Shown: positions 1-64,000 of the stretch, one piece after another
Position numbering within the stretch: position 1 is the stretch's first letter
Layout of the letters: every line of letters starts with the position of its first letter
Origin: an uncultured Bacteroidales bacterium
GTDB lineage: Bacteria; Bacteroidota; Bacteroidia; Bacteroidales; UBA10428
Direction: 5' to 3'
Assembly: GCA_964406315.1 (NCBI GenBank)
Contig: CAYORG010000007.1
Location: 19,245 to 83,244 of the forward strand
Length of the DNA stretch: 64,000 nt
Notes under the pieces: generated by a model
Database searches by the model: none
Seen by the model: the letters and a program-made list of their open reading frames with translations, nothing else
What the model was told of the DNA's origin: nothing
Made by a program: the position numbers and the translations under genes

Positions 1-1
1 T

Positions 2-2992
2 ATGGCTGATGCGGATACGCTTGAATTTCGCTTTGTCGGAATGGAAACACAATATGTATCAATCGGCGGGAAAACAAGAATTGACGTTGTTCTGCACCCT
101 GTGATTTATACTGTTGATGAAGTTGTGGTTACTGCATTAGGGATATCAAGGGAATCAAAGTCACTGGGTTATTCTGTTACATCAGTAAACGGTGATGAAT
201 TGAGCGAAGGGAACAATCGCAGTGTGTTGAATGCACTTCAGGGTAAGGTTGCCGGAGTAAATATTACTTCTTCTTCCGGGGCTCCGGGATCATCAACACG
301 AATCCTCGTTCGTGGTATATCATCATTAACGGGTAGCAATCAGCCCTTATTTGTTGTTGATGGGGTACCCTTAAACAATTCCCAGTCAGGGAGCAGTTCG
401 ATCAATGGTGGCACAGATTTTGGAAATAAGATCAATGATTTGAATCCTGAAGATGTTGAATCCGTTTCTATACTGAAAGGTGCTTCAGGGACAGCACTAT
501 ATGGTTCGAGAGCAGCGAACGGCGTAATCATTATCACTACAAAACAGGGAGAAAAAAATAAAAAATCACTGGTAAGTTTCAGTTCCTCTGTAACATTTGA
601 AAAGCCTTTACGCCTGGTCCAATACCAGAATGATTACGGACAGGGGATCTATGGGAACCATGTGCTTTATGAGAACATGAGCTGGGGACCAAAATTCGAT
701 AACCGCTTTCGTCCATGGGGACATGAGGTGGATAGCTCTTATAGGGTAAAGTCTTACCGTGCCCTTCCTGATAATGTAAAAGAGTTTTTCGAGACGGGCA
801 GGAACTTTACGAATTCGATTTCCATCCATGGTGGAAACGATCAGACAACATATTATTTTTCTTATTCCAACATAAACTGGGATGGTATTTTCCCCACCAG
901 CGCAGATAGTTATAAAAAACACACAATTTCTTTACGGGCCTCTCATGAAATTTCGAAGCGTTTTACCACTTCTGCCTCCTTCAATTACATTAAGAAGCTC
1001 AACAGTTTTGTACCTACAGGTCAGGGTGAACAATCTGTTTACAATCAAATCATGCAAACACCCCGCGATATCAGTTTACGTGAACTCTCAGACCTGGATG
1101 AAAAATGGAATACTGTGGATAATCATTATTCATTATATACTGTTAATCCTTATTATATTTTGAAGAATAACGGGAACAGGAACAATGAGGATCGCTTGTT
1201 TGGAAGCCTTGAATTTGACTATTCTGTCCTTAAAGATTTATCATTGAAATGGAGGCTTGGCGGCGATGTTTCGAATGAGCACAGAAAGATATGGAGAAGC
1301 AGGGTTGAACCGGAAGGGAACAATGAATATGCCTCGATCTTTGATCCGGGTGCGATTGGTGAAAACTCTTTGTATCAAATGCAGATCAATAGTGATATCC
1401 TGTTGAACTACTCAAAAGAGTTTTCCAAATGGGATATCGATCTAATGATCGGCCATTCATTAAACCAACGTACCTCAAGGGGGATGAGCGCATCTGTGCA
1501 ATATTTGTATCTGGATGGCTTTTATAATATCAGCAACAGCACACAGAATTCAATTGCTTCGGAAGCTTCATCGATAAGAAGGATGCTGGGTGTCTTCGGG
1601 AGTGCGGATATTACATTCAATGACTTATGGTTCATCTCTTTTACAGCCAGAAACGAGTGGAGTTCAACTCTTCCGCCAAAGAACAATTCGTATTTTTTCC
1701 CGGGGGCGAATACAGGTATAGTATTTACAGAATTATTCCCTGCAATAAAAGATATTCTTGCATTCGGAAAAATAAGACTTAGCTGGGCCAGGGTTGGCAA
1801 TGATGCCCCGCCTTACCAGGTGTATTCTGTATTCCAACAGGGATTTCATAGCGATGGGTATGGATTTTTGACTTATCCTCTCACAGGAGAGTCCGGATCA
1901 GTATATTCTTATGATGTTGGGGATCTGATGTCAAATTCAAATCTGAAACCCGAAATAACCGATGAATATGAACTGGGAACTGATCTTAGGTTTCTCAATA
2001 ACCGGTTCTCTGTTGATTTTTCCTATTATCATAAAATTACCACCAACCTGATATGGCCTTCACCGGTACCTTATTCTTCGGGTTACAGGTACCAGATGCA
2101 GAACCTGGGTAAATTGACAAATAAAGGAATAGAAGCATTGGTAGGAATTGTTCCTGTGCGCAGAAACAACTTTGAGTGGGAATTCTCTGTGAACTTTACA
2201 AAAAACGATAACGAATTGAATTGTCTGAATGATCAGCTGGAAAAAGCCGAGTTAAATGCTCTGCGTGTTGATGGCGGCCAACAGATAACGTGGGTTGCCA
2301 TACCGGGCATGCCTGTAGGAGTTTTTGAAGCGCGTGCACCCAAATATACAAGCGAAGGAAAAATGGTTGTAAACAACCAGGGACTTCCGGTAGCCGACGA
2401 TGAGCTGCACATATACGGCGATTCTCAATATGATTATTTTATGGGAATTTCAAATAAATTCACGTATCGGAACATATGCTTTTCATTTCGATTCGATTTC
2501 AGAAAAGGAGGATTGATGTACTCCCGGACAAAAGATATTACTCTTTGGGCGGGATCAGTGCCTGCAACACTTTATAATGATCGTGAACCCTTCATTGTTC
2601 CAAATTCGGTGGTAGAAACAGGTAGGGATGAAAACGGTGATCCGGTGTATACAGAGAATACAAAACCGGTTGATCTGGCTCATCTACAGGAGTATTGGGG
2701 GAATGGAGGGAGTATGATTGATGGAGCCTCTTTAATAGATAAATCTTTCATTAAACTCAGGGAGGTTGTTCTATCCTATTCCGTACCGGAAAGATTCTTA
2801 AAAAATAATCCTGTCAGGGGTTTAACCGTAAGTGTGGCAGGCAGAAATCTGTTACTCTGGACACCTAAAAGTCAAACCTATATAGATCCGGAGTTGACTA
2901 CTTTTGGAAATGACCTGCTGGCAGATTTCGGTGAATATGGAGCTCAACCATCAACAAGAAGTGTTACTTTTAATCTGAAGGTTAATTTTTAG
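2..2992 (+). CDS. SusC-like TonB-dependent outer-membrane receptor (5' end cut by window edge)
   Basis: 996-aa ORF open at the window start. Plug-domain signatures are present (NALQGKVAGV, GAPGSSTRILVRG, PLFVVDGVP, ILKGASGTALYGSRAANGVIIITTK). A long barrel ends in a C-terminal aromatic (FNLKVNF). A SusD-like gene follows after 2 nt. Confidence 0.9.
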   Translation: MADADTLEFRFVGMETQYVSIGGKTRIDVVLHPVIYTVDEVVVTALGISRESKSLGYSVTSVNGDELSEGNNRSVLNALQGKVAGVNITSSSGAPGSSTRILVRGISSLTGSNQPLFVVDGVPLNNSQSGSSSINGGTDFGNKINDLNPEDVESVSILKGASGTALYGSRAANGVIIITTKQGEKNKKSLVSFSSSVTFEKPLRLVQYQNDYGQGIYGNHVLYENMSWGPKFDNRFRPWGHEVDSSYRVKSYRALPDNVKEFFETGRNFTNSISIHGGNDQTTYYFSYSNINWDGIFPTSADSYKKHTISLRASHEISKRFTTSASFNYIKKLNSFVPTGQGEQSVYNQIMQTPRDISLRELSDLDEKWNTVDNHYSLYTVNPYYILKNNGNRNNEDRLFGSLEFDYSVLKDLSLKWRLGGDVSNEHRKIWRSRVEPEGNNEYASIFDPGAIGENSLYQMQINSDILLNYSKEFSKWDIDLMIGHSLNQRTSRGMSASVQYLYLDGFYNISNSTQNSIASEASSIRRMLGVFGSADITFNDLWFISFTARNEWSSTLPPKNNSYFFPGANTGIVFTELFPAIKDILAFGKIRLSWARVGNDAPPYQVYSVFQQGFHSDGYGFLTYPLTGESGSVYSYDVGDLMSNSNLKPEITDEYELGTDLRFLNNRFSVDFSYYHKITTNLIWPSPVPYSSGYRYQMQNLGKLTNKGIEALVGIVPVRRNNFEWEFSVNFTKNDNELNCLNDQLEKAELNALRVDGGQQITWVAIPGMPVGVFEARAPKYTSEGKMVVNNQGLPVADDELHIYGDSQYDYFMGISNKFTYRNICFSFRFDFRKGGLMYSRTKDITLWAGSVPATLYNDREPFIVPNSVVETGRDENGDPVYTENTKPVDLAHLQEYWGNGGSMIDGASLIDKSFIKLREVVLSYSVPERFLKNNPVRGLTVSVAGRNLLLWTPKSQTYIDPELTTFGNDLLADFGEYGAQPSTRSVTFNLKVNF

Positions 2993-2994
2993 TT

Positions 2995-4530
2995 ATGAGG
3001 AACGGAATGTATATAGTAATAGCAAGTTTCTTTCTTCTTACTTCCTGTGAAGACTGGCTGGATGTAAACCAGGATCCGAATAATCCGTCGGAGGAACAGG
3101 TGAGTTATGAATCGGTTCTTTCATCAGGCATATCATCAATAGCGTATGTTGTTGGAGGAAGATACCAGGTGCTTGGTGCTTTGTGGTCACAACATTGGAC
3201 CCAGTCCCTGGGTGCTTCACAATATGCAGGTATTGATGCATATGATATCAATAGCAGCAGTTTTGACGACAGACAATTTGGAGAATTGTATGCAGGAGCT
3301 TTAAAAGCGTTGGAATACGTGAGGATTGAATCGGAGAAAGAAGAGGAGTGGAATTATTATCTGATAACCACAGTATTGCAGGTGTATACATTTCAGATCC
3401 TCGCTGATTTGTACGATGAGGTCCCTTTCTCAGATGCTTTGCAGGGTGAAACAGGCAATGTAACTCCAGTTTATGAAAAAGGGCAGGATGTTTATGATAG
3501 TCTTATCGTAAGGCTTGACGTTGCTCTTGCCAAAGACTTTGATATTCAGGAAATGAAAGATCCGGGGGAATCCGACCTGATTTTCAGTGGCAACATAGAT
3601 CGCTGGATAGAATTTGCAAACACATTGAAATTAAAAATATTTATGCGTCAGAGTGAAGTGCGACCAGAATTAGCCAGACAGGGCATAGAAAAATTATACG
3701 ATAATGAAGTTGATTTTTTAGTAACCGATGCACGTATGGATTATTTCCATGATGCAACAGGAGAAAGAAATCCGCTTTATGAAACAGAGGAGAATGTATT
3801 GGGAGGGAATCCGAATTTGATATTGAGCCGCACATTACACAGTTTTTTGCAGGATAATAGTGATTTCGACAGACTGGATTTAATGTTTAATACTCCTGCT
3901 GACGGAGGGCCTCATAAATCCCTGATTCAGGGCAATTATAATGATCCGGATGAACCGGCCGGAACAAACCATACAAGCTATTCAAAGCCTGTTTTCCTTG
4001 CAAACGCACCTGTTTATTTCATGAGTTCTTCGGAAGCATGCTTTTTACAAGCTGAAGCAATGATCCGTTATAATGTTGGTTCTTATTCCGATGCAAGAGA
4101 CAAATACAATCAGGCTATTACAAATGCATTTATACGCCTTTTATCTGTTAACACTTTTTTTACAGAGGATGATATTATCGAACGTGCGGCATCTTTTATT
4201 AACGGTCCGTATAGATTACCCGCGGAAGGCAGCCCGCTTGAGGAATCGGTCAAATCCATTATGATCCAAAAATGGATTGCTCTTGCAGGCATTCAGAGTT
4301 TGGAAACCTTTTTTGAGCACAACCGCACTCATTATCCTGAAATATGTGATGTATTGCCTGATGATGAGGATTATGAACCCGGACAGTTTACAATATCTGT
4401 GAACAATGTAACTAGCGGCAGATTTCCAAAACGATTGATATTCCCGGAATCAGAAATATCGGGAAATCCAAATACACCTGAACCTAAAGCTGTATGGGAA
4501 AAGGTATGGTGGGATACAAAACCGGAATAA
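2995..4530 (+). CDS. SusD/RagB-family nutrient-binding outer-membrane lipoprotein
   Basis: 511 aa with a lipoprotein signal (FFLLTSC) followed by CEDWLDVNQDPNNP, typical of the SusD family. Paired with the upstream SusC homolog. Confidence 0.88.
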   Translation: MRNGMYIVIASFFLLTSCEDWLDVNQDPNNPSEEQVSYESVLSSGISSIAYVVGGRYQVLGALWSQHWTQSLGASQYAGIDAYDINSSSFDDRQFGELYAGALKALEYVRIESEKEEEWNYYLITTVLQVYTFQILADLYDEVPFSDALQGETGNVTPVYEKGQDVYDSLIVRLDVALAKDFDIQEMKDPGESDLIFSGNIDRWIEFANTLKLKIFMRQSEVRPELARQGIEKLYDNEVDFLVTDARMDYFHDATGERNPLYETEENVLGGNPNLILSRTLHSFLQDNSDFDRLDLMFNTPADGGPHKSLIQGNYNDPDEPAGTNHTSYSKPVFLANAPVYFMSSSEACFLQAEAMIRYNVGSYSDARDKYNQAITNAFIRLLSVNTFFTEDDIIERAASFINGPYRLPAEGSPLEESVKSIMIQKWIALAGIQSLETFFEHNRTHYPEICDVLPDDEDYEPGQFTISVNNVTSGRFPKRLIFPESEISGNPNTPEPKAVWEKVWWDTKPE

Positions 4531-4537
4531 TATTTTA

Positions 4538-5185
4538 ATGAAAAAAAGTTTTGCATATTATTTGATAGGATTCTTATTCCTGATTACAGGATGTGAAAAG
4601 TGGTATACAACAGAAGATGTATCACATGTTTCTTATCTCCCGGAATTCGAATTGGAAGGAGGTGAGTTTATATCAATTCAAAGATCAGACACATCAGAAT
4701 TTGAAGATCCGGGTGTTGCAGCTTATGCTGATGGAGAAGAATTAACGGTATATGCATCCGGAGAGGTGGATCTGACAGAAGTTGGAGTTTACATTATAAG
4801 GTATTTTGCTTTGAATCAGGATAACCTGCTGGGTACTGCGGAGAGAATTGTTGCAGTTACACATCATGATGTAAACAGCAATGATCTGTCAGGTACCTAT
4901 TCAACTGATATTTGGGGCCTTGTGGAATCGAAAATGAAAAAGATAGAAAAGAATGGACTTTATGAAAGTGAAGATGTGATGGGATTCCCGGGGTATCAAA
5001 TTCAGGGAAGGTTCGTTGATCTTGGAAATGATGAACTGGAATTAATTCATGGAGAAGGATACTTTGGCAGATATAGCGGATCAGAGGGATCATATACACG
5101 ATCGACACTGTCCTGGACGATATTTCTTGTGGATCCTCCTTACGAAGGTGTTGAGATTGAGGTATTATGGAGAAAAAAAAATTAG
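4538..5185 (+). CDS. PUL-associated surface lipoprotein with Ig-like (DUF5011-like) segment
   Basis: 215 aa with lipobox LFLITGC. The segment PGVAAYADGEEL..GVYIIRYFALNQDN resembles Ig-like domains common downstream of SusD genes. Confidence 0.55.
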   Translation: MKKSFAYYLIGFLFLITGCEKWYTTEDVSHVSYLPEFELEGGEFISIQRSDTSEFEDPGVAAYADGEELTVYASGEVDLTEVGVYIIRYFALNQDNLLGTAERIVAVTHHDVNSNDLSGTYSTDIWGLVESKMKKIEKNGLYESEDVMGFPGYQIQGRFVDLGNDELELIHGEGYFGRYSGSEGSYTRSTLSWTIFLVDPPYEGVEIEVLWRKKN

Positions 5186-5186
5186 T

Positions 5187-5744
5187 ATGAGTATTAAAAG
5201 TGAAATTGCAATTGTCTTATTCCTGGTATCAAGCCTGATGTCCTGCATACAAAAAGAATATGATATTGAATATCAGGATGATTACCCTAATAAGTTTGCA
5301 GGGAATTGGATTGTTTTTGAATTTCCAGGCGGTGAAATTGGAACTACCCTGTATGAACCCTATGACCTGGTAACATCTCTTGATCCCAACAACAAGGGAT
5401 ATATGATTATTGACAAACTATACGATTCAGATACGAGAGTGAGAGCGGAGTATTCTGACAGTGCTTTTTATGTTTATATGGGAGAACAGCTTGAACAAAT
5501 CAGCACGAATACATATGATATAGAATATATTAGTGTGGATGGATACATTACTGCTAATCCTGTATTGATTAATATGGCTTATAATTTCGCTGCTTTATCT
5601 TTTGAAAGTATTTCATTCGAAATTTCTGATATAGAGGATATTATATATATGCATGCAGGTTTTTATGATGCCTACAAGACTGTGGTTGATACGGTTCTGA
5701 TAATAGGATACAGAAAGACCGGGTTTGAAGAGACAACTTATTAA
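5187..5744 (+). CDS. hypothetical lipoprotein (PUL-associated)
   Basis: The start is moved to the internal ATG at 5187, giving MSIKSEIAIVLFLVSSLMSC with a lipobox, 1 nt after the upstream stop. The track ORF from 5049 overlaps the preceding gene. Confidence 0.55.
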   Translation: MSIKSEIAIVLFLVSSLMSCIQKEYDIEYQDDYPNKFAGNWIVFEFPGGEIGTTLYEPYDLVTSLDPNNKGYMIIDKLYDSDTRVRAEYSDSAFYVYMGEQLEQISTNTYDIEYISVDGYITANPVLINMAYNFAALSFESISFEISDIEDIIYMHAGFYDAYKTVVDTVLIIGYRKTGFEETTY

Positions 5745-5761
5745 AGTTTAGCAAACGTAAT

Positions 5762-8700
5762 ATGAAAAATATCGAAAAGAAATATTATGGGCATATCATA
5801 ATTGCTTTATTCGTTTTGGTTTTCAGCATTATACTTATTCCCGGAAAGGATCTGAAAACAAATTCGAATCCCGGGTCGATGATCCCCGGTTATGATAAAC
5901 CTGAAGGATATTATGAATTTTTCCGGAGGATAACCACACCGATTGGCGCTGATGAAAGCGATTATAAAACGAACTACCGGTATGAGGAATTGCAAAAGGC
6001 TTTGGAAGCTCATCCCTTTGAAAAATCAGGGAAAAGTATTTTCAACTGGACACATAGAGGACCGGGAAATGTTGGGGGAAGAACCAGGAAAGTTATCATT
6101 GACCCTGAAGACCCGACGAATATGACCTGGTTTGCGGCTTCAGCCAGTGGTGGCGTGTGGAAGACGACAGATGGAGGAGAATCCTGGCAGCATCTTACGG
6201 ATGAATTGTCGAATCTTGCAACCAATGCAATTGCTATGGCATCCTCAAATCATGACGTATTGTATATCGGAACAGGAGAAGGATATGGTGGATTTGGCAT
6301 GGTCAATGGAAGTGGGATGTACAGAAGTAATGACAAGGGAACAAGCTGGATCCCAATTGATACCACTATAGAGGATGAGAATTTTAAGTGGGTCAATCAA
6401 ATCATTGTGAATGAAAATGATGAGGATATAGTACTGGCTGCTACCAACTCCGGTATTTTCAGATCCATGAACGGCGGACTGACCTGGGATACAACTTACT
6501 TTACAGGACATGCAGTTCAGGATATAGCTGTAAATCCTTTGGATTGTAATACATTGTATGCAGGTGTGAACAAATGGGGCATTATTAAATCATACAACCA
6601 GGGGATCAAATGGTTCGATGCCATTGAAGGTATAGCCACAGGATCAAGATTTTCCGTAACCGTAAGTCCTGTCGATACAAATTTCATTTATACGAGCGTG
6701 GAAGCTCCTGATCTGGAAACGCATGTATATGCCTCTGACGATGGAGCCCAGAGCTGGAAAAAGCTTAACGATTACAACCAGACTTTCATTCATTTCCTCG
6801 GTGTTCAGGGATGGTTTAATAATATTATCAAAGCCCATCCCTTTTCTAAGAACAAAGTTTTTATCGGAGGAGTGGATCTGGGTTGTATTGAATTCAAAAA
6901 TACGACCAATGTAAGTGAACCACAGGTTTTAAGAACAGATACATTTGGAACGGCATCATTTATGGGTTTTGTTAATTTTGGCGGGATTTCGCTTGGAGGA
7001 GGTATGTCCACAGGTCTTGATGAAGAAGCTGATATTGAAGAAGAAGATTTCACCAGCATCGAAATACGATTTGGTCCGGGAAAATCTCAAAAAGCACATC
7101 GATTTATCGTGCCGGAAGGTGAAGGGCCGGGAGTGCCACCTGAAGATTATACATACATGGATTACATAGAAGTTGATTTTGAAGCATGGGATACGGATAA
7201 CAACAGGCAGCTCATGGTATCCTTCAGAGATCAGGAGAGAGACGGAGAATTTAACCTGATAAAAAGGGAATACGGTGATGATATTAGTGGCAGAGAATAC
7301 CTGTTTGTTCATGCAATGGAATACAAGAATGATCCTGATCCTGAAATTTCAATGGATGGAGGACATTATCATAAAATGATGTATTTTTTCTGGCCGACTC
7401 TTGGTGAGGATCTCGAAACTATGCCGGAGGTTATTCCTGAATCAAGAATACGTGTGAAATACGGATCTTTGTTATTGCAGGATGCAAATACTACGATCCT
7501 TGCGGATGCCAGCAGGAATACCCAATTGCATGTAGATCATCATGATTTACACTTTATTATTACAGATGAAGAGAATGAAAAATTTTCAATTCTCGATGCA
7601 AATGACGGGGGATTTGGTTTTTCAACCGATCAGGGAAATACCTGGAAACAGATCAATAAGGGGTATTTGACTACCCAGTTCTATGGCGTTGCGAAAAAAC
7701 CCGGAAGTCATGAATATATTGGAGGAATGCAGGATAATGGCACATGGCAGTCGCCCATAGGTGAGATTGCAACAGCCGGTTCTGAATACGAAAGCAGGGT
7801 AGAAGGTGATGGTTTTGAATGTCTGTGGCATCCTGTATATCCGCATCGCATCCTGGCTTCTTCCTATTACAATTTGTTTAAAGTGTCAAATGACGGAGGG
7901 GAAACCTGGAGTTCTGCTACCAATGGAATTATAGGGGATGGGCCTTTTCTCTCCAGACTCTCACATTCGCCAAATAATCCGGACCTGGTATTCGCCGTTG
8001 GTAACTGGGGTGTATACAGACATACTAACTTTTGTATTGGAAGATACGATTGGGAATTGATCGAAATTGATGATGGATGGTCTATTGAAGATCAGGTTAC
8101 AAGTTCTCATAGTGTGGAAGTATCATTGGCAGATGAAAAAATAGTATGGGCAGGGGCAGGAATGTATGAAAATCCTGATCTGTCTGTGTTTTTATCAAAG
8201 AATTACGGTAAGACATTTGAACCGGTGAATCTATATGATGAATGGGAAATGGGCTATCTTACTTCTATTGCAACCCATCCGACAGATCCTGCAACAGCCT
8301 ACCTTTTGTTTTCAATGAATAAGAGACCAAAAATTCTCAGGACTGAAGATTTTGGTGAAACATGGGAAGATATTACTTGGTTTGAAAAAACTGACAGTAC
8401 AAGTCATAATGGTTTTCAGGATATCATGGTATATTCATTGTTGGTTTTTCCGTACAATACTGATATAATTTGGGCAGGAACGGAAATTGGCATTTTTGAA
8501 AGTACTGATAACGGAGTATCCTGGCATTTGGCAAACAGCGGTTTGCCAAATGTTTCGGTATGGCAAATGTTTATTCAGGACAATACTTTGGTGGTGGCTA
8601 CGCACGGAAGGGGAATCTGGACAGCTCCTCAATATCCGGGAGCAATTGAAGAAAATGAAATGCAGGAAATACTATGCATTCAGACATATCCAAATCCTTC

Positions 8701-8920
8701 TTATGGCATCGTTCATCTTGAATTCGAATCAGATGATTTTGGCAATGTAAATGTTGTGGTTTATAACCTGAAAGGTGAAAAAGTGTATCAAAATAGTTTT
8801 ATTAAGAACAGCAACATGTTTCATGAGCTATTAAATCTGGAAACTCTTTTTGCCGGCTCGTATATTCTCTTTGCTGAGCTTGATGGGAATGTATTTGTCT
8901 CAAAACTAATCTTAAACTGA
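5762..8920 (+). CDS. BNR/Asp-box beta-propeller protein (sortilin/GH74-like fold) with T9SS C-terminal sorting domain
   Basis: 1052 aa with an N-terminal signal/TM. It has about 9 Asp-box-like repeats (TTDGGESW, SNDKGTSW, SMNGGLTW, ASDDGAQSW, STDQGNTW, SNDGGETW, TEDFGETW, STDNGVSW). The last ~80 aa (TYPNPSYGIVHLEF...VVYNLKGEKV...LILN) look like a type A Por/T9SS sorting domain. Confidence 0.8.
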   Translation: MKNIEKKYYGHIIIALFVLVFSIILIPGKDLKTNSNPGSMIPGYDKPEGYYEFFRRITTPIGADESDYKTNYRYEELQKALEAHPFEKSGKSIFNWTHRGPGNVGGRTRKVIIDPEDPTNMTWFAASASGGVWKTTDGGESWQHLTDELSNLATNAIAMASSNHDVLYIGTGEGYGGFGMVNGSGMYRSNDKGTSWIPIDTTIEDENFKWVNQIIVNENDEDIVLAATNSGIFRSMNGGLTWDTTYFTGHAVQDIAVNPLDCNTLYAGVNKWGIIKSYNQGIKWFDAIEGIATGSRFSVTVSPVDTNFIYTSVEAPDLETHVYASDDGAQSWKKLNDYNQTFIHFLGVQGWFNNIIKAHPFSKNKVFIGGVDLGCIEFKNTTNVSEPQVLRTDTFGTASFMGFVNFGGISLGGGMSTGLDEEADIEEEDFTSIEIRFGPGKSQKAHRFIVPEGEGPGVPPEDYTYMDYIEVDFEAWDTDNNRQLMVSFRDQERDGEFNLIKREYGDDISGREYLFVHAMEYKNDPDPEISMDGGHYHKMMYFFWPTLGEDLETMPEVIPESRIRVKYGSLLLQDANTTILADASRNTQLHVDHHDLHFIITDEENEKFSILDANDGGFGFSTDQGNTWKQINKGYLTTQFYGVAKKPGSHEYIGGMQDNGTWQSPIGEIATAGSEYESRVEGDGFECLWHPVYPHRILASSYYNLFKVSNDGGETWSSATNGIIGDGPFLSRLSHSPNNPDLVFAVGNWGVYRHTNFCIGRYDWELIEIDDGWSIEDQVTSSHSVEVSLADEKIVWAGAGMYENPDLSVFLSKNYGKTFEPVNLYDEWEMGYLTSIATHPTDPATAYLLFSMNKRPKILRTEDFGETWEDITWFEKTDSTSHNGFQDIMVYSLLVFPYNTDIIWAGTEIGIFESTDNGVSWHLANSGLPNVSVWQMFIQDNTLVVATHGRGIWTAPQYPGAIEENEMQEILCIQTYPNPSYGIVHLEFESDDFGNVNVVVYNLKGEKVYQNSFIKNSNMFHELLNLETLFAGSYILFAELDGNVFVSKLILN

Positions 8921-8970
8921 GTATTATAACAGGATTATTCACCTGTAAAATCAGGTTCCGCAGTATTTAT

Positions 8971-8978
8971 TATATTTG
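8971..8978 (+). promoter_or_regulatory. candidate Bacteroidetes -7 promoter element (TATATTTG) upstream of cysD
   Basis: Matches the TAnnTTTG consensus. Lies 117 nt upstream of the cysD ATG. There is no other support. Confidence 0.3.
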
Positions 8979-9094
8979 CAAACTACTTAATCTGCATCAT
9001 TTATAAACAATATATTTTTTCCATGTTTATAAATAATACGGATTAAAAAAGTGAAATTTCATTTTACAAATTACATTGTCAAGATCTCTATAGG

Positions 9095-10000
9095 ATGGAA
9101 AATTACAAGATCAATCATTTGCGTGAGCTGGAGGCGGAATCAATTTATGTGATCAGAGAGGTTGCAGCACAATTTGAACGACCGACTCTTCTTTTTTCAG
9201 GTGGTAAAGATTCCATTGTTATGTATTATCTTGCGCGAAAAGCTTTCTGGCCTGCAAAAGTGCCATTCCCGCTCTTGCATATCGATACAGGACATAATTT
9301 TTCGGAAACACTCGAGTTCAGAGACAAGCTGGCAAAAGATACCGGGGTACAATGTATTGTCAGGTTCGTTCAGGATTCTATTGATCAGGGGAAAGTCCAG
9401 GAAGAAACCGGAGTCTATGCCAGCCGCAATGTCTTACAGACTGTTACCCTTCTTGATGCAATCGAAGAATTGAAATTTGATGCAGCTTTGGGTGGAGGAA
9501 GAAGAGATGAAGAGAAAGCACGGGCTAAAGAACGTTTTTTTTCTCATCGTGATGAATTTGGACAATGGGATCCGAAAAATCAGCGTCCGGAATTATGGAA
9601 TCTTTTTAACAGTAAAAAGAAAATCGGAGAACATTTCAGGGTATTTCCATTGAGCAATTGGACCGAGATGGATATATGGCAATACATATACATGGAAGAT
9701 ATTGAAATACCTGATTTGTATTTTACTCATAAAAGAAGAGTTTTTAATCGGGATGGAGTGTGGCTTGCAGAAGCGCCATTTATGAAATTAAAAGACAATG
9801 AAAAAATACAGGAACTGGATGTTCGTTGCAGAACCATTGGAGATATTACCTGTACAGGACTTACGCTCTCAAAAGCAAATTCACTTGAAGATATAATAAG
9901 AGAAGTTGCAGCGACAAGAACTACTGAAAGAGGAGGAAGGGCAGATGATAAAAGATCTGAGGCTGCCATGGAAGATCGTAAGAAAGAAGGGTATTTTTAA
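9095..10000 (+). CDS. cysD: sulfate adenylyltransferase subunit 2
   Basis: 301 aa with the PAPS-reductase/ATP-PPase motif FSGGKDS and a conserved CysD C-terminus (GERGGRADDKRSEAAMEDRKKEGYF). Confidence 0.93.
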   Translation: MENYKINHLRELEAESIYVIREVAAQFERPTLLFSGGKDSIVMYYLARKAFWPAKVPFPLLHIDTGHNFSETLEFRDKLAKDTGVQCIVRFVQDSIDQGKVQEETGVYASRNVLQTVTLLDAIEELKFDAALGGGRRDEEKARAKERFFSHRDEFGQWDPKNQRPELWNLFNSKKKIGEHFRVFPLSNWTEMDIWQYIYMEDIEIPDLYFTHKRRVFNRDGVWLAEAPFMKLKDNEKIQELDVRCRTIGDITCTGLTLSKANSLEDIIREVAATRTTERGGRADDKRSEAAMEDRKKEGYF

Positions 10001-10204
10001 TTAAAAATTAAGAATTAAGAATTAAAAATTAAGAATTAAAAATTAAGAATGAATAATTGGGTTGGCTGGAGTTTAGAAGCCTGCAATGTAGAAATGAGAA
10101 GGCAAAAGGTAAAAGGCAAAAGGCAGAAAAAACAAACAATTACCAAGACCAGCGACTAATAACTAACAACTTGAGACTAACATCTAACTCTAAACTTAAA
10201 ATTA
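10001..10204 (+). repeat. word-repeat spacer between cysD and cysN: (TTAARAA)x8 then degenerate 7-mers including (AAGGYAR)x4
   Basis: Read directly. 10001-10056 is ttaaaaa/ttaagaa x7 plus tgaataa, starting at the base after the cysD TAA. 10099-10126 is aaggcaa aaggtaa aaggcaa aaggcag. 10150-10200 is a run of ..acta/..acttgagacta.. 7-mers ending at the cysN ATG. Confidence 0.85.
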
Positions 10205-11485
10205 ATGTCAGATTTTCAGGACAAGCAAGACGGATATTTGAATATGCAGCTCCTTCGTTTTACTACGGCAGGAAGTGTTGATGATGGAAAAAGCACCTTA
10301 ATAGGACGTTTGCTCTATGATAGCAAAGCAATTTTTGAAGACCAGATGGAAGCCATTGAAAGGGCGAGTATTAATAAAGGTGACGAACATGTGAATCTGG
10401 CATTGCTTACAGATGGATTAAGAGCAGAAAGAGAACAAGGTATTACGATAGATGTTGCATATCGTTATTTTGCTACTCCAAAACGAAAATTTATCATAGC
10501 CGATACACCTGGTCATGTTCAGTATACACGTAACATGGTCACCGGGGCATCCACTGCCAACGCAGCTATCATTCTTGTCGACGCCAGAAATGGCGTGGTT
10601 GAACAGACTTTACGACATTCATTCATTGCATCCTTGTTGCAAATCCCCCATATCATTATTTGTATTAATAAAATGGATCTTGTGGGTTATAAAGAAGAGA
10701 TTTTTGAAGAAATCAGGAAAAACTATGAGAGTGTTTCCGATAAATTTGATGTGCAGGATATTCGTTTTGTACCTATAAGCGCATTAAATGGAGATAATGT
10801 GGTTGACAGATCAGAAAATATGGATTGGTACGATGGACCTACGCTCATGTATCTTCTTGAAAATATACATATCGCAAATGACAGAAATTTTAAAGATCCG
10901 CGTTATCCTGTTCAATATGTTATTAGACCTCAATCAGAAAAACACCACGATTTCAGGGGATATGGCGGACGAATAGCAGGTGGAGTATTTAAACCTGATG
11001 ATAAAGTTACGATACTGCCATCCGGATTTACCGCTCAAATCCATTCTATTGAAACAATGAACAGAAAATTGGATAAGGCATTTCCTCCTCAATCTGTTGT
11101 TATTACCTTGAAAGATGACCTTGATATCAGCAGGGGAGATATGATCGTAACTGCAGAAAATCAACCAAGAGTCAGCCAGGATCTTACGTTTATGTTTTGC
11201 TGGCTGAATGAGAAGGCTCTTGAACCTGGTAAGAAATATGTTCTCAGACATACAACAAATGAAGCAAAGTGCATTGTAAAATCAGTCGATTTTAAAGTGA
11301 ACATAAATACTTTGGAAAAGAATTTTGAAGATAAAAATGTTGGATTGAATGAAATTGGGCAAATGACTGTGCGGACAACAAAACCAATTGTTTATGATAC
11401 CTACAAGATAAACAGGGTTACCGGTAGTATAATCCTTGTGGATGAAAGTACGAATGAAACTATTTGTGCCGGAATGATTTCCTGA
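10205..11485 (+). CDS. cysN: sulfate adenylyltransferase subunit 1 (GTPase, no APS-kinase domain)
   Basis: 426 aa with GTPase motifs GSVDDGKST, DTPGH and NKMD. An alternative start at 10244 (MQLLRF) is possible. Confidence 0.92.
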   Translation: MSDFQDKQDGYLNMQLLRFTTAGSVDDGKSTLIGRLLYDSKAIFEDQMEAIERASINKGDEHVNLALLTDGLRAEREQGITIDVAYRYFATPKRKFIIADTPGHVQYTRNMVTGASTANAAIILVDARNGVVEQTLRHSFIASLLQIPHIIICINKMDLVGYKEEIFEEIRKNYESVSDKFDVQDIRFVPISALNGDNVVDRSENMDWYDGPTLMYLLENIHIANDRNFKDPRYPVQYVIRPQSEKHHDFRGYGGRIAGGVFKPDDKVTILPSGFTAQIHSIETMNRKLDKAFPPQSVVITLKDDLDISRGDMIVTAENQPRVSQDLTFMFCWLNEKALEPGKKYVLRHTTNEAKCIVKSVDFKVNINTLEKNFEDKNVGLNEIGQMTVRTTKPIVYDTYKINRVTGSIILVDESTNETICAGMIS

Positions 11486-11508
11486 ATGATTTAGTGTCAA
11501 TTATCATA

Positions 11509-12276
11509 TCAGGGAACAGGAAGCCGTTTGATGGAATATAATTCATGAGTGTGTTTATGAAGTTCACTATTATAAATGCCCTTCTCATCAATGGAATCAA
11601 TTCTAACCGAAATTGAAGCATGGATAATTTTGTTTTCTCCGGCATATATTCCAACATGTGAAATTTTATTTTCCTGATTTCTGAAAAAGAGAAGATCACC
11701 GGGCAAAACAGAATTCAGATCTTTTACATCTTCTCCTTTTTCGGCCTGATCTTTTGCATCTCTTGGAAGCAATAGTTCATGGATTTTAAATACTGTTTGC
11801 ACAAAGCCTGAGCAATCAAAACCAAAGATTGTACGTCCGCCCCATAAATACGGAGCGTTTAAAAATTGTTTTGATGTTGTCAGAAGATTTCTCCTGCTTG
11901 TTTCACTTTCCGGAGGAAGATGATCCTTCAGATAGAAGGTGTTGTTGGCGAGGGTAAACTTATCGCCGGATTTTACGGAAGGTATTTCAGATCCTGCGGG
12001 GATAATGATATTCTGATTCTCTTTTTGTATATTGAAATATGGTTTTGAAATTATCTGCATTGCATGATCTGTTGATCTACCTGTGTAAAAAACCAGTGAT
12101 CTCTCTTCTACCCAGCCACAAAAATGATCAAAATCAGTTGTTATGTTAAGCCAATCGCCATTTTGCTCAATGACTTTTACTGTTTCACCAAACAAGAGTT
12201 GACTGGCTTGTTCAGCCTTATGATTGGGTTCAGACCGGATTGGGATAAGCGGATGAAGACAAATTGCCTGGTTCAT
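11509..12276 (-). CDS. NlpC/P60 (C40) cell-wall peptidase with N-terminal SH3-like domain
   Basis: Catalytic core FDCSGFVQ...ISHVGIYAG..IIHAS. The start is moved to the ATG at 12276 (MNQAICLHPLIPIR), because the upstream 31 codons are AT-rich and low complexity. Confidence 0.8.
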   Translation of the reverse strand: MNQAICLHPLIPIRSEPNHKAEQASQLLFGETVKVIEQNGDWLNITTDFDHFCGWVEERSLVFYTGRSTDHAMQIISKPYFNIQKENQNIIIPAGSEIPSVKSGDKFTLANNTFYLKDHLPPESETSRRNLLTTSKQFLNAPYLWGGRTIFGFDCSGFVQTVFKIHELLLPRDAKDQAEKGEDVKDLNSVLPGDLLFFRNQENKISHVGIYAGENKIIHASISVRIDSIDEKGIYNSELHKHTHELYSIKRLPVP

Positions 12277-12429
12277 TGAATAAAAGAATAACTTGCATTC
12301 AATATTAAAGAAATTAAACATAATTTTTATATATATGTTGATGATATATTGGAGAATATGGCTTTTCATGATAACATCATAAAAAAGCTTGCTAAAATTT
12401 GGTATTTTTAGCCCAATAAATAGCTGTAT

Positions 12430-14571
12430 ATGCCTTCGATATATAATAAGATAGTAAGCAATTATAAATACTTTGGGACGATACTAGTATTTATCCTGGC
12501 ATTTTTGCTAATAGCCTATATGATGCCAAGGGAAAGAAAATTTACTTATATTTTTCAAAAAGGAAGTCCCTGGAAAGGAGAAAATCTGACTTCTCCTTTC
12601 AAGTTTTCGATTTATAAAACACCTGAGGAGTACCAGGCAGAAGCCGACTCTATTCTCCATGATTTAAAACTCTATTTTACCTTTGACCCCTATGAGTTTG
12701 CAGAACAGTTAAACAAATTTAAAGAAGGTTTTCGCAAGGAATGGATTGATTTCACTTTACAGGAATTTAATATATCATCTGAAGAAGTTTATTTGGAAAG
12801 TGGAAGATATGCTTCCCTTCGAACATTGCAGGATTATTATGATGACCTTATATACAAGTTACTGGAAAAAATCTATCTGAAAGGCATCATTGAGATTCCG
12901 GAAAGGGATATAGCATTTGATGGATCGACCTATATCGTTTTAATGCGAGGAAATATTGCTGAAGAAAAAAATGCTTCTGAATTGTTTACACCAAAATTGG
13001 CTTATGAGTTCATGAAATCAAAAATAAAGGAAGAAGTTGCATCCGATTCAAAAAGAAATATCTCACATTATAAAGATTTTTTTGATCTGTTTGAGTTAGA
13101 TAAGTACATTACTCCGAATATATTTTACGATAGTGGTGCTTCAGAAAGAGAAAAAACTGAAAGGTTGGCAGAAGTATCAATGAAAAAAGGCATGATACAA
13201 CAAGGAGAGCTTATTATTTCTGAAGGAGAAATTGTTACACAGGAAAAGTTCCAGATTTTGCAGTCGCTTAAGATAGCGTATGATGAGAAACAGGGAAATG
13301 TAAATAAATTTCTGGTTCTTTCAGGCAAACTGATTTTTGTACTTTTGTCTCTGGTACTTATTTATGTTTTTCTCTACAATTTCAGACGTGAACTTTTAAG
13401 AGATCTTGTAAAAACCTCTTTTATATTGTTTATGGTGGTTCTGATGATTTTTGTCGCCAGTACTACGGCAAAAATCGAGAAAGTAAGTTTTTACATCATT
13501 CCTTTTACAATATTGCCCATCATTCTGCGTACTTTTTTTGATGAGAGAGTTGCAGTTTTTGTCCATGTTCTCACAACACTTATCATTGCATTTATAGCCC
13601 CAAATAGTTATGAATTTATAGTGTTGAATATTCTGGCAGGGATTGTCGCCATTTTCAGCTTAACGAATCTTTACCGGCGTTCCAGATTTTTTGTTTCTGC
13701 ATTACTTGTTGTTATTACCTATTGTTTGGCTTATTATGGGATGTCGGTAGTTCGTGAAGGTAGTTTTACGAATATTAAGCTTGAATATTTTGCCAACTTT
13801 GGACTTAACGGAGTATTAATCCTTATTTCATTTCTGCTGATTTATGTATTTGAAAAAACGTTTGGCTTTTTATCTGATACAACGCTAATAGAACTGGCAG
13901 ATACAAATCAACCTCTGTTACGTAAAATCGCAGAAATAGCCCCGGGAACTTTCCAACACTCATTGCAGGTTGCTAATCTTTCGGAAGAAGCGATTCATCG
14001 CATTGGAGGTAATCCTCTGTTGGTTCGCACAGGCGCGTTGTATCATGATATAGGCAAAATTCATGATCCGATATATTATATTGAAAATCAAACCACCGGC
14101 ATCAATCCGCACGATAATCTTGAATTTGAGGAAAGTGCCAGGATAATTATCAGTCATGTTGAAAAAGGAGTCGAAATGGCAAGAAAGAATAATCTTCCGG
14201 ATGCAATAGTTGATTTTATTCGGACTCATCATGGTACTTCAACGGTTCAATATTTCTATAAATCCTATATTAAAAAATATCCTGAACAGGAAGTAGATGT
14301 TAAGAAATTCAGTTATCCCGGACCAAAACCTTCTTCAAAAGAAATGGCTGTCCTTATGATGGCTGATGCAGTTGAAGCTGCTTCAAGAAGTTTGCTTGAG
14401 TATAGTCATGAAAACATCAATGATCTTGTCGAAAATATCATTTCGAGGCAATTGAAACAGGGGCAGTTTGAAGAAGCTCCAATTACCTATGTTGATATTA
14501 AAACCGTCAAGGAAGTTTTTAAAACAAGGTTGATAAATATCTATCATGCAAGGATATCTTATCCAAAATAA
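12430..14571 (+). CDS. 7TM-receptor/HD-domain phosphohydrolase (PgpH/YqfF-like)
   Basis: 713 aa with an N-terminal TM, an extracellular region, about 7 TM helices, and a C-terminal HD domain (HSLQVANL, ALYHDIGK, RTHHGTS). Confidence 0.85.
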   Translation: MPSIYNKIVSNYKYFGTILVFILAFLLIAYMMPRERKFTYIFQKGSPWKGENLTSPFKFSIYKTPEEYQAEADSILHDLKLYFTFDPYEFAEQLNKFKEGFRKEWIDFTLQEFNISSEEVYLESGRYASLRTLQDYYDDLIYKLLEKIYLKGIIEIPERDIAFDGSTYIVLMRGNIAEEKNASELFTPKLAYEFMKSKIKEEVASDSKRNISHYKDFFDLFELDKYITPNIFYDSGASEREKTERLAEVSMKKGMIQQGELIISEGEIVTQEKFQILQSLKIAYDEKQGNVNKFLVLSGKLIFVLLSLVLIYVFLYNFRRELLRDLVKTSFILFMVVLMIFVASTTAKIEKVSFYIIPFTILPIILRTFFDERVAVFVHVLTTLIIAFIAPNSYEFIVLNILAGIVAIFSLTNLYRRSRFFVSALLVVITYCLAYYGMSVVREGSFTNIKLEYFANFGLNGVLILISFLLIYVFEKTFGFLSDTTLIELADTNQPLLRKIAEIAPGTFQHSLQVANLSEEAIHRIGGNPLLVRTGALYHDIGKIHDPIYYIENQTTGINPHDNLEFEESARIIISHVEKGVEMARKNNLPDAIVDFIRTHHGTSTVQYFYKSYIKKYPEQEVDVKKFSYPGPKPSSKEMAVLMMADAVEAASRSLLEYSHENINDLVENIISRQLKQGQFEEAPITYVDIKTVKEVFKTRLINIYHARISYPK

Positions 14572-14572
14572 A

Positions 14573-15223
14573 TCAGAATCTTAGATCGACTATTTCAATG
14601 TTTTTATGATTTTCCGGCTGAAAGGTAAAAATACTGTTTTCAAGATCTGCATTGTATTTTGCATTGAATAAGGATGCGCTGTAATCAATTCCATCTTTAC
14701 CAATTGCTTTAATAATAAATAATTCATCAGTGTCTTTGTTAATTAAAACTTTAAAACGCGAATAAGGTTGGTCAAGGTTTTTCGGAAACAGGTCTATTTC
14801 ATACATCCAACCTTCATCGAGTTTCACTTCTCCGATGAACCGGTATTTAAAATCACGATTGTAGAAATCAAAGATTTTTGAAGGATCTTCAACAAAATCA
14901 TTGTCACTGATATCAGGTATTGAGATAACCACCTCGTTTATATCTTCCTGAAATGTATACAATGTTACCCCGTCAAAATAGACTTTTGATCCAGGAGATT
15001 CCATATAGTATTTATCGCCTTTTATTTTTATTGAGCCGTTGGTTCTGGAAACTTTGTTTTCCCGCCTGTTTTCAATGGTCAATTCAAAGTCAGCCTGAAT
15101 GGTAGCATATGATTTTGTCTTCTGAGCCACTCTGTCAAGGATCTTTTTGGCTTCCGGATCTTGCTGGGCCATTAAGGTACAAGCAGTAAATACCAGGATA
15201 TGAATAATTGTAATTTTTTGCAT
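14573..15223 (-). CDS. lolA: LolA-like outer-membrane lipoprotein carrier protein
   Basis: 216 aa with a signal peptide and a LolA-like N-terminus (AKKILDRVAQKTKSYATIQADFELT). The position downstream of ftsK is the usual Bacteroidetes synteny. Confidence 0.7.
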   Translation of the reverse strand: MQKITIIHILVFTACTLMAQQDPEAKKILDRVAQKTKSYATIQADFELTIENRRENKVSRTNGSIKIKGDKYYMESPGSKVYFDGVTLYTFQEDINEVVISIPDISDNDFVEDPSKIFDFYNRDFKYRFIGEVKLDEGWMYEIDLFPKNLDQPYSRFKVLINKDTDELFIIKAIGKDGIDYSASLFNAKYNADLENSIFTFQPENHKNIEIVDLRF

Positions 15224-15303
15224 TTGGTATTTAGTTAATTACGTTTCTAAAATCTATCAAACAATTTAACTCATCATTTTCATTTCGGAATGCGGATTTT
15301 GGA

Positions 15304-15490
15304 TTAGCTTCGCTGAGCTCTCCCGATAAAATCGAGATCGGTTGCGGATTATGTGCTTCGAAAGTTCTCAACTCACCAACTCATCAACTAATCAACTCCT
15401 CCGACTTCTGACTCCCGACTTCCGACTTCAAGCTCAAAACTCTAAACTTCTCACCCTTTTACCTTCTTACCTTCCGACTTCCGATTTTCC
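15304..15490. repeat. ftsK-lolA spacer repeats: partial element A (15304-15345) plus a G-poor 7-8-mer word array with CCGACTT x5
   Basis: 15304-15320 is ttagcttcgctgagctc, followed by tcccgataaaatcgaga and gatcggttg (compare 18143-18175). 15366-15490 is tcaNcaac and ccgactt words, with ccgactt at 15401, 15415, 15422 and 15474 and ccgattt at 15481. I count 7 G in about 125 nt. The array ends 2 nt from the ftsK stop codon. Confidence 0.85.
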
Positions 15491-15492
15491 CA

Positions 15493-17886
15493 TTATTCAA
15501 GCGAATTCAAATATTGTTCCAAAGAATATTCATCAGGAAAAAGAACCTGTCTTGCTTTACTTCCCTCAAATTGTCCGACAATTCCGGCAGCTTCAAGCTG
15601 ATCGATAATGCGTCCTGCACGGTTGTAGCCTATCGAGAACTTTCTTTGTATCAAAGAGGTTGAGCCTTGCTGATGGGCTACGACTAATCTTGCAGCATCA
15701 CTGAACAAGCTGTCTCGTTTTGAAAGATCCACATCCAGTAATCCATCACCTGCATTTTCATCAACATATTCAGGCAAAAAGAATGGAGTGGGGTAGGAAG
15801 GTTGTTTTCCTATATAACTAGTAATTTGCTCCAGCTCCGGAATATCAATAAATCCGCATTGTAATCTGATCAGATCGCTTCCCGGAGCAAACAGCAAATC
15901 ACCTCTGCCTACAAGTTGATTTGCTCCGGGAGTATCAAGTATTGTACGTGAATCGATCATAGAAGTAACCCGAAATGCAATTCGGGCAGGGAAATTTGCT
16001 TTTATCACACCGGTAATGATATTTGTTGTGGGCCGTTGGGTAGCAATTACAAGATGAATTCCAATTGCTCTTGCCACTTGAGCAAGGCGCGCTAGCGGTG
16101 TCTCAACTTCACGACCTGCTGTCATAATTAAGTCAGCAAATTCGTCAATAACAACTACAATATAGGGCATATACCTGTGTCCGTTTTCCGGGTTGAGCCT
16201 TCTTTTGATAAACTTCCGGTTATATTCTTTGATATTCCGAACCTGTGCTTTCTTCAGCAAATTGTACCGGTCATCCATTTCGATTGTTAATGAATTAAGA
16301 GTATTTATAACTCTTTGTGTATCAGTAATAATAGTTTCTTCCGAATCGGGAATTTTTGCCAGATAATGTTTTTCAATTTGTGAATAGAGAGTAAGTTCCA
16401 CTTTTTTCGGATCTACAAGGACAAATTTCAATTGAGCAGGATGCTTTTTGTAAAGCAGTGAAGTTATGATTACATTCAGGCCAACAGATTTTCCCTGTCC
16501 GGTTGCTCCTGCAACAAGCAAGTGAGGCATTTTTGCCAGATCAAAAACATACGTTTCGTTCGAGATAGTTTTGCCAAGAGCTATAGCCAGATCATAATCC
16601 GAATCCTGGAATTTTCTGGAAGAGATCAGTGAGCGCATAGAGACAATTTCGGGTGTCTGATTTGGAACTTCAATGCCAATTGTTCCTTTACCTGGTATGG
16701 GCGCTATTATTCGTATTCCCAAGGCAGAAAGGTTCAGAGCTATATCATCTTCAAGATTCTTAATTTTTGAAATTCTTACACCGGGAGCCGGCACTATTTC
16801 GTATAGCGTAACAGTAGGACCGATGGTAGCTTTGATTTTATCAATCTGGATCTTATAATGCCCGAGCGTTTCAACAATTTTGTTTTTGTTGCTGATCAAC
16901 TCCTCATTTGTTACAGTTGAGTTGCCGGTTTCATGTTTTTCCAAGAGGTCCAGTGTCGGCAGTTGGAAATTCGATAATTCCAGGGTGGGATCATAATCAT
17001 CCAGGGGTAGATTTGAATTGAATTCTCCCTCTTCTTCAATTTCTTTTGATTCAACTGTAAGCTGCACATCGTCTTTTTCGTTACTATCAGATGACTCACT
17101 TACAAAACCTGATTTTGCAGTGAATTCTTCAGTTTCTGAGCTTCGTTCATTTTGAGGGAATTCGGTTTCAAAGATCAGGTCACTATCTTCTTCATTGCTT
17201 TGATCAACTTTGTTTTTAAAATGTATTCCGGAATCATATAAATCCCTGTCTGTTTTCGTTTTGAAGAAAAACAAATGCCTGCCAAGGATCTTTTTAACAT
17301 GAACAAGTGATTTTTCAAATGCAAACAATATAACACCAATACTTGCTATAAGAAGAAGCAAAAATACGCCGATCCTGCCTAAAAGACTTGTCAGAAATAG
17401 ACTCATATAATGTCCGTGTCTTCCTCCGGGTCCCGATCCTAAAATAACACTTGATTCAAAAAAATAACCAAGCCATACGGAAAGAACAATAACACAAAAA
17501 AGGGTAGCTAAAAGTGTTTTTCCAAAATGAAGCAATTTAATATTAATAAATCTCAGACCATAAAGAATTAATAGAAAAGGAAAAGCAAAAGAGGCAACGC
17601 CAAACCACCTGTTTATTGTAAGATTGGCCAGGAAAGCTCCCGTTTTGCCTGCCCAGTTTTCAACAATCATCTCAGCACTGGCCCATTCAATATTCCCTTG
17701 AATACTCTGGTCGGTTTTCCAGGTAAACAAATAGGAAAGTTGGGAGATAAAGAGCAAAAACCCAAAAGCAATAAAAAGGAAAGCCATTAAGATCCTAAAG
17801 CGTTCATCCCGTATGAATCCTAAAATGCCTCTTTTCTTTTTTGATTTTCTTGCAGCAGATTTATTTTTCCCTTCTTTTCCTGCCAT
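15493..17886 (-). CDS. ftsK: DNA translocase FtsK/SpoIIIE
   Basis: 797 aa with N-terminal TM helices, an acidic linker, a motor domain with Walker A GATGQGKS and DEFADL, and a C-terminal gamma winged helix (STSLIQRKFSIGYNRAGRIIDQLE). Confidence 0.95.
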   Translation of the reverse strand: MAGKEGKNKSAARKSKKKRGILGFIRDERFRILMAFLFIAFGFLLFISQLSYLFTWKTDQSIQGNIEWASAEMIVENWAGKTGAFLANLTINRWFGVASFAFPFLLILYGLRFINIKLLHFGKTLLATLFCVIVLSVWLGYFFESSVILGSGPGGRHGHYMSLFLTSLLGRIGVFLLLLIASIGVILFAFEKSLVHVKKILGRHLFFFKTKTDRDLYDSGIHFKNKVDQSNEEDSDLIFETEFPQNERSSETEEFTAKSGFVSESSDSNEKDDVQLTVESKEIEEEGEFNSNLPLDDYDPTLELSNFQLPTLDLLEKHETGNSTVTNEELISNKNKIVETLGHYKIQIDKIKATIGPTVTLYEIVPAPGVRISKIKNLEDDIALNLSALGIRIIAPIPGKGTIGIEVPNQTPEIVSMRSLISSRKFQDSDYDLAIALGKTISNETYVFDLAKMPHLLVAGATGQGKSVGLNVIITSLLYKKHPAQLKFVLVDPKKVELTLYSQIEKHYLAKIPDSEETIITDTQRVINTLNSLTIEMDDRYNLLKKAQVRNIKEYNRKFIKRRLNPENGHRYMPYIVVVIDEFADLIMTAGREVETPLARLAQVARAIGIHLVIATQRPTTNIITGVIKANFPARIAFRVTSMIDSRTILDTPGANQLVGRGDLLFAPGSDLIRLQCGFIDIPELEQITSYIGKQPSYPTPFFLPEYVDENAGDGLLDVDLSKRDSLFSDAARLVVAHQQGSTSLIQRKFSIGYNRAGRIIDQLEAAGIVGQFEGSKARQVLFPDEYSLEQYLNSLE

Positions 17887-17909
17887 GGTCTCTTTTAAAT
17901 TTTGATAGT

Positions 17910-17917
17910 CAAAGTTA
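17910..17917 (-). promoter_or_regulatory. candidate -7 promoter element (TAACTTTG on minus strand) upstream of ftsK
   Basis: The reverse complement of caaagtta matches TAnnTTTG, 24-31 nt upstream of the ftsK ATG. I saw no clear -33 TTTG. Confidence 0.25.
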
Positions 17918-18097
17918 ATAAGCGTACTTTCTTAACATAAAATTATTTGAATTATTATTTAACAATTGAAGTTAATCGGATGTGAGATTCTGAGATGGTG
18001 AGACTTTAGACTTGAGACCAGAGATTTGCAACTATTCTTTGGTTGCTTGTTGCCGCGAGTGGTGTTTAACTGTTGAATCGTGTAACTGTGTAATTGA

Positions 18098-18175
18098 CTT
18101 CCCTGCCAGCCGGTTTACCTGCCGAAGGTATGGCAGGCTGGGTCGAGCTCTCCCGATTTTTATCGGGATCGGTTG
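18098..18175 (+). repeat. dispersed element A, copy 1
   Basis: cttccctgccagccggtttacc (18098-18119) is identical over 22 nt to 22235-22256. atggcaggctggg (18130-18142) is identical to 22266-22278. Internal hairpins are CCAGCC/GGCTGG and tcccga-ttttta-tcggga (18151-18168). Confidence 0.85.
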
Positions 18176-18485
18176 TGTAACTGTTTAATCGTTAAACTGA
18201 TGAGTTGATCGAATGGAACTTGAAACTTGAGACTATTTTGGTTGCTGGCTTTGCCCACTGAAGTTTTAACGTAGGCGGAATGCTGGGTCAAACGATTAAT
18301 CGGGGAATCGGTGAATCGATGAAATGAAGACTAATGATTTAACTTATTCAATATGGTTCAGTTAATCGATTGCCCGGTTAATCAGTTAATCAATTACACG
18401 ATTATACAATTCAACGATTACACTAATTTTAAATCTTGAGATGCAAAGCTGGAAACCAGTGACCAGAAACCAAAGAATTAGAGAC

Positions 18486-18502
18486 TTCGGATTCATTCCG
18501 AA
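18486..18502 (-). terminator. candidate terminator hairpin downstream of lipoprotein gene 18524..19210
   Basis: ttcgga-ttcat-tccgaa (6-bp stem) about 22 nt after the stop codon. On the minus strand it is followed by gtctctaattctttgg, only a weak T tract. Confidence 0.3.
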
Positions 18503-18523
18503 ATCAACAATCCGCAATGTGAA

Positions 18524-19210
18524 TCACTGATTCTGTGTCATTAACCTGTTAAGGATAGCCACCATTTCAGGCCTGTTTACAATTGTTGCCTGTTCCGGAA
18601 TTTTCATTTTTTCCCTGGGAAGATATTCAGGATCGAATTTTGTGGCTGTAAATTGCATGAGGTATGGTCCCATAACCAATCGAAATTCTGTTAAAACGCC
18701 ATCAATGCCATGATACGGATTTGCTATGTTGGGCTTGTTCAGATTGATATCATTTGTATAGTATATATCAAATGATTCATCACTGTCTTTAAAACTTACG
18801 GTTACCTTCTTCGACTTTAATCCTGCTATAATAACAGTTGCTGTATCTTCTTCAAGTTTCATTCCATCCATACAATCAAAGCAGCACATCATCTCGTTTC
18901 TTCCTCCAAAAAATGCATAATTTTTATCAAGAACTTTAAGGTGTGTATTTACTTTGTGATTTTTAAAAGAGGTCATATTGCCGAGTTTGAAAAAACCCAT
19001 GAAGCCATCTATATTGTTGATGCTAAACTCCTGGTTGAATTCAAGGACCATTTTTTTTGGCAGGAAGGATGGATCATAGTTATCTTCTTCTGCATTGAGG
19101 TATTTGATCCTATATTCCAATCTTCCCTGGTCGTATATTCCCTGATTTCCTTTTTCGCCGCACGAAACCAACAGAATAATCATTGAAAAAAGCAAAAATG
19201 CACGAATCAT
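18524..19210 (-). CDS. hypothetical lipoprotein
   Basis: 228 aa with a signal peptide and lipobox (ILLVSCGEK). No domain recognised. Confidence 0.6.
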   Translation of the reverse strand: MIRAFLLFSMIILLVSCGEKGNQGIYDQGRLEYRIKYLNAEEDNYDPSFLPKKMVLEFNQEFSINNIDGFMGFFKLGNMTSFKNHKVNTHLKVLDKNYAFFGGRNEMMCCFDCMDGMKLEEDTATVIIAGLKSKKVTVSFKDSDESFDIYYTNDINLNKPNIANPYHGIDGVLTEFRLVMGPYLMQFTATKFDPEYLPREKMKIPEQATIVNRPEMVAILNRLMTQNQ

Positions 19211-19461
19211 TTCGAATAAATTTGGTTAAATATACGAAGCATTGTCTGCTAAGTTGATGGATTATTTTAATATTTGACTTACTGCTTTATATTCGAGACT
19301 AAGTAACAATAATCCCTGTTCAATGAAATTACAGGTTTTTGTATTTATTTACATCGAAATGGTATATATATACAAAATTATGATTTTCATCATTCCCTAT
19401 GTCACAGACAATGTTTAAATTCGATTCCGATTAAATTATTTTTCTATTTAAAACTGAAAAT

Positions 19462-20460
19462 ATGAAGGTAGATCTGAAGAATAAACACTTTTTAAAATTG
19501 CTTGATTTTAGTAAAGAAGAGATCATGTATCTTCTTGAATTGTCATCCTCATTAAAAACTGCAAAAAAGGAAAGGAAGGAGCAACAGTATTTGAAAAGTA
19601 AGAATATTGCTTTGATCTTTGAGAAAACTTCCACAAGGACACGCTGCGCATTTGAAGTGGCTGCCTTTGATCAGGGTGCTCATGTTACCTATTTGGGTCC
19701 TTCCGGAACACAAATTGGGCATAAAGAATCGATGAAGGATACTGCGAGGGTGTTAGGCAGAATGTATGACGGGATTGAATACAGAGGATACGGGCAAGAT
19801 CTTGTGGAGATACTTGCAAAATATGCGGGAGTTCCGGTTTGGAACGGTTTGACAGACGAATTTCATCCAACTCAGATACTGGCTGATTTTTTAACCATGC
19901 AGGAACATTCTGACAAAGTTCTGGAGGAGGTTAAATTTTGCTATCTTGGCGATGCGCGTAATAATATGGGCAATTCATTAATGGTAGGAGCGGCAAAATT
20001 GGGCATGGATTTCAGAGCTGCTGCACCTAAAAAGTGTCAACCTAACGAAAAACTGATTCATCAGTGCCTTCAGATTGCAGAAAATTCAGGAGCAAAAATC
20101 AATTTAACAGATGATGTTAAAAAAGCGGTTGAAGGAGTGGACTTTCTGTATACAGATGTATGGGTATCAATGGGTGAACCTGATGCGATATGGGATGAGA
20201 GAATTGGATTATTGACTCCCTACCAGGTGAATAAAGAAGTGCTTGAACTTACCGGAAATCCTGATGTAAAATTTTTGCATTGTCTGCCTGCTTTTCATAA
20301 CCTCGAAACTAAAGTGGGAGAGGAGATCCATAACAAATTTGGAATGGAAGCTCTGGAAGTTACTGAAGATGTTTTTGAATCTTCTGCTTCGATTGTATTT
20401 GACGAAGCAGAAAACAGAATACATACCATAAAAGCTATCATGGTTGCCACACTCGGGTAA
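19462..20460 (+). CDS. argF: ornithine carbamoyltransferase
   Basis: 332 aa with STRTRCAFE (carbamoyl-phosphate binding), HPTQ and HCLPAFH motifs. Confidence 0.93.
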
Positions 20461-20462
20461 TT

Positions 20463-20551
20463 GAATCCTGCGAGACCTAACCCCGTAGCTTGTTGCTTGC
20501 GCCATAGCTATAGCGACGGAGCACTACGGGATTAGCGAGCACAAAAATAAT
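20463..20551 (+). repeat. dispersed element B, copy 1 (uninterrupted); possible structured RNA
   Basis: gaatcctgcgag...ccccgtag-ctt-gttgc-ttgcgccatagctata-gcgac-ggagca-ctacggg-attagcgagcacaaaaataat. It starts 2 nt after the argF stop. The second copy is at 22215-22369. Confidence 0.8.
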
Positions 20552-20563
20552 TATAAGAGGATA

Positions 20564-20596
20564 GAAGCTTCCTCGCCGCTTGCGGTGAGGAGCTTC
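20564..20596 (+). repeat. hairpin element C, copy 1 (CTTG tetraloop); possible argF terminator
   Basis: The core cctcgccg-cttg-cggtgagg has an 8-bp stem with one G.T pair. It extends to about 14 bp with one bulged T. No T tract follows. Confidence 0.7.
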
Positions 20597-20694
20597 AAAT
20601 TCAAATATTTGGCGGTCAATTTCTTCGGGCAAAATTATTATTTGAGAAATTAATTTATTAACTTGTATATGTCATTAATTTCAAAATTACCGCC

Positions 20695-20967
20695 ATGACT
20701 ATTTACATTGGCAACATCAATTATTCTCTCGGTGAAGATGAAATTCGAAAAATCTTCGAGGTAATCGGGAAGGTAGACGTCATTAAACTCATTCGCGACA
20801 AAAGAACAGGCAAATCTAAAGGATTTGGTTTTTTAGATATGCCGAATAAAAAAGAGGCTATGGAGGCTATTAAAACTCTTGATGGTAAAACTGTTGCCGG
20901 CCGAAATTTGAGAGTTTTAAGGGCACATACCAACAAAGTACGCGTCGCAGCTGCTGTTCAGGCATAG
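20695..20967 (+). CDS. RRM-type RNA-binding protein
   Basis: 90 aa with RNP2 IYIGNI and RNP1 KGFGFLDM. Confidence 0.9.
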   Translation: MTIYIGNINYSLGEDEIRKIFEVIGKVDVIKLIRDKRTGKSKGFGFLDMPNKKEAMEAIKTLDGKTVAGRNLRVLRAHTNKVRVAAAVQA

Positions 20968-20990
20968 CCTGTGCAAAGCTTTGCATATTG

Positions 20991-21671
20991 TTATTCATTT
21001 ACTCGCACCGGTTCATACAATTGAAAGTTTTGAGTAGCAATAACAGCAGGCATTTCATTAAAATCTTCTTTTAGGTAAAAGGCTGTTCCACAACCAAGTT
21101 GCACAGCCTTTTTTGATAGTACATTATCACGGTGTTGCGGGGAATTCATCCATCGGTCTAACATAGTTTCACCAAGGCTAAGGTAAGTGTGGGGTGGTAT
21201 AGGATCTCCGTTTTGTTTATAGCTAAATACCCCCTTTGCTATTGGATAGACTTCGTCCCCGGCTTTATATTGTAAAACAAAAGATTCAACAATGTTTTCT
21301 GCCAGAAAGGGGTTGACAATTCCAACATGACGGGCCCTGTCGTTTGGATCACGAAGCTTTTTGTTTTTTGGATGATAGTGTGAAAAAAATTCATCCTTTA
21401 CCATATTTTCGGAATGAAGAGCAGCTGATTCTTCGAGTTTTTGGTTATATTTTAATACATTGAGCTTATGATGAATCCTCTGTTCATTCGTCAGGTAAAA
21501 TATCACTGCATTCAATTTTTCCAGGTTAAAGTTATCGGGCACAATGGTTTCTTTAAATTCTTTTGCCTTTCTGAAGTTATCCAAAGTATAGGAATAATAA
21601 TTTGATTGAGAATATGCAGACCCACTGACGATCGGAAGAAGAAGGAAAAAGTATGTGGAATAGCGGAACAT
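20991..21671 (-). CDS. CAP/SCP/PR1-like domain protein (YkwD-like), secreted
   Basis: 226 aa with a signal peptide. CAP-domain pattern: TNEQRIHHKLNVLKYNQKLEESAALHSENM..FSH...WMNSPQHRDNVL. Confidence 0.75.
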   Translation of the reverse strand: MFRYSTYFFLLLPIVSGSAYSQSNYYSYTLDNFRKAKEFKETIVPDNFNLEKLNAVIFYLTNEQRIHHKLNVLKYNQKLEESAALHSENMVKDEFFSHYHPKNKKLRDPNDRARHVGIVNPFLAENIVESFVLQYKAGDEVYPIAKGVFSYKQNGDPIPPHTYLSLGETMLDRWMNSPQHRDNVLSKKAVQLGCGTAFYLKEDFNEMPAVIATQNFQLYEPVRVNE

Positions 21672-21672
21672 C

Positions 21673-22182
21673 TTATTGTTTAAAGTACTGTATTATTTCC
21701 CGAACATAATAAATTGTAATAACTGAAGAACAAACAAGTTTCATGAATGTTCCGGTAAGAAAACCAACAAATGAGCCAAAGGCAGCACGCATAGCATCAT
21801 TTGAATTTTTACCGGCTATTTTTTCACCTATTAGTGCCCCTACAAAAGGACCTCCCAAGATGGTTATGATTCCGAACGGTCCGATGGCAGGCAGGAAAAA
21901 TAACCCGGCAATAAGCCCCAGTATACTACCCCAGGTTCCATACCGGGAACCCCCAAATTTTTTTGTACCCCAGGCAGGTACTATATAATCAAGTACCTGT
22001 ACGATCAGAGCGAATAAACCTAAAAACAATAGCTCTCCTGAAGTGAATTCAGCAAACTTGGTAAAATGAATGAGCAACGCGCCCACAAAACTTAATGGAG
22101 GACCGGGAAGGATGGGCAGGAGGCAACCAATAATACCTAAAAGAATAACAATAATCGAAAAAATAAGCAATAAATAATCCAT
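21673..22182 (-). CDS. DUF456-family membrane protein
   Basis: 169 aa with Gly-rich TM helices (LPILPGPPLSF, YGTWGSILGLIAGLFF), as in DUF456 proteins. Confidence 0.6.
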   Translation of the reverse strand: MDYLLLIFSIIVILLGIIGCLLPILPGPPLSFVGALLIHFTKFAEFTSGELLFLGLFALIVQVLDYIVPAWGTKKFGGSRYGTWGSILGLIAGLFFLPAIGPFGIITILGGPFVGALIGEKIAGKNSNDAMRAAFGSFVGFLTGTFMKLVCSSVITIYYVREIIQYFKQ

Positions 22183-22214
22183 GGCTATTAATAAAAATTT
22201 AGCTGAAAAATAGT

Positions 22215-22369
22215 GAATCCTGCGAGCGTATTGGCTTCCCTGCCAGCCGGTTTACCAGCCTGTGGATGGCAGGCTGGGCCGAGCTCATAAACTCGGTTCC
22301 CCATAGCTTGTCGCTTGCGCCATAGCTATAGCGACGGAGCACTGTGGGGTTAGCGAGCACAAAAATAAT
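22215..22369 (+). repeat. dispersed element B, copy 2, interrupted by element A copy 2
   Basis: gaatcctgcgag (22215-22226) and ccccatag...ctgtgggg-ttagcgagcacaaaaataat (22299-22369) match copy 1. They are separated by about 70 nt instead of the 6 nt in copy 1. Confidence 0.8.
22235..22298 (+). repeat. dispersed element A, copy 2 (nested in element B)
   Basis: The 22-nt and 13-nt blocks are identical to copy 1 at 18098. The 3' part differs (ccgag-ctcataaa-ctcgg hairpin). Confidence 0.8.
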
Positions 22370-22413
22370 AAATAAAAAAAGGATCGAAGATTACTCGCCA
22401 TATTCGTGAGAAT

Positions 22414-22441
22414 AGTTCCTCGTCGCTTGCGGCGAGGAGCT
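22414..22441 (+). repeat. hairpin element C, copy 2
   Basis: cctcgtcg-cttg-cggcgagg has the same tetraloop as copy 1, with the T.G pair at a different stem position. Confidence 0.7.
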
Positions 22442-22479
22442 TCAATTTTAGCTGGACTTAATATACAAGTTTTACTTTT

Positions 22480-22938
<459 letters not shown>

Positions 22939-22958
22939 TTATGTATTAAATGTTAAAA

Positions 22959-24962
22959 TTACTTTTTACTAAAAGGATTATATTTTTTACCACTGCCAAT
23001 GTATCCGGCGTTTTTATAAAATTCTACAAAGGTTAAACGCAATGGGTGAACAAATGAACCCAAACCTGACATGAATATATTGATTCCATGTCCTATCAGC
23101 AATATAAGTACAAAAACCAATTGACCAATAACCGGTATATCAGGACTCATATTCATAGCCAGCTCATTGAACACAAAACCAAGAATTGCACTCGAAATAC
23201 CCAGTGCAAACAAACGAATGTAGGATAACAAATCGCCCAGAATTCCTGTAACCATATTGTATGTATCCCATAATCCGGCACCAAAATTTATAAGGATGTT
23301 TCTTTTTGGATTGTTGAAGAAATAAATACCGAGACTGCTTATCCCCAATACCAGGAAGAATAGTATTTTGGCTGCGTTATCTGTTAAATGAGCAGTGGAG
23401 TTCAACAGGTAAACGGTTCCGCCACCCAGAATTAACAGAAGCCAGCCGAGCGTTGCGAAAGCATACCGGTAACCATACATTCTCGCCTGATTAGCAGCTT
23501 TGATAAACATTCCGAAAATGATCTGAACACCACCAAGAATAAGTGCCAGCTTGAACATTTTATCAGGATCAAGAAGCAAATGCCTGAAAGAACTTAAAAA
23601 CGGAAAATCAGCCTTGGTGTTTTTAATGATCAGATTCTGATAATTTACATAGGCTTCATTTCCCAACAGATCTTTAAGTTTACTCTGAAAGGCTAATTTT
23701 GATTCAATATGTACATCGAGCAAACCATTCAGTTTCTCAATGATTTCAGCCGGTAAATTGTGTTGCTGAAAGATAGCAATAGACTGGTCTGTAATAAGAT
23801 ATCCCGTATCTATAAGGTTCATGCCAAAAATTGTACCCGTGATGGTGCCAAAAAAAACCGTTGCAAGCCCGAGAAACTGAATTAAAGTTAATATGGGTTT
23901 GAGTTTCTTATCTACTTTAAATTTAAAATAAGTAGCTCCGAGAATAAACAGCAAACCATAACCGGCATCGCCCAGACAAAAACCAAAGAACAACATAAAG
24001 AAAGGGGCAAAAAAAGGTGTAAGGTCAATTTCTCTGTAATCAGGCAATGAATACAATTCTCCGATGGCTTCAAATAATTTCGGGAATTTTTTGTTTTTAA
24101 GCAAAACAGGGATGTTGTCTTTTGGCGTTGGCTTTTCTGCCTGGTAATACACATCAGATTCATTAAGGAACTTATTGATTTCAGCTTTTTTTTCAATCGG
24201 AACCCATCCTTCGAGCAACATCAATTTTTCATCTGCCTGTTTTTCAGTGTTGAGGACTACTTTTTTAAAATCGAGTTCACCGATTAATTTGGTCCTTGTC
24301 TGTTCTAACAGATCCAGGTATCGTGCAGTAAAATCATCATACAGTTCTTCCGTTTTCTCAAGAATGCCAATGATTTCATTCATCGATTTGTTGAGCTGCT
24401 CCAGGGAAATTTCAGGAAGCTTTATTTTTTCAGCATGAATATCAATTGTTTCATCTGTCGTATGCAATACAACAAAGTATTTTTGGCTACTTACTTCACT
24501 GATATGAATAAGATTGAAATCTGCTTCCCATTTCGGATCAAAGTTTCTGTTGGGACAAATATAAAATTCAAGGATATAACCTGCCTGCTGCAACTTTTCT
24601 ATCGTGTTCCAGCTAAAATCACCCCATGGTTCAAGAACAATTTTTTCTTTTTGAAGTTGGGTCAGTTTTTGCTGATATGATTCCTGATCGGATTGCAGCT
24701 TCTTTAATTCATTCAGAATTGAGATGCCATCTGTTTTTTTCTCATCGATTGGTTTTGCCTCCGGGTTACGTTTTGAAAGAAATTTAATGGCCTGATTGAA
24801 TTCATTTACTTGTTGATATTTCGCACGAAATTCATCGTCTTCAATCTCTCCCGACTGTCTTTCAATAACATGAAGAACTCCCAGATCCCTTATACCATCA
24901 AGAAACTCCATATAGTCTTTATGGTAAATCAGGAAAGAGTATTTTTTCATCGGCGCTATCAT
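22959..24962 (-). CDS. atpI: V-type ATPase subunit I (a-subunit homolog)
   Basis: 667 aa with a soluble N-terminal half and a multi-TM C-terminal half carrying the essential-Arg motif LLSYIRLFALG. Its start overlaps the subunit D stop (ATGA). Confidence 0.88.
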   Translation of the reverse strand: MIAPMKKYSFLIYHKDYMEFLDGIRDLGVLHVIERQSGEIEDDEFRAKYQQVNEFNQAIKFLSKRNPEAKPIDEKKTDGISILNELKKLQSDQESYQQKLTQLQKEKIVLEPWGDFSWNTIEKLQQAGYILEFYICPNRNFDPKWEADFNLIHISEVSSQKYFVVLHTTDETIDIHAEKIKLPEISLEQLNKSMNEIIGILEKTEELYDDFTARYLDLLEQTRTKLIGELDFKKVVLNTEKQADEKLMLLEGWVPIEKKAEINKFLNESDVYYQAEKPTPKDNIPVLLKNKKFPKLFEAIGELYSLPDYREIDLTPFFAPFFMLFFGFCLGDAGYGLLFILGATYFKFKVDKKLKPILTLIQFLGLATVFFGTITGTIFGMNLIDTGYLITDQSIAIFQQHNLPAEIIEKLNGLLDVHIESKLAFQSKLKDLLGNEAYVNYQNLIIKNTKADFPFLSSFRHLLLDPDKMFKLALILGGVQIIFGMFIKAANQARMYGYRYAFATLGWLLLILGGGTVYLLNSTAHLTDNAAKILFFLVLGISSLGIYFFNNPKRNILINFGAGLWDTYNMVTGILGDLLSYIRLFALGISSAILGFVFNELAMNMSPDIPVIGQLVFVLILLIGHGINIFMSGLGSFVHPLRLTFVEFYKNAGYIGSGKKYNPFSKK

Positions 24963-25558
24963 TGCATTACCTCCTCTTGCTGTCTGGTTTTTACAATTTT
25001 TTGAGCCGATTTGGATAAATTGTCCTCATCTTCCATAAATCGTTTGATTTTCAATATTGCCTCTTCATAACCTGGAATCTGAACTTTTTCAAAAAGGTTT
25101 ACTTTTTGTGTGGTCTTTTTTCTGGCATAATTCAGCAATTCCATCTTACGGGAGAATACTTCACGTTCTATAGCCAGGCTAATTGTTTCTTTCAGAAGCT
25201 CAATTCCACCGAGAAACCATTTGGGAGCATTAAACACACTGAATTCAGCTACAAAGAAATCAATTTCACTCAGAACAGGAGTTTTAACACCGGCAATTTT
25301 TTTTATGTCCAGTTTTACATCTTCAATACCTACAAGGTTTTCGTCAAACTCTCCCCAAAGCTCAACCATTTTTTCATAAGATTTGATCTTATGATTCAGC
25401 TCATTATCAAGTCTGTTTGCTTCATCTTTTGCCTTTTTCACCTCAATCCTCAATGCCGACTCTTTATTTTTAATGGTAGGCAATGCGCGTACTCTGATCT
25501 TAAGCTGCTTCTCGAGAGCCTGAAGTGAAGTCTTATTGTATTGAAATTTTATGGCCAT
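24959..25558 (-). CDS. atpD: V-type ATPase subunit D
   Basis: Coiled-coil protein at the D position of the operon. The start is moved to the ATG at 25558 (MAIKFQYNKTSLQALEKQLK), because the track start at 25594 would overlap the four-helix-bundle gene. Confidence 0.75.
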   Translation of the reverse strand: MAIKFQYNKTSLQALEKQLKIRVRALPTIKNKESALRIEVKKAKDEANRLDNELNHKIKSYEKMVELWGEFDENLVGIEDVKLDIKKIAGVKTPVLSEIDFFVAEFSVFNAPKWFLGGIELLKETISLAIEREVFSRKMELLNYARKKTTQKVNLFEKVQIPGYEEAILKIKRFMEDEDNLSKSAQKIVKTRQQEEVMQ

Positions 25559-25577
25559 CTTAATTAATTGCTGGTTG

Positions 25578-25955
25578 CTAGTTTTTAGTCTCAAGTTCTT
25601 TAGAAATTATCAATTTCCTGATGAACGAATTGATCATTTTTTCTATCTCCTGGATTAGCTTGATAAGCTCATCAAATTCAATATCCGGAGCAAGATTATT
25701 CAACTGAACTATGGATAGTTGTGTTTCCAACTCAAAACAGGATCCTAAGGCAATTTCAAGAAATCTGGCAAAATCTTTGTTACTTTTTCGACTGGTTCCT
25801 TCTGCAATATTCGAAGGAATTGAGATAGCAGATCGTATCAATTGAGGTCTCAAAGTATATTTTTCCTTATCATCACGTAATTTTGCCAAATGATATGTTT
25901 TCTGGACAACATCCATTCCTTTTTGCCATATCTTTAAATCCTTGTAATTGTTCAT
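25578..25955 (-). CDS. four-helix-bundle protein (23S rRNA intervening-sequence protein / Avd-like family)
   Basis: 125 aa with family hallmarks DLKIWQKGMDVV..., RSAISIPSNIAEG.SRKS..DFARFLEIALGSCFELETQL. The C-terminal tail ..KELETKN is encoded by the CTTGAGACT word. Confidence 0.85.
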   Translation of the reverse strand: MNNYKDLKIWQKGMDVVQKTYHLAKLRDDKEKYTLRPQLIRSAISIPSNIAEGTSRKSNKDFARFLEIALGSCFELETQLSIVQLNNLAPDIEFDELIKLIQEIEKMINSFIRKLIISKELETKN

Positions 25956-26008
25956 TTACCAAATCCTTTCTATTTGCTTTTTCTTGTGACTTGCGACTAG
26001 AGACTTTT

Positions 26009-27331
26009 TCAATTTTTCTTCCAGTATTTATCTGTTAATTCCTGTTTGATACCTAATTCTTCCAGTTTAAAATATTTCTGAAATAAATTCCAGCCTGTAT
26101 CCAGCATTTCATCTATGTCAATGTTAACATCTATTGCAAGCAGTTTTCTTGAATAGTCTTTTGCATAATCCAAACTGCGCTGATCATAATCTGTTAGGTC
26201 AAAACCATTTTCAAGTTTGGTTTTTGCATTAGCAGCATCAGCAAAAAGACGCACTGCTGTATTCATAACTTGCGGGTGGTCTTCCCTGGTTTTCTTACCA
26301 ATTACAAGCTGTTTGAGTCGTGATAAACTGCGGAATGGGTCAACAATTACTTTACCGATGTCAGAGTCACGTCTTAAAAACAACTGTCCTTCAGTAATAT
26401 AGCCTGTATTATCAGGTATTGCGTGAGTAATGTCACCTCCGGAAAGAGTTGTTACGGCAATAATGGTTATCGATCCGCCTGATGGAAACTGAACTGCCTT
26501 TTCATATATTTTAGCCAGATCACTATACAATGAACCGGGCATACTGTCTTTCGATGGTATCTGGTCCATACGGTTGGATACAATACTTAAAGCATCTGCA
26601 TAAAGCGTCATATCAGTGAACAGAACAAGCACTGTTTCATTTTTATCCACAGCAAAATATTCAGCAGCTGTTAAAGCCATATCAGGCACCAGTAATCTTT
26701 CAGCAGGAGGATCCTCCGTTGTATTTACAAAACTTATGATTCTGTCAAGAGTTCCGGCATTGTCAAACACATTTTTATAAAAGAGATAATCATCATTTGT
26801 TAATCCCATACCTCCGAGAATGATCTTATCGGTTTTGGCTCGTAAAGCCACCATTGCCATCACCTGGTTAAAAGGCTGATCAGGATCTGCAAAAAAAGGA
26901 ATTTTTTGTCCGGATACCAAAGTATTGTTTAAGTCGATACCGGCTATACCTGTTGCTATCAATTCTGAAGGTTGTTTTCTCCTAACCGGGTTTACGGAAG
27001 GGCCGCCAATCTCTCGTTCCTCACCTTCAATTGCGGGACCTCCATCAATAGGATCGCCATAGGCATTGAAGAATCTACCTGCAAGATCTTCACTCACTTT
27101 CAATGAAGGGGCTTTCCCCAGAAAGCTTACTTCTGCATTTGTTGGAATGCCTTCAGTACCTCCAAAAACCTGTAGGGTAACCATATCTCCAATTATTTTC
27201 ACTACCTGTGCAAGTTTACCGTGAATCACAGCAAGCTCGTCGTAACCAATACCTGTAGCTTTAAGTGAGCAGGTGGCTTTTGTAATCTGGGTAATTTTAG
27301 TATATATTTTCTGAAAGGCTTTAGAATCCAT
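26009..27331 (-). CDS. atpB: V-type ATPase subunit B
   Basis: 440 aa with a nucleotide-binding-fold B subunit pattern (VSGQKIPFFADPDQPFNQ, LFTDMTLYADAL, PGSLYSDLAKIYE). Confidence 0.92.
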   Translation of the reverse strand: MDSKAFQKIYTKITQITKATCSLKATGIGYDELAVIHGKLAQVVKIIGDMVTLQVFGGTEGIPTNAEVSFLGKAPSLKVSEDLAGRFFNAYGDPIDGGPAIEGEEREIGGPSVNPVRRKQPSELIATGIAGIDLNNTLVSGQKIPFFADPDQPFNQVMAMVALRAKTDKIILGGMGLTNDDYLFYKNVFDNAGTLDRIISFVNTTEDPPAERLLVPDMALTAAEYFAVDKNETVLVLFTDMTLYADALSIVSNRMDQIPSKDSMPGSLYSDLAKIYEKAVQFPSGGSITIIAVTTLSGGDITHAIPDNTGYITEGQLFLRRDSDIGKVIVDPFRSLSRLKQLVIGKKTREDHPQVMNTAVRLFADAANAKTKLENGFDLTDYDQRSLDYAKDYSRKLLAIDVNIDIDEMLDTGWNLFQKYFKLEELGIKQELTDKYWKKN

Positions 27332-27363
27332 TTTTAATTTATTTAGTTCAAAATTATCCGCTA

Positions 27364-29121
27364 TTATGCAATTTGTCTCTCTTTTAAAACTTCTTTCAGT
27401 TCCTGTTCGAATTTGTTGAATTTTTCAGATTTAAATTCTGAATAATTCATTTGCTTGTATAAGTTTATTATCCGTTTGAAGTAATTGTCAACTTCGGTAA
27501 ATGATTCGAAATTGAAGTCTGACCTGCAAATGCCAATGAGCTGTTCAAGCATGTATTGCTGTCGTTCAATAGGAGTAGACTGATCTATTATATCAAATGC
27601 ATCTTGTTGCAAAATAACAAAATCAATAATTTCAGATTTCCAGTATGTTATATGGTAATCAACCGGCACACCGTCATCACCAAGAATATTGATCTGTTCG
27701 TATGTTTCCTTTCCTCTTAACAGAATGGTCTTTGCTTCATTCACCAGGTCAATCCATTGATCAGAAATTTTCTTGCCGACAAAATCAGCAAACTCTGGAT
27801 ATTCAAGATACTTTGAATAGCTATCGATCGGGTCAACTGCAGGATAACGTTTGCTGTCAGCACGTTGCTGTGACAAAGCATAAAAACATCTGGCTGCTTT
27901 TTTCGTCGATTCTGTAACGGGTTCCTTCAGATTACCGCCGGCAGGAGACACTGTACCTATAAATGTAATTGAACCGGATTCTCCGTTGTTCAGGTGAACA
28001 AATCCTGCCCTGGAGTAAAAATTGGAGATAACAGCAGGCAAGTCCATCGGAAATGCATCCGGACCGGGCAATTCTTCAAGTCGGTTCGACATTTCTCTTA
28101 ATGCTTGTGCCCAGCGCGATGTAGAATCTGCAAGCATTAATATCTTTAATCCCATGGCTCTGTAATATTCACCGAGTGTCATGGCTGTATATACAGAAGC
28201 TTCACGGGCAGCCACAGGCATATTGGATGTGTTGGCAATGATGGTGGTTCTTTCCATTAATTTGCGACCGGTTCTTACATCCTCAAGTTCAGGAAATTCG
28301 GTAAACAATTCCACAACCTCATTTGCACGTTCGCCACAGGCAGCAACTATCACGATATCTGCTTCGGCCTGTTTCGAGATAGCATGCTGCAATACTGTTT
28401 TACCTGCTCCAAAGGGTCCGGGAATAAATCCTGTTCCACCTTCAACAATCGGATTCAGTGTATCCATTGTACGAACACCTGTTTCAAGAAGCTTATATGG
28501 ACGCGGCTTTTCTTTGAATGCAGTAATAGCGACTTTAACCGGCCATTTCTGGACCATGGTCACTTTCACTTCTTCATCATTTTTATCAAGAAGAACAGCA
28601 ATAGTATCGTTAATTTTATATTCACCAGCTTTAGCAACTGATTTTACAGTATAGCTTCCTTTAAAACTGAATGGCACCATGATCTTATGAGGCATAGCAT
28701 TTTCATCTACTTGTCCCAGCCAGGAGGCTGGTTCAACAATATCACCAGCTTTGGCAAGCGGTTTAAATTGCCATTTTTTGTCGGAATCCAAAGGATTTGT
28801 ATATTCACCTTTGTTAAGAAATACCCCTTCCATTTTGTCGAGATCATTTTGGAGACCATCGTAATTCTTAGACAAAATGCCAGGACCAAGTGTTACTTCC
28901 AGCAAATGTCCTGCAAACTCAACTTCACTGTCAATTTTCAAACTGCGCGTGCTTTCAAATACCTGGACATAGGCATTATTGCCATTTATCTTAATGACTT
29001 CTGCCATCAACCGGATTTTTCCTTTGATGATGAAACAAATTTCATTTTGTGATACCGGCCCATCAGCTTCAATAATCACCAGGTTAGCTATAATGCCTTT
29101 CACTTTACCTTTTGTTGACAT
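27364..29121 (-). CDS. atpA: V-type ATPase catalytic subunit A
   Basis: 585 aa with Walker A GPFGAGKT, plus LMLADSTSRWAQALRE and FPMDLP. Confidence 0.95.
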   Translation of the reverse strand: MSTKGKVKGIIANLVIIEADGPVSQNEICFIIKGKIRLMAEVIKINGNNAYVQVFESTRSLKIDSEVEFAGHLLEVTLGPGILSKNYDGLQNDLDKMEGVFLNKGEYTNPLDSDKKWQFKPLAKAGDIVEPASWLGQVDENAMPHKIMVPFSFKGSYTVKSVAKAGEYKINDTIAVLLDKNDEEVKVTMVQKWPVKVAITAFKEKPRPYKLLETGVRTMDTLNPIVEGGTGFIPGPFGAGKTVLQHAISKQAEADIVIVAACGERANEVVELFTEFPELEDVRTGRKLMERTTIIANTSNMPVAAREASVYTAMTLGEYYRAMGLKILMLADSTSRWAQALREMSNRLEELPGPDAFPMDLPAVISNFYSRAGFVHLNNGESGSITFIGTVSPAGGNLKEPVTESTKKAARCFYALSQQRADSKRYPAVDPIDSYSKYLEYPEFADFVGKKISDQWIDLVNEAKTILLRGKETYEQINILGDDGVPVDYHITYWKSEIIDFVILQQDAFDIIDQSTPIERQQYMLEQLIGICRSDFNFESFTEVDNYFKRIINLYKQMNYSEFKSEKFNKFEQELKEVLKERQIA

Positions 29122-29135
29122 ATTGTGTTACTTAA

Positions 29136-29999
29136 TTATTTTAACTGAAATTCCTCAGGAAACTCATAAGATGCTTCCATATTGTTAACCAATTCATTAA
29201 ACAGTTTCTGACCAGTTTCCTTATCCAGAGAAAGCCAGCGCTCAATAATGGTGAGCTTGATCAGAAATGAAAATATTCTTTCAATGGTGAAATAATGGAA
29301 AAATACTTCATCATCAAGATAGTCCCATTTCACACGGTCAATCATTTTTTCCTGTTGTAAAAAATCGTCTTCATCAAGTGCCTTAAATATCCGATCGTGA
29401 TACGGAAACTCGTTATCAAGACCGAAATCCCTGGAACTGCTTCGGGTTAATTTCTCGACAAGATCACCTGTTCCAATCAATTGTCCCTCAACAGGTATAT
29501 TGTGTTTTTTACATTTGGCAGCGGTAAGCAAATTATTCAGATCGCGTTCAAATTGAAACCATTTGCTGATGAATAGGTTTGGATGAGAAATAGCATATTT
29601 GAAGTATAGCTCCGAGAACTGAAGCGCCCATCTTTTCCCTGATATTATAGGAGTTTCATTTCTATAGGCCTCGATAATTTTTCCAATATATCCTGGGACT
29701 CCCAATACTTTTTCATCAAAGGAATCTTCTTTAACAGCAGATAGTATAGTGTCAATTTCTTCCGTGTTCAGATTGCCTGATCTTTCGATAGCTTTTTTAC
29801 TGTTTTCAAGCTTTATCAGTACATTTCTGTTGTCATACCGCCAGAAAAATAACTTGAGTATGTTCATATCATCTGCTGGCAGATGATTGGAAAGCATGTC
29901 AAGTAATTCTGATGAATTCATCAACAATTTATTGTCCTCAAAAAGTAATTCTGGCAATCCGGCAACAAGGTAATGGTATTGTCTTCTCATAACTATCAT
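29136..29999 (-). CDS. V-ATPase-associated DUF2764-like protein (subunit C position)
   Basis: 287 aa between subunits E and A, with an ATGA overlap with E. Assigned mainly from operon position. Confidence 0.55.
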   Translation of the reverse strand: MIVMRRQYHYLVAGLPELLFEDNKLLMNSSELLDMLSNHLPADDMNILKLFFWRYDNRNVLIKLENSKKAIERSGNLNTEEIDTILSAVKEDSFDEKVLGVPGYIGKIIEAYRNETPIISGKRWALQFSELYFKYAISHPNLFISKWFQFERDLNNLLTAAKCKKHNIPVEGQLIGTGDLVEKLTRSSSRDFGLDNEFPYHDRIFKALDEDDFLQQEKMIDRVKWDYLDDEVFFHYFTIERIFSFLIKLTIIERWLSLDKETGQKLFNELVNNMEASYEFPEEFQLK

Positions 30000-30610
30000 G
30001 CTCCAAACAGGATTTCTACTAATTTAGGGCGAAGGTAATGTTTGAAAAAGTTTATAAAGTCTTCATCTGTAAATGATACTTTATAGCTTCCGTCCTTTGG
30101 GCCGACTTGAAATCCGGCATGAATTGTGGAATCAAAATCAACTGATACTCCTTTGTCGAGATACTTTTTTGCTTCCTTTTTGAAAAACTCGGCCATGTTT
30201 TTTTCATCCTTTGCCGGCAAAAGCAACGATAATTCCATACTTTGGCCTGAACTTGCCCAATTGGACAATAAGGTCCGGATGATTTCCTTTAAAAAATCTT
30301 TATCATTGAATGCTTCCTTTATTGAAGCACTTGTTATTTTATCATTAACAACATCTACAATTTGCTGTTTAAGAGCATTTATTGATTGTTTGCATGAAAG
30401 TTTAATTTCTGAATTCGTATTGGTCTTTGTTTCAGCAGCTTTTTTGGTTGCCTCATTTAAAATGGATTCTGCCTCTTTTTTAGCTTTTTCAATAATTTCT
30501 TTGGCTTCAGAATTTGCTGATTCTATTATTTGCTTTGCTTCAGCATTTCCTTTTTCAACTCCTTCCTGAAATATTTTTTCGGTAAGTTCCTGAAGTTTAC
30601 TCTGCATCAT
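29996..30610 (-). CDS. atpE: V-type ATPase subunit E
   Basis: 204 aa with a long Lys/Glu/Ala-rich N-terminal helix (EAKQIIESANSEAKEIIEKAKKEAE). First gene of the operon. Confidence 0.75.
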   Translation of the reverse strand: MMQSKLQELTEKIFQEGVEKGNAEAKQIIESANSEAKEIIEKAKKEAESILNEATKKAAETKTNTNSEIKLSCKQSINALKQQIVDVVNDKITSASIKEAFNDKDFLKEIIRTLLSNWASSGQSMELSLLLPAKDEKNMAEFFKKEAKKYLDKGVSVDFDSTIHAGFQVGPKDGSYKVSFTDEDFINFFKHYLRPKLVEILFGA

Positions 30611-31135
30611 TACTCTGTTTTATATGGATATTTTAGTGTTATTTTTATAACAGTGGCGCAATTTAGTGAAAGTTTCTCTGAACAAAAACTTTTTCCCTGA
30701 AGTCAGAACAATTTAAAATGCATTAAAATTAGAATTAAGAATTTCCAAAATTAACTTCTCTAAAAACAATTATTTTATCAGTCAGCGGACAAAAATACAA
30801 CTATATGTTATATGTTTGAAGGAATCTGTTGATTTGCTTTTAGATTCTGCGTCTTTTACCTGTTGTGAGCAGGTCAATAATTCAGGGAAAATACATGTGA
30901 AAGAAAAAACTTTCATATGTTTGGTTTAATGAAATTCAGAAGAATTGCAAATTTATTGAATATTTGATAATTAGGACCATTTCTTGACAAAAATCACTTG
31001 GATTTATTCTTTTTATGTTTCTTTGTTTTGGCTTTCCAGCATATGGAACAGGAGGTATTGCCGGCAGAGTTGTTATCGGGATGCTGTATACAGGATTGAG
31101 ATAGAATACTCAGCGTTTGCTAATTATGTTGTTTT

Positions 31136-32437
31136 CTAACTTGCTTTTAAATTCAGCAACTGGTAATATATTTCCCTGATTTTGCCAGCAGTGTCAGACC
31201 ATTTCAGGTTTTTCACTTCTTTGGAACCGTTGCTTTTTAAGAACACAGATAGTACCGGATAGGATAGTATTCCATAGATGGCATCCGCAATTGCATCAAC
31301 ATCCCAAAAATCAACTTTTATTGCATTATTTAGTACTTCCGAAACCCCGGACTGTTTTGAAATAATTACAGGTACATTACTATGAATGGCTTCAAGCGGG
31401 GCGATTCCGAAAGGTTCGGAAACAGAGGGCATAATATAGACATCGCTAATAGAGTACATTTGGAATACATCATCACCTTTCAGAAAGCCGGTAAAATGAA
31501 ATTTATCGGAAATGCCCAGCTTTGCTACATATTCTATCATTTTTTCCAGCAGATCACCTCCTCCGGCCATAACAAATCGTACATTATCCATTCTTTTAAG
31601 GATTTTATAAGCTGCTTCGATGAAATAGCCCGGCCCTTTTTGCGATGTAACTCTTCCCAAAAAAGTGACTATTTTATCACGAACTCCGATTTTCCATAGT
31701 TTTTTTATTTCGTCCTTATTCACGGGCTCAACACCATTATGCACCGTGCTAACCTTTAAAGGAGATATTCCATATTTATTGATCACAATATTCCTGGTAA
31801 AATTGCTGACTGTTACAATTTTATCTGCAGCTTCCATGCCTCTTTTCTCAATTTCGAATACACGTTTATTATGGTTTTCACCACAACGATCAAATTCAGT
31901 TGCATGAACATGGATAACAAGAGGTTTTCCGGATGTTTTTTTGGCTTCGATACCGGCCTGATATGTCAGCCAGTCGTGTGCGTGGATGACATCATGATGT
32001 TTTCTCCTGGCGATACTGGAAGCTACTACTCCGTAACGCGAGATTTCTTCAAACAAGTCTGCTCCATATTGTCCTGAAAATTCCATTGTTCTCCGGGAAG
32101 TATCGTCACCTGACGCCATTTTTCTTTTAAGTTTTTCCTGTAATAATTTAGCGTACTGTTCCGGGGAGCAATAGGAGGAGATCTGCCCACAGCATTGCAA
32201 CAATTTCCTTTTTTCAGATTCTATCTGTTCCCGGATAGTATTGTGTGGAAGTTCAATTTCACCGGCCGCAACCAACTGCATACCGGATTGGGTTTCATCG
32301 CCATATATTTTAGGCACAACAAATGTCAAATCAATATCATCAAACAAGGCCATGTTTTTGGTCAATCCAAAACAGGCAGTACCTAAACCACCAGTTATAT
32401 GCGGGGGGAATTCCCATCCGAACATTAATACATTCAT
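31136..32437 (-). CDS. GT4-family glycosyltransferase (glycogen-synthase-like)
   Basis: 433 aa with N-terminal FGWEFPPHITGGLGTA and a C-terminal EX7E region (SEPFGIAPLEAIHSNVPVI). Confidence 0.7.
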   Translation of the reverse strand: MNVLMFGWEFPPHITGGLGTACFGLTKNMALFDDIDLTFVVPKIYGDETQSGMQLVAAGEIELPHNTIREQIESEKRKLLQCCGQISSYCSPEQYAKLLQEKLKRKMASGDDTSRRTMEFSGQYGADLFEEISRYGVVASSIARRKHHDVIHAHDWLTYQAGIEAKKTSGKPLVIHVHATEFDRCGENHNKRVFEIEKRGMEAADKIVTVSNFTRNIVINKYGISPLKVSTVHNGVEPVNKDEIKKLWKIGVRDKIVTFLGRVTSQKGPGYFIEAAYKILKRMDNVRFVMAGGGDLLEKMIEYVAKLGISDKFHFTGFLKGDDVFQMYSISDVYIMPSVSEPFGIAPLEAIHSNVPVIISKQSGVSEVLNNAIKVDFWDVDAIADAIYGILSYPVLSVFLKSNGSKEVKNLKWSDTAGKIREIYYQLLNLKAS

Positions 32438-32736
32438 GGCCTTTCTTATTGGATTTAGTTTAAACCATGGGAATTGACTCTAATAAATTTATAATTTAAT
32501 TAGACTGTTAGCAATAATCAGGAGATGATATATCTCATCCATTTGTTGAAGAGGTTTAATAATGCATTGTACAAAAGGAATTTTTAATCAGGTGAGCAGA
32601 TCAGAATAATTGGATACAAATAGTCATATTGTTAATTTTATTTTTAAACTTGAATGCCAAACCTCCAATTAGTTGGCTATTTTTATTTTTTTATTAATTT
32701 TATGATAGGCTGTAATTATTAAGTAAAACAATTAGC

Positions 32737-33516
32737 ATGAGAAATATAGGATTTATTACTTTGATATTATATGGTATTTTTCTATGTTCATTTTTGACGG
32801 CTCAAAACAATGTAAATCTTTTGGTTAATGATTTTGTTTCTGACGATTGGAAAACAGTTAAAAATGCAAAAGAAAACCTTGAAAATTTAGAAAAGGAGGC
32901 CATAACAGAAATAATAAACATCCTTAACAGGGATGAAATTGTAAAGCTTACCAACACCGGTTCCCTAATTTATCCGGGAGCTGAGAGATTTTTTGGTCAT
33001 GGCCAAATTGTTGATTACGATATCGATAATCTTTCAATCAGGGCAGGATGGCTGTTAGAAGATTTAAGTTTTAACAACTTTGGTTTTTCTGGTTATCATT
33101 TGCCTGATGATGAGCTGATAAGTTTTATAAGAATCACATTCCCGGAATATTACAACAATTCAAATAACAGAAAAAAGATTGAAGCAAGCAGCTTTATGCA
33201 ATTAAGAAGTACAATTCACAAACTTAGTGTAGCCAATGTCATAGAATGGTGGGATGCAGAAAGTGAAGACTGGACACGCCTTGATGCGTTGGTAAAAGCC
33301 CTGCATAGTTACGACGAAAAGAGACAGGTTAAAGCATTATTTTATTTGCGAAACGGAACAACCAGATGCACAGGATTAACAAAGGACTATTATATTGACA
33401 ATATTTCCAAGGAGATTGTTAGATTGGCAAGTTCTGATACAAAACGTGTTTCAGAACATGCCCGTTTAATTCTTTTTGATACGAAATTTAGTTGGCTTGA
33501 CAGTAAAACCAAATAG
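32737..33516 (+). CDS. hypothetical secreted protein
   Basis: 259 aa with a signal peptide (ILYGIFLCSFLTAQ). No domain recognised. Confidence 0.5.
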   Translation: MRNIGFITLILYGIFLCSFLTAQNNVNLLVNDFVSDDWKTVKNAKENLENLEKEAITEIINILNRDEIVKLTNTGSLIYPGAERFFGHGQIVDYDIDNLSIRAGWLLEDLSFNNFGFSGYHLPDDELISFIRITFPEYYNNSNNRKKIEASSFMQLRSTIHKLSVANVIEWWDAESEDWTRLDALVKALHSYDEKRQVKALFYLRNGTTRCTGLTKDYYIDNISKEIVRLASSDTKRVSEHARLILFDTKFSWLDSKTK

Positions 33517-33590
33517 ATTTTCATTGATTAATAGAATAGGCATTATACAAAGACCTGTAACTTTGCTATTGAAAAAATAAAACACTGGAG

Positions 33591-33983
33591 ATGAAATTGA
33601 TAAGACTGATTGTAATTGCATGCTTGCTATTCGGAAATGCATTGAATTTATTAGCTCAGAAAGAAATATTTATTAAACAAATAGAGTTTAAACTTGATGC
33701 AATTAGCGATATAGATTATGAGAATGAGTATTTTGTGACCATTAAAATGAACAAAGGATCAAAATATGTATTCAGGGTAGTAAATCATATTGATGATTAT
33801 ATTGGTGAAGCAGTCGTTGAACTTATGGATGCAGACAACCTTTTATTGACCAACCTTTACCAGGACAAGTATTATGAAAACACCAGTTTTGTCTGCAATA
33901 AGACAGGGTTTTATGATCTGCTGGTCAGATTCAGGGATAACAAACTGGGCAATTCTGTGATAGATATATTACTTGTTCAATAA
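33591..33983 (+). CDS. hypothetical secreted protein
   Basis: 130 aa with a signal peptide (LLFGNALNLLAQ). No domain recognised. Confidence 0.5.
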   Translation: MKLIRLIVIACLLFGNALNLLAQKEIFIKQIEFKLDAISDIDYENEYFVTIKMNKGSKYVFRVVNHIDDYIGEAVVELMDADNLLLTNLYQDKYYENTSFVCNKTGFYDLLVRFRDNKLGNSVIDILLVQ

Positions 33984-34030
33984 AAACCTTTTATAACGAA
34001 GGATATCCAAACAGGAAAATGGTTGGATTT

Positions 34031-34456
34031 TTAAAATTTAAGTTCGAGGTACAGATCGGCCTCAGTACTTACCCAACAGGGTTCGTCGCATATATCTGAA
34101 ACATGTTTTAACTTTTGCCTGGTTCCATCTACAACCATTACCGTTCTGTCTTCAGATTCATATATTACTTTTGCAGAATATTCTTCATCTGCTTTCACCC
34201 AAATATAAGCCGGATCTTCAAAACAATAAAAAGTATCTATGAATTCACCTTCCTCTGCTTTTCCCTTATACAACAGCAATGGAATTTCCTGATAATCTGC
34301 GTTTTTTGTCCAATTTATAATAAGATCAACAGAATCAGGTTTAATTGTGTAACATTCATCACAATCAACATCCCAGGTAAACACTTTTTCTTCACAATAC
34401 GCGAACAGGAATAGAATAAACGATAGAGTAATGTACAATGTAATTTTCTGCATCAA
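34031..34456 (-). CDS. hypothetical lipoprotein
   Basis: 141 aa with lipobox LFLFAYC. Overlaps the upstream ankyrin gene stop by 4 nt. Confidence 0.5.
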   Translation of the reverse strand: MMQKITLYITLSFILFLFAYCEEKVFTWDVDCDECYTIKPDSVDLIINWTKNADYQEIPLLLYKGKAEEGEFIDTFYCFEDPAYIWVKADEEYSAKVIYESEDRTVMVVDGTRQKLKHVSDICDEPCWVSTEADLYLELKF

Positions 34457-35916
34457 TAAATTATTTCTTTATAAACAGGTTCTCTTACTTTTTTCCCGGG
34501 TATCAGAAAATGCAATCCCAGGGTGAATCGGTTCGGTGATAATCCTTCAACTTTAAAATCGATATATTCGTATTTGAAGGAAAAAACAACATGTCTTAAT
34601 CGGGTATAAATCTGCGCATGAGGTGATAAAATAAATTTATTATCCGGGTTTTCAGCAGATCCCCGATAACTTCCGTAAGTATACAGCAGTTGCCCGCCCA
34701 GTCCAAATCCTAACCAATGATCCTTCTCCCATGAATATACAGGCAATCGCTCTGTAAGGCCAAGATAAAAATAGGATCTTCTTTCCCAGTACTGGTAATA
34801 TAAGTTGTTATCGACTCCTTCCAATACTTCGGTAGCCACAATTCTTGTGGCGTATCCCAGATTCATACTGAGTCTGTACCTTGAATCATGCAAACCAATT
34901 CCTCCTCCAAGATTAAAATCGTGAGCACTTGCACTGAAATCGAAATGGATGGAACCATAATCAATGGACGGGGCGATGCCAGACCTGGCATTATTGACTT
35001 CAAGGATTTGAATTATGGAGTCATTTTTATTTTCCCTGGCAAGATTCAGTGGTCTGTAAGCATTTGAAATTTTGGAATTTACATCGGCTCCATGTTGAAT
35101 CAGGTACCGGGTCAATAATACATTATTAGTATTTACTGCAATAGAGATTGCGGAATAACCTGCATTGTTTTTCTTCTCAAGATCTGCTCCCTGCGATAAA
35201 ATCATTTCAATGATTTCCTGATGATTGTTCTGTGCAGCATAATGCAAGGCTGTATAACCGTTAATATCTTCTTTCTCAAGTGTTGCACCCTGATCGATCA
35301 AAAGTTTAGCAATGTCATAAAATCCGTAATAACCACAAACCATTAACGCAGTAATACCGTCATTGTCTTCTGCATTCACAGCAGCATCATAATAAAGAAG
35401 CATGTCGGCCATTTGACTGTAACCATAAGCTGAGGCATGCATAAGGGCAGTTCTGGAATCATGATCTTTAATATCTATATCAGCGCCTTTTCGAATCATC
35501 AATTCTGATATCTCAAGGTCATTGTTGCTTACAGCAACAATAAGAGCGGGCGGACCGTTAAAGGGTATTGCATCAGGATCGGCACCATTAAGTAAAAGTA
35601 TTTTTACAACTTTTTTATGCCCGTTCTGGACAGCGTACATCAAAGGTGTAACACCTTCCATTGTATGAACATTTACATTTGCCCCCTGGTTAAGCAGTCT
35701 TAGTACTTCTTCATCATATCCTTTGCTGGAACCAATGATCAGATTAAAATCCATATCTCCGGGATAATAATCAGAAGTATCAATTGTAACAAAACCGGTA
35801 TCCTGTAAAACGATCATACTGTCTAAAGTCTGCGAAGCTGAACAGATTGACGGGATAAAGAAAAGACAAATCAATACAAAAAACCAATTTAACTGCTGCA
35901 TTAGTTGTCTTTTCAT
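34453..35916 (-). CDS. secreted ankyrin-repeat protein with C-terminal beta-barrel-like domain
   Basis: The start is moved to the ATG at 35916 (MKRQLMQQLNWFFVLICLFFIPSICSA signal). About 8 ankyrin repeats (GVTPLMYAVQNGHKKVVKILLLNGADPD and others). The C-terminal ~170 aa have alternating hydrophobic/aromatic strands. Confidence 0.75.
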   Translation of the reverse strand: MKRQLMQQLNWFFVLICLFFIPSICSASQTLDSMIVLQDTGFVTIDTSDYYPGDMDFNLIIGSSKGYDEEVLRLLNQGANVNVHTMEGVTPLMYAVQNGHKKVVKILLLNGADPDAIPFNGPPALIVAVSNNDLEISELMIRKGADIDIKDHDSRTALMHASAYGYSQMADMLLYYDAAVNAEDNDGITALMVCGYYGFYDIAKLLIDQGATLEKEDINGYTALHYAAQNNHQEIIEMILSQGADLEKKNNAGYSAISIAVNTNNVLLTRYLIQHGADVNSKISNAYRPLNLARENKNDSIIQILEVNNARSGIAPSIDYGSIHFDFSASAHDFNLGGGIGLHDSRYRLSMNLGYATRIVATEVLEGVDNNLYYQYWERRSYFYLGLTERLPVYSWEKDHWLGFGLGGQLLYTYGSYRGSAENPDNKFILSPHAQIYTRLRHVVFSFKYEYIDFKVEGLSPNRFTLGLHFLIPGKKVREPVYKEIIY

Positions 35917-36042
35917 CCGTTTGGTAATTTCTTCATAAATATAGACGAAATGAATATTTTTTAGCAATATAATGAATCAATCTGAGAAAAAATTTTTAGA
36001 TGATGGCTGATTTCATAATTTAGCTTGAATTAATGGAAATTC

Positions 36043-38262
36043 ATGATGGCCAACTCTAACACTGCAAAAAGCTTTGGCACAGCGCCGGTTTTTTTTACGG
36101 CGATATCCACCATATTGGGAGCTATTCTTTTTCTCCGCTTTGGATATTCGGTTGGAATGCTGGGATTTATCGGTACTCTTGGAATTATTTTTTTAGGCAA
36201 TATGGTTACCATTCCAACTGCCCTTGCCATATCTGAACTCGCAACAAATCAACGAGTTGAGGGAGGAGGTGAATATTTTATAATTAGCAGATCGTTTGGT
36301 CTGAACATAGGTGCAACCATTGGTATTGCTCTTTACTTATCACAGGCAATTAGTGTGGCATTTTATATCATTGCATTTACTGAAGCCTTTTCTCCTTTAT
36401 TGGATAAACTGCCTCTTGATGAAGCATGGGCCCGTCGGATTGTGAGTATTCCCAGTATGCTTATATTGGCCAACATCATGCTTAAGAAAGGTGCTAACAT
36501 GGGTGTTAAAACCTTGTATATAGTTGTAGCATTGTTAGCAGCCAGTTTGGTTTTGTTTTTTCTGGGGAAAACGGATTACAGCCAGGTATTTGAAACCAAT
36601 TTGTTTTCTTTCAGGGCCGGGAATATCAATTCTTCATTCTTTTTAGTTTTTGCTATTATTTTTCCTGCTTTCACCGGAATGACTGCTGGTGTAGGCCTTT
36701 CAGGCGATCTTAAAAATCCAGGTAAATCGATACCTCTGGGAACAACATTGGCAACAGTATTGGGAATGATCATTTATTGTTTCATAGCGTATAAACTGGC
36801 TGTATCTGCTTCACCGGATGACCTGGTAAATGATCAATTGATCATGAGTAAGATTGCACGATTCGGCCCAATTATTATTCCGATCGGACTGGCAGCTTCG
36901 ACTATTTCATCAGCTATTGGTTCCATTATGGTAGCTCCCCGTACACTGCAGGCATTGGCACTTGATGATTCTTTACCACTCAGGGGTTTAAATAAAATAA
37001 TGGCCAGAGGAAGAGGTACGACAAATGAGCCATTTAATGCAACCTTCTTTACAAGTTTAATTGCTTTTGTTTTTGTATTTATCGGCGGTGTTGACTTTGT
37101 TGCACAAATTATTTCTATGTTTTTCATGGTTACATACGGTTCGATTTGTTTGATTTCTTTTTTGTACCATTTTGGTGCAGATCCATCCTACCGGCCGGTC
37201 TTCAAATCAAGATGGTATTTGTCTTTAATTGGATTCTTATGCTGTGCCTGGTTAATGTTTAAAATGCAGCCATATTATGCCATGATGGCATTTGTAGTAA
37301 TGATTATTCTCTATCTGATCGTTAGCTTTTTTCATAAAGACAGGGGGGGTATGGCCGCTATTTTTCAGGGAGCAATTTTTCAACTCAGTCGCAATATTCA
37401 GGTCTATATGCAAAAAAAGAAAAAAGACAGTAATTCGGAACGATGGAGACCATCTGTAGTTTGTATCTCACGAAGAACATTTGAAAATGATAAAGCATTG
37501 CAATTGCTGGGATGGATATCTGATAAATATGGATTTGGCACTTATATTCACCTGATTGATGATTATTTTTCATCAGCAACGAATAAAGAATCCTTAAAAA
37601 TTCTGGAAAGACTCATTGAGATTTCCGGCCATGATCACAATGCCTATATGGATACCCTGATATCTCCTTCATATACTTCGGCTATTGCCCAGACTGTTCA
37701 ATTGCCGGGAGTATCGGGAATGGCGAATAATATGATTTTGTTTGAATTTGACAAGGATGAAAACAAGGGCATACAGGAAATAATTGAAAATGTAGCACTG
37801 GCAAAAGCTGCAAAACTCGATGTTTGTATTTTAGCCTCTTCACAGCGTAAAATAATTTTTAAACAAGGCATACATGTATGGATAAGAAGTATTGATTTTG
37901 AGAATTCCAATCTTATGATACTTCTTAGTTACATTATCTTAGGTCATCCTGACTGGAAGAGAGGGAAAATTAAAATATTTGAAATAACCAAAGACGAACA
38001 GGTTGAAAAAGTTAAGGAAAAGCTTACGGATCTTTTACAAAGCGGACGTCTTCCGATATCTCCAAAAAACATTGAAATCATTGAAATGGGAGAAAATGAT
38101 AACCATAAGGATATTATCTCCGAAAGATCAAAAGATGCCGGTCTTACAGTTATAGGATTCAGAGAAGAAGCATTAAAACATGATAAAAATGTTTTTTCAG
38201 GCTATGATGAACTGGGCGATATCTTATTTGTCAATGCATCGCAACTTCGGGAAATCAATTAA
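36043..38262 (+). CDS. APC-superfamily transporter of the cation-chloride cotransporter (SLC12) type with large cytoplasmic C-terminal domain
   Basis: 739 aa with about 12 TM helices (FGTAPVFFTAISTILGAILFLRFGY, FPAFTGMTAGVGLSGDLKNPGKSIP) and a ~280-aa soluble tail. Confidence 0.7.
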   Translation: MMANSNTAKSFGTAPVFFTAISTILGAILFLRFGYSVGMLGFIGTLGIIFLGNMVTIPTALAISELATNQRVEGGGEYFIISRSFGLNIGATIGIALYLSQAISVAFYIIAFTEAFSPLLDKLPLDEAWARRIVSIPSMLILANIMLKKGANMGVKTLYIVVALLAASLVLFFLGKTDYSQVFETNLFSFRAGNINSSFFLVFAIIFPAFTGMTAGVGLSGDLKNPGKSIPLGTTLATVLGMIIYCFIAYKLAVSASPDDLVNDQLIMSKIARFGPIIIPIGLAASTISSAIGSIMVAPRTLQALALDDSLPLRGLNKIMARGRGTTNEPFNATFFTSLIAFVFVFIGGVDFVAQIISMFFMVTYGSICLISFLYHFGADPSYRPVFKSRWYLSLIGFLCCAWLMFKMQPYYAMMAFVVMIILYLIVSFFHKDRGGMAAIFQGAIFQLSRNIQVYMQKKKKDSNSERWRPSVVCISRRTFENDKALQLLGWISDKYGFGTYIHLIDDYFSSATNKESLKILERLIEISGHDHNAYMDTLISPSYTSAIAQTVQLPGVSGMANNMILFEFDKDENKGIQEIIENVALAKAAKLDVCILASSQRKIIFKQGIHVWIRSIDFENSNLMILLSYIILGHPDWKRGKIKIFEITKDEQVEKVKEKLTDLLQSGRLPISPKNIEIIEMGENDNHKDIISERSKDAGLTVIGFREEALKHDKNVFSGYDELGDILFVNASQLREIN

Positions 38263-38289
38263 ACATAAATTTTACATAAGTATTCTTAC

Positions 38290-39822
38290 ATGATAAAACC
38301 AGCTGAGCATATTTTAGTGATTTTCGGAGCATCGGGCGATCTGACTAAAAGAAAGCTTCTACCTGCGTTGTTTGAATTGTATTATCAAAAATTATTGCCC
38401 GATACTTATTCAGTATTAGGAGTGGGAAGAACTACCCTTGATGATTCATCATTCCGCAAAAGAATGCATGAGGAATTGCCTCAATACATTGCAAAAGAAC
38501 AAAATAGCCATAATCTGCTGAAGAGTTTTATTCAAAAGTTACATTATATTTCCTTGAATACTTCTGTTGTAAAAGATTATCAAAAATTAATTGATAAACT
38601 GGAAGTTCTTTCCGGGGATTCAAATCAGACAAAGAATTATATTTTTTATTTTGCGACACCTCCTTCCTTATATACAACAGTTACTGAAGCTCTTGCACAC
38701 TATGGTTTGAATAATAACCGGAACAATGCATGGACAAGAATTATAATTGAAAAACCATTTGGATATGATCTCAAATCGGCAAAAGAATTGCATGGCAAAC
38801 TGCTGCAATATTTTAATGAAGATCAGATATACCGCATTGATCATTTCCTGGGCAAGGAGACTGTTCAAAATGTTATGGTTACAAGATTTTCGAACGGGAT
38901 TTTTGAACCATTATGGAACAGAAATTATATTCATCATGTAGAAATCACCTCCGCAGAAAGTATTGGAGTTGAGAACAGGGGGGGATATTATGAACACAGT
39001 GGTGCATTAAGAGACATGGTTCAAAATCATTTGTTACAGATCGCTGCTCTTATTGCAATGGAGCCTCCATCGGTTAATAATCCTACTGCTATACGAAATG
39101 AGACCTTAAAAGTGTTCCAGTCATTTAAACCTTTAAATAAAAGTGATATAGAAGATCAGGTTATCAGGGGACAGTACACATCTTCAACTTTTCGTAGTAT
39201 TAACATGAAAAGCTATCGCGATGAAAAGGGAGTTGATCCTGAATCAAGGACAGAAACCTATGTGGCCATCAAAATGTATATTGACAATTGGAGATGGGGA
39301 GGAGTACCTTTTTATATACGAACCGGTAAAAGACTTCCCACCCGTGTTACTGAAGCGGTAATTCATTTTAAACCAACCCCACACAAATTGTTTTGTTTTG
39401 ATGAAATGCAGATGAACAGAGACAATCAATTGATTATTCGTATTCAACCTGATGAAGGTCTATTGTTAAAGTTTGGAATGAAAGTTCCTGGCACAGGATT
39501 TCGGGTGCAGGAGGTGAACATGGATTTTCATTATTCTGACCTGGGCGATATCAAAGTGCCTGAGGCTTATCAGCGTCTATTACTTGATTGTATGAATGGC
39601 GATGCGACACTTTTTGCACGTGGCGATGCCGTTGAAGAAGCATGGAGGTTTATAGATCCCATTCTTAAATATTGGAAATCAAATAGTGAAAATGTCCTGC
39701 ATGGTTATCCTGCAGGGACCTGGGGACCAAAGGCAGCTGAAGAACTTATTGAAGGGAAATATTTAACCTGGAGATACCCTTGTAAAAATTTAACAAATGA
39801 TGGAATATTCTGCGAACTTTAA
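38290..39822 (+). CDS. zwf: glucose-6-phosphate dehydrogenase
   Basis: 510 aa with the NADP motif GASGDLTKRKL and the active-site motif RIDHFLGKE. Confidence 0.95.
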   Translation: MIKPAEHILVIFGASGDLTKRKLLPALFELYYQKLLPDTYSVLGVGRTTLDDSSFRKRMHEELPQYIAKEQNSHNLLKSFIQKLHYISLNTSVVKDYQKLIDKLEVLSGDSNQTKNYIFYFATPPSLYTTVTEALAHYGLNNNRNNAWTRIIIEKPFGYDLKSAKELHGKLLQYFNEDQIYRIDHFLGKETVQNVMVTRFSNGIFEPLWNRNYIHHVEITSAESIGVENRGGYYEHSGALRDMVQNHLLQIAALIAMEPPSVNNPTAIRNETLKVFQSFKPLNKSDIEDQVIRGQYTSSTFRSINMKSYRDEKGVDPESRTETYVAIKMYIDNWRWGGVPFYIRTGKRLPTRVTEAVIHFKPTPHKLFCFDEMQMNRDNQLIIRIQPDEGLLLKFGMKVPGTGFRVQEVNMDFHYSDLGDIKVPEAYQRLLLDCMNGDATLFARGDAVEEAWRFIDPILKYWKSNSENVLHGYPAGTWGPKAAEELIEGKYLTWRYPCKNLTNDGIFCEL

Positions 39823-39837
39823 TAACTTGCTTTACCA

Positions 39838-40575
39838 ATGAAACCTGATATTAAAATATTTACCAGGCCTGAAATAATGGCTGAGTCTCTGGCGGAAGAG
39901 TTTTATCGATATGTGAATGAGCGCTTAATCACCAGGAATAACTTGAACATTGCATTATCCGGAGGAAATACTCCGGTTTTATTTTTCAAATACCTTTGCG
40001 GATTTGATCAGCAAAAAGCGAATAAAATGGACTGGAGAAAAATCCATTTTTTTTGGGGAGATGAAAGATGTGTTCCTCCTGATCATGAGGAAAGCAATTA
40101 TGGAACTGCCAGGAATGTCTTATTCAGCAAAATAAACATACCGGAATCTAATATCCATCGTATAGAAGGAGAGAATAATCCTGAAGAAGAAGCGATACGA
40201 TATTCAGGTCTTCTCCAAAAACATGTTGAGAACAAAAGTGGAATACCTATTTTCGATTGGATATTTCTTGGATTAGGAGAAGATGGACATACCGGTTCTA
40301 TTTTCCCAAATCAGTTAGGACTAATCAATTCCAAAAAACTATGTGAAGTAGGTGTACATCCTGATACAGGTCAAAAACGGATAACCTTTACGGGAGCGGT
40401 ATTCAATATGGCAAAGCGAATTACTTTTCTGGCAACCGGTTCAAACAAGCAGGAAGTAGTTAAGCAAATCATTAACAGGGAAGCTGCTTCAAAGAATTAT
40501 CCGGCAGCAAAAATTCAACCACAAAACGGGATGATCGACTGGTACCTTGATGCTGAAGCTGCAGAACATATTTAG
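39838..40575 (+). CDS. pgl: 6-phosphogluconolactonase
   Basis: 245 aa with LSGGNTP, WGDERCVP and LGLGEDGHTGSIFP. Confidence 0.92.
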   Translation: MKPDIKIFTRPEIMAESLAEEFYRYVNERLITRNNLNIALSGGNTPVLFFKYLCGFDQQKANKMDWRKIHFFWGDERCVPPDHEESNYGTARNVLFSKINIPESNIHRIEGENNPEEEAIRYSGLLQKHVENKSGIPIFDWIFLGLGEDGHTGSIFPNQLGLINSKKLCEVGVHPDTGQKRITFTGAVFNMAKRITFLATGSNKQEVVKQIINREAASKNYPAAKIQPQNGMIDWYLDAEAAEHI

Positions 40576-40788
40576 TTTTTCAAGAGTTATCGTATCAGAT
40601 CCTTTTTGTTCAAATGATTCAGAAATCAGATATTTTTTCTATTCTGGAGATACTAAATAGCTCTCAATTGTAAACAAAAATTACATGTTTATATCTCAAA
40701 ACTTAGAATTGATCAAATACAAGTTCAGATTCTCGCATTATTGTAATACAGCTTTTAAATTTGTATAGTATTCCATGTTCTCAGAAAA

Positions 40789-41274
40789 GTGAAAAACCCA
40801 ACGAATCCACTGATTTATATTGTTGATCAGAATGCTGGTTACCGAAAAATACTATATGCATGTTTTCATGCTCTGAATTATACCAATCTGCAGACTTTCG
40901 AAACGTGCGAAGCATGTAATGAATCGGATGAGATACCCGATATCATTATTCTTGATCATTCAATGAAAGAATATCATATCTCAGGTCTGGATTTTTTAAT
41001 CAGTAAGAGAAGCAAGTATTCAAACACACATTTTCTTTTCTTCTCATCAGATGCCAATGCTGATGTTGCAGTACGATCAATAAAATGGGGCGCGAGTGAC
41101 TATTTTATCAAAAGCAAAAAAGGACTTGAACAACTGATTCATAGAATGGATACATTGATAAAATCATACAGAATAATTCGAAGAAAGAAAATTGTATACA
41201 ATGCTGCGGTAGTATCGTTAGGAATGTTCAGTCTGATTTTTGTAATCGCAATACTTATTTATAATGCTCCTTAA
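40789..41274 (+). CDS. stand-alone response-regulator receiver domain with C-terminal TM anchor
   Basis: 161 aa with a GTG start. REC pattern: IYIVDQ, phospho-acceptor context IIILDHSM, FFSS, DYFIKSKK. The last ~25 aa are hydrophobic (AAVVSLGMFSLIFVIAILIY). Confidence 0.6.
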   Translation: MKNPTNPLIYIVDQNAGYRKILYACFHALNYTNLQTFETCEACNESDEIPDIIILDHSMKEYHISGLDFLISKRSKYSNTHFLFFSSDANADVAVRSIKWGASDYFIKSKKGLEQLIHRMDTLIKSYRIIRRKKIVYNAAVVSLGMFSLIFVIAILIYNAP

Positions 41275-41288
41275 TAACCGGAGTAACA

Positions 41289-43256
41289 CTATTCTCCTTC
41301 AATTATTTTTCTTTTAATATCTATATTCTCTGTGTATTTTACTACACTGATGCTTACGTTTTCATTGTATCCGAAAATCCTGTTTCTTCTGAATGAATAT
41401 CCGGAAAGAAGAAGCTCGGGATGGTAAAAGCCTGCACAATCGCATGCTGATTCGGAATAATTTTTTCTTAACGGGATGAAATACATACCAAGATCATATC
41501 CCAGGAAAGTGTAGTTAATACCTGTACCCTTTGATGTGGTCATGAAGGGTTCGTATTTAAGAGTTGACCTGCATTTTTTAACAAATGATTTTACCAGGGG
41601 ATCGGAATAATCAATATAAAAAGGTGAGTAAAGTGTAACATTCAGATCATGAAAATGATCAATACGAATGCTCTTGAATTTTTGCCAGGCAGGCAATCCA
41701 AATACCTTTGTTTTATATGATTTATGAAGAAAATGAACTTTGGTAAGAATATCACTCACTTCAGGTTCATAAGAAGAAGCCACTATAATAATATTTTCAA
41801 TAGTATCGGATAAATATTTATTCAGATTGGCTTGTAATGAATCATTTATTAAAACTTCATGAAATAACAATGTGTCCTGATCAGGTATATCATGCAATTT
41901 CTTCAGAAGTATGGTTTTTAATTGTTCAGACTCATTTTGTTCGAAAAGTTTTCGCTTATAAATAAAAAATATATTCTTTTTGCGGTATTGAGCAATGTAT
42001 TCCGACCATATTTCCAATTCATCCTGATGTGAAGGAATTACCTGAAAAAGATTTGGATTATGCCTGAGGGTAGAATCATCCTTCATGAGTGGAGGAATAA
42101 ACGGAATTTTTTTCTCGGTTGAGAATTTATTCATTAACGCAATATTCTCGCGCAGGAAAGGTCCAATAATCAGATCAGGTTGCACTATTTCCAGATCGCC
42201 CAGTATCTTTTTCAATTGATTTGTATCTGCCTTCGTATCATATACAAAAAGGTTGATGTCAATATCTCTTTTTTTAAGGCTGTCAATTGCAAGTAGCAGT
42301 CCTTCATACAATTCAACAGCAACCCGACCTCTGAAGCCATTTTGTTTTTTATGAATTTCCTCTGAGTCAATAGTATCTTGCTCTGCACTCATTTCTATAC
42401 TGTAACGTTCGTCAGTAAAAAATGGCAAAGCAAGAGCAACCTTTACAGGAGTTCTCATTTTATATGCTGAGAAAATTGAATCACATTGATGTTGTGTAAA
42501 TTTTGCAAGACCGGTAACCAAAAGCATAGAATCGGAAGATATATCAAAATCAGTTGCATAATAAAAGTCCATTGGGGGAATAGTAATTACCTGTCCGGTT
42601 TTTAATCCCCACCTCAAACTTTCGTTTGTATTGATCAGAGCAGAAACAGAAACTCCATAATCTTTGGCAATACGATACAAAGTATCTCCTTGCTGAACAG
42701 TATAATACACTGGTTCTTCCTGCTTCTCTGATCCTTCAGTTACTTGTGGTTTTAAAAGATGTTCTTTGGGAATTTTAAGTATTTGTCCCGTGGCAATTGA
42801 ATTTTCACTTCCCGGATTATATTTAAAAATTGCAGCTAAAGGAATATTGTATTTCTTATGAATAGAAAATGTTGTCTCTCCTGACTGCACTTTGTGGAAG
42901 ATGAAATCCTCATTTTCTTTGACAGAATAAAGCGAAATAATTTTTTCAATGGATTTTGATTCTGATGTTTCAGGTATTCTTAAGATTTGTCCTATGGCAA
43001 GAGGGTCTAAGATTGCCGATGGATTTGCTTTTCGGATGTCCTCTAAAGTAACCTGATAAGTTTTGCAAATGGAATAGAGTGTATTCCCTTGAGCTACTTT
43101 GTGTATAAAATAAATTTTCCCCTGGTATATTATTTTTTGATCCGATTTAATGATGACAGGAGATTCATTTTGAGCAGTCGAAGTGTTTGATAAAAAAGAA
43201 ATAACTCCAATCAGAATTAGTATTGTGACATTGAGGTTTTTAATCATTGAAATCAT
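41289..43256 (-). CDS. LysM x3 protein fused to a periplasmic-binding-protein-like (type 1 PBP) domain
   Basis: 655 aa with a signal peptide. Three LysM repeats (HKVAQGNTLYSICKTYQV, HKVQSGETTFSIHKKYNI, YTVQQGDTLYRIAKDYGV), then a ~400-aa alpha/beta region. Confidence 0.7.
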   Translation of the reverse strand: MISMIKNLNVTILILIGVISFLSNTSTAQNESPVIIKSDQKIIYQGKIYFIHKVAQGNTLYSICKTYQVTLEDIRKANPSAILDPLAIGQILRIPETSESKSIEKIISLYSVKENEDFIFHKVQSGETTFSIHKKYNIPLAAIFKYNPGSENSIATGQILKIPKEHLLKPQVTEGSEKQEEPVYYTVQQGDTLYRIAKDYGVSVSALINTNESLRWGLKTGQVITIPPMDFYYATDFDISSDSMLLVTGLAKFTQHQCDSIFSAYKMRTPVKVALALPFFTDERYSIEMSAEQDTIDSEEIHKKQNGFRGRVAVELYEGLLLAIDSLKKRDIDINLFVYDTKADTNQLKKILGDLEIVQPDLIIGPFLRENIALMNKFSTEKKIPFIPPLMKDDSTLRHNPNLFQVIPSHQDELEIWSEYIAQYRKKNIFFIYKRKLFEQNESEQLKTILLKKLHDIPDQDTLLFHEVLINDSLQANLNKYLSDTIENIIIVASSYEPEVSDILTKVHFLHKSYKTKVFGLPAWQKFKSIRIDHFHDLNVTLYSPFYIDYSDPLVKSFVKKCRSTLKYEPFMTTSKGTGINYTFLGYDLGMYFIPLRKNYSESACDCAGFYHPELLLSGYSFRRNRIFGYNENVSISVVKYTENIDIKRKIIEGE

Positions 43257-43307
43257 GTAAAAGAATCACGTTAATACAACAGTTATGTTTATGATTTGTA
43301 GTAAGTC

Positions 43308-44252
43308 TTATACTTTGGAAAGAAAAGAGTTGATGTTGTTTTCAATCCTCTTCTTAAGGTCTTTGCTGTCTGCTTTATCAAAATCTTCACCGGTTATGTT
43401 CTCATAAAGTTCAATATACCTTTCACTAACTTCGGTAACAAATTCGTCAGACATCTCTGGTATTTTCTGACCCTCTTTGCCCTGAAATCCATTACTGATC
43501 AACCATTGTCTTACAAATTCTTTCGACAATTGTTTTTGTTGTTCTCCGGCATTGAAGCGATCCTGGTAACCATCCAGATAAAAATAACGTGATGAATCGG
43601 GAGTATGGATTTCATCAATCAGGTATATCATATCGTCCTTTTTCCCGAATTCGTATTTGGTATCAACAAGTATTAATCCCATCTGTTCCGCAATTTCAGT
43701 GCCTCTTTGGAACAGCTTATAAGTATATTCTTCAAGTTGTTTGAAATCTTCCTCTGAAACAAGTCCCTGGGATATAATTTCATCCCTTGATATGTCTTCA
43801 TCGTGTCCTTCTTCCGCTTTTGTTGTGGGTGTAATAATTGGTTTTTCGAATTTTTGGTGTTCACGCATGCCTTCCCGTAATCGTATGCCACACAAATTTC
43901 TGCTTCCGTCACGGTATTCTCTCCATGCATGCCCTGTCAGATATGCTCTGATAACCATTTCTACTTTGAAAGGTTCGGCAAAATGACCTACTGTAACCAT
44001 AGGATCAGGCGAAACAATTTTCCAATTGGGAACGATATCTGAAGTCGCATCCAGAAATTTTGATGCAATTTGATTCAGAACCTGACCTTTATAAGGGATA
44101 CCTCTTGGCAGCACAACATCAAATGCAGAAATACGATCAGTAACTATCATCACCATATACTTTTCGTTGATATTGTAAACATCGCGAACTTTGCCATAGT
44201 ATATTCCTTTCTGATTCTTAAAAGAGAAATTGGTCTTTGTTAATGCATGCAT
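43308..44252 (-). CDS. purC: phosphoribosylaminoimidazole-succinocarboxamide (SAICAR) synthase
   Basis: The start is moved to the ATG at 44252 ([18 protein letters not shown]) to avoid overlap with phoH. Long-type PurC motifs are present ([29 protein letters not shown]). Confidence 0.9.
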
Positions 44253-44262
44253 ATTATTCAGT

Positions 44263-45231
44263 TTATTTTTCGTTTTTATTATTATCATTTTTTGCGGTGC
44301 TATATGCTTCAATAATTTTTTTTACAAGATCATGTCTTACCACATCACGCAAATCAAAATGGACAACACCTATACCATGTATATTTTTTAGTATTTCCAG
44401 TGCCCGTAAAATGCCGGAGCTCTGACTTTTTGGAAGATCTATCTGGGTTGTATCTCCGGTGATTATGAACTTAGCATTTTTTCCCATGCGTGTAAGAAAC
44501 ATTTTCATTTGGTTGATGGTAGTATTCTGTCCTTCATCCAGTATTACAAATGCATTGTCGAGAGTTCGTCCCCGCATATAAGCAAGTGGTGCAATTTCAA
44601 TGGTTCCTTCCTCAATGTATGTTAGCAACCGCTTGGGAGGTATCATATCTCTCAGTGCATCATAGAGAGGTTGAAGGTAAGGATCGAGTTTTTCCTTCAT
44701 GTCTCCCGGAAGAAAACCCAGGCTTTCTCCGGCTTCAACCGCCGGACGGCATAGAATAATTCTTCTTACCTCTTTATTTCTGAGAGCACGCACTGCCAAA
44801 GCAATAGCCGTGTAAGTTTTTCCTGTACCTGCAGGACCAAGTGCAAAAAGCATATCATGCTTTTCGTATTCGTCTACCAGTTTTTGCTGATTTACAGATT
44901 TGGCTTTGATTTCCCTGCCATGATTTCCATAAACCAATACATCTGTCTTTTCAAGTTTTTTAGCAATCCAGGAGTCATCGTCGGCAGTAAGCAGGTCTTC
45001 TATATCCTGCATGGTAAGTTTATTGTATTTATGATAAAAAGCTATCAACAGGTCAAGCTTCTCTTCAAACAGATGAATTTCCCTTTCATCTCCAATTGCT
45101 ATAACTTCATGTCCCCGGGCCACTACTCTTAATTTCGGGAAACCTGATGCAAGTTTATTCAGAAGAATATTATTGACCCCATAGAGATTCACAGGATCAA
45201 CACCTTCCAAATATATCGACTTTTCGATCAT
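44263..45231 (-). CDS. phoH: PhoH-family ATPase
   Basis: 322 aa with Walker A GPAGTGKT, plus FVILDEGQN and [11 protein letters not shown]. Confidence 0.92.
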
Positions 45232-45325
45232 AAAAAATTTGACAATTATATGTACTTTTAAACCTTACAAAATAAACCTAATTTTTAAAGATATTCAATT
45301 TATTTGAACCTGTACATTCAGTTAA

Positions 45326-46138
45326 ATGTCATTAATTACTATAACTACCGATTGGAATAAAAGCGATTTCTACCTTGGCGCATTAAAAGGGAAAATATTA
45401 TCTGTTGATCCTTCAACGATTATTGTGGATATCAATCATCAGATACAGCCTTTTAATATCATGCAGGCAGCTTTTGTTTTACGCAATTGCTTTTATAATT
45501 TTCCACAAGGTACAATTCATATTATTGGGGTGAATGCGGCGTTGACTTCAAAGAAATCATTGCTTATTGTAAAGATCAAAGGACATTATTTTATTACTAC
45601 CGATAATGGCATTTGTGGTCTGATCTCGTCCGAAGAACCGGAAGCTGTGTACAGGGTGAAAAAATCTGAGATCAATAATAATTTTTTAAGTATAGATTCA
45701 TTTATTAAAACCGCGTTTCATATTCTCAATGGAGATGATTTACGAACCTTCTGTGAACCGGCTGAAAAGTACGTTAGGCAAGTACCCCTAAGACCTGTAA
45801 TTGATAAAAATCTTATCAATGGCAGTGTGATCTACATTGATTCTTTTTCAAATGCCATTACCAATGTATCAAAGGAGACTTTTCTCAAGGTTGGACAAGA
45901 CAAACCTTATGAAATTTTCATTCAGAGCAATCACTACAGGATAGATAAAATTAATGAGACATATGAAGATTCTCTTTCCGGAGAGCTGTTGGCGATTTTT
46001 AACTCTGTGAATCTTCTTGAAGTAGCAATTAACCATGGAAATGCGGCAGATCTGCTGAATTTAAAAATTAGTTCAGCAATAAGAATTAAATTTTACGATG
46101 AAAAACCGGGGAGTAAATTAACACTGACAGGAGAATAA
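45326..46138 (+). CDS. SAM hydroxide adenosyltransferase (DUF62, chlorinase/fluorinase family)
   Basis: 270 aa with an N-terminus typical of the family (ITITTDWNKSDFYLGALKG..DINHQIQPFNI). Confidence 0.7.
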   Translation: MSLITITTDWNKSDFYLGALKGKILSVDPSTIIVDINHQIQPFNIMQAAFVLRNCFYNFPQGTIHIIGVNAALTSKKSLLIVKIKGHYFITTDNGICGLISSEEPEAVYRVKKSEINNNFLSIDSFIKTAFHILNGDDLRTFCEPAEKYVRQVPLRPVIDKNLINGSVIYIDSFSNAITNVSKETFLKVGQDKPYEIFIQSNHYRIDKINETYEDSLSGELLAIFNSVNLLEVAINHGNAADLLNLKISSAIRIKFYDEKPGSKLTLTGE

Positions 46139-46149
46139 CTGCACTAACA

Positions 46150-46923
46150 ATGGAGAAAAGACTGGAATCGTTTAGGAGATTACTGAATATAATGGATGAA
46201 TTGCGTGAGAAATGTCCCTGGGACAGAGAACAAACAAATGGATCTTTAAGAAATTTAACCCTGGAAGAAGCGTATGAACTGGCAGAAGCAATAACGGAAA
46301 ATGATAACGAAGAAATTAAAAAAGAACTTGGAGACCTTTTGTTGCATATTGTATTCTATGCCAAAATAGCTTCTGAAACGAAAAAATTTGATATTGCCGA
46401 TGTCATTGATAGTTTGTGTGAGAAGCTTATTTTCAGGCACCCTCATGTTTTTGGCAATGTAGATGTAAAGAATGACCCTGAAAATGTAAAAAAGAACTGG
46501 GAAGAAATCAAACAACATGAAGGTGTGAAATCAATACTGACAGGTGTGCCTGTCTCTTTGCCTGCACTAATAAAGGCAAACAGAGTGCAGGAGAAAGTGC
46601 GGGCTGTGGGTTTTGACTGGGATGTACCGGAACAAATTTGGGACAAGGTAAATGAGGAGTTAAATGAACTCACTCACGAAGTGAATGACGGAAATAAAGA
46701 GGAAATTGAAAAAGAGTTTGGTGATCTTTTATTCTCGGTGGTAAATGCTGCAAGGTTGTATGGTATTGATCCGGAAAATGCATTGGAAAGAACAAATCGT
46801 AAGTTTATTAAGCGGTTCAATTATTTGGAAGAACATACGATAAAAAAGGGACGTTCGTTGAAAGAAATGACACTCAATGAAATGAATGAGATTTGGGAAG
46901 AAGCAAAAAAATATGATTCATAA
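46150..46923 (+). CDS. mazG: nucleoside triphosphate pyrophosphohydrolase MazG
   Basis: 257 aa with tandem MazG domains carrying EExxE motifs (LEEAYELAEAI, ELGDLL; NEELNELTHEV, EFGDLLF). Confidence 0.9.
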   Translation: MEKRLESFRRLLNIMDELREKCPWDREQTNGSLRNLTLEEAYELAEAITENDNEEIKKELGDLLLHIVFYAKIASETKKFDIADVIDSLCEKLIFRHPHVFGNVDVKNDPENVKKNWEEIKQHEGVKSILTGVPVSLPALIKANRVQEKVRAVGFDWDVPEQIWDKVNEELNELTHEVNDGNKEEIEKEFGDLLFSVVNAARLYGIDPENALERTNRKFIKRFNYLEEHTIKKGRSLKEMTLNEMNEIWEEAKKYDS

Positions 46924-46942
46924 CAATAATAAGTAGTTTTGC

Positions 46943-47470
46943 ATGATCAAAATTAAACTATATTTCAGTTTTATTCTTCTGTTCATAGCATTTTCCGGCG
47001 TCTTCGGACAGATCATTAAAACAAGACTCGATTTTGTTGGCGGTGTTTCTGCAAGAGAATATTTACACGGAGGCATAAGGTATCAATACACTGATATTAC
47101 ACAATTTGGAGTATATTATGGAGGAGACCTGGGAGTTTATCCGGAAATAGTTACAACCTGGTGTTTTGATCATATGATACATTTTGGCAAGCACGGATTT
47201 TATTCGAACAGACCTGCCTGGTATGCCCGGCAGGGATACACACATAAAAAAAGCATTGCAGCTGATAGAACATATAATTTTTCGTATATAAATATAGCGG
47301 CAGGAAGAGAATTTGGCATTAACAACTGGTTGGGCATAAATGCCGATTTGGGCCTGATCATGCAGGTAAGGGAAAGAATGGAGTGGAAAGATGCGGGTCT
47401 TGATGATATTTATGATAGCCAATGGTACTGGCTGGCCCTGTTCAGAATTCAGGTATTTGTTTCCCTGTAA
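46943..47470 (+). CDS. hypothetical small outer-membrane beta-barrel-like protein
   Basis: 175 aa with a signal peptide (FIAFSGVFGQ), aromatic/Gly-rich alternating strands, and a C-terminal ..RIQVFVSL. Confidence 0.45.
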   Translation: MIKIKLYFSFILLFIAFSGVFGQIIKTRLDFVGGVSAREYLHGGIRYQYTDITQFGVYYGGDLGVYPEIVTTWCFDHMIHFGKHGFYSNRPAWYARQGYTHKKSIAADRTYNFSYINIAAGREFGINNWLGINADLGLIMQVRERMEWKDAGLDDIYDSQWYWLALFRIQVFVSL

Positions 47471-47483
47471 TTAAAAAATGATA

Positions 47484-48665
47484 TCACTCTACTTCCGGTT
47501 CGTTTTCGTCGGGTTCACGACCGGTAATAGCTTCATATATTCTTGTTGGAACAGGAGGACAACCTTTAATAAAAATACCTTTGTCTTTCATAAACCGTGT
47601 ACAATTACCGACAAAAACAGTTCCTTCCATAGCATTATCAACTCCTTTGCCGATAGCAATATGAAATTTCCCGTCGTCCAAAACATAAGGAGTCATATCG
47701 TCTTTGAAGCGGCGCAGAAAAAGCATTAAAGTGGATAAACAGGCACTGCATGAATCTTTATCATAGATCGTAATGTTCTCAAATTCAACGGAAAGATTAG
47801 TTGGCGGTACCTCATAAGGTGAGATGTATTCCTCGTATGTTTCAGGAACAGTCATATATGCATTTGCTTCGATCGGCATATCCAGCCGTTTGGAAACCAG
47901 CCGCAGATGGGGTATGTCATAGGCTTTCAGGCCCATCAGAATGCAACCATAGACATCAGCTCCCAAGGGATGAAAACTGGCAATGCAAAAATCCGATTGT
48001 TTGGCTTTTCCGCCGGAAGGACCAAGTCCTTCCATGCCTATGTACCCGTCAATAACTGTCAGGTCAGGCAACAAGATAGTTGCCAGGTCAGCAATGGCTG
48101 AATCCAGTGTTTTTTCAGCGAATGACCCGTTCAGGTATTCCATCTGGTGGTAGCGTACTTTCTCATGCCGGTATAAACAGCCTTTCATGTTTTTAATACC
48201 AAGAGTAACGCCTGTATGCATGTGCGTTTTGGCTACGGGAACCGAAACCAGGATGTCGTATTCATAAATGGGTGAGCAGACCTTTGTTTCACTTACAACA
48301 CGACCGTTGACGATATCTTTCGTTACAGGTGGGTAAGCATCAAAATCAATTAGTTTTACTCCGTATCTTTCAGTTACTTCCGTAATGCCGCCTTTCTTAA
48401 ATGCAAAAAGTGTATCAATGCCCACAAGAGGACTTTCACCTACAGCAATATCAGAAGCTCCGGCCTTTTTCATCATTTCTATTACACCGGCAACAGCTTG
48501 AGGATGTGTATTATACCCACGGCCAACAGTAGCAGCCCTCCCTATATTGGGTTTTATAAGAACAGATTTTCCTTTAATAATGCCAAGATCAAGTGCTGAT
48601 AACGCCTTTTTCACGTTTTCAAACGGTCCCTGCTTCCCTGCAATACTGACAATAGGTTTTTTCAT
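47484..48665 (-). CDS. DUF362-domain protein
   Basis: 393 aa with a DUF362-like N-terminus (KSVLIKPNIGRAA, THPQAVAGVIE) and C-terminal Cys pairs (DSCSAC, GNCTRF..GCPP). Confidence 0.6.
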   Translation of the reverse strand: MKKPIVSIAGKQGPFENVKKALSALDLGIIKGKSVLIKPNIGRAATVGRGYNTHPQAVAGVIEMMKKAGASDIAVGESPLVGIDTLFAFKKGGITEVTERYGVKLIDFDAYPPVTKDIVNGRVVSETKVCSPIYEYDILVSVPVAKTHMHTGVTLGIKNMKGCLYRHEKVRYHQMEYLNGSFAEKTLDSAIADLATILLPDLTVIDGYIGMEGLGPSGGKAKQSDFCIASFHPLGADVYGCILMGLKAYDIPHLRLVSKRLDMPIEANAYMTVPETYEEYISPYEVPPTNLSVEFENITIYDKDSCSACLSTLMLFLRRFKDDMTPYVLDDGKFHIAIGKGVDNAMEGTVFVGNCTRFMKDKGIFIKGCPPVPTRIYEAITGREPDENEPEVE

Positions 48666-48970
48666 TACATGCGAAAGGTACCAAAAATAGTAAAAATGAA
48701 AGAATAAGGCTTAGCAGAGACTAAGAAATACTCGTCTGAGCAGTATTGTTATGTTTTTATAATCGTTCAGATTTAGGATTGGATTATCAGAGCGATGGAC
48801 AATAAATACAAAAGGATATCCTGCATCATACCGTCTGGTGTTCTAATTGTGTGACGCATAAAGATAATGAAAAGAATAAATAAAGCATATCTGTGAGGAT
48901 ATTTACAAACATAAATAATGAATTGATAATAGTAATTGCTATAACTGTCTTTTGTTAACGGAAATAATAT

Positions 48971-48978
48971 TATCTTTG
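48971..48978 (+). promoter_or_regulatory. candidate -7 promoter element (TATCTTTG) with upstream TTTG (48951-48954) for the DEAD-box helicase gene
   Basis: Matches TAnnTTTG, with a TTTG 20 nt upstream. This would give a ~85-nt leader before the ATG at 49068. Confidence 0.35.
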
Positions 48979-49067
48979 CGGCTTATTTAAGAAATTAATA
49001 CGATAGGTCCGCGGCGAAATCTCCTTCCTGGCTGGTTTTGATGAGGATCGACAGGAAAGGAAAAATC

Positions 49068-50756
49068 ATGATCAATTTTATGGATTCAGGTCTGCGACCT
49101 GAAATTTTAGATGCTATTGCTGAAATAGGATTCAATAGCCTGACACCTATTCAGGAAAAAACAATCCCGGTTTTACTTCATTCAAAAGGAGATCTGGTGG
49201 GACTGGCACAAACCGGTACGGGGAAAACCGCTGCTTTTGGTTTGCCTGTGATTCAGTTAACTGAGTTAAACGGTACACAAATTCAATCACTCGTACTTTG
49301 TCCGACGCGTGAATTATGTATCCAGATTACACGTGATCTGACAAAATATTCATCCAAAATTCCGGGATTCAGGATTGTTCCTGTTTATGGAGGAGCAAAT
49401 ATGGAACTGCAAATACGGGGACTGAAAAAGGGATGCCAGATTGTTGTTGGCACACCGGGCAGAGTGTTGGATCTGATCAGAAGAAAAGTGCTTCATCTTT
49501 CAGGTATCCGGTGGCTTATTCTGGATGAAGCGGATGAAATGCTGAATATGGGTTTCAAGGAAGATCTGGACGCTATTCTGGAAGAAACACCAAAAGAACG
49601 GCAAACATTGTTGTTCTCAGCCACTATGCGGAGGGAGGTTGCTGATATTGCAAATAAATACATGAACAATCCCGAAGAGATAGCGGTAGGCAAGCGAAAT
49701 GCCGGAGCTGAGAACGTACGTCATGAATATTATATGGTGCATTCACGTGACCGTTACCTGGCATTAAAAAGAATTGTTGATATTCATCCTTCTGTATATG
49801 GCATAGTTTTTTGTCGTACACGTCAGGAAACTAAAGATGTGGCCAATAAACTTATGCACGATGGGTATAATGCGGATGCGTTGCACGGCGATCTGTCACA
49901 ATCTCAGCGCGATTATGCCATGGACAGGTTCAGATTAAGGAATTTGCAGTTGTTGGTGGCTACAGATGTTGCCGCCAGAGGACTTGATGTGAATAACCTT
50001 ACTCATATTATTAACTATAACCTTCCGGATGATCTGGAAGTTTATATTCATCGAAGTGGACGCACAGGAAGGGCAGGGAAGAGTGGCGTTTCCGTTTCAA
50101 TAATTCATACGCGTGAAACCGGAAAAATAAAAGACCTTGAGCGGTTGACACAAAAGAAATTTGAACGAAAACCTGTTCCCGGCGGGAAAGAAGTCTGTGA
50201 GAAGCAATTGTACAATCTGGTTGATAAAATTGAAAAGGCAAAAGTGGATGAGAAGATTGAGCCTTTCCTGCCGGTAATTTATAAAAAGCTGGAATGGCTG
50301 AGTCGTGAGGAGCTTATTAAGCATTTTATCTCGGAAGAATTTAACCGGTTTCTTTCGTATTATAAAACAGCACCTGACCTGAATGTAAAAGCAGAGAGAT
50401 CAAATGATCGAGGTCCCAAAGGGAAAAACGGCAGTTATTCACGTTTCTTCACAAACCTGGGTTCTAAGAATGGGATGGATGCAGGAGGTATTATTTCGTT
50501 GATCAATAAACATACAAAGGGAAGCCGTATTGAGATCGGTAAGATCGATATCATGAAAAAGTTTTCCTTTTTTGAGGTAGCCAAACGAAATGAAACGGAA
50601 GTTTTATCAGCTCTGAAGAAAGCAAACTTTAAGGGTATACCTCTGGTTGTTCAATTATCAAAACCTGATAATAAAGCCATAAGACGGGATTCAGATTTCC
50701 CCAGGAAAAAAAGCAGGAAAAGTACAAACGGCAATTACAAAAACAGTCGATATTAG
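49068..50756 (+). CDS. DEAD-box ATP-dependent RNA helicase (DeaD/CsdA-like with DbpA-type C-terminal RNA-binding domain)
   Basis: Motifs AQTGTGKT, PTRELC, DEAD, SAT and HRSGRTGRAG, plus a basic C-terminal tail. The start is placed at the ATG at 49068, because the track start at 49038 is TTG. Confidence 0.92.
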   Translation: MINFMDSGLRPEILDAIAEIGFNSLTPIQEKTIPVLLHSKGDLVGLAQTGTGKTAAFGLPVIQLTELNGTQIQSLVLCPTRELCIQITRDLTKYSSKIPGFRIVPVYGGANMELQIRGLKKGCQIVVGTPGRVLDLIRRKVLHLSGIRWLILDEADEMLNMGFKEDLDAILEETPKERQTLLFSATMRREVADIANKYMNNPEEIAVGKRNAGAENVRHEYYMVHSRDRYLALKRIVDIHPSVYGIVFCRTRQETKDVANKLMHDGYNADALHGDLSQSQRDYAMDRFRLRNLQLLVATDVAARGLDVNNLTHIINYNLPDDLEVYIHRSGRTGRAGKSGVSVSIIHTRETGKIKDLERLTQKKFERKPVPGGKEVCEKQLYNLVDKIEKAKVDEKIEPFLPVIYKKLEWLSREELIKHFISEEFNRFLSYYKTAPDLNVKAERSNDRGPKGKNGSYSRFFTNLGSKNGMDAGGIISLINKHTKGSRIEIGKIDIMKKFSFFEVAKRNETEVLSALKKANFKGIPLVVQLSKPDNKAIRRDSDFPRKKSRKSTNGNYKNSRY

Positions 50757-50768
50757 AGGGGATATATT

Positions 50769-50993
50769 TTAATAATGATTTTTTAATATCCGGGGAATAA
50801 GGCACTCCCATGCCGGGGGTGACCGGTGAGCAGGATCTTCGTGCAGTAATGCATTAAGTATTGTAGTTCCTGTACGCGGCATACCGATGATGAAGGTGAG
50901 TTCTCTGATTTCTGCGTGCTCAATTTTTGGATTTTCGGTAAGCACCTGTTCAACTTTTTCAGCAAGCTCATTTCTTGTATTCTCTATGTTCAT
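50769..50993 (-). pseudogene. N-terminal remnant of a sulfotransferase gene
   Basis: The 74-aa ORF contains the 5'-PSB P-loop of sulfotransferases (IIGMPRTGTTILNALL..DP..RSP) and then stops. Intact family members are several-fold longer. It abuts the helicase gene end. Confidence 0.55.
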
Positions 50994-51369
50994 TTTCAGC
51001 TATAACATTATTATATAATAATCCGGACTGCATAAAAATAAGTTTTTCCCTCTTACGAATGTACCAGGGTGAACAAGAACTTCGTTTTTGATTGTATGGG
51101 TAGAATACATTTAGCTTGATTAGACAACTTATAGGATAATGCTGTTTGTCTATATAAATTATTCGTTAAAATTATACATTGTAAATCCGGATTAATGTTG
51201 TTTTCACCCACTGAAAGTTGAATTCCAGTATTTGAATTAGAAATTAAGTGTTTTTTCTTGATTTATGAATTTCAGCTTTGTATTTTTGCTAATATACTGT
51301 AATTCAATTTATTTAATGTATGTCTAATGAATAATATACTGCAATATTTTAATTTGATAAGTAGTTGCA

Positions 51370-51753
51370 ATGAAAAATCGGATGAATGACAGGATATCAA
51401 TAAATAAAGGTGAGAATTATGTGCATTCCTATGTCTATGCTTCCATCTCAATGGATATATTGGCTGAGCTGATGATAAAAACATCAGAAAAAGGTAAGGA
51501 GTGGGGTTTTAACAGATACCTTGTTGATTTCAGAGGTGCAGAAAAAATATTGGGTGTGCTGGATGACTACAATGTTGCCTATGTAAAGGCTAAGGAATTC
51601 GGATTAAAGCCCGGAGGTACCAGACATGCTCTGATAGTCAGACATGAAGATATCGATGAATTCGGTTTTGTTGAAACAGTTTTTCAGAATGCCGGATACA
51701 TTTTAAAAATATTTACTGAAGAGGATGCGGCAATCAGGTGGATAAAAAAATAA
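51370..51753 (+). CDS. hypothetical protein
   Basis: 127-aa ORF with non-repetitive composition. No domain confidently recognised. Confidence 0.4.
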   Translation: MKNRMNDRISINKGENYVHSYVYASISMDILAELMIKTSEKGKEWGFNRYLVDFRGAEKILGVLDDYNVAYVKAKEFGLKPGGTRHALIVRHEDIDEFGFVETVFQNAGYILKIFTEEDAAIRWIKK

Positions 51754-51969
51754 GAAGAAATGGATTGAATTCCACAGGATGAAACCTACCGTGAAATGGT
51801 TCTGTTATGTCTACTTCTGAAATACTGTGTATTGTGTTTTTCTGCTTTGTAACAGATGCTGAAGCATGAACTGCCCGCCGATTAAAACTTAGTGGGATAC
51901 TTTTATATCCATTTTTTGCTTTCATTCCTCCAAATCGGGAATAACAATATTTACCTTTTTGCAAAGTAA

Positions 51970-52818
51970 TTAAGTTATTCCAAATTTTTTATGTTTGCTT
52001 CTCAATTGATTGCTCACTTTATCAAAATCTTGTTCTTTGCTAAATTCAACCATCAAATGTCCGTCAACCAAAATTTTAGGATTTATTGAAAGGTGAAAGA
52101 TATCTTTATAAACCCTCTTCCTGGTTTCAAAATCAAAGTCTTTATTTTTCATCATGTTCTTTCTGTAGGTAATCCAGTTTGAGATTAATATGAAGGGATA
52201 GAAAAAAGGCAATAAAATTAAAGAAGTTGATTTTATACGGGTAAAATGCAACTTTAAAATTTTAAATCCTGATAATTTGGCCAGAACCCTTAACTTTTGA
52301 ATACCGATAAGAAATATATGACCAAAGTAAATTTCACTGGTAATATCCTGTTTAGACATCCATATACTATCGAGTTCATTTGGTGGCATGAATGAATTGA
52401 ATCTTTCGCTCTCAGAAAGCAAATAGCTTAACTTCGAACGGATGTTTGAATAATTGGGTGTCGTCACCAATAAAACTCCATTTTGTTTGAGAACTCTGTT
52501 AAATTCTTTTAACGCACTGAACTGGTCGCTAAAATGCTCAATGCCTTCCTGGCAAATTAATGCATCGCAGGTTTTATTCTCAACAGGCAATCCTTCCTGA
52601 ATATTGGCTCTGAGGCATTCCAATCCTTCAATTTCAAAATATTCAGGAAATAGATCAAAAGGTTTTGGGTGCGCTCCGATTTCTCTTAATATGCGGGAAG
52701 TAATGCCATTGCCTGCAGGAAAATCAATGACCTTTTTATTTTTATAAAGATCTGCATTTTTAAGCAAATATTTTTTTACATAATACTTGATGCTTTTAGG
52801 ATTGTCTTCATATTTCAT
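51970..52818 (-). CDS. class I SAM-dependent methyltransferase
   Basis: 282 aa with motif I VIDFPAGNGITS, then DALICQEGIEHF and LKQNGVLLVTTPN. Confidence 0.8.
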   Translation of the reverse strand: MKYEDNPKSIKYYVKKYLLKNADLYKNKKVIDFPAGNGITSRILREIGAHPKPFDLFPEYFEIEGLECLRANIQEGLPVENKTCDALICQEGIEHFSDQFSALKEFNRVLKQNGVLLVTTPNYSNIRSKLSYLLSESERFNSFMPPNELDSIWMSKQDITSEIYFGHIFLIGIQKLRVLAKLSGFKILKLHFTRIKSTSLILLPFFYPFILISNWITYRKNMMKNKDFDFETRKRVYKDIFHLSINPKILVDGHLMVEFSKEQDFDKVSNQLRSKHKKFGIT

Positions 52819-53061
52819 TCGAACAAAATTGTATTAAACATCAGATATTCCAATACTTACACCAATTAATTTTTAATCCATACATATAAACTCATGGACC
52901 GCCAATATTTTATTCATCACCTTTTGTGTTTGCGCACTGAAGTGTGAACTTCTGTGTATGAGGGTTTCATGTGGCCCTGCCATCTTTTTTCGGGCAGTAA
53001 GTTAAGCAAATAAAATATAACAGTTTGACATTTATGCCTTGTTGCAAAGTATTGCTCTTTA

Positions 53062-53553
53062 TTAATAGTTGCCCCATTTTACTTTATATGCATGTTGCTT
53101 TTTGAAATCAATATATTCAATATAAGCCTCATCATGAATAAAATATCCATCTACACTAGAAAAGATTGGTTTTACTCTCACTATCACCATATTGGGTTTA
53201 TTCTTCCATCTTTTAATTGCTTCTGGTTGTTTTTGTTTTAGCAATTTTAAAACCCCTCTGTTTTTGTCGGATGTCATCGGGCCTAATATTTCGGCTGTAC
53301 CTTCTATTTCAACTTTATCTTTGCATAAAGAGATCAGATTATTTTTTTCAATTTGAGTACATTTTCTTAAATGTTTCCAGGTAAAGAAATAAATATCCAA
53401 AAGGTCATTTATTATAAAAACAGGTCTTGCCATAACAACATCATTTGCAGATGTTGCTAAAATCATCACTGAATTTTCTTTGCTTTCAAGAAAGGATAAT
53501 AATTTATCCTTTGTTTTTTCATAATCGAGTATTTCTTCTGCAATATTGTTCAT
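53062..53553 (-). CDS. pyridoxamine 5'-phosphate oxidase-like FMN-binding protein
   Basis: 163 aa. The pattern MILATSANDVVMARPV....IYFFT....K..QIEKN and the size fit the PNPOx split-barrel family. Confidence 0.5.
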   Translation of the reverse strand: MNNIAEEILDYEKTKDKLLSFLESKENSVMILATSANDVVMARPVFIINDLLDIYFFTWKHLRKCTQIEKNNLISLCKDKVEIEGTAEILGPMTSDKNRGVLKLLKQKQPEAIKRWKNKPNMVIVRVKPIFSSVDGYFIHDEAYIEYIDFKKQHAYKVKWGNY

Positions 53554-53600
53554 TTTTTATATTGGCAGGGTCATTCTAACAGCTTAAAGGATTGCGTTTT

Positions 53601-54422
53601 TCATGGTTTGTTTTTTTTCATATGTTGGCTTCCAGAGATTCGTTGTTTTATTAGGGTATCAATTTCTTTCAGGCTATTGATTTCAAAATCAGGTTGAAGA
53701 TTTTTCGAATTATTGATTCTGTTTTCCCTGTTTATCCAAATGCATTTTAGTCCGATTTGCTTTGCCCCCTGAATGTCAGTTCCGATACTATCACCAACCA
53801 GGATGGTATTTATTTTATTACTGGTTAGTTCACGAAATGCCTGATGAAATAATCTTGCGTCAGGTTTTCCAATACCATATTCCCCTGAAATTACTATACT
53901 ATCAAAGTAATGTTTTAAATTTCCTCCGTTTATTTTTTTCCATTGAATATCAGGAGCACCATTGGTAATCAGGCCAAGTTTGTATTTATTTTTCAGGCTG
54001 CAAAGGCACGGGACAGTGTCAGAGAATAAAATATGTTTTGTATTTCTCAGTTGTTTAAATTTTTCACTCGCATTTTCGGCAAGATTTGTATCACTGATTC
54101 CAAATTTTGATAAAGCATTCTTCCATGCATTCAGTCTGTAATCTGATGAAAATGTCTTTAACAGTTTCAGGTTTTCATCATCTCCATCAAAATCAGCCCA
54201 TAAAGCTTCCCATGAACTGATGCCAACTTTCAGGCAATAATCTATCGTTGGCAATTTATACCAAAGCAATCTGGCTTCTTCTCTGATTGTCTTGACAAAT
54301 TTTTCTTTATCGATCGCATTGTCAAGATTTGAAATTGTCTCAATGAACGTATTTTTGGCTGAGTTTTGCTCAACGATCAGGGTGTCGTCCAAATCAAATA
54401 GTATGGTTTTTATACTTTCCAT
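53601..54422 (-). CDS. HAD-superfamily hydrolase
   Basis: 273 aa with motif I ILFDLDDTL, motif II GLITNG, and motifs III/IV K...VGDSIGTDIQGA. Confidence 0.85.
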   Translation of the reverse strand: MESIKTILFDLDDTLIVEQNSAKNTFIETISNLDNAIDKEKFVKTIREEARLLWYKLPTIDYCLKVGISSWEALWADFDGDDENLKLLKTFSSDYRLNAWKNALSKFGISDTNLAENASEKFKQLRNTKHILFSDTVPCLCSLKNKYKLGLITNGAPDIQWKKINGGNLKHYFDSIVISGEYGIGKPDARLFHQAFRELTSNKINTILVGDSIGTDIQGAKQIGLKCIWINRENRINNSKNLQPDFEINSLKEIDTLIKQRISGSQHMKKNKP

Positions 54423-54479
54423 GTCGATATACTATGTCGTCCAATGGTCTGTCAGTATGAGCTTGCTGAGATTTTTTAC

Positions 54480-54510
54480 CTGCCGGATCCCGACTTTGTC
54501 GGGAGCAGGA
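54480..54510. repeat. element A-related compound hairpin
   Basis: cctgc-cgga-tcccga-ctttg-tcggga-gcagg. It has the same tcccga/tcggga stem as 18151-18168. Nearby are gagcttgctgag (54459-54470) and ggccaggct. Confidence 0.6.
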
Positions 54511-54619
54511 AGGCCAGGCTACATTCTCAGACACTATGAATGTATTTGGTAAATGTATTTAAATTAAGAAAACTTCCAATAACCGGATTACTTATTGGCT
54601 GATGAGCACCGTATAATTA

Positions 54620-55450
54620 TTATTTGCTTAATCTATAGTAGGGTATTTCTGCACAAGGTTCAAATTCCAGCTTTTGAGCTAAATTATATGAACCGGTATT
54701 TTCCAATCGACATGCCCAGATGGGCTCAAAATCATTTTCAATACAGTAGTCTATCAATGCAGAACATGTATACTGTGCAAATCCTTTACCACGAAATTCT
54801 TTGATGGTCTCAGTCCCTAATTCCAGCTTGTTATCATGTATGAACGCTGAATAGGAAGTTGATGCTAATTTGTTCTCATAAAATAAACTAAAACCAACTC
54901 CATTTTTATCGAAATCATCCGCACTATCCCAAAAATAGAATGGGATAACGCGACCTTCCATTTCTTTAAAGATCTGTTTGTCAGTCCGAATAATCATATA
55001 CCTTGTTGATCTGTATTTCTTCCTGATTTTTAGGTACTTGTCTTGATTGAATTTGAAATTAATCCGTGTATTCAACTCAATTATTCCATATTCTTTATTT
55101 TCAAAATTATCGGACGATTTAATAATACAATCTTTGAATAGTTCATTAAGGACAACATCCCAGTCATTCGGGAAAGCTTGCATCCATTCGTATTTTTCCC
55201 GGATTTTATTTAGGTTTAACGCATAAGCTCTAAAATTATCATTGAATTTCTTATTATGGGAATCGCCAAATAAAAGAGACATACCATAAGGATGGATTAT
55301 ATAATAAGTTTTGGGATTATCGCAATTGTCAACATATACTTTTCCGGATACAGAATGCTCAATTACCGAGCGGGCAAATAAATTATTGATAGTTACCCTG
55401 TTTAATGGTTCAATCAGTTTACTATAATTGCTTTTTTCTAACAGTTTCAT
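54620..55450 (-). CDS. GNAT-family N-acetyltransferase (C-terminal GNAT domain)
   Basis: 276 aa with an acetyl-CoA pocket pattern (EFRGKGFAQYTCSALIDYC) near the C-terminus. Confidence 0.65.
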   Translation of the reverse strand: MKLLEKSNYSKLIEPLNRVTINNLFARSVIEHSVSGKVYVDNCDNPKTYYIIHPYGMSLLFGDSHNKKFNDNFRAYALNLNKIREKYEWMQAFPNDWDVVLNELFKDCIIKSSDNFENKEYGIIELNTRINFKFNQDKYLKIRKKYRSTRYMIIRTDKQIFKEMEGRVIPFYFWDSADDFDKNGVGFSLFYENKLASTSYSAFIHDNKLELGTETIKEFRGKGFAQYTCSALIDYCIENDFEPIWACRLENTGSYNLAQKLEFEPCAEIPYYRLSK

Positions 55451-55653
55451 TATGAATCTTCAATGGTATAGTTTTACACTCAACGGCGCCCATGAATATT
55501 ATCTAAGTCATTGCATTGCAGTGATTTTGAAGGGCAAGATACAAAAAAATGACTTACTGGTTTTTTGACAGGCAAGCTTGGTAAAAGATTTGGAAACGAT
55601 TGATCCATTGTGCCACTTTGCAGTCAATGGATTATACAATATATTGGCAATAG

Positions 55654-56478
55654 TTATTTTCTAAAAACACCCCATTCAACAACCGCAAAACCATCTCTTC
55701 TGATTTTATTTGTTTCAGGTCCTGGTAATTCTTTATATTCAGAGGTGCCAACTACTCCATAAAATAATCTGAATACACGATCAGGTTGAATTGAAAAGTT
55801 CAATTGAATCACTTCATTTATCCGGCTGGTAAACTGCGGATAAATAGCATAATATGGATGATCAACGAACAATGGGATCCAATACTCAATAAAGTCGTTT
55901 ATTTCTTTTTCAGTGAAGTCATAATCTCCCATATTGGTCATAAAAAACTCTTCCAAGGATTCCCTTTTCACACACCATCCTTCTTCATACTGCCATATAT
56001 CAGGTTGTATACTCTCATAAAACAAATAATCGTATGTATGATCAATTCTTCCTGATGGTTCAACAAACACACACCATTCGTTATGATATTCAGGAACTGA
56101 GGTTAAAACCTGTCCTCCCTGGGGAAATTCCAGATTCACACAGACAGTAATATTTTCAGCAGGATATAGATATATATTGGGCTTTTCAACCCGTGTCCAA
56201 TTGACAAAAACGGTATCCGTCATTGTATCATTGCCTGATTCATTTGATGCTGTTAAGCAAACAATGAAAGCACCATCGTCAGTATAATAGTGTACAGGAT
56301 TTTCTTCCGCAGATGTATTGCCATCACCAAAATCCCAAAGGTATGAAGTGGCATTTTGTGAACAATTAGAAAATACAAGATACATCTCCCAAATTGCGTC
56401 TCCCTCATATGTAAAACTAAAACAGGCACTGACATCAGATGAGTATTCTTCATCTTTTTTTTCACATCCGGCAAACAA
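55654..56478 (-). CDS. PKD-domain lipoprotein (signal peptide apparently frameshifted, see findings)
   Basis: PKD signature YLWDFGDGNTSAEENPVHYY. The ORF begins at TTG directly at the lipobox (FAGC). An ATG at 56500 in another frame encodes the missing h-region. Confidence 0.65.
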   Translation of the reverse strand: MFAGCEKKDEEYSSDVSACFSFTYEGDAIWEMYLVFSNCSQNATSYLWDFGDGNTSAEENPVHYYTDDGAFIVCLTASNESGNDTMTDTVFVNWTRVEKPNIYLYPAENITVCVNLEFPQGGQVLTSVPEYHNEWCVFVEPSGRIDHTYDYLFYESIQPDIWQYEEGWCVKRESLEEFFMTNMGDYDFTEKEINDFIEYWIPLFVDHPYYAIYPQFTSRINEVIQLNFSIQPDRVFRLFYGVVGTSEYKELPGPETNKIRRDGFAVVEWGVFRK

Positions 56479-56573
56479 TATGCAGGATTATAATAAACAT
56501 GTGCTGTATCGGTTTTACCAATTGAATTTGAGCTAATGTACTTTACTAAATCTCCATTATCATAGGCAAAGTG

Positions 56574-56993
56574 CTATTTTTTATTGTCTTTTAAATTAAT
56601 AAATAATTCTATTGAACTAATTACTAATAATATTATATCCAGTGTCCAAAGAAATATTAATCCTTTAAGTGGTAAATTTAAACCACCGAATAATAACCAT
56701 AATAAAAGAACTATTCCTCCACAAATATTTATACATATTGCACCAATCAACCCAAGTCCTACAAATCTATTTGTATTATTTCTGTATGCTTCAATTGCAA
56801 GCGCAAAACTAATTCCTATGAGAACTGCACCTAATATATTAGGAAAGAAATAATTCTCAGAAGTTGGTACTCCTAACAAATTAATTATTTTTGGTGAGTA
56901 TGCTAATAGCAATGCCCCTAAAACAAAGTTTATAAAAGCATCAATTAATAAAGTTATTTTTTTATTCATCTTTATAAATTTTATAATATTCAT
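56574..56993 (-). CDS. hypothetical 4-TM membrane protein
   Basis: 139 aa with four hydrophobic segments. An alternative start at 56969 (MNKKITLL) is possible. Confidence 0.5.
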   Translation of the reverse strand: MNIIKFIKMNKKITLLIDAFINFVLGALLLAYSPKIINLLGVPTSENYFFPNILGAVLIGISFALAIEAYRNNTNRFVGLGLIGAICINICGGIVLLLWLLFGGLNLPLKGLIFLWTLDIILLVISSIELFINLKDNKK

Positions 56994-57181
56994 TTAAAAA
57001 TCGATAAAAACTATATCAATATAAATATTTTAATTTCAGCCTACAATTGCTATAAGCATTTTGCCTAACGGTCATTTATATGAAATGTTTGACATTTCAA
57101 AGCGATTTCCTATCAAACCGTTGCAATATTTATTAAATGTACTGACCTTAAATTTAGCACTTTCCGTCAACCGACCCAAGG

Positions 57182-57198
57182 GAGCTCAGCGAAGCTAA
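57182..57198 (-). repeat. element A fragment (17-nt exact inverted match to 15304-15320)
   Basis: gagctcagcgaagctaa is the exact reverse complement of ttagcttcgctgagctc at 15304-15320. Confidence 0.75.
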
Positions 57199-57442
57199 AT
57201 GTTTTATATACGGTGTTGTATGCTGGGCTTTATTCATTATCAGTTAGTTATCATTTTTTAGCAATCATTAATCTGCTCAATCGAAGCACTGCTGTTCCCG
57301 AAAAAATTAGTTTTTAGGGTCGGCAAAAAAGCGTTGGCAGGCAGACAAACTCTTTTGTAATTTTTGGTTGTGTGGTGGTTTGTAATAAATACAAATGTGA
57401 TTGGTTGTGAGCAGTGGCAATTGATATCATATTTACTGAATT

Positions 57443-58918
57443 CTAATTATTATACTGTAGAATCCTTTCTGTTGTCAGTTTTGAGCTTATTATTGCCATT
57501 GGCAAACCTGCTCCTGGTATGGTAGAAGCTCCTACATAAAATGTATTCTTGAATTCTTCATCGTAATTCTTTGGACGGAAAGCACCAATTTGCAGCATAC
57601 TATGCGATAAACCTAAGCACGCTCCTTTATATAAATTAAATTTATTTTGCCAATCTTCAGGAGTGTATTCCATACGAAATACTATACTATCTGAAATATC
57701 TTGCTTTATCCTTTTAGAAAAATCTTGAATAATACTATTAACTATACTATTCTTGTCGGACCAATTGGATTTGAATAATAAATTAGGAACCGGGCAAACA
57801 AAAAACAAAGCCTCGTGGCCTTCGGGTGTACAATCATCATTATGTTTTGAAAGTACATTCACATAATAATAGGGTTTTTCGAGTGTACCCGGGTTTTTCA
57901 TAACATCTTTGGCGTATTCTTCATAATTATAACCTAAAAAATAATTGTGATGCTCTACCTGAGGTAGCTTAGTGTTGACTCCCAGATAAAATGTCAAATA
58001 TCCCATTGTCCAACTCATTTTATTTAGTTTGGCATCCGAATACTTTTTTCGTTTAAAAACACTACCTCTAAATAAAGCAGCATCGGCATTTATAATAAAA
58101 ATATCAGCTGACCATTTTTTGCCTTCCTTATCTACCAAGAAAGTTAATTGTTCGTTCTTATTTTGATAATCGACAATCTCAGAATTAAAATGAAAGGAAA
58201 CATTCAATTTTTTAAGTTCACTTATCAAGCCTTCAACTATTTTGTACATGCCACCTTTTACATTGTAATACCCGTCGTATTTAAACTCGATATGCGAAAG
58301 TAAGGTATAAACAGCATTGGTATCAAAAGGCGTTCTTCCTAAAAAAAATGCAATAAGCGATACAATTTGACGAACTTCCTTTGATTTAAAATATTTGCCC
58401 GCTTGCTGCCAAAAAGTTTTGTATAATACTGAAATGTGTGCAGGATTAACCTGCATTAATGCTTTAAGGTAAGCCGGTAAAGAGTCAAAGTTTTGTTTTA
58501 TAACAATATCAACAGTATCGTTATAAAGTGCTTCACATTTCTTCAAATAGCTTGTGAATTTCTGTTCAAAATCGGGTTCTAAATCAGCGAATTGTTGGTT
58601 TAACCTATTTATGTCTTTATACAAATGAAATTTTTGTTCACTGCCACTAAAATTAACAGTGTATAGTGGGTTAAGCTCAACGAATTCAAAAGGCATTTTA
58701 ATGTCGCAATCTTTTATTAATTCTTCAAACTCATAGGACATACTAAAGAAACTTGGCCCTGTATCAAAAGTAAAGCCATCTTTTTTTATTTGATTCAAGC
58801 GGCCACCCGCTTTTTCATTTTTTTCAACAAAACTCACCTTATAACCTCTCGTTGCCAGTCTCAAACCAGTTGCTAGGCCGCCTAGTCCTGTGCCTACTAT
58901 TAAAACTTCTTTGCTCAC
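57443..58918 (-). CDS. crtI: phytoene desaturase (CrtI family)
   Basis: 491 aa with a GTG start, N-terminal FAD fold VLIVGTGLGGLATGLRL..G..V.FVEKNEKAGGR, and a C-terminal CrtI-type motif (FYVGASTIPGAGLPMA). Confidence 0.88.
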   Translation of the reverse strand: MSKEVLIVGTGLGGLATGLRLATRGYKVSFVEKNEKAGGRLNQIKKDGFTFDTGPSFFSMSYEFEELIKDCDIKMPFEFVELNPLYTVNFSGSEQKFHLYKDINRLNQQFADLEPDFEQKFTSYLKKCEALYNDTVDIVIKQNFDSLPAYLKALMQVNPAHISVLYKTFWQQAGKYFKSKEVRQIVSLIAFFLGRTPFDTNAVYTLLSHIEFKYDGYYNVKGGMYKIVEGLISELKKLNVSFHFNSEIVDYQNKNEQLTFLVDKEGKKWSADIFIINADAALFRGSVFKRKKYSDAKLNKMSWTMGYLTFYLGVNTKLPQVEHHNYFLGYNYEEYAKDVMKNPGTLEKPYYYVNVLSKHNDDCTPEGHEALFFVCPVPNLLFKSNWSDKNSIVNSIIQDFSKRIKQDISDSIVFRMEYTPEDWQNKFNLYKGACLGLSHSMLQIGAFRPKNYDEEFKNTFYVGASTIPGAGLPMAIISSKLTTERILQYNN

Positions 58919-59635
58919 CTTTTTAAATTTTTTAATGTTTTTAGGTATAATTCATTCTTTACCCAATCAAAATCTGGTGTAATATTTAATGCTTTAAGAC
59001 AATAATGTTTTGCCTTTGGAAAATTTTCAATTTCAATATACGAATTTATTAACGTTGCCAAAAGGCTTAAATAATTTCAGTTTTGATTTGTATTTCCTGA
59101 ATTGTTCCCAATTATTTTTAGGCTTTCAGATAATATTTTATAGCCATATTCTTTGAACCACCAAATATGGTAGGCATATTGAACTTAATATTGATAAGTT
59201 ACAAATAACCTAAAAAATTGTTTGTATCGAGATTTATGGATTTTTCTGCGTATTCAATACTTTGCATGCCAATAAATGGTGCTTTAATAGGTAACACTTC
59301 AATTTCATAACCAACAAATGCAGACTTGTAAGCATATAGGTCTGCAGGCTTATATTTTTGATATTCTAAAAATTCCAGATTTTTTTGCTAAATCTAAATA
59401 ATGTTCAGCATTTGCAGTGTTTTTATTTCCAATACACCATGCTATATACACATACTGATAATTCAATAAATTTAGTCTGAGAGTATTTGATTTTTCGTTT
59501 ATACTTTCCAAATTGTCAATCACCATTTTCCATGCGTGCATGGTATTGCTCACATAGGCATTATAGATTGTAGCATCGGTTTGGGCTATAACCTTAACAC
59601 TTACTAGTATTATTAAAACAATGAATATATTCTTC
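58919..59635 (-). pseudogene. decayed gene for a secreted TPR-like protein (at least 4 reading-frame segments)
   Basis: My minus-strand translation gives KNIFIVLIILVSVKVIAQ.. (signal-like, no ATG), ..HAWKMVIDNLESINEKS..YVYIAWCIGNKNTANAEHYLDLAKKSG, then in other frames ADLYAYKSAFVGYEIEVLPIKAPFIGMQSIEYAEKSINLD.., ..AIKYYLKA, and ..IEIENFPKAKHYCLKALNITPDFDWVKNELYLKTLKNLK. These segments are separated by stops. Confidence 0.5.
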
Positions 59636-60710
59636 TACCTTTCCATACATAATTCTTAGTGAATTTTATACCAATAGCCTTAATTATAACATGCAACAAA
59701 AAGAAATGCTGCGGTATTAATAATAAAATATTGCTTACGATATTTTGCTTGCTTATTATTGAAACAAGTATTCTTGTTAAAAGAATCAGCCCAATGTAAT
59801 ATAAAAACAATTCATAGCTTACATAAAGAACGGCGATAAACCCTAAAGTGGTAAAAAACCAAAAAAGAATGGCCGGAAATGATTGATTTCCAAAAAACAT
59901 AAGCACATTTTTTGAAAATCCGTTTAATGCTTCACTATATGAATGATACATACGACACATTAGCCTATTATCGCCCAGCATACAAGAAATTATTACCTTA
60001 TTCTTTTTTAAGTATCTTGAAATTGCAATGTCTTCAACAGGCGATTTTTTATATACCAAATGAGGATTAAACTTCTTGTAAGCCGAGGCAGAAAAAAACA
60101 TGAACTGGCCGTTTGCCGCAGCATGAGACCTGAAAGGAGAAACCCGAACAAATATTAAGGGTAATAAGGTTAATAATATATAATTCATTAATGGCACTGT
60201 AATTTTTTCACTTGGTGTAATCATTATTTGTTTTGGAAAAACAGATAATAAACCTAATTTTTGTCTCTTGATAGTATTTAATGCATCTTCAATAATAGTA
60301 TCGCTTAGTATTACATCAGCGTCAATAAAAAGAAGGTATTTCCCCTTGGCCTCTTTAGCCATAAAATGGCAAGCATAATTTTTTCCCAACCAACCTGATT
60401 CGAGTTTTTTCGATTCAATAAGCCTGACCCGGTTATCGATTGCAGACATGTTTTTTACAATATCTGCGGTACGGTCAGTCGATTGGTCGTCATAAACAAG
60501 TATTTCAACATGTTTATAGTTTAAAACCTGCATACTTTTTAACAAAGCACCTATATTTTTTTCTTCATTTCGGGCAGGGATCAATATTGAAACCAAATCG
60601 CTAAATTCTGATATTGTTCTCTTTAACTTTTGAATAAAAATCAGGTTAACAGTTGCATTGGCAAATTGCATCAAGGCAAAAATGAATACTATGTAGGCTA
60701 AATATATCAT
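59613..60710 (-). CDS. GT2-family glycosyltransferase (candidate carotenoid glycosyltransferase, CruC-like by context)
   Basis: 365 aa with an N-terminal TM, the GT-A motif VSILIPARNEEKNIG..YDDQSTDRT..FIDADV, and a C-terminal TM cluster. Located in the carotenoid cluster. Confidence 0.65.
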   Translation of the reverse strand: MIYLAYIVFIFALMQFANATVNLIFIQKLKRTISEFSDLVSILIPARNEEKNIGALLKSMQVLNYKHVEILVYDDQSTDRTADIVKNMSAIDNRVRLIESKKLESGWLGKNYACHFMAKEAKGKYLLFIDADVILSDTIIEDALNTIKRQKLGLLSVFPKQIMITPSEKITVPLMNYILLTLLPLIFVRVSPFRSHAAANGQFMFFSASAYKKFNPHLVYKKSPVEDIAISRYLKKNKVIISCMLGDNRLMCRMYHSYSEALNGFSKNVLMFFGNQSFPAILFWFFTTLGFIAVLYVSYELFLYYIGLILLTRILVSIISKQNIVSNILLLIPQHFFLLHVIIKAIGIKFTKNYVWKGRRIYSLF

Positions 60711-61331
60711 TTACTCTGGAATGTTTTTTTGATAATTAAGAGCCGTATTATAGAATTTATTATAAGCAAGTTGTAATGAGTCTTTATCTCTTTTTTCGTT
60801 CTTATAGCTTTCAATATGCATATATAAACTTGGTTTTGGCCTGGAAAAATACTCTACAAAATTGGCTACAAATAGTATATGTAAATCGTTGGCAACATTA
60901 TCTAATATTTTTTCAAGTCCCGATTCAAAAGCTATATGTGTCTCATGCATAGATGCAATTTTTCCTTGCGGGAAAATAAAAATTATGTTTGACGAAGAGG
61001 TTAACAGTTGGGTGGTATATTTAATTGTTTGCAATAAACTTCGGGAGTTTTTCCGCACAGAATACCCCCCTGCATAATTAAAATACCAATGTTTATGCAG
61101 TTGCTTTTCAAGCATCATAAAATAGAATTTCCGATTTATCTTTTTGATGTTAAGATACATTATCCAAAAACCATCCCACCAACTTATATGATTTGCTATT
61201 ATCAGAACAGGCAAATTTTCATCTTCAAACGTTCCAATAATATGAACTCTATGGAATGCTTTCTTTATTTTCCAAAGCGTATATTTTTGAAAAAAGGGAT
61301 AAATAAAAAAATGATGCTTTGCTTCAATCAT
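60711..61331 (-). CDS. PlsC-type acyltransferase (candidate carotenoid-glycoside acyltransferase, CruD-like by context)
   Basis: HX4D motif NHISWWD, and IFPQG. The start is moved to the ATG at 61331 to avoid overlap with the upstream gene. Confidence 0.6.
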   Translation of the reverse strand: MIEAKHHFFIYPFFQKYTLWKIKKAFHRVHIIGTFEDENLPVLIIANHISWWDGFWIMYLNIKKINRKFYFMMLEKQLHKHWYFNYAGGYSVRKNSRSLLQTIKYTTQLLTSSSNIIFIFPQGKIASMHETHIAFESGLEKILDNVANDLHILFVANFVEYFSRPKPSLYMHIESYKNEKRDKDSLQLAYNKFYNTALNYQKNIPE

Positions 61332-61336
61332 AATTA

Positions 61337-61990
61337 TTATTGAAAAAAGAGAATGCCCAGTAAAAAACAAAACTGACTTAAAAACAATACTGTAGATAAT
61401 TTATTGTTGGTGTTTATTTTGGCTATCTGAATTAGAGAAACAAAAACAAAACTAATACCATACCAGGCTACATAATTCTGAAATGGCACTTTTGAAGCTT
61501 CCCAATACCAAATATCCATTTTTGCAGCCACTTGCTCCAAAATAACATCATATAAAACCATTAAGCAAGCTGCCAGTAAAATCTTTAATAGCTTATTTAT
61601 TCTAAACCGGTTAAAAATTGATGTGCTTGTGTATGTTAAAAACAGCCAGTTCAGACCAATTAATAATGGGGTATCCAATACTTTAGGACCAAGTGATTTT
61701 CCATAGTAATAATCTCCAAAAACAACTCCTGTATTAACACCAATAACCTCTATTCCCAACCCCAATATATAAACAGCTACAAATATCAGTATGCCCTTTT
61801 TGGTGTATTCTGTATGAAATAGGGCTAATAAATAGATACAAAGTAATAACGCAAAAGGAGTTATAAAGATGAAAATATTGGATGTTGCGGGTATTATAAA
61901 ACCTAAAAAGCCTATGATATAAAAAATTACAATAAACTTTTTTATTTCTTTAACTTCAATTTTATTTTTTGGGTAAAGTTTCATTTTCAA
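61337..61990 (-). CDS. carotenoid biosynthesis membrane protein (DUF422/CruF-like, candidate 1',2'-hydratase)
   Basis: 217 aa with about 7 TM helices and a pattern (GVVFGDYYYG..LGP......PLLIGLNW) typical of the Caroten_synth family. Located in the cluster. Confidence 0.6.
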   Translation of the reverse strand: MKMKLYPKNKIEVKEIKKFIVIFYIIGFLGFIIPATSNIFIFITPFALLLCIYLLALFHTEYTKKGILIFVAVYILGLGIEVIGVNTGVVFGDYYYGKSLGPKVLDTPLLIGLNWLFLTYTSTSIFNRFRINKLLKILLAACLMVLYDVILEQVAAKMDIWYWEASKVPFQNYVAWYGISFVFVSLIQIAKINTNNKLSTVLFLSQFCFLLGILFFQ

Positions 61991-62033
61991 GCTTGGATAG
62001 TAATTAAATAGTATTCAACCCCCTTTCAAATAT

Positions 62034-62516
62034 TTACTTAAACCAAATGGTATAGTTTTCAGGGCAATTAGTTATAGCACTCACCAGTTCTGCATGATTA
62101 ACATAATTGTAATCGGCAACTTCAACCGGATTTAGAATTGGTTTATCATCATAACAGCAAATAAATATATGGTCAAACTCATACTCGGTAAGTCCATTAC
62201 CAAATGGTTCTTTGTAGGCAAAATCAAATATTTTTGACAAATCAGCTTTCATACCCATTTCTTCTTTTAAACTGCGATTAGCTGCTTCTAAATTTGATTC
62301 TCCGGGATATGGATGTATGCATGCAGTATTTGTCCATAAACCAGGTGAATGATATTTATCTAATGCACGTCTTTGTATCAGCATTTCCTTTTTTGAATTA
62401 AAAATTAAAACGGAAACTGCTCTATGAAGCAGGGCTTTTTTATGTGCTTCAATTTTCTCAATTGCACCTAGCTCGATATCGTGTTCATCTACCAGTATTA
62501 CTTTATCAGAAGTCAA
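62034..62516 (-). CDS. idi: isopentenyl-diphosphate delta-isomerase, type 1 (Nudix)
   Basis: 160 aa with LHRAVSVLIFN...LIQRRA..KYHSPGLWTNTACIHP and TEYEFDHIF. Confidence 0.88.
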   Translation of the reverse strand: MTSDKVILVDEHDIELGAIEKIEAHKKALLHRAVSVLIFNSKKEMLIQRRALDKYHSPGLWTNTACIHPYPGESNLEAANRSLKEEMGMKADLSKIFDFAYKEPFGNGLTEYEFDHIFICCYDDKPILNPVEVADYNYVNHAELVSAITNCPENYTIWFK

Positions 62517-62518
62517 TG

Positions 62519-63361
62519 TTATATCAGTTTAAATTTATATAGAAAATACACTTTTATGATTATCAGATATTTCTGCAGATTTGAAATTCTAATTCGATTA
62601 TTTAAGATCTCGTCCGGGTGTTGTTTTTTTATTTTTTTGAGCAGCTTGTTGTAATAAAAGTAGGCTATTGAAACTGCAAGTTTTGACTTTCCGGGTAATT
62701 GTTTTATGCCTTTGTATGCAAAATAAAAATCCTTTTCAATTGATTTCTCAATCAAATCTTTTGTTTCCTGATTAAATTTCGAATTGCTTATTTCAGGGAA
62801 ATAAGTCCTTCCTAATTTATTCATGTCAAATTTTAAGTCGCGCAAAAAATTCACTTTCTGAAATGCCGACCCCAGACTTTGAGCAGAGGCTTTTAAGTGC
62901 TCATATAATTTATCTTCTCCGTTACAAAAAACCTTAAGGCACATTAAACCTACAACATTAGCCGAACCGTAAATATATTGGCCAATCTCATTGTCTGTAT
63001 TATAACTGGTTTTTGTTAAATCATAGCTCAAACTTTCCATAAAAGCATTAATGTGCTCAGAATATATCTTGTATCGTTTTACAGTATCAACAAAAGCCAA
63101 TAAAATGGGGTTAATACTAATGTCATTTTTTAATGCATACTCTAAGTCTTTTTGAAGTGATTCTAAAAGAAATTTCTTGTCAAAATCATGAAAACTATCA
63201 ACTATCTCATCAGCCAACCTTACAAAACCGTAGATGGCATAGATAGCTCTTCGCTTTTCCTTTTCCAGTAATGAAGTAGCAATAGAAAAGGAGGTACTGT
63301 ATTTTCTGGTTATTAATTTGGAATTTGCGTAGCTAATATTTCTAAAGAACTCTAAACCCAT
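62519..63361 (-). CDS. crtB: phytoene synthase
   Basis: 280 aa with Asp-rich motifs YGFVRLADEIVD and FQKVNFLRDLKFD. Confidence 0.88.
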   Translation of the reverse strand: MGLEFFRNISYANSKLITRKYSTSFSIATSLLEKEKRRAIYAIYGFVRLADEIVDSFHDFDKKFLLESLQKDLEYALKNDISINPILLAFVDTVKRYKIYSEHINAFMESLSYDLTKTSYNTDNEIGQYIYGSANVVGLMCLKVFCNGEDKLYEHLKASAQSLGSAFQKVNFLRDLKFDMNKLGRTYFPEISNSKFNQETKDLIEKSIEKDFYFAYKGIKQLPGKSKLAVSIAYFYYNKLLKKIKKQHPDEILNNRIRISNLQKYLIIIKVYFLYKFKLI

Positions 63362-63366
63362 AGTAA

Positions 63367-63795
63367 TTATATCTTTTCCCAGCTTTCAACATTTCCTTCT
63401 AATATGGAAAAAAGAGGGTGCGGTTTAATCTCTTTTTCGTTTTTATGTTTCAAATAGCATTCGTAATCTCTTTTCTTGAGTTTTGCTAACAAATGAGTCA
63501 TTTCAAATTCAAGTTGTCCTTTTGAAACGTTTATATCAAAAGGGCCTTTTTCGGTAATAAATTTATTTATATCAAAATTGTAATTTCTTTTTTGGGATTC
63601 CTCCCATACACATTGCAGATAGAAATTAATACTTTCTAAAGGAAATCTTGTATTTCTAAATCGCATAAGCTGGGGATGATTTTTATAACCAGAAGTCTTC
63701 CCTTCCAAAACTTTTTTAGCCAATAGTGTTTCCCGCCACAGGGCAACCAATCCCTTTTGGTCAAGATATTTTGGATGTAATGACCAAATTCTCAT
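63367..63795 (-). CDS. pyrimidine-dimer DNA glycosylase (T4 endonuclease V / DenV-like family)
   Basis: The start is moved to the ATG at 63795. The N-terminus MRIWSLHPKYLDQKGLVALWRE.LLA..VL.GKT.GY.NHPQL.RF is the family hallmark. Confidence 0.75.
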   Translation of the reverse strand: MRIWSLHPKYLDQKGLVALWRETLLAKKVLEGKTSGYKNHPQLMRFRNTRFPLESINFYLQCVWEESQKRNYNFDINKFITEKGPFDINVSKGQLEFEMTHLLAKLKKRDYECYLKHKNEKEIKPHPLFSILEGNVESWEKI

Positions 63796-64000
63796 AATTA
63801 AGTATTGATAAGACAATATATAAAAATTAAACGATTGGAATGCACTCTTTTGCAAATTTTGGTCTGCGGATCAACCTGTGCGATTTGCAATTGAAAATCA
63901 TGAACACCAAATAAATTAAAAATATTCGTGAATAAATGTGTGCAATGTGTGTTAGCTTATTAATTTTTTTCAAGTGTTTACGCTCACAATAAATAACAGA

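Follow-up and report, generated by a model that had tools for sequence, protein, structure and literature searches.

The genes for the two subunits of sulfate adenylyltransferase, cysD and cysN, are separated in this genome by 204 nt consisting largely of 7-nt words. What such a spacer is, how it came about and whether it serves the genes on either side are the questions that this locus raises. The genome (3.66 Mb, 37% G+C, 182 contigs) is that of an uncultured salt-marsh bacterium of the Bacteroidales whose closest named relatives by CysD (~80%) are Carboxylicivirga and Anaerophaga. Coordinates refer to the window, the whole 64,000-nt stretch of DNA that we analyzed. A preliminary description had proposed that the spacer represents a repeat family that inserts at stop codons within operons.

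Three periodic blocks between cysD and cysN

Both flanking genes lie on the forward strand and are well identified by NCBIfam models: cysD, encoding subunit 2, at 9095-10000 (NF003587, 451 bits; TAA stop at 9998-10000), and cysN, encoding subunit 1, at 10205-11485 (TIGR02034, 563 bits). The cysN ATG and N-terminus are kept in a sister species. The spacer (10001-10204) contains no open reading frame and no recognizable gene remnant. Its first array, array A (9999-10058, forward strand; TRF period 7, 8.6 copies), begins within the cysD stop codon and is free of C. From 10001 to 10056 it reads TTAAAAA, TTAAGAA, TTAAGAA, TTAAAAA, TTAAGAA, TTAAAAA, TTAAGAA and TGAATAA. A core of 42 nt follows on the same strand (10057-10098), which has no period-7 signal (z = 1.0) and is unique in the genome. 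Array B (10099-10126, forward strand; detected by TRF at 10099-10125 with period 7 and 3.9 copies) consists of AAGGCAA, AAGGTAA, AAGGCAA and AAGGCAG. The right part of the spacer (10127-10204, forward strand) is an A-rich linker followed by degenerate, G-poor ACTNNNN heptamers (ACTAATA, ACTAACA, ACTTGAG, ACTAACA, TCTAACT and CTAAACT) that reach the cysN ATG. In terms of composition, the 56 nt after the cysD stop contain no C, and the final 68 nt (10137-10204) contain only 5 G.

All of these letters are exactly as they were first described. The accompanying claim that the spacer is built entirely of 7-nt words holds for the three period-7 arrays, which cover ~162 of the 204 nt (~79%), but not for the aperiodic 42 nt at 10057-10098. 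The periodicity itself withstood comparison with shuffled sequence. For the whole spacer, the lag-7 autocorrelation is 0.60 (z = 9.0), a value that none of 1000 dinucleotide shuffles matched at lag 7 or at any other lag. Each block is also significant alone, with lag-7 z values of 6.2 for array A, 4.1 for array B and 4.0 for the run at 10127-10204.

One may ask whether chance in a low-complexity, AT-rich sequence, or an error of assembly, could produce this pattern. The genome has a G+C content of 37%, and certain contigs stop inside the TTAAGAA array, both of which speak for such a reading. In order to be correct, it would have to accommodate the shuffling result, an excess of arrays that is confined to periods 7 and 8 when compared with shuffled spacers, and the presence of a homologous spacer in independent genomes of the genus. 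By word share, 24 sequencing runs contain the stretch. For one of four salt-marsh runs, a contig covers positions 9850-10350 with no differences, while the contigs of the other three break within array A. Because an identical contig from another run crosses the whole region, an assembly artefact is ruled out. Chance and artefact together retain practically no probability as an explanation, and these results already refute them. No polymorphism in array copy number was seen for the salt-marsh population in the Logan contigs of the four runs.

A genome-wide class of word arrays with a strand-symmetric layout

The spacer is not a local oddity, and in this respect the proposal of a repeat family was supported. 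Using crude gene calls (2790 ORFs, 87% coding), we found arrays to be denser in non-coding than in coding DNA by 14-fold for period 7 and 10.5-fold for period 8, against 1.5-fold for period 6 and 1.1-fold for period 9. Real spacers hold 137 arrays of period 7 and 136 of period 8, while dinucleotide-shuffled spacers hold 18 and 22, respectively. For the neighboring periods the real and shuffled counts are nearly the same (13 and 13 for period 6; 37 and 35 for period 9). An array of period 7 or 8 is carried by 135 of the 1233 spacers of at least 100 nt, and several contigs of the genome terminate within arrays.

Several loci share both their words and the sequences at the array junctions. The vocabulary found at many loci includes GGATTGC/GGATTTC, GAAGTCG/GAAGACC, GTGAGAAG, AGTTTAG, GGTTGTTA and TTAAGAA, and the array junctions are often conserved. 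For instance, GTTTAGAGTCA is followed by (GAAGNCN)n at at least six loci, and the series (TTAARAA)n-TGAATAAT-GGGT occurs both in the cysD-cysN spacer and directly after another stop codon (C5:118985). Only the array words recur in this way. The core and the right 148 nt of the spacer have no second copy in the genome and were absent from all loci that we compared, except for the homologous spacer of the sister species itself; a dispersed element of the MITE or REP type, which would have several near-identical copies with terminal inverted repeats and a target-site duplication, was therefore rejected. Array-bearing spacers are not more structured genome-wide, as the median folding z among sampled spacers of up to 320 nt was -0.5 for array-bearing and -0.88 for array-less ones. 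We conclude that the arrays belong to a class of 7-8-nt word arrays that spans the genome and the Bacteroidota and falls under the heptameric simple-sequence repeats (SSRs).

Other members of the class lie within the window. The spacer between ftsK and lolA holds arrays of periods 7 and 8 (15368-15474, minus strand) that follow the ftsK stop and are C-poor on the sense (minus) strand; these arrays are 81 nt longer than in the sister species. Further arrays of both periods are found upstream of ftsK (17982-18423) in a region of 0.64 kb. The previously reported copies of AAGGTAA in the ftsK-lolA spacer (15459-15465 and 15467-15473) are indeed on the minus strand, the one from which both genes are read in sense, and the reported TTAGAATTAAGAATT patch is present at 30722-30744 (forward strand). 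This patch is marginal (TRF score 30) and is located upstream of the V-ATPase operon, 112-134 nt from its first gene (subunit E, 29996-30610, minus strand). Across the window, AAGGTAA is not significantly enriched (17 found, 11 expected).

In order to describe where arrays occur, we divided them into G-type (C-poor) and C-type (G-poor). Among arrays containing G or C, 34 lie within 15 nt of a stop and 2 within 15 nt of a start. On the sense strand of the gene concerned, the arrays nearest a stop are mostly G-type (91 versus 32 C-type; 31 versus 3 within 15 nt), and those nearest a start are mostly C-type (35 versus 14 G-type; Fisher odds ratio 7.1, p = 8e-8). The suggestion that repeats sit right at stop codons is thus borne out as to position, but the polarity of the arrays follows a strand-symmetric layout that is independent of gene orientation. 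Read along the plus strand whatever the orientation of the genes, the median relative position within the spacer is 0.26 for G-type and 0.71 for C-type arrays (Mann-Whitney p = 2.5e-12). This is valid in ++, -- and convergent spacers; the divergent spacers, which are few, tend in the same direction (p = 0.14). Where a spacer carries both types, the order is G-type then C-type in 19 cases and the reverse in 4. Array-less spacers lacked this skew, and the layout was replicated in 74 more distant Bacteroidota loci (22 concordant, 5 discordant). C-poor arrays are therefore found 5' and G-poor arrays 3', on either strand. The cysD-cysN spacer complies with this layout because its first 56 nt are C-free and its last 68 nt are G-poor.

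The bias of G-type over C-type arrays is 43:12 in convergent spacers and 48:20 in the first half of tandem spacers. Because the bias is equally strong between convergent genes, the polarity does not reflect selection for the expression of a downstream cistron, and anti-Rho selection for such expression was rejected as its sole cause. The expectation that the repeats favor operon-internal positions was not borne out either, since arrays are most common between convergent genes (0.31 per spacer, compared with 0.15 in tandem and 0.11 in divergent spacers).

Probable slippage, putative roles and the possible origin of the spacer

The sister species (genome G006) allows the two spacers to be compared directly. 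Its CysD and CysN are 99% and 96% identical to those encoded here, and its contig is syntenic with positions 2-17966 of the window, with a coding identity of 95.3%. The homologous cysD-cysN spacer is 125 nt long and has ~4 TTAARAA units where the present genome has 8. It also has TGAATAAT, a related core (roughly 70% identity to 10057-10098, judged by eye), one AAGGCAG, three copies of ACTCAAA, and then ...AAACTTAAAATTA-ATG as here. In array A the present genome is 28 nt longer, which is exactly four times 7, and in array B its four units correspond to the single AAGGCAG, leaving a 22-nt gap. Throughout the 18-kb alignment, every indel of at least 4 nt falls in one of two array-bearing spacers, cysD-cysN and ftsK-lolA. 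That the repeats insert is consequently half the story, as the differences between the two species are partly whole units gained or lost in place.

Spacer length varies further within the genus. Four genomes have array-free gaps of 20-27 nt; gaps of 58-86 nt include some with G-poor heptamers before cysN; gaps of 123-125 nt (G006 and G016) have TTAARAA in their left and AACTCNAA in their right part; and the 204 nt of the window are the longest. The TTAARAA array after cysD is also found in L002, in G002 and probably in G014, and it is retained in several genus members down to ~91% CysD identity. Across 74 Bacteroidota relatives, the cysD-cysN gap has a median of 51.5 nt and an interquartile range of 22-119 nt, and just three relatives have gaps of 5 nt or less. 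The common expectation that the two genes are adjacent or overlapping, on which the preliminary description relied, therefore fails in this phylum. Among the relatives' spacers of at least 25 nt, 21 of 54 carry their own array of period 7 or 8 (or 14/16), made of unrelated words such as GGACAAGG, ATTGATN, GTTATGA, AATTAGG and TAATTGA/TAACTGA.

We consider it probable that the spacer holds tolerated, slippage-driven arrays of a known class with a fixed layout, within a co-transcribed, non-coding spacer. The arrays gain and lose units in place, and some of these changes are exact multiples of 7, the hallmark of slipped-strand mispairing. The spacer fits the layout of the class, with its C-free array at the upstream stop and its G-poor array at the downstream start, and its words or close variants of them double as inverted arms around four-helix-bundle genes (described below). 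The arrays would be tolerated passengers, not a control element specific to cysN. Pure slippage from random seeds leaves three observations unaccounted for: the small recurring vocabulary with conserved junctions, the consistency of the layout, and a non-repeat core that differs among genus members with similar arms. The persistence of TTAARAA after cysD could also reflect selection instead of neutrality.

As regards transcription, the only match to the Bacteroidetes -7 promoter motif TAnnTTTG within 8701-10300 is TATATTTG at 8971-8978 (forward strand), upstream of cysD, with none inside the spacer. No intrinsic terminator (hairpin plus U-tract) was found in 8800-10400, and the spacer had no Rfam match at E <= 1, so that a known RNA family, a terminator and a promoter were all set aside. 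In RNA runs, 4% of the words were present. Because the spacer lacks both a terminator and an internal promoter, we infer that cysD and cysN share one mRNA, and the earlier statement that the repeats are tolerated or used in polycistronic mRNA is probably correct as far as carriage on the mRNA is concerned. The spacer RNA is predicted to be unstructured: its minimum free energy is -25.3 kcal/mol (z = +0.57), and 143 of 200 shuffled sequences reach an energy as low or lower. Folding at the level of shuffles also argues against a hairpin or RNase III substrate. Initiation of cysN would occur independently, on an A-rich and G-poor leader, and such separate initiation would be the normal arrangement in the phylum, where cysD and cysN usually lie tens to hundreds of nt apart.

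The arrays might alternatively be a working cis-element of the cysDN mRNA. In one version an RNA-binding protein of the S1, cold-shock or CsrA-like kind recognizes them as a repeated site, comparable to the proposal for TAACTGA repeats; in another, a C-free, unstructured "Rho-proof" spacer and a G-free leader determine, independently of cysD, how strongly cysN is translated or what the CysD:CysN ratio is. The composition of the two spacer ends is in line with this, as are G-poor heptamer runs directly before the cysN ATG in at least six genus members, whose words differ, and the 9.7 copies of TAACTGA/TAATTGA before cysN in Anaerophaga (L008). Post-transcriptional regulation has moreover been proposed for start-proximal heptamers (MacGregor 2015, PMC4679880). 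However, the copy number and even the presence of arrays vary between species with 99% identical CysD, and the genus members with 20-27-nt spacers have none. The C-poor-first layout loses none of its strength between convergent genes, which leave no downstream cistron in need of protection, the array words are not specific to cysDN, and analogous repeats gave no regulatory effect (Rehm et al. 2015, PMC4692102). For these reasons we regard a dedicated role in regulation as unlikely. The suggestion that the purine-rich AAGG repeats serve as a protein-binding or re-initiation platform found no support: the AAGGYAR array is a species-specific expansion of the single AAGGCAG in the sister genome, which counts against a conserved platform. 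Phase-variation (contingency) SSRs are repeats in a promoter or the 5' end of a coding region in which a change of units switches expression, typically of surface or antigen genes. The arrays studied here lie between two housekeeping cistrons, outside coding frames and without a promoter motif, and this category was also rejected.

A different origin is suggested by arrays that flank genes. The genome encodes five four-helix-bundle proteins of the PF05635/TIGR02436 (23S-rRNA-IVS-protein) family, and each of the five genes is enclosed by inverted arms of 7-8-nt arrays; on the sense strand, the upstream arm is C-poor and the downstream arm G-poor. No GxxExxY (PF13366) gene was found in this genome. 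One of the five four-helix-bundle genes (25578-25955) is embedded in the V-ATPase operon, where it separates the genes of subunits B and D. For inverted flanks, 21 of 29 four-helix-bundle loci from 19 genomes of the genus score above the 95th percentile of 274 control genes. The words of these arms resemble all three kinds of word in the spacer. TGAATAA/TTAATAA/TTAAGAG forms an arm in L136, a repeat containing AAGGCAA is the upstream arm of the four-helix-bundle cassette L128 (in the sister species), with AAAAGGCAAAAG in L108, and the downstream arm of the window's own cassette at 25568-25598 shares 13 nt, about ACTTGAGACTAA, with positions 10127-10204 of the spacer, a match that is not significant alone. 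The cysD-cysN junction of other Bacteroidota hosts such genes between inverted arms, namely TIGR02436 genes in L019 and L041 and TIGR04256 (GxxExxY) genes in L026, L045 and L057. L025 aligns to L041 as the same cassette from which ~236 nt of the gene have been deleted with both arms kept, and a gene-less arm-core-arm spacer can therefore descend from a cassette at this junction.

From these observations it is possible, though we hold this only tentatively, that the spacer descends from a mobile cassette similar to the intervening sequences (IVSs) of 23S rRNA and is what remains of it after decay and loss of the gene. In the proposed cassette, a small gene of the four-helix-bundle or GxxExxY kind would lie between a C-poor arm of word arrays and a complementary G-poor arm, and the cassette would land just after stop codons; the gene would then have been lost, and the arms would have drifted, been reshaped by slippage and ceased to pair. 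The flanked genes of this genome and genus, the occupied junctions of other Bacteroidota, the gene-deleted L025 and the resemblance of arm and spacer words all favor such a descent, and the junction modules that recur at several loci argue for copying and not for independent origin. The spacer itself fits only in part. It has the 7-8-nt word arrays, C-poor 5' and G-poor 3', but neither an ORF of PF05635, TIGR02436 or TIGR04256 nor any gene remnant, and its core is unique in the genome. Its arms are not complementary and form no long stem, with RNA folding no better than that of shuffles. A gene is present at the junction in none of the 12 genus members examined. In addition, the ~135 array-bearing spacers of at least 100 nt contrast with only five genes, spacers with arrays show no more structure in this genome than spacers without, and the word matches between spacer and cassettes are short and not individually significant.

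A broader reading, which we regard as doubtful, would take the heptamer and octamer arrays of Bacteroidota, and by extension those of Xanthomonas, Nostoc and Beggiatoaceae, as footprints of one DNA-level process that builds or moves cassettes, and not of plain slippage. Each cassette could carry a four-helix-bundle or GxxExxY gene as its cargo, or no cargo at all, between a C-poor arm on the 5' side and a G-poor arm on the 3' side. The process could target the 3' side of stop codons, with cysD-cysN as a recurrent landing site and the present spacer as a gene-less derivative. The strand-symmetric layout would be expected if both sides of a break or insertion were extended 5' to 3' with the same G-containing word.

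Relation to known heptamer repeats and intervening sequences

The spacer is ordinary for its genome, and we see its value as a clean example for the old question of what bacterial heptamer repeats are, a question that runs from the cyanobacterial STRRs of 1990 through the long-SSR surveys of 2007 to the papers on GGGAATC and TAACTGA repeats in 2015. The cyanobacterial STRR heptamers were reportedly described by Mazel et al. in 1990, and long simple-sequence repeats with units of 5-11 nt are said to have been surveyed by Mrazek et al. in 2007. The arrays studied here resemble the repeats of those surveys, as far as these are summarized elsewhere, in that the heptamer is the most abundant unit, the arrays are non-coding and slippage is the proposed origin. 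They differ in the strand-symmetric layout and the link to four-helix-bundle genes, neither of which appears in the summarized portions of the surveys. According to the part of MacGregor (2015, PMC4679880) that summarizes the 2007 survey, heptamers are the commonest long SSR and possibly arise by polymerase slippage.

The closest parallel in terms of position comes from Rehm et al. (2015, PMC4692102), who reported that repeats of GGGAATC (Xanthomonas) and of GGGGA(C/T)T (Nostoc) are in excess in non-coding DNA. There the G-rich strand lies within 50 bp of a stop codon, or overlaps it, when on the coding strand; repeats of the non-coding strand lie upstream of ORFs. The repeats are found near the 5' neighboring ORF whatever its orientation, form inverted pairs in convergent orientation and are rare between divergent genes. 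Length and sequence vary strongly at the same locus in close relatives, the neighbors are housekeeping genes, and no function or regulatory effect was found (Rehm et al. 2015, PMC4692102). Our arrays likewise consist of head-to-tail 7-nt units (8.6 and 3.9 copies by TRF, where this type of repeat ranges from 2 to tens of copies), show a non-coding excess, and are G-type near stops and C-type near starts, with array A C-free and starting in the stop codon. Divergent spacers are again the poorest in arrays (0.11), and the copy number differs from that of the sister species. Unlike the repeats of Rehm et al., the arrays use a large vocabulary (TTAAGAA, AAGGCAA, GGATTGC, GAAGTCG, GTGAGAAG and others), have period 8 as commonly as 7, show no preference for four units and occur in another phylum, the Bacteroidota.

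The two sets of repeats also differ in their capacity to form G-quadruplexes (G4). With the Rehm unit written as GGGNATC and a threshold of at least four GGG runs per array, just 2 of our 172 typed arrays have G4 potential, and TTAARAA cannot form a G4 at all, so this explanation was rejected. Because the positional rules hold without G4 potential, G4 structure is unlikely to be their common cause.

TAACTGA direct repeats, which occur in marine Beggiatoaceae, in some Cyanobacteria and in five Bacteroidetes, are intergenic and strain-specific, and in "forward" orientation they often stop just a few nt short of a start codon (MacGregor 2015, PMC4679880). The G-poor run of the spacer (ACTAACA, ACTAATA) resembles the rotated unit ACTGATA and extends to the cysN ATG, and at the same junction Anaerophaga has the TAACTGA repeats themselves. 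In contrast to those repeats, this genome has 503 single copies of TAACTGA and no tandem set, and most of its G- or C-containing arrays abut stops and not starts.

The IVSs in the 23S rRNA of Leptospira and Coxiella carry an ORF of PF05635/TIGR02436, and RNase III excises them at a stem formed by their ends. Genes of the same family lie in this genome and genus between complementary arms that could form such a stem, and the arms are made of words like those of the spacer arrays. The spacer differs from an IVS in having neither ORF nor stem, and the cassettes of this genome differ in being located in mRNA operons and not in rRNA. We did not find a link between arrays and four-helix-bundle or GxxExxY cassettes in either Rehm et al. 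(2015, PMC4692102) or MacGregor (2015, PMC4679880).

The present case sharpens the old question in several ways. Rules reported for G4-forming repeats hold in a Bacteroidales genome almost without G4 potential, and they can be restated as a layout that does not depend on orientation and is replicated across 74 other Bacteroidota loci. Array-like words serve as the arms of four-helix-bundle genes, and a cassette and its gene-deleted remnant occur at the same junction. The practical effect of the arrays is that they break short-read assemblies and inflate the "intergenic novelty" of metagenome-assembled genomes. As the rules found here largely match those of Rehm et al. (2015, PMC4692102) and MacGregor (2015, PMC4679880), the arrays between cysD and cysN belong to a kind of repeat that has already been described.

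TTAAGAA arrays at contig ends and in the community

Over the TTAAGAA array that follows the cysD stop (10003-10053), the summed depth of contigs from the four salt-marsh sequencing runs (X1-X4) rises from about 6-23 to 210-970, and the contigs that cover it have many unrelated flanks. Taken together, the jump in depth and the unrelated flanks show that TTAAGAA-like arrays are frequent at other loci or in other organisms of the same communities. In the window's own genome assembly, contigs C74 (10508-10570, 9 units) and C152 (3269-3317, at least 7 units) terminate in (TTAAGAA)n arrays whose orientations are compatible. If the two contigs join, the spacer between a stop codon and the start codon (ATG) of a signal-peptide gene would consist purely of TTAAGAA units, with the array beginning 3 nt past the stop codon. 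The ends of C31, C122, C130 and C181 also fall in arrays. The assembly is therefore fragmented by these repeats.

An inserted gene in the V-type ATPase operon and a GC-rich hairpin module

The V-type ATPase operon holds an inserted four-helix-bundle gene (23S rRNA IVS protein, PF05635/TIGR02436; 25578-25955, minus strand), located between the genes for subunit B (26009-27331) and subunit D (24959-25558). Its arms are short, inverted and made of heptamer words: AGTCTCT AGTCGCA AGTCACA upstream (about 25983-26008) and ACTTGAG ACTAAAA ACTAGCA downstream (about 25568-25598), the latter encoding the final 7 codons and stop of the ORF. The same B/D site is filled in two other genus members (L116 in genome G001 and L134 in G010), where the arm words differ from those of the window.

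The GC-rich hairpin GCTGAGCTCTCCCGAT(n3-4)ATCGGGATCGGTTGCGG is a dispersed module that recurs adjoining GGATTGC-type arrays, both in the window (15313-15350 and 18143-18175) and on other contigs of its genome (C97:~500-560 and C101:~2190-2250). In the ftsK-lolA spacer of the sister species (G006), it is adjoined by an additional 59-nt hairpin module (CCTGCCAGCC...GGCAGGCTGG), of which a related copy is found at ~18100-18140 of the window.

The cysD-cysN junction in relatives

At one relative's junction (L041:3907-4398) there is a four-helix-bundle gene whose frame is truncated by a stop, with homologous sequence running on past it. Compared with this locus, the junction of a second relative (L025:3907-4174) has the same arms but lacks about 236 nt, so that of the gene its 3' third is left.

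Further relatives carry large cysD-cysN insertions: 1.9 kb with two antisense ORFs of 329 and 205 aa (L050:3907-5842), 1.7 kb with several ORFs (L063:3901-5623), more than 15 tandem copies of the 18-nt unit GAGAATCATTGTCAAAGG, broken by masked N (L037:3886-4301), and 591 nt in which several arrays of 7- and 8-nt units form a mosaic (L038:3886-4476).

For experimental work on the junction, Anaerophaga thermohalophila is a possible system, because this relative is cultured and has (TAATTGA/TAACTGA) x9.7 directly upstream of cysN (L008:1144-1386). This repeat corresponds to the published TAACTGA repeat type.

Follow-up and report, generated by a model that had tools for sequence, protein, structure and literature searches.

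The insert between atpB and atpD in the V-type ATPase operon of an uncultured Bacteroidales bacterium may be a resident, co-transcribed cassette resembling a 23S rRNA intervening sequence (IVS), with an eroded stem. It would belong to a widespread class of PF05635 cassettes, and we give this reading about an even chance of being right. On our best reading the class is the mRNA counterpart of the ORF-bearing 23S rRNA IVSs: a promoter-less PF05635 gene and two complementary inverted arrays, lodged between co-directional operon genes. The whole stretch of DNA analysed (64 kb, referred to as the window) holds one copy of this four-helix-bundle (FHB) gene, and no decayed FHB genes or remnants were found in its other spacers. 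Structures of PF05635 proteins have been solved, and the family has no known function outside diversity-generating retroelements (DGRs).

The features of the locus are collected in Table 1. The original prediction described a discrete insert of about 450 nt, carrying a 125-residue ORF of the IVS family, between atpB and atpD, and this was borne out. The spacings at the operon's junctions were −4 (E–C), 14 (C–A), 32 (A–B), 450 (B–D), −4 (D–I), and 32 nt (I–K), with atpD forming the downstream border of the insert. The encoded protein matched PF05635 over profile positions 1–106 of 106 with 121.8 bits (cut-off 33.8), and TIGR02436 with 119.4 bits (cut-off 24). Among solved structures, sequence similarity was found to PDB 2gsc (E 3.9e-19), the closest solved relative and a homopentamer according to the literature, and to 2rld (E 2.1e-5). 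Homology places the protein among four-helix-bundle proteins of solved structure that are related to the Avd protein of DGRs.

Table 1. Coordinates of the cassette and its surroundings in the window.
Feature	Position	Strand	Remarks
FHB gene	25578..25955	−	125 aa; PF05635 E 1.8e-35, TIGR02436 E 7.5e-35
atpB, V-type ATPase subunit B	26009..27331	−	NF002555 E 3.4e-209; PF00006 and PF22919 also match
atpB stop codon TGA	26009–26011	−	Upstream border of the insert
atpD, V-type ATPase subunit D	24959..25558	−	ATG at 25558; NF002565 E 3.8e-64, from residue 1
Host operon atpE-C-A-B-[FHB]-D-I-K	22480..30610	−	Pfam assignments
A-rich spacer, FHB stop to atpD ATG	25559..25577	−	19 nt; from the sequence
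Cassette 5′ flank	25956..26008	−	53 nt; read from the sequence
Putative 5′ stem arm	25983..26000	−	CUAGU (25996–26000), CGCA, AGUCACAAG (25983–25991); in MFE and centroid folds, not significant against shuffles
Putative 3′ stem arm	25578..25595	−	CUUGAGACU (25587–25595), AAAA, ACUAG (25578–25582); left word of the original prediction

A promoter or terminator belonging to the FHB gene was considered and rejected, since no terminator-like site was present in 24900–26400, the Bacteroidetes TAnnTTTG box was absent from the sense strand of 25500–26400, and sigma-70-like matches around the cassette occurred only at chance level. Most likely, the cassette is transcribed as part of the atpE–K operon. 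No Rfam family, rRNA included, reached its gathering score in the window, and permissive RNA-family scans of 25450–26100 and 17800–18600 gave nothing credible. Membership of a defence system was likewise rejected, as PADLOC gave no match for the FHB proteins. The only inserts with a PADLOC match were those encoding ORF6N, which hit PDC-S05.

When related loci were compared (about 180, with 80 V-ATPase operons), the B–D gap did not exceed 100 nt in 57 of the 80 operons; empty sites, as anticipated in the original prediction, are therefore the rule. Inserts longer than 200 nt were present at B–D in 17/80, compared with 0, 3, 2, 0, and 1 at the five remaining junctions. Nine of these 17 were mutually divergent PF05635 genes, each with words of its own, and these nine were the only PF05635 genes in approximately 740 kb of the V-ATPase loci, all at B–D and on the operon strand. 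They fell into at least seven groups, 17–32% identical to the window protein, while AtpB was 85–93% identical. One of them, in locus L011 (26% identical to the window's FHB), nests within the clade carrying the window-type gene, and there the entire cassette, words included, has been replaced at the same site. Inverted arrays lacking an ORF occupied the B–D junction in L012, L042/44/49, L070, and L072. Non-orthologous PF05635 genes have come to occupy this junction independently.

The window copy itself has been resident for long. Its orthologues, at 90, 85, and 68% identity, occupy the same junction, and dN/dS against them was 0.09–0.13. The cassette of this lineage is old, vertically inherited past synonymous saturation and under purifying selection. 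Such inheritance implies that the protein is made and performs some selected role, and that the cassette at present behaves neither as a mobile nor as a selfish element. The label ‘selfish’, proposed originally, thus fits this copy poorly, given a dN/dS of about 0.1 and vertical descent beyond synonymous saturation.

A 9-nt inverted repeat had also been predicted at the ends of the insert. The words AGTCTCAAG (25587–25595) and CTAGAGACT (25997–26005) are indeed present and complementary at 8 of 9 positions (9 of 10), but at chance level: the 651 nt around the insert contained 21 comparable inverted pairs, of which this is one. The flank duplex had an energy of −15.6 kcal/mol, compared with −12.7 ± 2.9 in shuffled sequences, 48 of 300 of which matched it (z −0.98); the flank-partner test gave z +0.57 and the fold of the whole insert z −0.56. 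Moreover, the 3′ word is not an outer boundary of the insert, contrary to what had been supposed. It lies inside the ORF: the 3′ arm covers its last six codons and includes the stop TAG (25578–25580). A putative closing stem of 5 + 9 bp around a 4 × 4 internal loop occurs in the MFE fold of the insert. The 5′ flank carries three degenerate 7-nt words, (AGTCTCT)(AGTCGCA)(AGTCACA)AG, at 25983–26005, and an A-rich leader separates them from the FHB ATG; this array of three AGTCNCN units went unreported by TRF at score 30. Related words stand at the same 5′-flank place in the orthologues. Between the window and L091, CUAGU/ACUAG has become CUGGU/ACCAG, a single compensatory change, and another change keeps a G·U pair. 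In the orthologous cassettes of L093 and L094 the flank complementarity was weak and non-significant (z −1.8 and −1.2). The bracket of the window copy is too weak to stand alone, its stem being at chance level, and our best reading of this stem is an eroded remnant.

The argument for a bracket comes from the very large PF05635 family, for which a single search returned 4697 homologues at E ≤ 1e-10. Flanks were analysed for 88 cassettes, with mismatched flank pairs and the flanks of atpK as controls. Complementarity at z < −2 was found in 57% of the cassettes, compared with 3% of mismatched pairs and 6% of the atpK control. After centring, a cassette's own 5′ and 3′ flanks were each other's best partners in 30/88, where about one is expected by chance; the strongest duplex reached −192 kcal/mol (L035), and L152 and L178 likewise have strong stems. 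A tandem array was present on at least one flank in 60/88 cassettes, compared with 3/124 control segments. Of 79 arrays, 61 had a period of 7 and 14 a period of 8, with typically 3–6 units per array. The 3′ array runs into the end of the ORF in many relatives, as does the 3′ arm in the window. Among plasmid examples with annotation, mostly cyanobacterial plus Riemerella, inverted arrays were seen in 9/12. Some cassettes of the family (L097, L135, and L181) had no inverted arrays or had direct ones. The original prediction had expected inverted GAGACT-type words around the paralogues. Inverted complementary flanks proved to be the rule, but the words differ at nearly every cassette and are no conserved signal.

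The positions of these genes follow a pattern too. In 46/60 cassettes the ORF was co-directional with both neighbours, and its start lay a median of 50 nt past the upstream stop. Annotated operon junctions with an FHB gene included cas6-[FHB]-cas4, cmr2-[FHB]-cmr3, and parA-[FHB]-parB; other junctions were F1 beta–epsilon and fadB–fadA. Outside B–D, homologues reached at most 58% identity to the window protein; the nearest include some in unrelated contexts, and the neighbours comprised 140 proteins in 113 clusters. Two paralogues (L122.0 and L122.1) were 79% identical over the ORF and the array edges and shared their words; ORF and arrays apparently duplicate or move as one unit. From these comparisons, PF05635 genes appear to colonise operon junctions repeatedly, usually bracketed by inverted arrays of 7-nt words.

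Other candidate explanations did not hold. An rRNA context was rejected for the metagenome FHB loci, because 23S motifs were found in none of the 80. The arrays do not serve to place stops in all frames, as all three frames were closed by 13/34 upstream and 14/41 downstream arrays, and none by 17/41 downstream. An ORF at the A–B junction of L035 was considered as a RAYT transposase, and Pfam gave no confirmation. The purine fraction was higher in the 5′ flank than in the 3′ flank (0.60 vs 0.47; 67 cassettes vs 18), an observation made on cassettes only and not counted as evidence.

As had been noted originally, CTTGAGAC recurs in the window at 10170, 18011, and 18226, in three array spacers lacking an ORF; its count of 4 against 1.14 expected was equalled in 2/100 shuffles, that is, a mild enrichment. 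GAGACT itself occurred 13 times against 15.3 expected and is not enriched. Elsewhere in the window, clear heptamer arrays stand apart from any FHB gene, so arrays and FHB genes are not strictly coupled. They include TAACTG-type words at 18064–18200, and the words that dominate the other spacers are unrelated to the FHB-flank words.

How such a cassette would behave in an operon can be outlined as follows. The observed parts are the junction, empty in most relatives, and the surroundings of the cassette, which contain no consensus promoter or terminator. The cassette would be transcribed within the atpE–K message, and its two arms would pair, closing the insert of about 400 nt as a stem–loop and drawing the 3′ end of atpB and the 5′ end of atpD together. 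The stem could then act as a double-stranded site of RNase III-type processing, or of stabilisation, by analogy with known systems. By the same analogy, the insert would be nearly harmless to the host operon, and the bundle protein would be translated from the loop.

The suggestion of an IVS-like cassette within an mRNA thus gains from the discrete insert and the family-wide inverted flanks, but the window stem is at chance level and no RNA-specific signature was found in the pairing. Family-wide, flank duplexes were equally stable in sense and antisense (Wilcoxon p 0.3–0.9), and G·U-type mismatches were not commoner than A·C-type (85 vs 104), a comparison of low power between different word variants. 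Without such a signature, the complementarity could be a feature of the DNA level or a relic of one. The bracket would then consist of terminal repeats or single-strand hairpins that serve, or remain from, insertion into operon junctions or copying between them, with no role in the transcript and neutral decay later. We regard this as rather unlikely, although the missing strand asymmetry and G·U excess, the joint duplication of ORF and arrays in L122.0/L122.1, and the swap of the complete cassette with its words at the L011 site all agree with it. The repeated colonisation of the same junctions suggests targeting, and decay would account for the weak stem of the window's old copy. Against it, cassettes whose proteins are 45–60% identical differ in their words and share no conserved recognition sequence; no transposase, integrase, or reverse transcriptase accompanies the cassette, and no target-site duplication was seen. 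Orthologous cassettes also stay complementary despite the drift of their words, which argues for continuing selection for pairing.

Could the gene be an ordinary, lineage-specific accessory gene fixed in the operon, its inverted repeat a coincidence? The chance level of that repeat, vertical inheritance at the site under purifying selection, and a GC content of 33%, close to the operon's 37.5%, are all compatible with this. It is hard to reconcile with the family-wide bracket, its specificity relative to the control gene and the way this junction has been filled independently time and again. The related words of L093 and L094, with their weak, non-significant tendency to complementarity, also speak against it; we hold it to be quite improbable. 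Slightly below it in probability, we place a protein-plus-iteron module, in which the words are RNA or DNA binding sites of the multimeric bundle protein; the module would regulate either itself or its host operon, and might also spread ORF-less arrays, as RAYT transposases relate to REP sequences. The number of units per array next to the homopentameric state of 2gsc, the ORF-less inverted arrays at the B–D junction, and CTTGAGAC in three ORF-less spacers above expectation would suit it. Related proteins also have related words across contexts (the group of L099, L118, L102, and L152), but common descent accounts for the shared words equally well. The diversity of words is extreme for a conserved small protein, the nearly invariant residues Q38, R41, E52, and E75 do not track the words, and the window's other spacers mostly hold words unlike the FHB flanks.

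A broader proposal joins several of these elements. PF05635 genes and inverted heptamer arrays would form one autonomous class of mobile cassettes, homing into operon junctions and rRNA helices in Bacteroidota, Cyanobacteriota, and further phyla; the Avd-related protein would recognise its own arrays or help copy them, and loss of the ORF would yield the short tandemly repeated repetitive (STRR) and TAACTGA-type hairpin-forming heptamer repeats. We consider this unlikely as a whole. For decades, neither the ORF-bearing rRNA IVSs nor the heptamer repeats of Cyanobacteria and Bacteroidota have found an explanation. If stem-bracketed junction cassettes are the general way in which bundle genes travel, these puzzles become one testable system, and the result would bear on annotation and on how operon messages are segmented. 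Cultured carriers are at hand: Prolixibacter bellariivorans ATCC BAA-1284 (atpB-[FHB]-atpD, L015), Riemerella anatipestifer (L187), Nostoc punctiforme PCC 73102 (L185), and Anabaena sp. 90 (cas6-[FHB]-cas4, L180).

Among known systems, free-standing homing endonuclease genes are small, repeatedly occupy conserved phage gene junctions and have non-orthologous occupants in sister lineages; the cassette differs in encoding a bundle protein with no recognisable nuclease domain. Correia (CREE) and other MITE-like elements lie between genes and have inverted ends; they are co-transcribed, fold in the host mRNA, are cut by RNase III, and alter the processing or stability of that mRNA. Correia-type elements carry no gene, their terminal repeats are conserved, and each genome holds many near-identical copies. 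The cassettes are likewise intergenic inserts with inverted ends, but they carry a gene and their ends differ at each locus. With one copy in 64 kb, variable ends, and no duplication at the paralogue borders, the window cassette does not fit these elements. With Avd, the accessory variability determinant of DGRs, it shares a homologous four-helix bundle. Some FHB relatives match PF22296 (bAvd) weakly, and the window protein gave no match at E ≤ 0.001 (for bAvd and DGRs, see PMC10053308). Without a bAvd match, and with no RT among the genes predicted up to about 10 kb away (V-ATPase, glycosyltransferase, DUF456, CAP, RRM, OTCase, and FtsK), the locus does not look like part of a DGR.

The STRR heptamers and TAACTGA-type repeats of Cyanobacteria, Beggiatoaceae, and Bacteroidetes are intergenic tandem units of 7 nt, frequently located inside operons; in some cases they form hairpins, as at hupS–hupL, and their function is unexplained (PMC2670836; PMC4679880). 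Such arrays occur in the window, and clear ones flank 60/88 cassettes of the family. The two papers associate no gene with them (PMC2670836; PMC4679880), whereas the cassette arrays are inverted pairs around a PF05635 gene. PMC4679880 makes no mention of ‘four helix’ or ‘S23’, and our literature search found no paper linking inverted heptamer arrays with PF05635 genes.

The closest comparison is with the 23S rRNA IVSs of Coxiella burnetii and Leptospira. In other bacteria 23S IVSs occupy helices 9 and 25. That of Coxiella sits in helix 45, and is 428–444 nt long with a 28-bp terminal stem, an S23p ORF in the loop and an RNase III cut in mid-stem (PMC4990558). By its site the window insert is not a 23S IVS, as it lies between atpB and atpD and the window contains no rRNA; its host is an operon mRNA between protein-coding genes, and not an rRNA helix. 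The arms of the cassettes are arrays of short tandem words in place of a unique 28-bp repeat, and the Coxiella ORF is decaying, whereas that of the window lineage is under purifying selection. Excision by RNase III has been shown for the 23S IVS, and is proposed for the cassettes by analogy. What the two share is a PF05635 ORF, a size of about 430–450 nt, a layout with the ORF in the loop of a stem made by complementary ends (in the window a stem at chance level), transcription within the host RNA, probable for the cassette, and a sporadic distribution with empty sites in relatives (PMC4990558).

The gap between atpB and atpD in the V-type ATPase operon (the B-D gap) was found to hold a single ORF. 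Its product covers the full profile of PF05635, the 23S rRNA intervening-sequence (IVS) protein family (E 1.8e-35), matches TIGR02436 (E 7.5e-35) and is similar to two bundle proteins of solved structure, 2gsc (E 3.9e-19) and 2rld. The gap measures 450 nt; the operon's other gene spacings are -4, 14, 32, -4, and 32 nt. The original prediction of a discrete four-helix-bundle (FHB) gene cassette at this junction is confirmed. No other PF05635 member occurs in the 64 kb, and the same arrangement, with identical proteins, was found in 24 metagenome contigs. No promoter or terminator consensus stood out around the insert in a consensus scan, so the cassette is most simply inferred to be co-transcribed with its operon.

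Features of the atpB-atpD junction and its operon (window coordinates)
Feature	Position	Strand	Basis or note
V-type ATPase operon E-C-A-B-D-I-K	30610 to 22480	minus	Pfam and NCBIfam matches
atpB stop codon TGA	26009-26011	minus	upstream edge of B-D gap
Single ORF in B-D gap, 125 aa	25578..25955	minus	PF05635 and TIGR02436 matches
atpD ATG	25558	minus	downstream edge of B-D gap

Related operons were collected by an AtpB scan with one genome per species, and 80 were obtained (AtpB 82-93% identical). Empty sites, for which the original prediction had proposed a search, were common: the B-D gap was ≤100 nt in 57 of the 80 operons and >200 nt in 17. Inserts >200 nt at the five other junctions numbered 0, 3, 2, 0, and 1. 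When all ORFs in about 740 kb of operon loci were searched with the profile, PF05635 genes appeared solely at B-D, on the operon strand every time; nine were confirmed by Pfam (loci L011, L015 from Prolixibacter bellariivorans, L021, L022, L029, L035, L038, L051, and L084). The other occupants were two ORF6N genes matching the PADLOC candidate PDC-S05, two unannotated lipoprotein-like ORFs and several ORF-less stretches. At the same junction, inverted word hairpins without an ORF were present in L012, L070, and L072 and in the Bacteroides genomes L042, L044, and L049.

The ORF6N-domain genes (PDC-S05 candidate defence family, E 1e-77) lie in Paludibacter-like genomes (L027 3091-3714; L040 5382-5933; remnant in L086 5308-5584), and their insert flanks lack mutual complementarity. 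The lipoprotein-like ORFs of two Bacteroidales (L026 5333-6472; L031 5215-5808; 379 and 197 aa) are related, resemble lipoproteins at the N-terminus and have no Pfam match. In a Lewinellaceae MAG (L080 5317-5556) the 239 nt that fill the junction have no credible gene and carry two mutually non-complementary arrays, first (GGGGAGAT)n and then (CCACAACACCTAAAAA)n. Two operons carry atpA-atpB inserts: a zeta-toxin-like P-loop protein (L027 952-1530), and an unannotated 217-aa ORF between REP-like palindromes, GTCAGCCGCTTCGCGTCAGAC (L035 2090-3020). Assignment of the latter as a RAYT transposase was a guess that Pfam did not confirm.

The original prediction placed inverted GAGACT words at the ends of the insert. 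Both words exist, but their pairing is no better than chance: it is one of 21 comparable pairs in 651 nt, and the best true-flank duplex (-15.6 kcal/mol; dinucleotide shuffles, -12.7 ± 2.9) was equalled by 48 of 300 shuffles. The whole-insert fold gave z -0.56. The specific inverted repeat of the window is not significant by itself. The 3' word does not enclose the ORF from outside but falls within its last codons. As to the claimed recurrence in the window, CTTGAGAC shows a mild excess (4 occurrences where 1.14 were expected, a count reached by 2 of 100 shuffles), but GAGACT does not (13 found, 15.3 expected).

Three degenerate heptamers, AGTCTCT AGTCGCA AGTCACA, make up the 5' flank, an array too weak to be reported by Tandem Repeats Finder. 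The flanks may form a nested RNA stem, 5'-CUAGU-CGCA-AGUCACAAG with CUUGAGACU-AAAA-ACUAG-3', which is found in both the MFE and the centroid structures of the insert. Compared with the related locus L091, the flanks show few differences, two of them within this putative stem: a compensatory change (CUAGU/ACUAG to CUGGU/ACCAG) that abolishes the stop codon as well, and a change that preserves a G.U pair. These observations are anecdotal.

Bracketing of this kind characterises the family. Every FHB-bearing B-D junction is flanked by inverted short-word arrays, the words varying by lineage (AGAGTTC... / ...GAACTGA; GATTGTA... / ...TACAATC; GTGCTTCGCAC and GGGCTTCGCCGTT against AACGTGCGAAGCAC and AACGGCGAAGCCC). 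Inverted words usually flank family genes, a point that the original prediction had proposed to check, but they are not of one GAGACT type. Of ten FHB-bearing junctions tested, a set that includes the one in the window, eight beat shuffles (z to -18.8); flank complementarity of the two ORF6N inserts did not. Scanning metagenomes with aligned window-type proteins gave 80 further FHB loci, most with the same inverted-array anatomy. In a partner test that matched every upstream flank with the downstream flanks of all 88 cassettes, the own partner ranked first, after centring, in 30 cassettes (chance about 1), and z was below -2 in 57% of cassettes versus 3% of mismatched pairs. In the same test atpK, a control of similar gene size from 67 operons, gave a median z of +0.36, with 6% below -2. 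Tandem arrays adjoin 60 of 88 cassettes versus 3 of 124 control segments; of 79 arrays, 61 have a period of 7 nt and 14 one of 8 nt. With z +0.57 in the partner test, the window copy is one of the weakest, and its orthologues L093 (z -1.8) and L094 (z -1.2) both fall short of the -2 threshold.

The cassettes lie within operons: they were co-directional with both neighbours in 46 of 60 cases, the FHB ORF starting a median of 50 nt past the upstream stop codon. The neighbouring proteins are very diverse (140 fell into 113 clusters); recurring junctions are fadB-like to thiolase, thiolase to acyl-CoA dehydrogenase, F1 beta to epsilon and distant A/V-type B-D. Family members on annotated plasmids come mostly from Nostocales and other cyanobacteria, and also from Riemerella; junctions include cas6-[FHB]-cas4 in two genera, cmr2-[FHB]-cmr3, parA-[FHB]-parB, and a TraM-like gene-[FHB]. 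Twelve such examples comprised nine with inverted heptamer arrays, one with long direct arrays and two unclear. The genes within CRISPR-Cas operons are L180 (Anabaena sp. 90 pANA02), L181 (Pseudanabaena galeata plasmid), and L188 (Picosynechococcus plasmid), at cas6-cas4 in two genera and cas10/cmr2-cmr3 in the third. L181 (1080-1680) departs from the inverted pattern: 14 tandem AAGCTAA units precede the FHB gene and about 10 AAGCCAA units follow it, all in one orientation. Cassettes also lie inside the coding region of Eco57I/PglX-type N6-methyltransferases. In L134 the cassette (1205-1567) divides the methylase domain of ORF 40-2613 into residues 341-374 and 542-826; the frame of this ORF, different from that of the FHB gene, stays open throughout. 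L122 has two paralogous cassettes (2992-3351 and 5548-5919) in one methyltransferase gene, which appears fragmented.

Orthologues of the window gene (90, 85, and 68% identity), all from related uncultured Bacteroidales, occupy the B-D junction. Their dN/dS is 0.09-0.13 (atpD, 0.04-0.08; atpB, 0.02), and the most distant comparison shows saturation at synonymous sites. The window copy is therefore old and vertically inherited, with its protein under selection. Other B-D bundle proteins share 17-32% identity with it, while AtpB is 85-93% identical. The FHB protein of L011 is 26% identical to that of the window, yet L011 is nested within the window-type clade of the AtpB tree, so that a whole cassette must have been replaced there at the same site.

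Word arrays also occur in gene-less spacers of the window. The ORF-less spacer 17887-18523 (636 nt, from an unannotated 228-aa gene to ftsK) is dense in GAGAT/GAGAC, TAACTG, and AATCG types and contains the window's longest inverted repeat (18064-18097 with 18390-18423; 34 nt, 79% complementary, 292 nt enclosed); neither an Rfam match nor an FHB remnant was found in it. The TAACTG words there are similar to the TAACTGA repeats of Beggiatoaceae, Cyanobacteria, and a few Bacteroidetes, whose function was said to be unknown (PMC4679880). Spacer 10001-10204, between cysD-like (PAPS_reduct) and cysN-like (GTP_EFTU) genes, has three different tandem 7-nt arrays (AATTAAG x8.6; AAGGCAA x3.9; an xxCTAAx series including CTTGAGACT) with no inverted partner evident. 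Between ftsK and a LolA-like gene (15224-15492) are tandem arrays of TCAACTCA (x3.9), TCCGACT (x4.3), and CTTCTTAC (x3.5).

Such gene-less arrays, abundant in the window and the literature, keep alive the idea that they pre-exist as hairpins which the gene enters. Two observations favour the arrays being carried in by the cassette itself: cassette and words were replaced together in L011, and paralogues are homologous over ORF plus array. Across ORF and array edges, a pair of paralogous cassettes from a single contig share 79% identity, and they have words in common, so that the cassette can be copied as a whole unit.

Because of the anatomy shared with ORF-bearing 23S rRNA IVSs, we favour, by analogy, an IVS-like cassette whose arms would pair in the transcript and thereby insulate or process the insert. 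In the ORF-bearing Coxiella IVS, RNase III cuts mid-stem (PMC4990558). The comparative anatomy supports the IVS analogy of the original prediction, but two tests for an RNA-specific signature of flank pairing across cassettes (sense versus antisense duplex stability; G.U versus A.C mismatches) were negative. It is therefore conceivable that the arms act at the DNA level; the protein could also bind the words.

The window copy looks like a long-resident, eroded member of an undescribed cross-phylum variant of the IVS-type element. No paper that connects PF05635 genes with such arrays or with operon junctions came up in a full-text search of literature outside subscription journals. STRR heptamers, known from cyanobacterial intergenic DNA, sometimes as hairpins within operons, and said to be of unknown function (PMC2670836), were, like the TAACTGA repeats (PMC4679880), described without an associated gene. 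The cassette resembles the ORF-bearing 23S rRNA IVS in its PF05635 family, its length of about 430-450 nt and the position of the ORF in a terminal-stem loop (PMC4990558).
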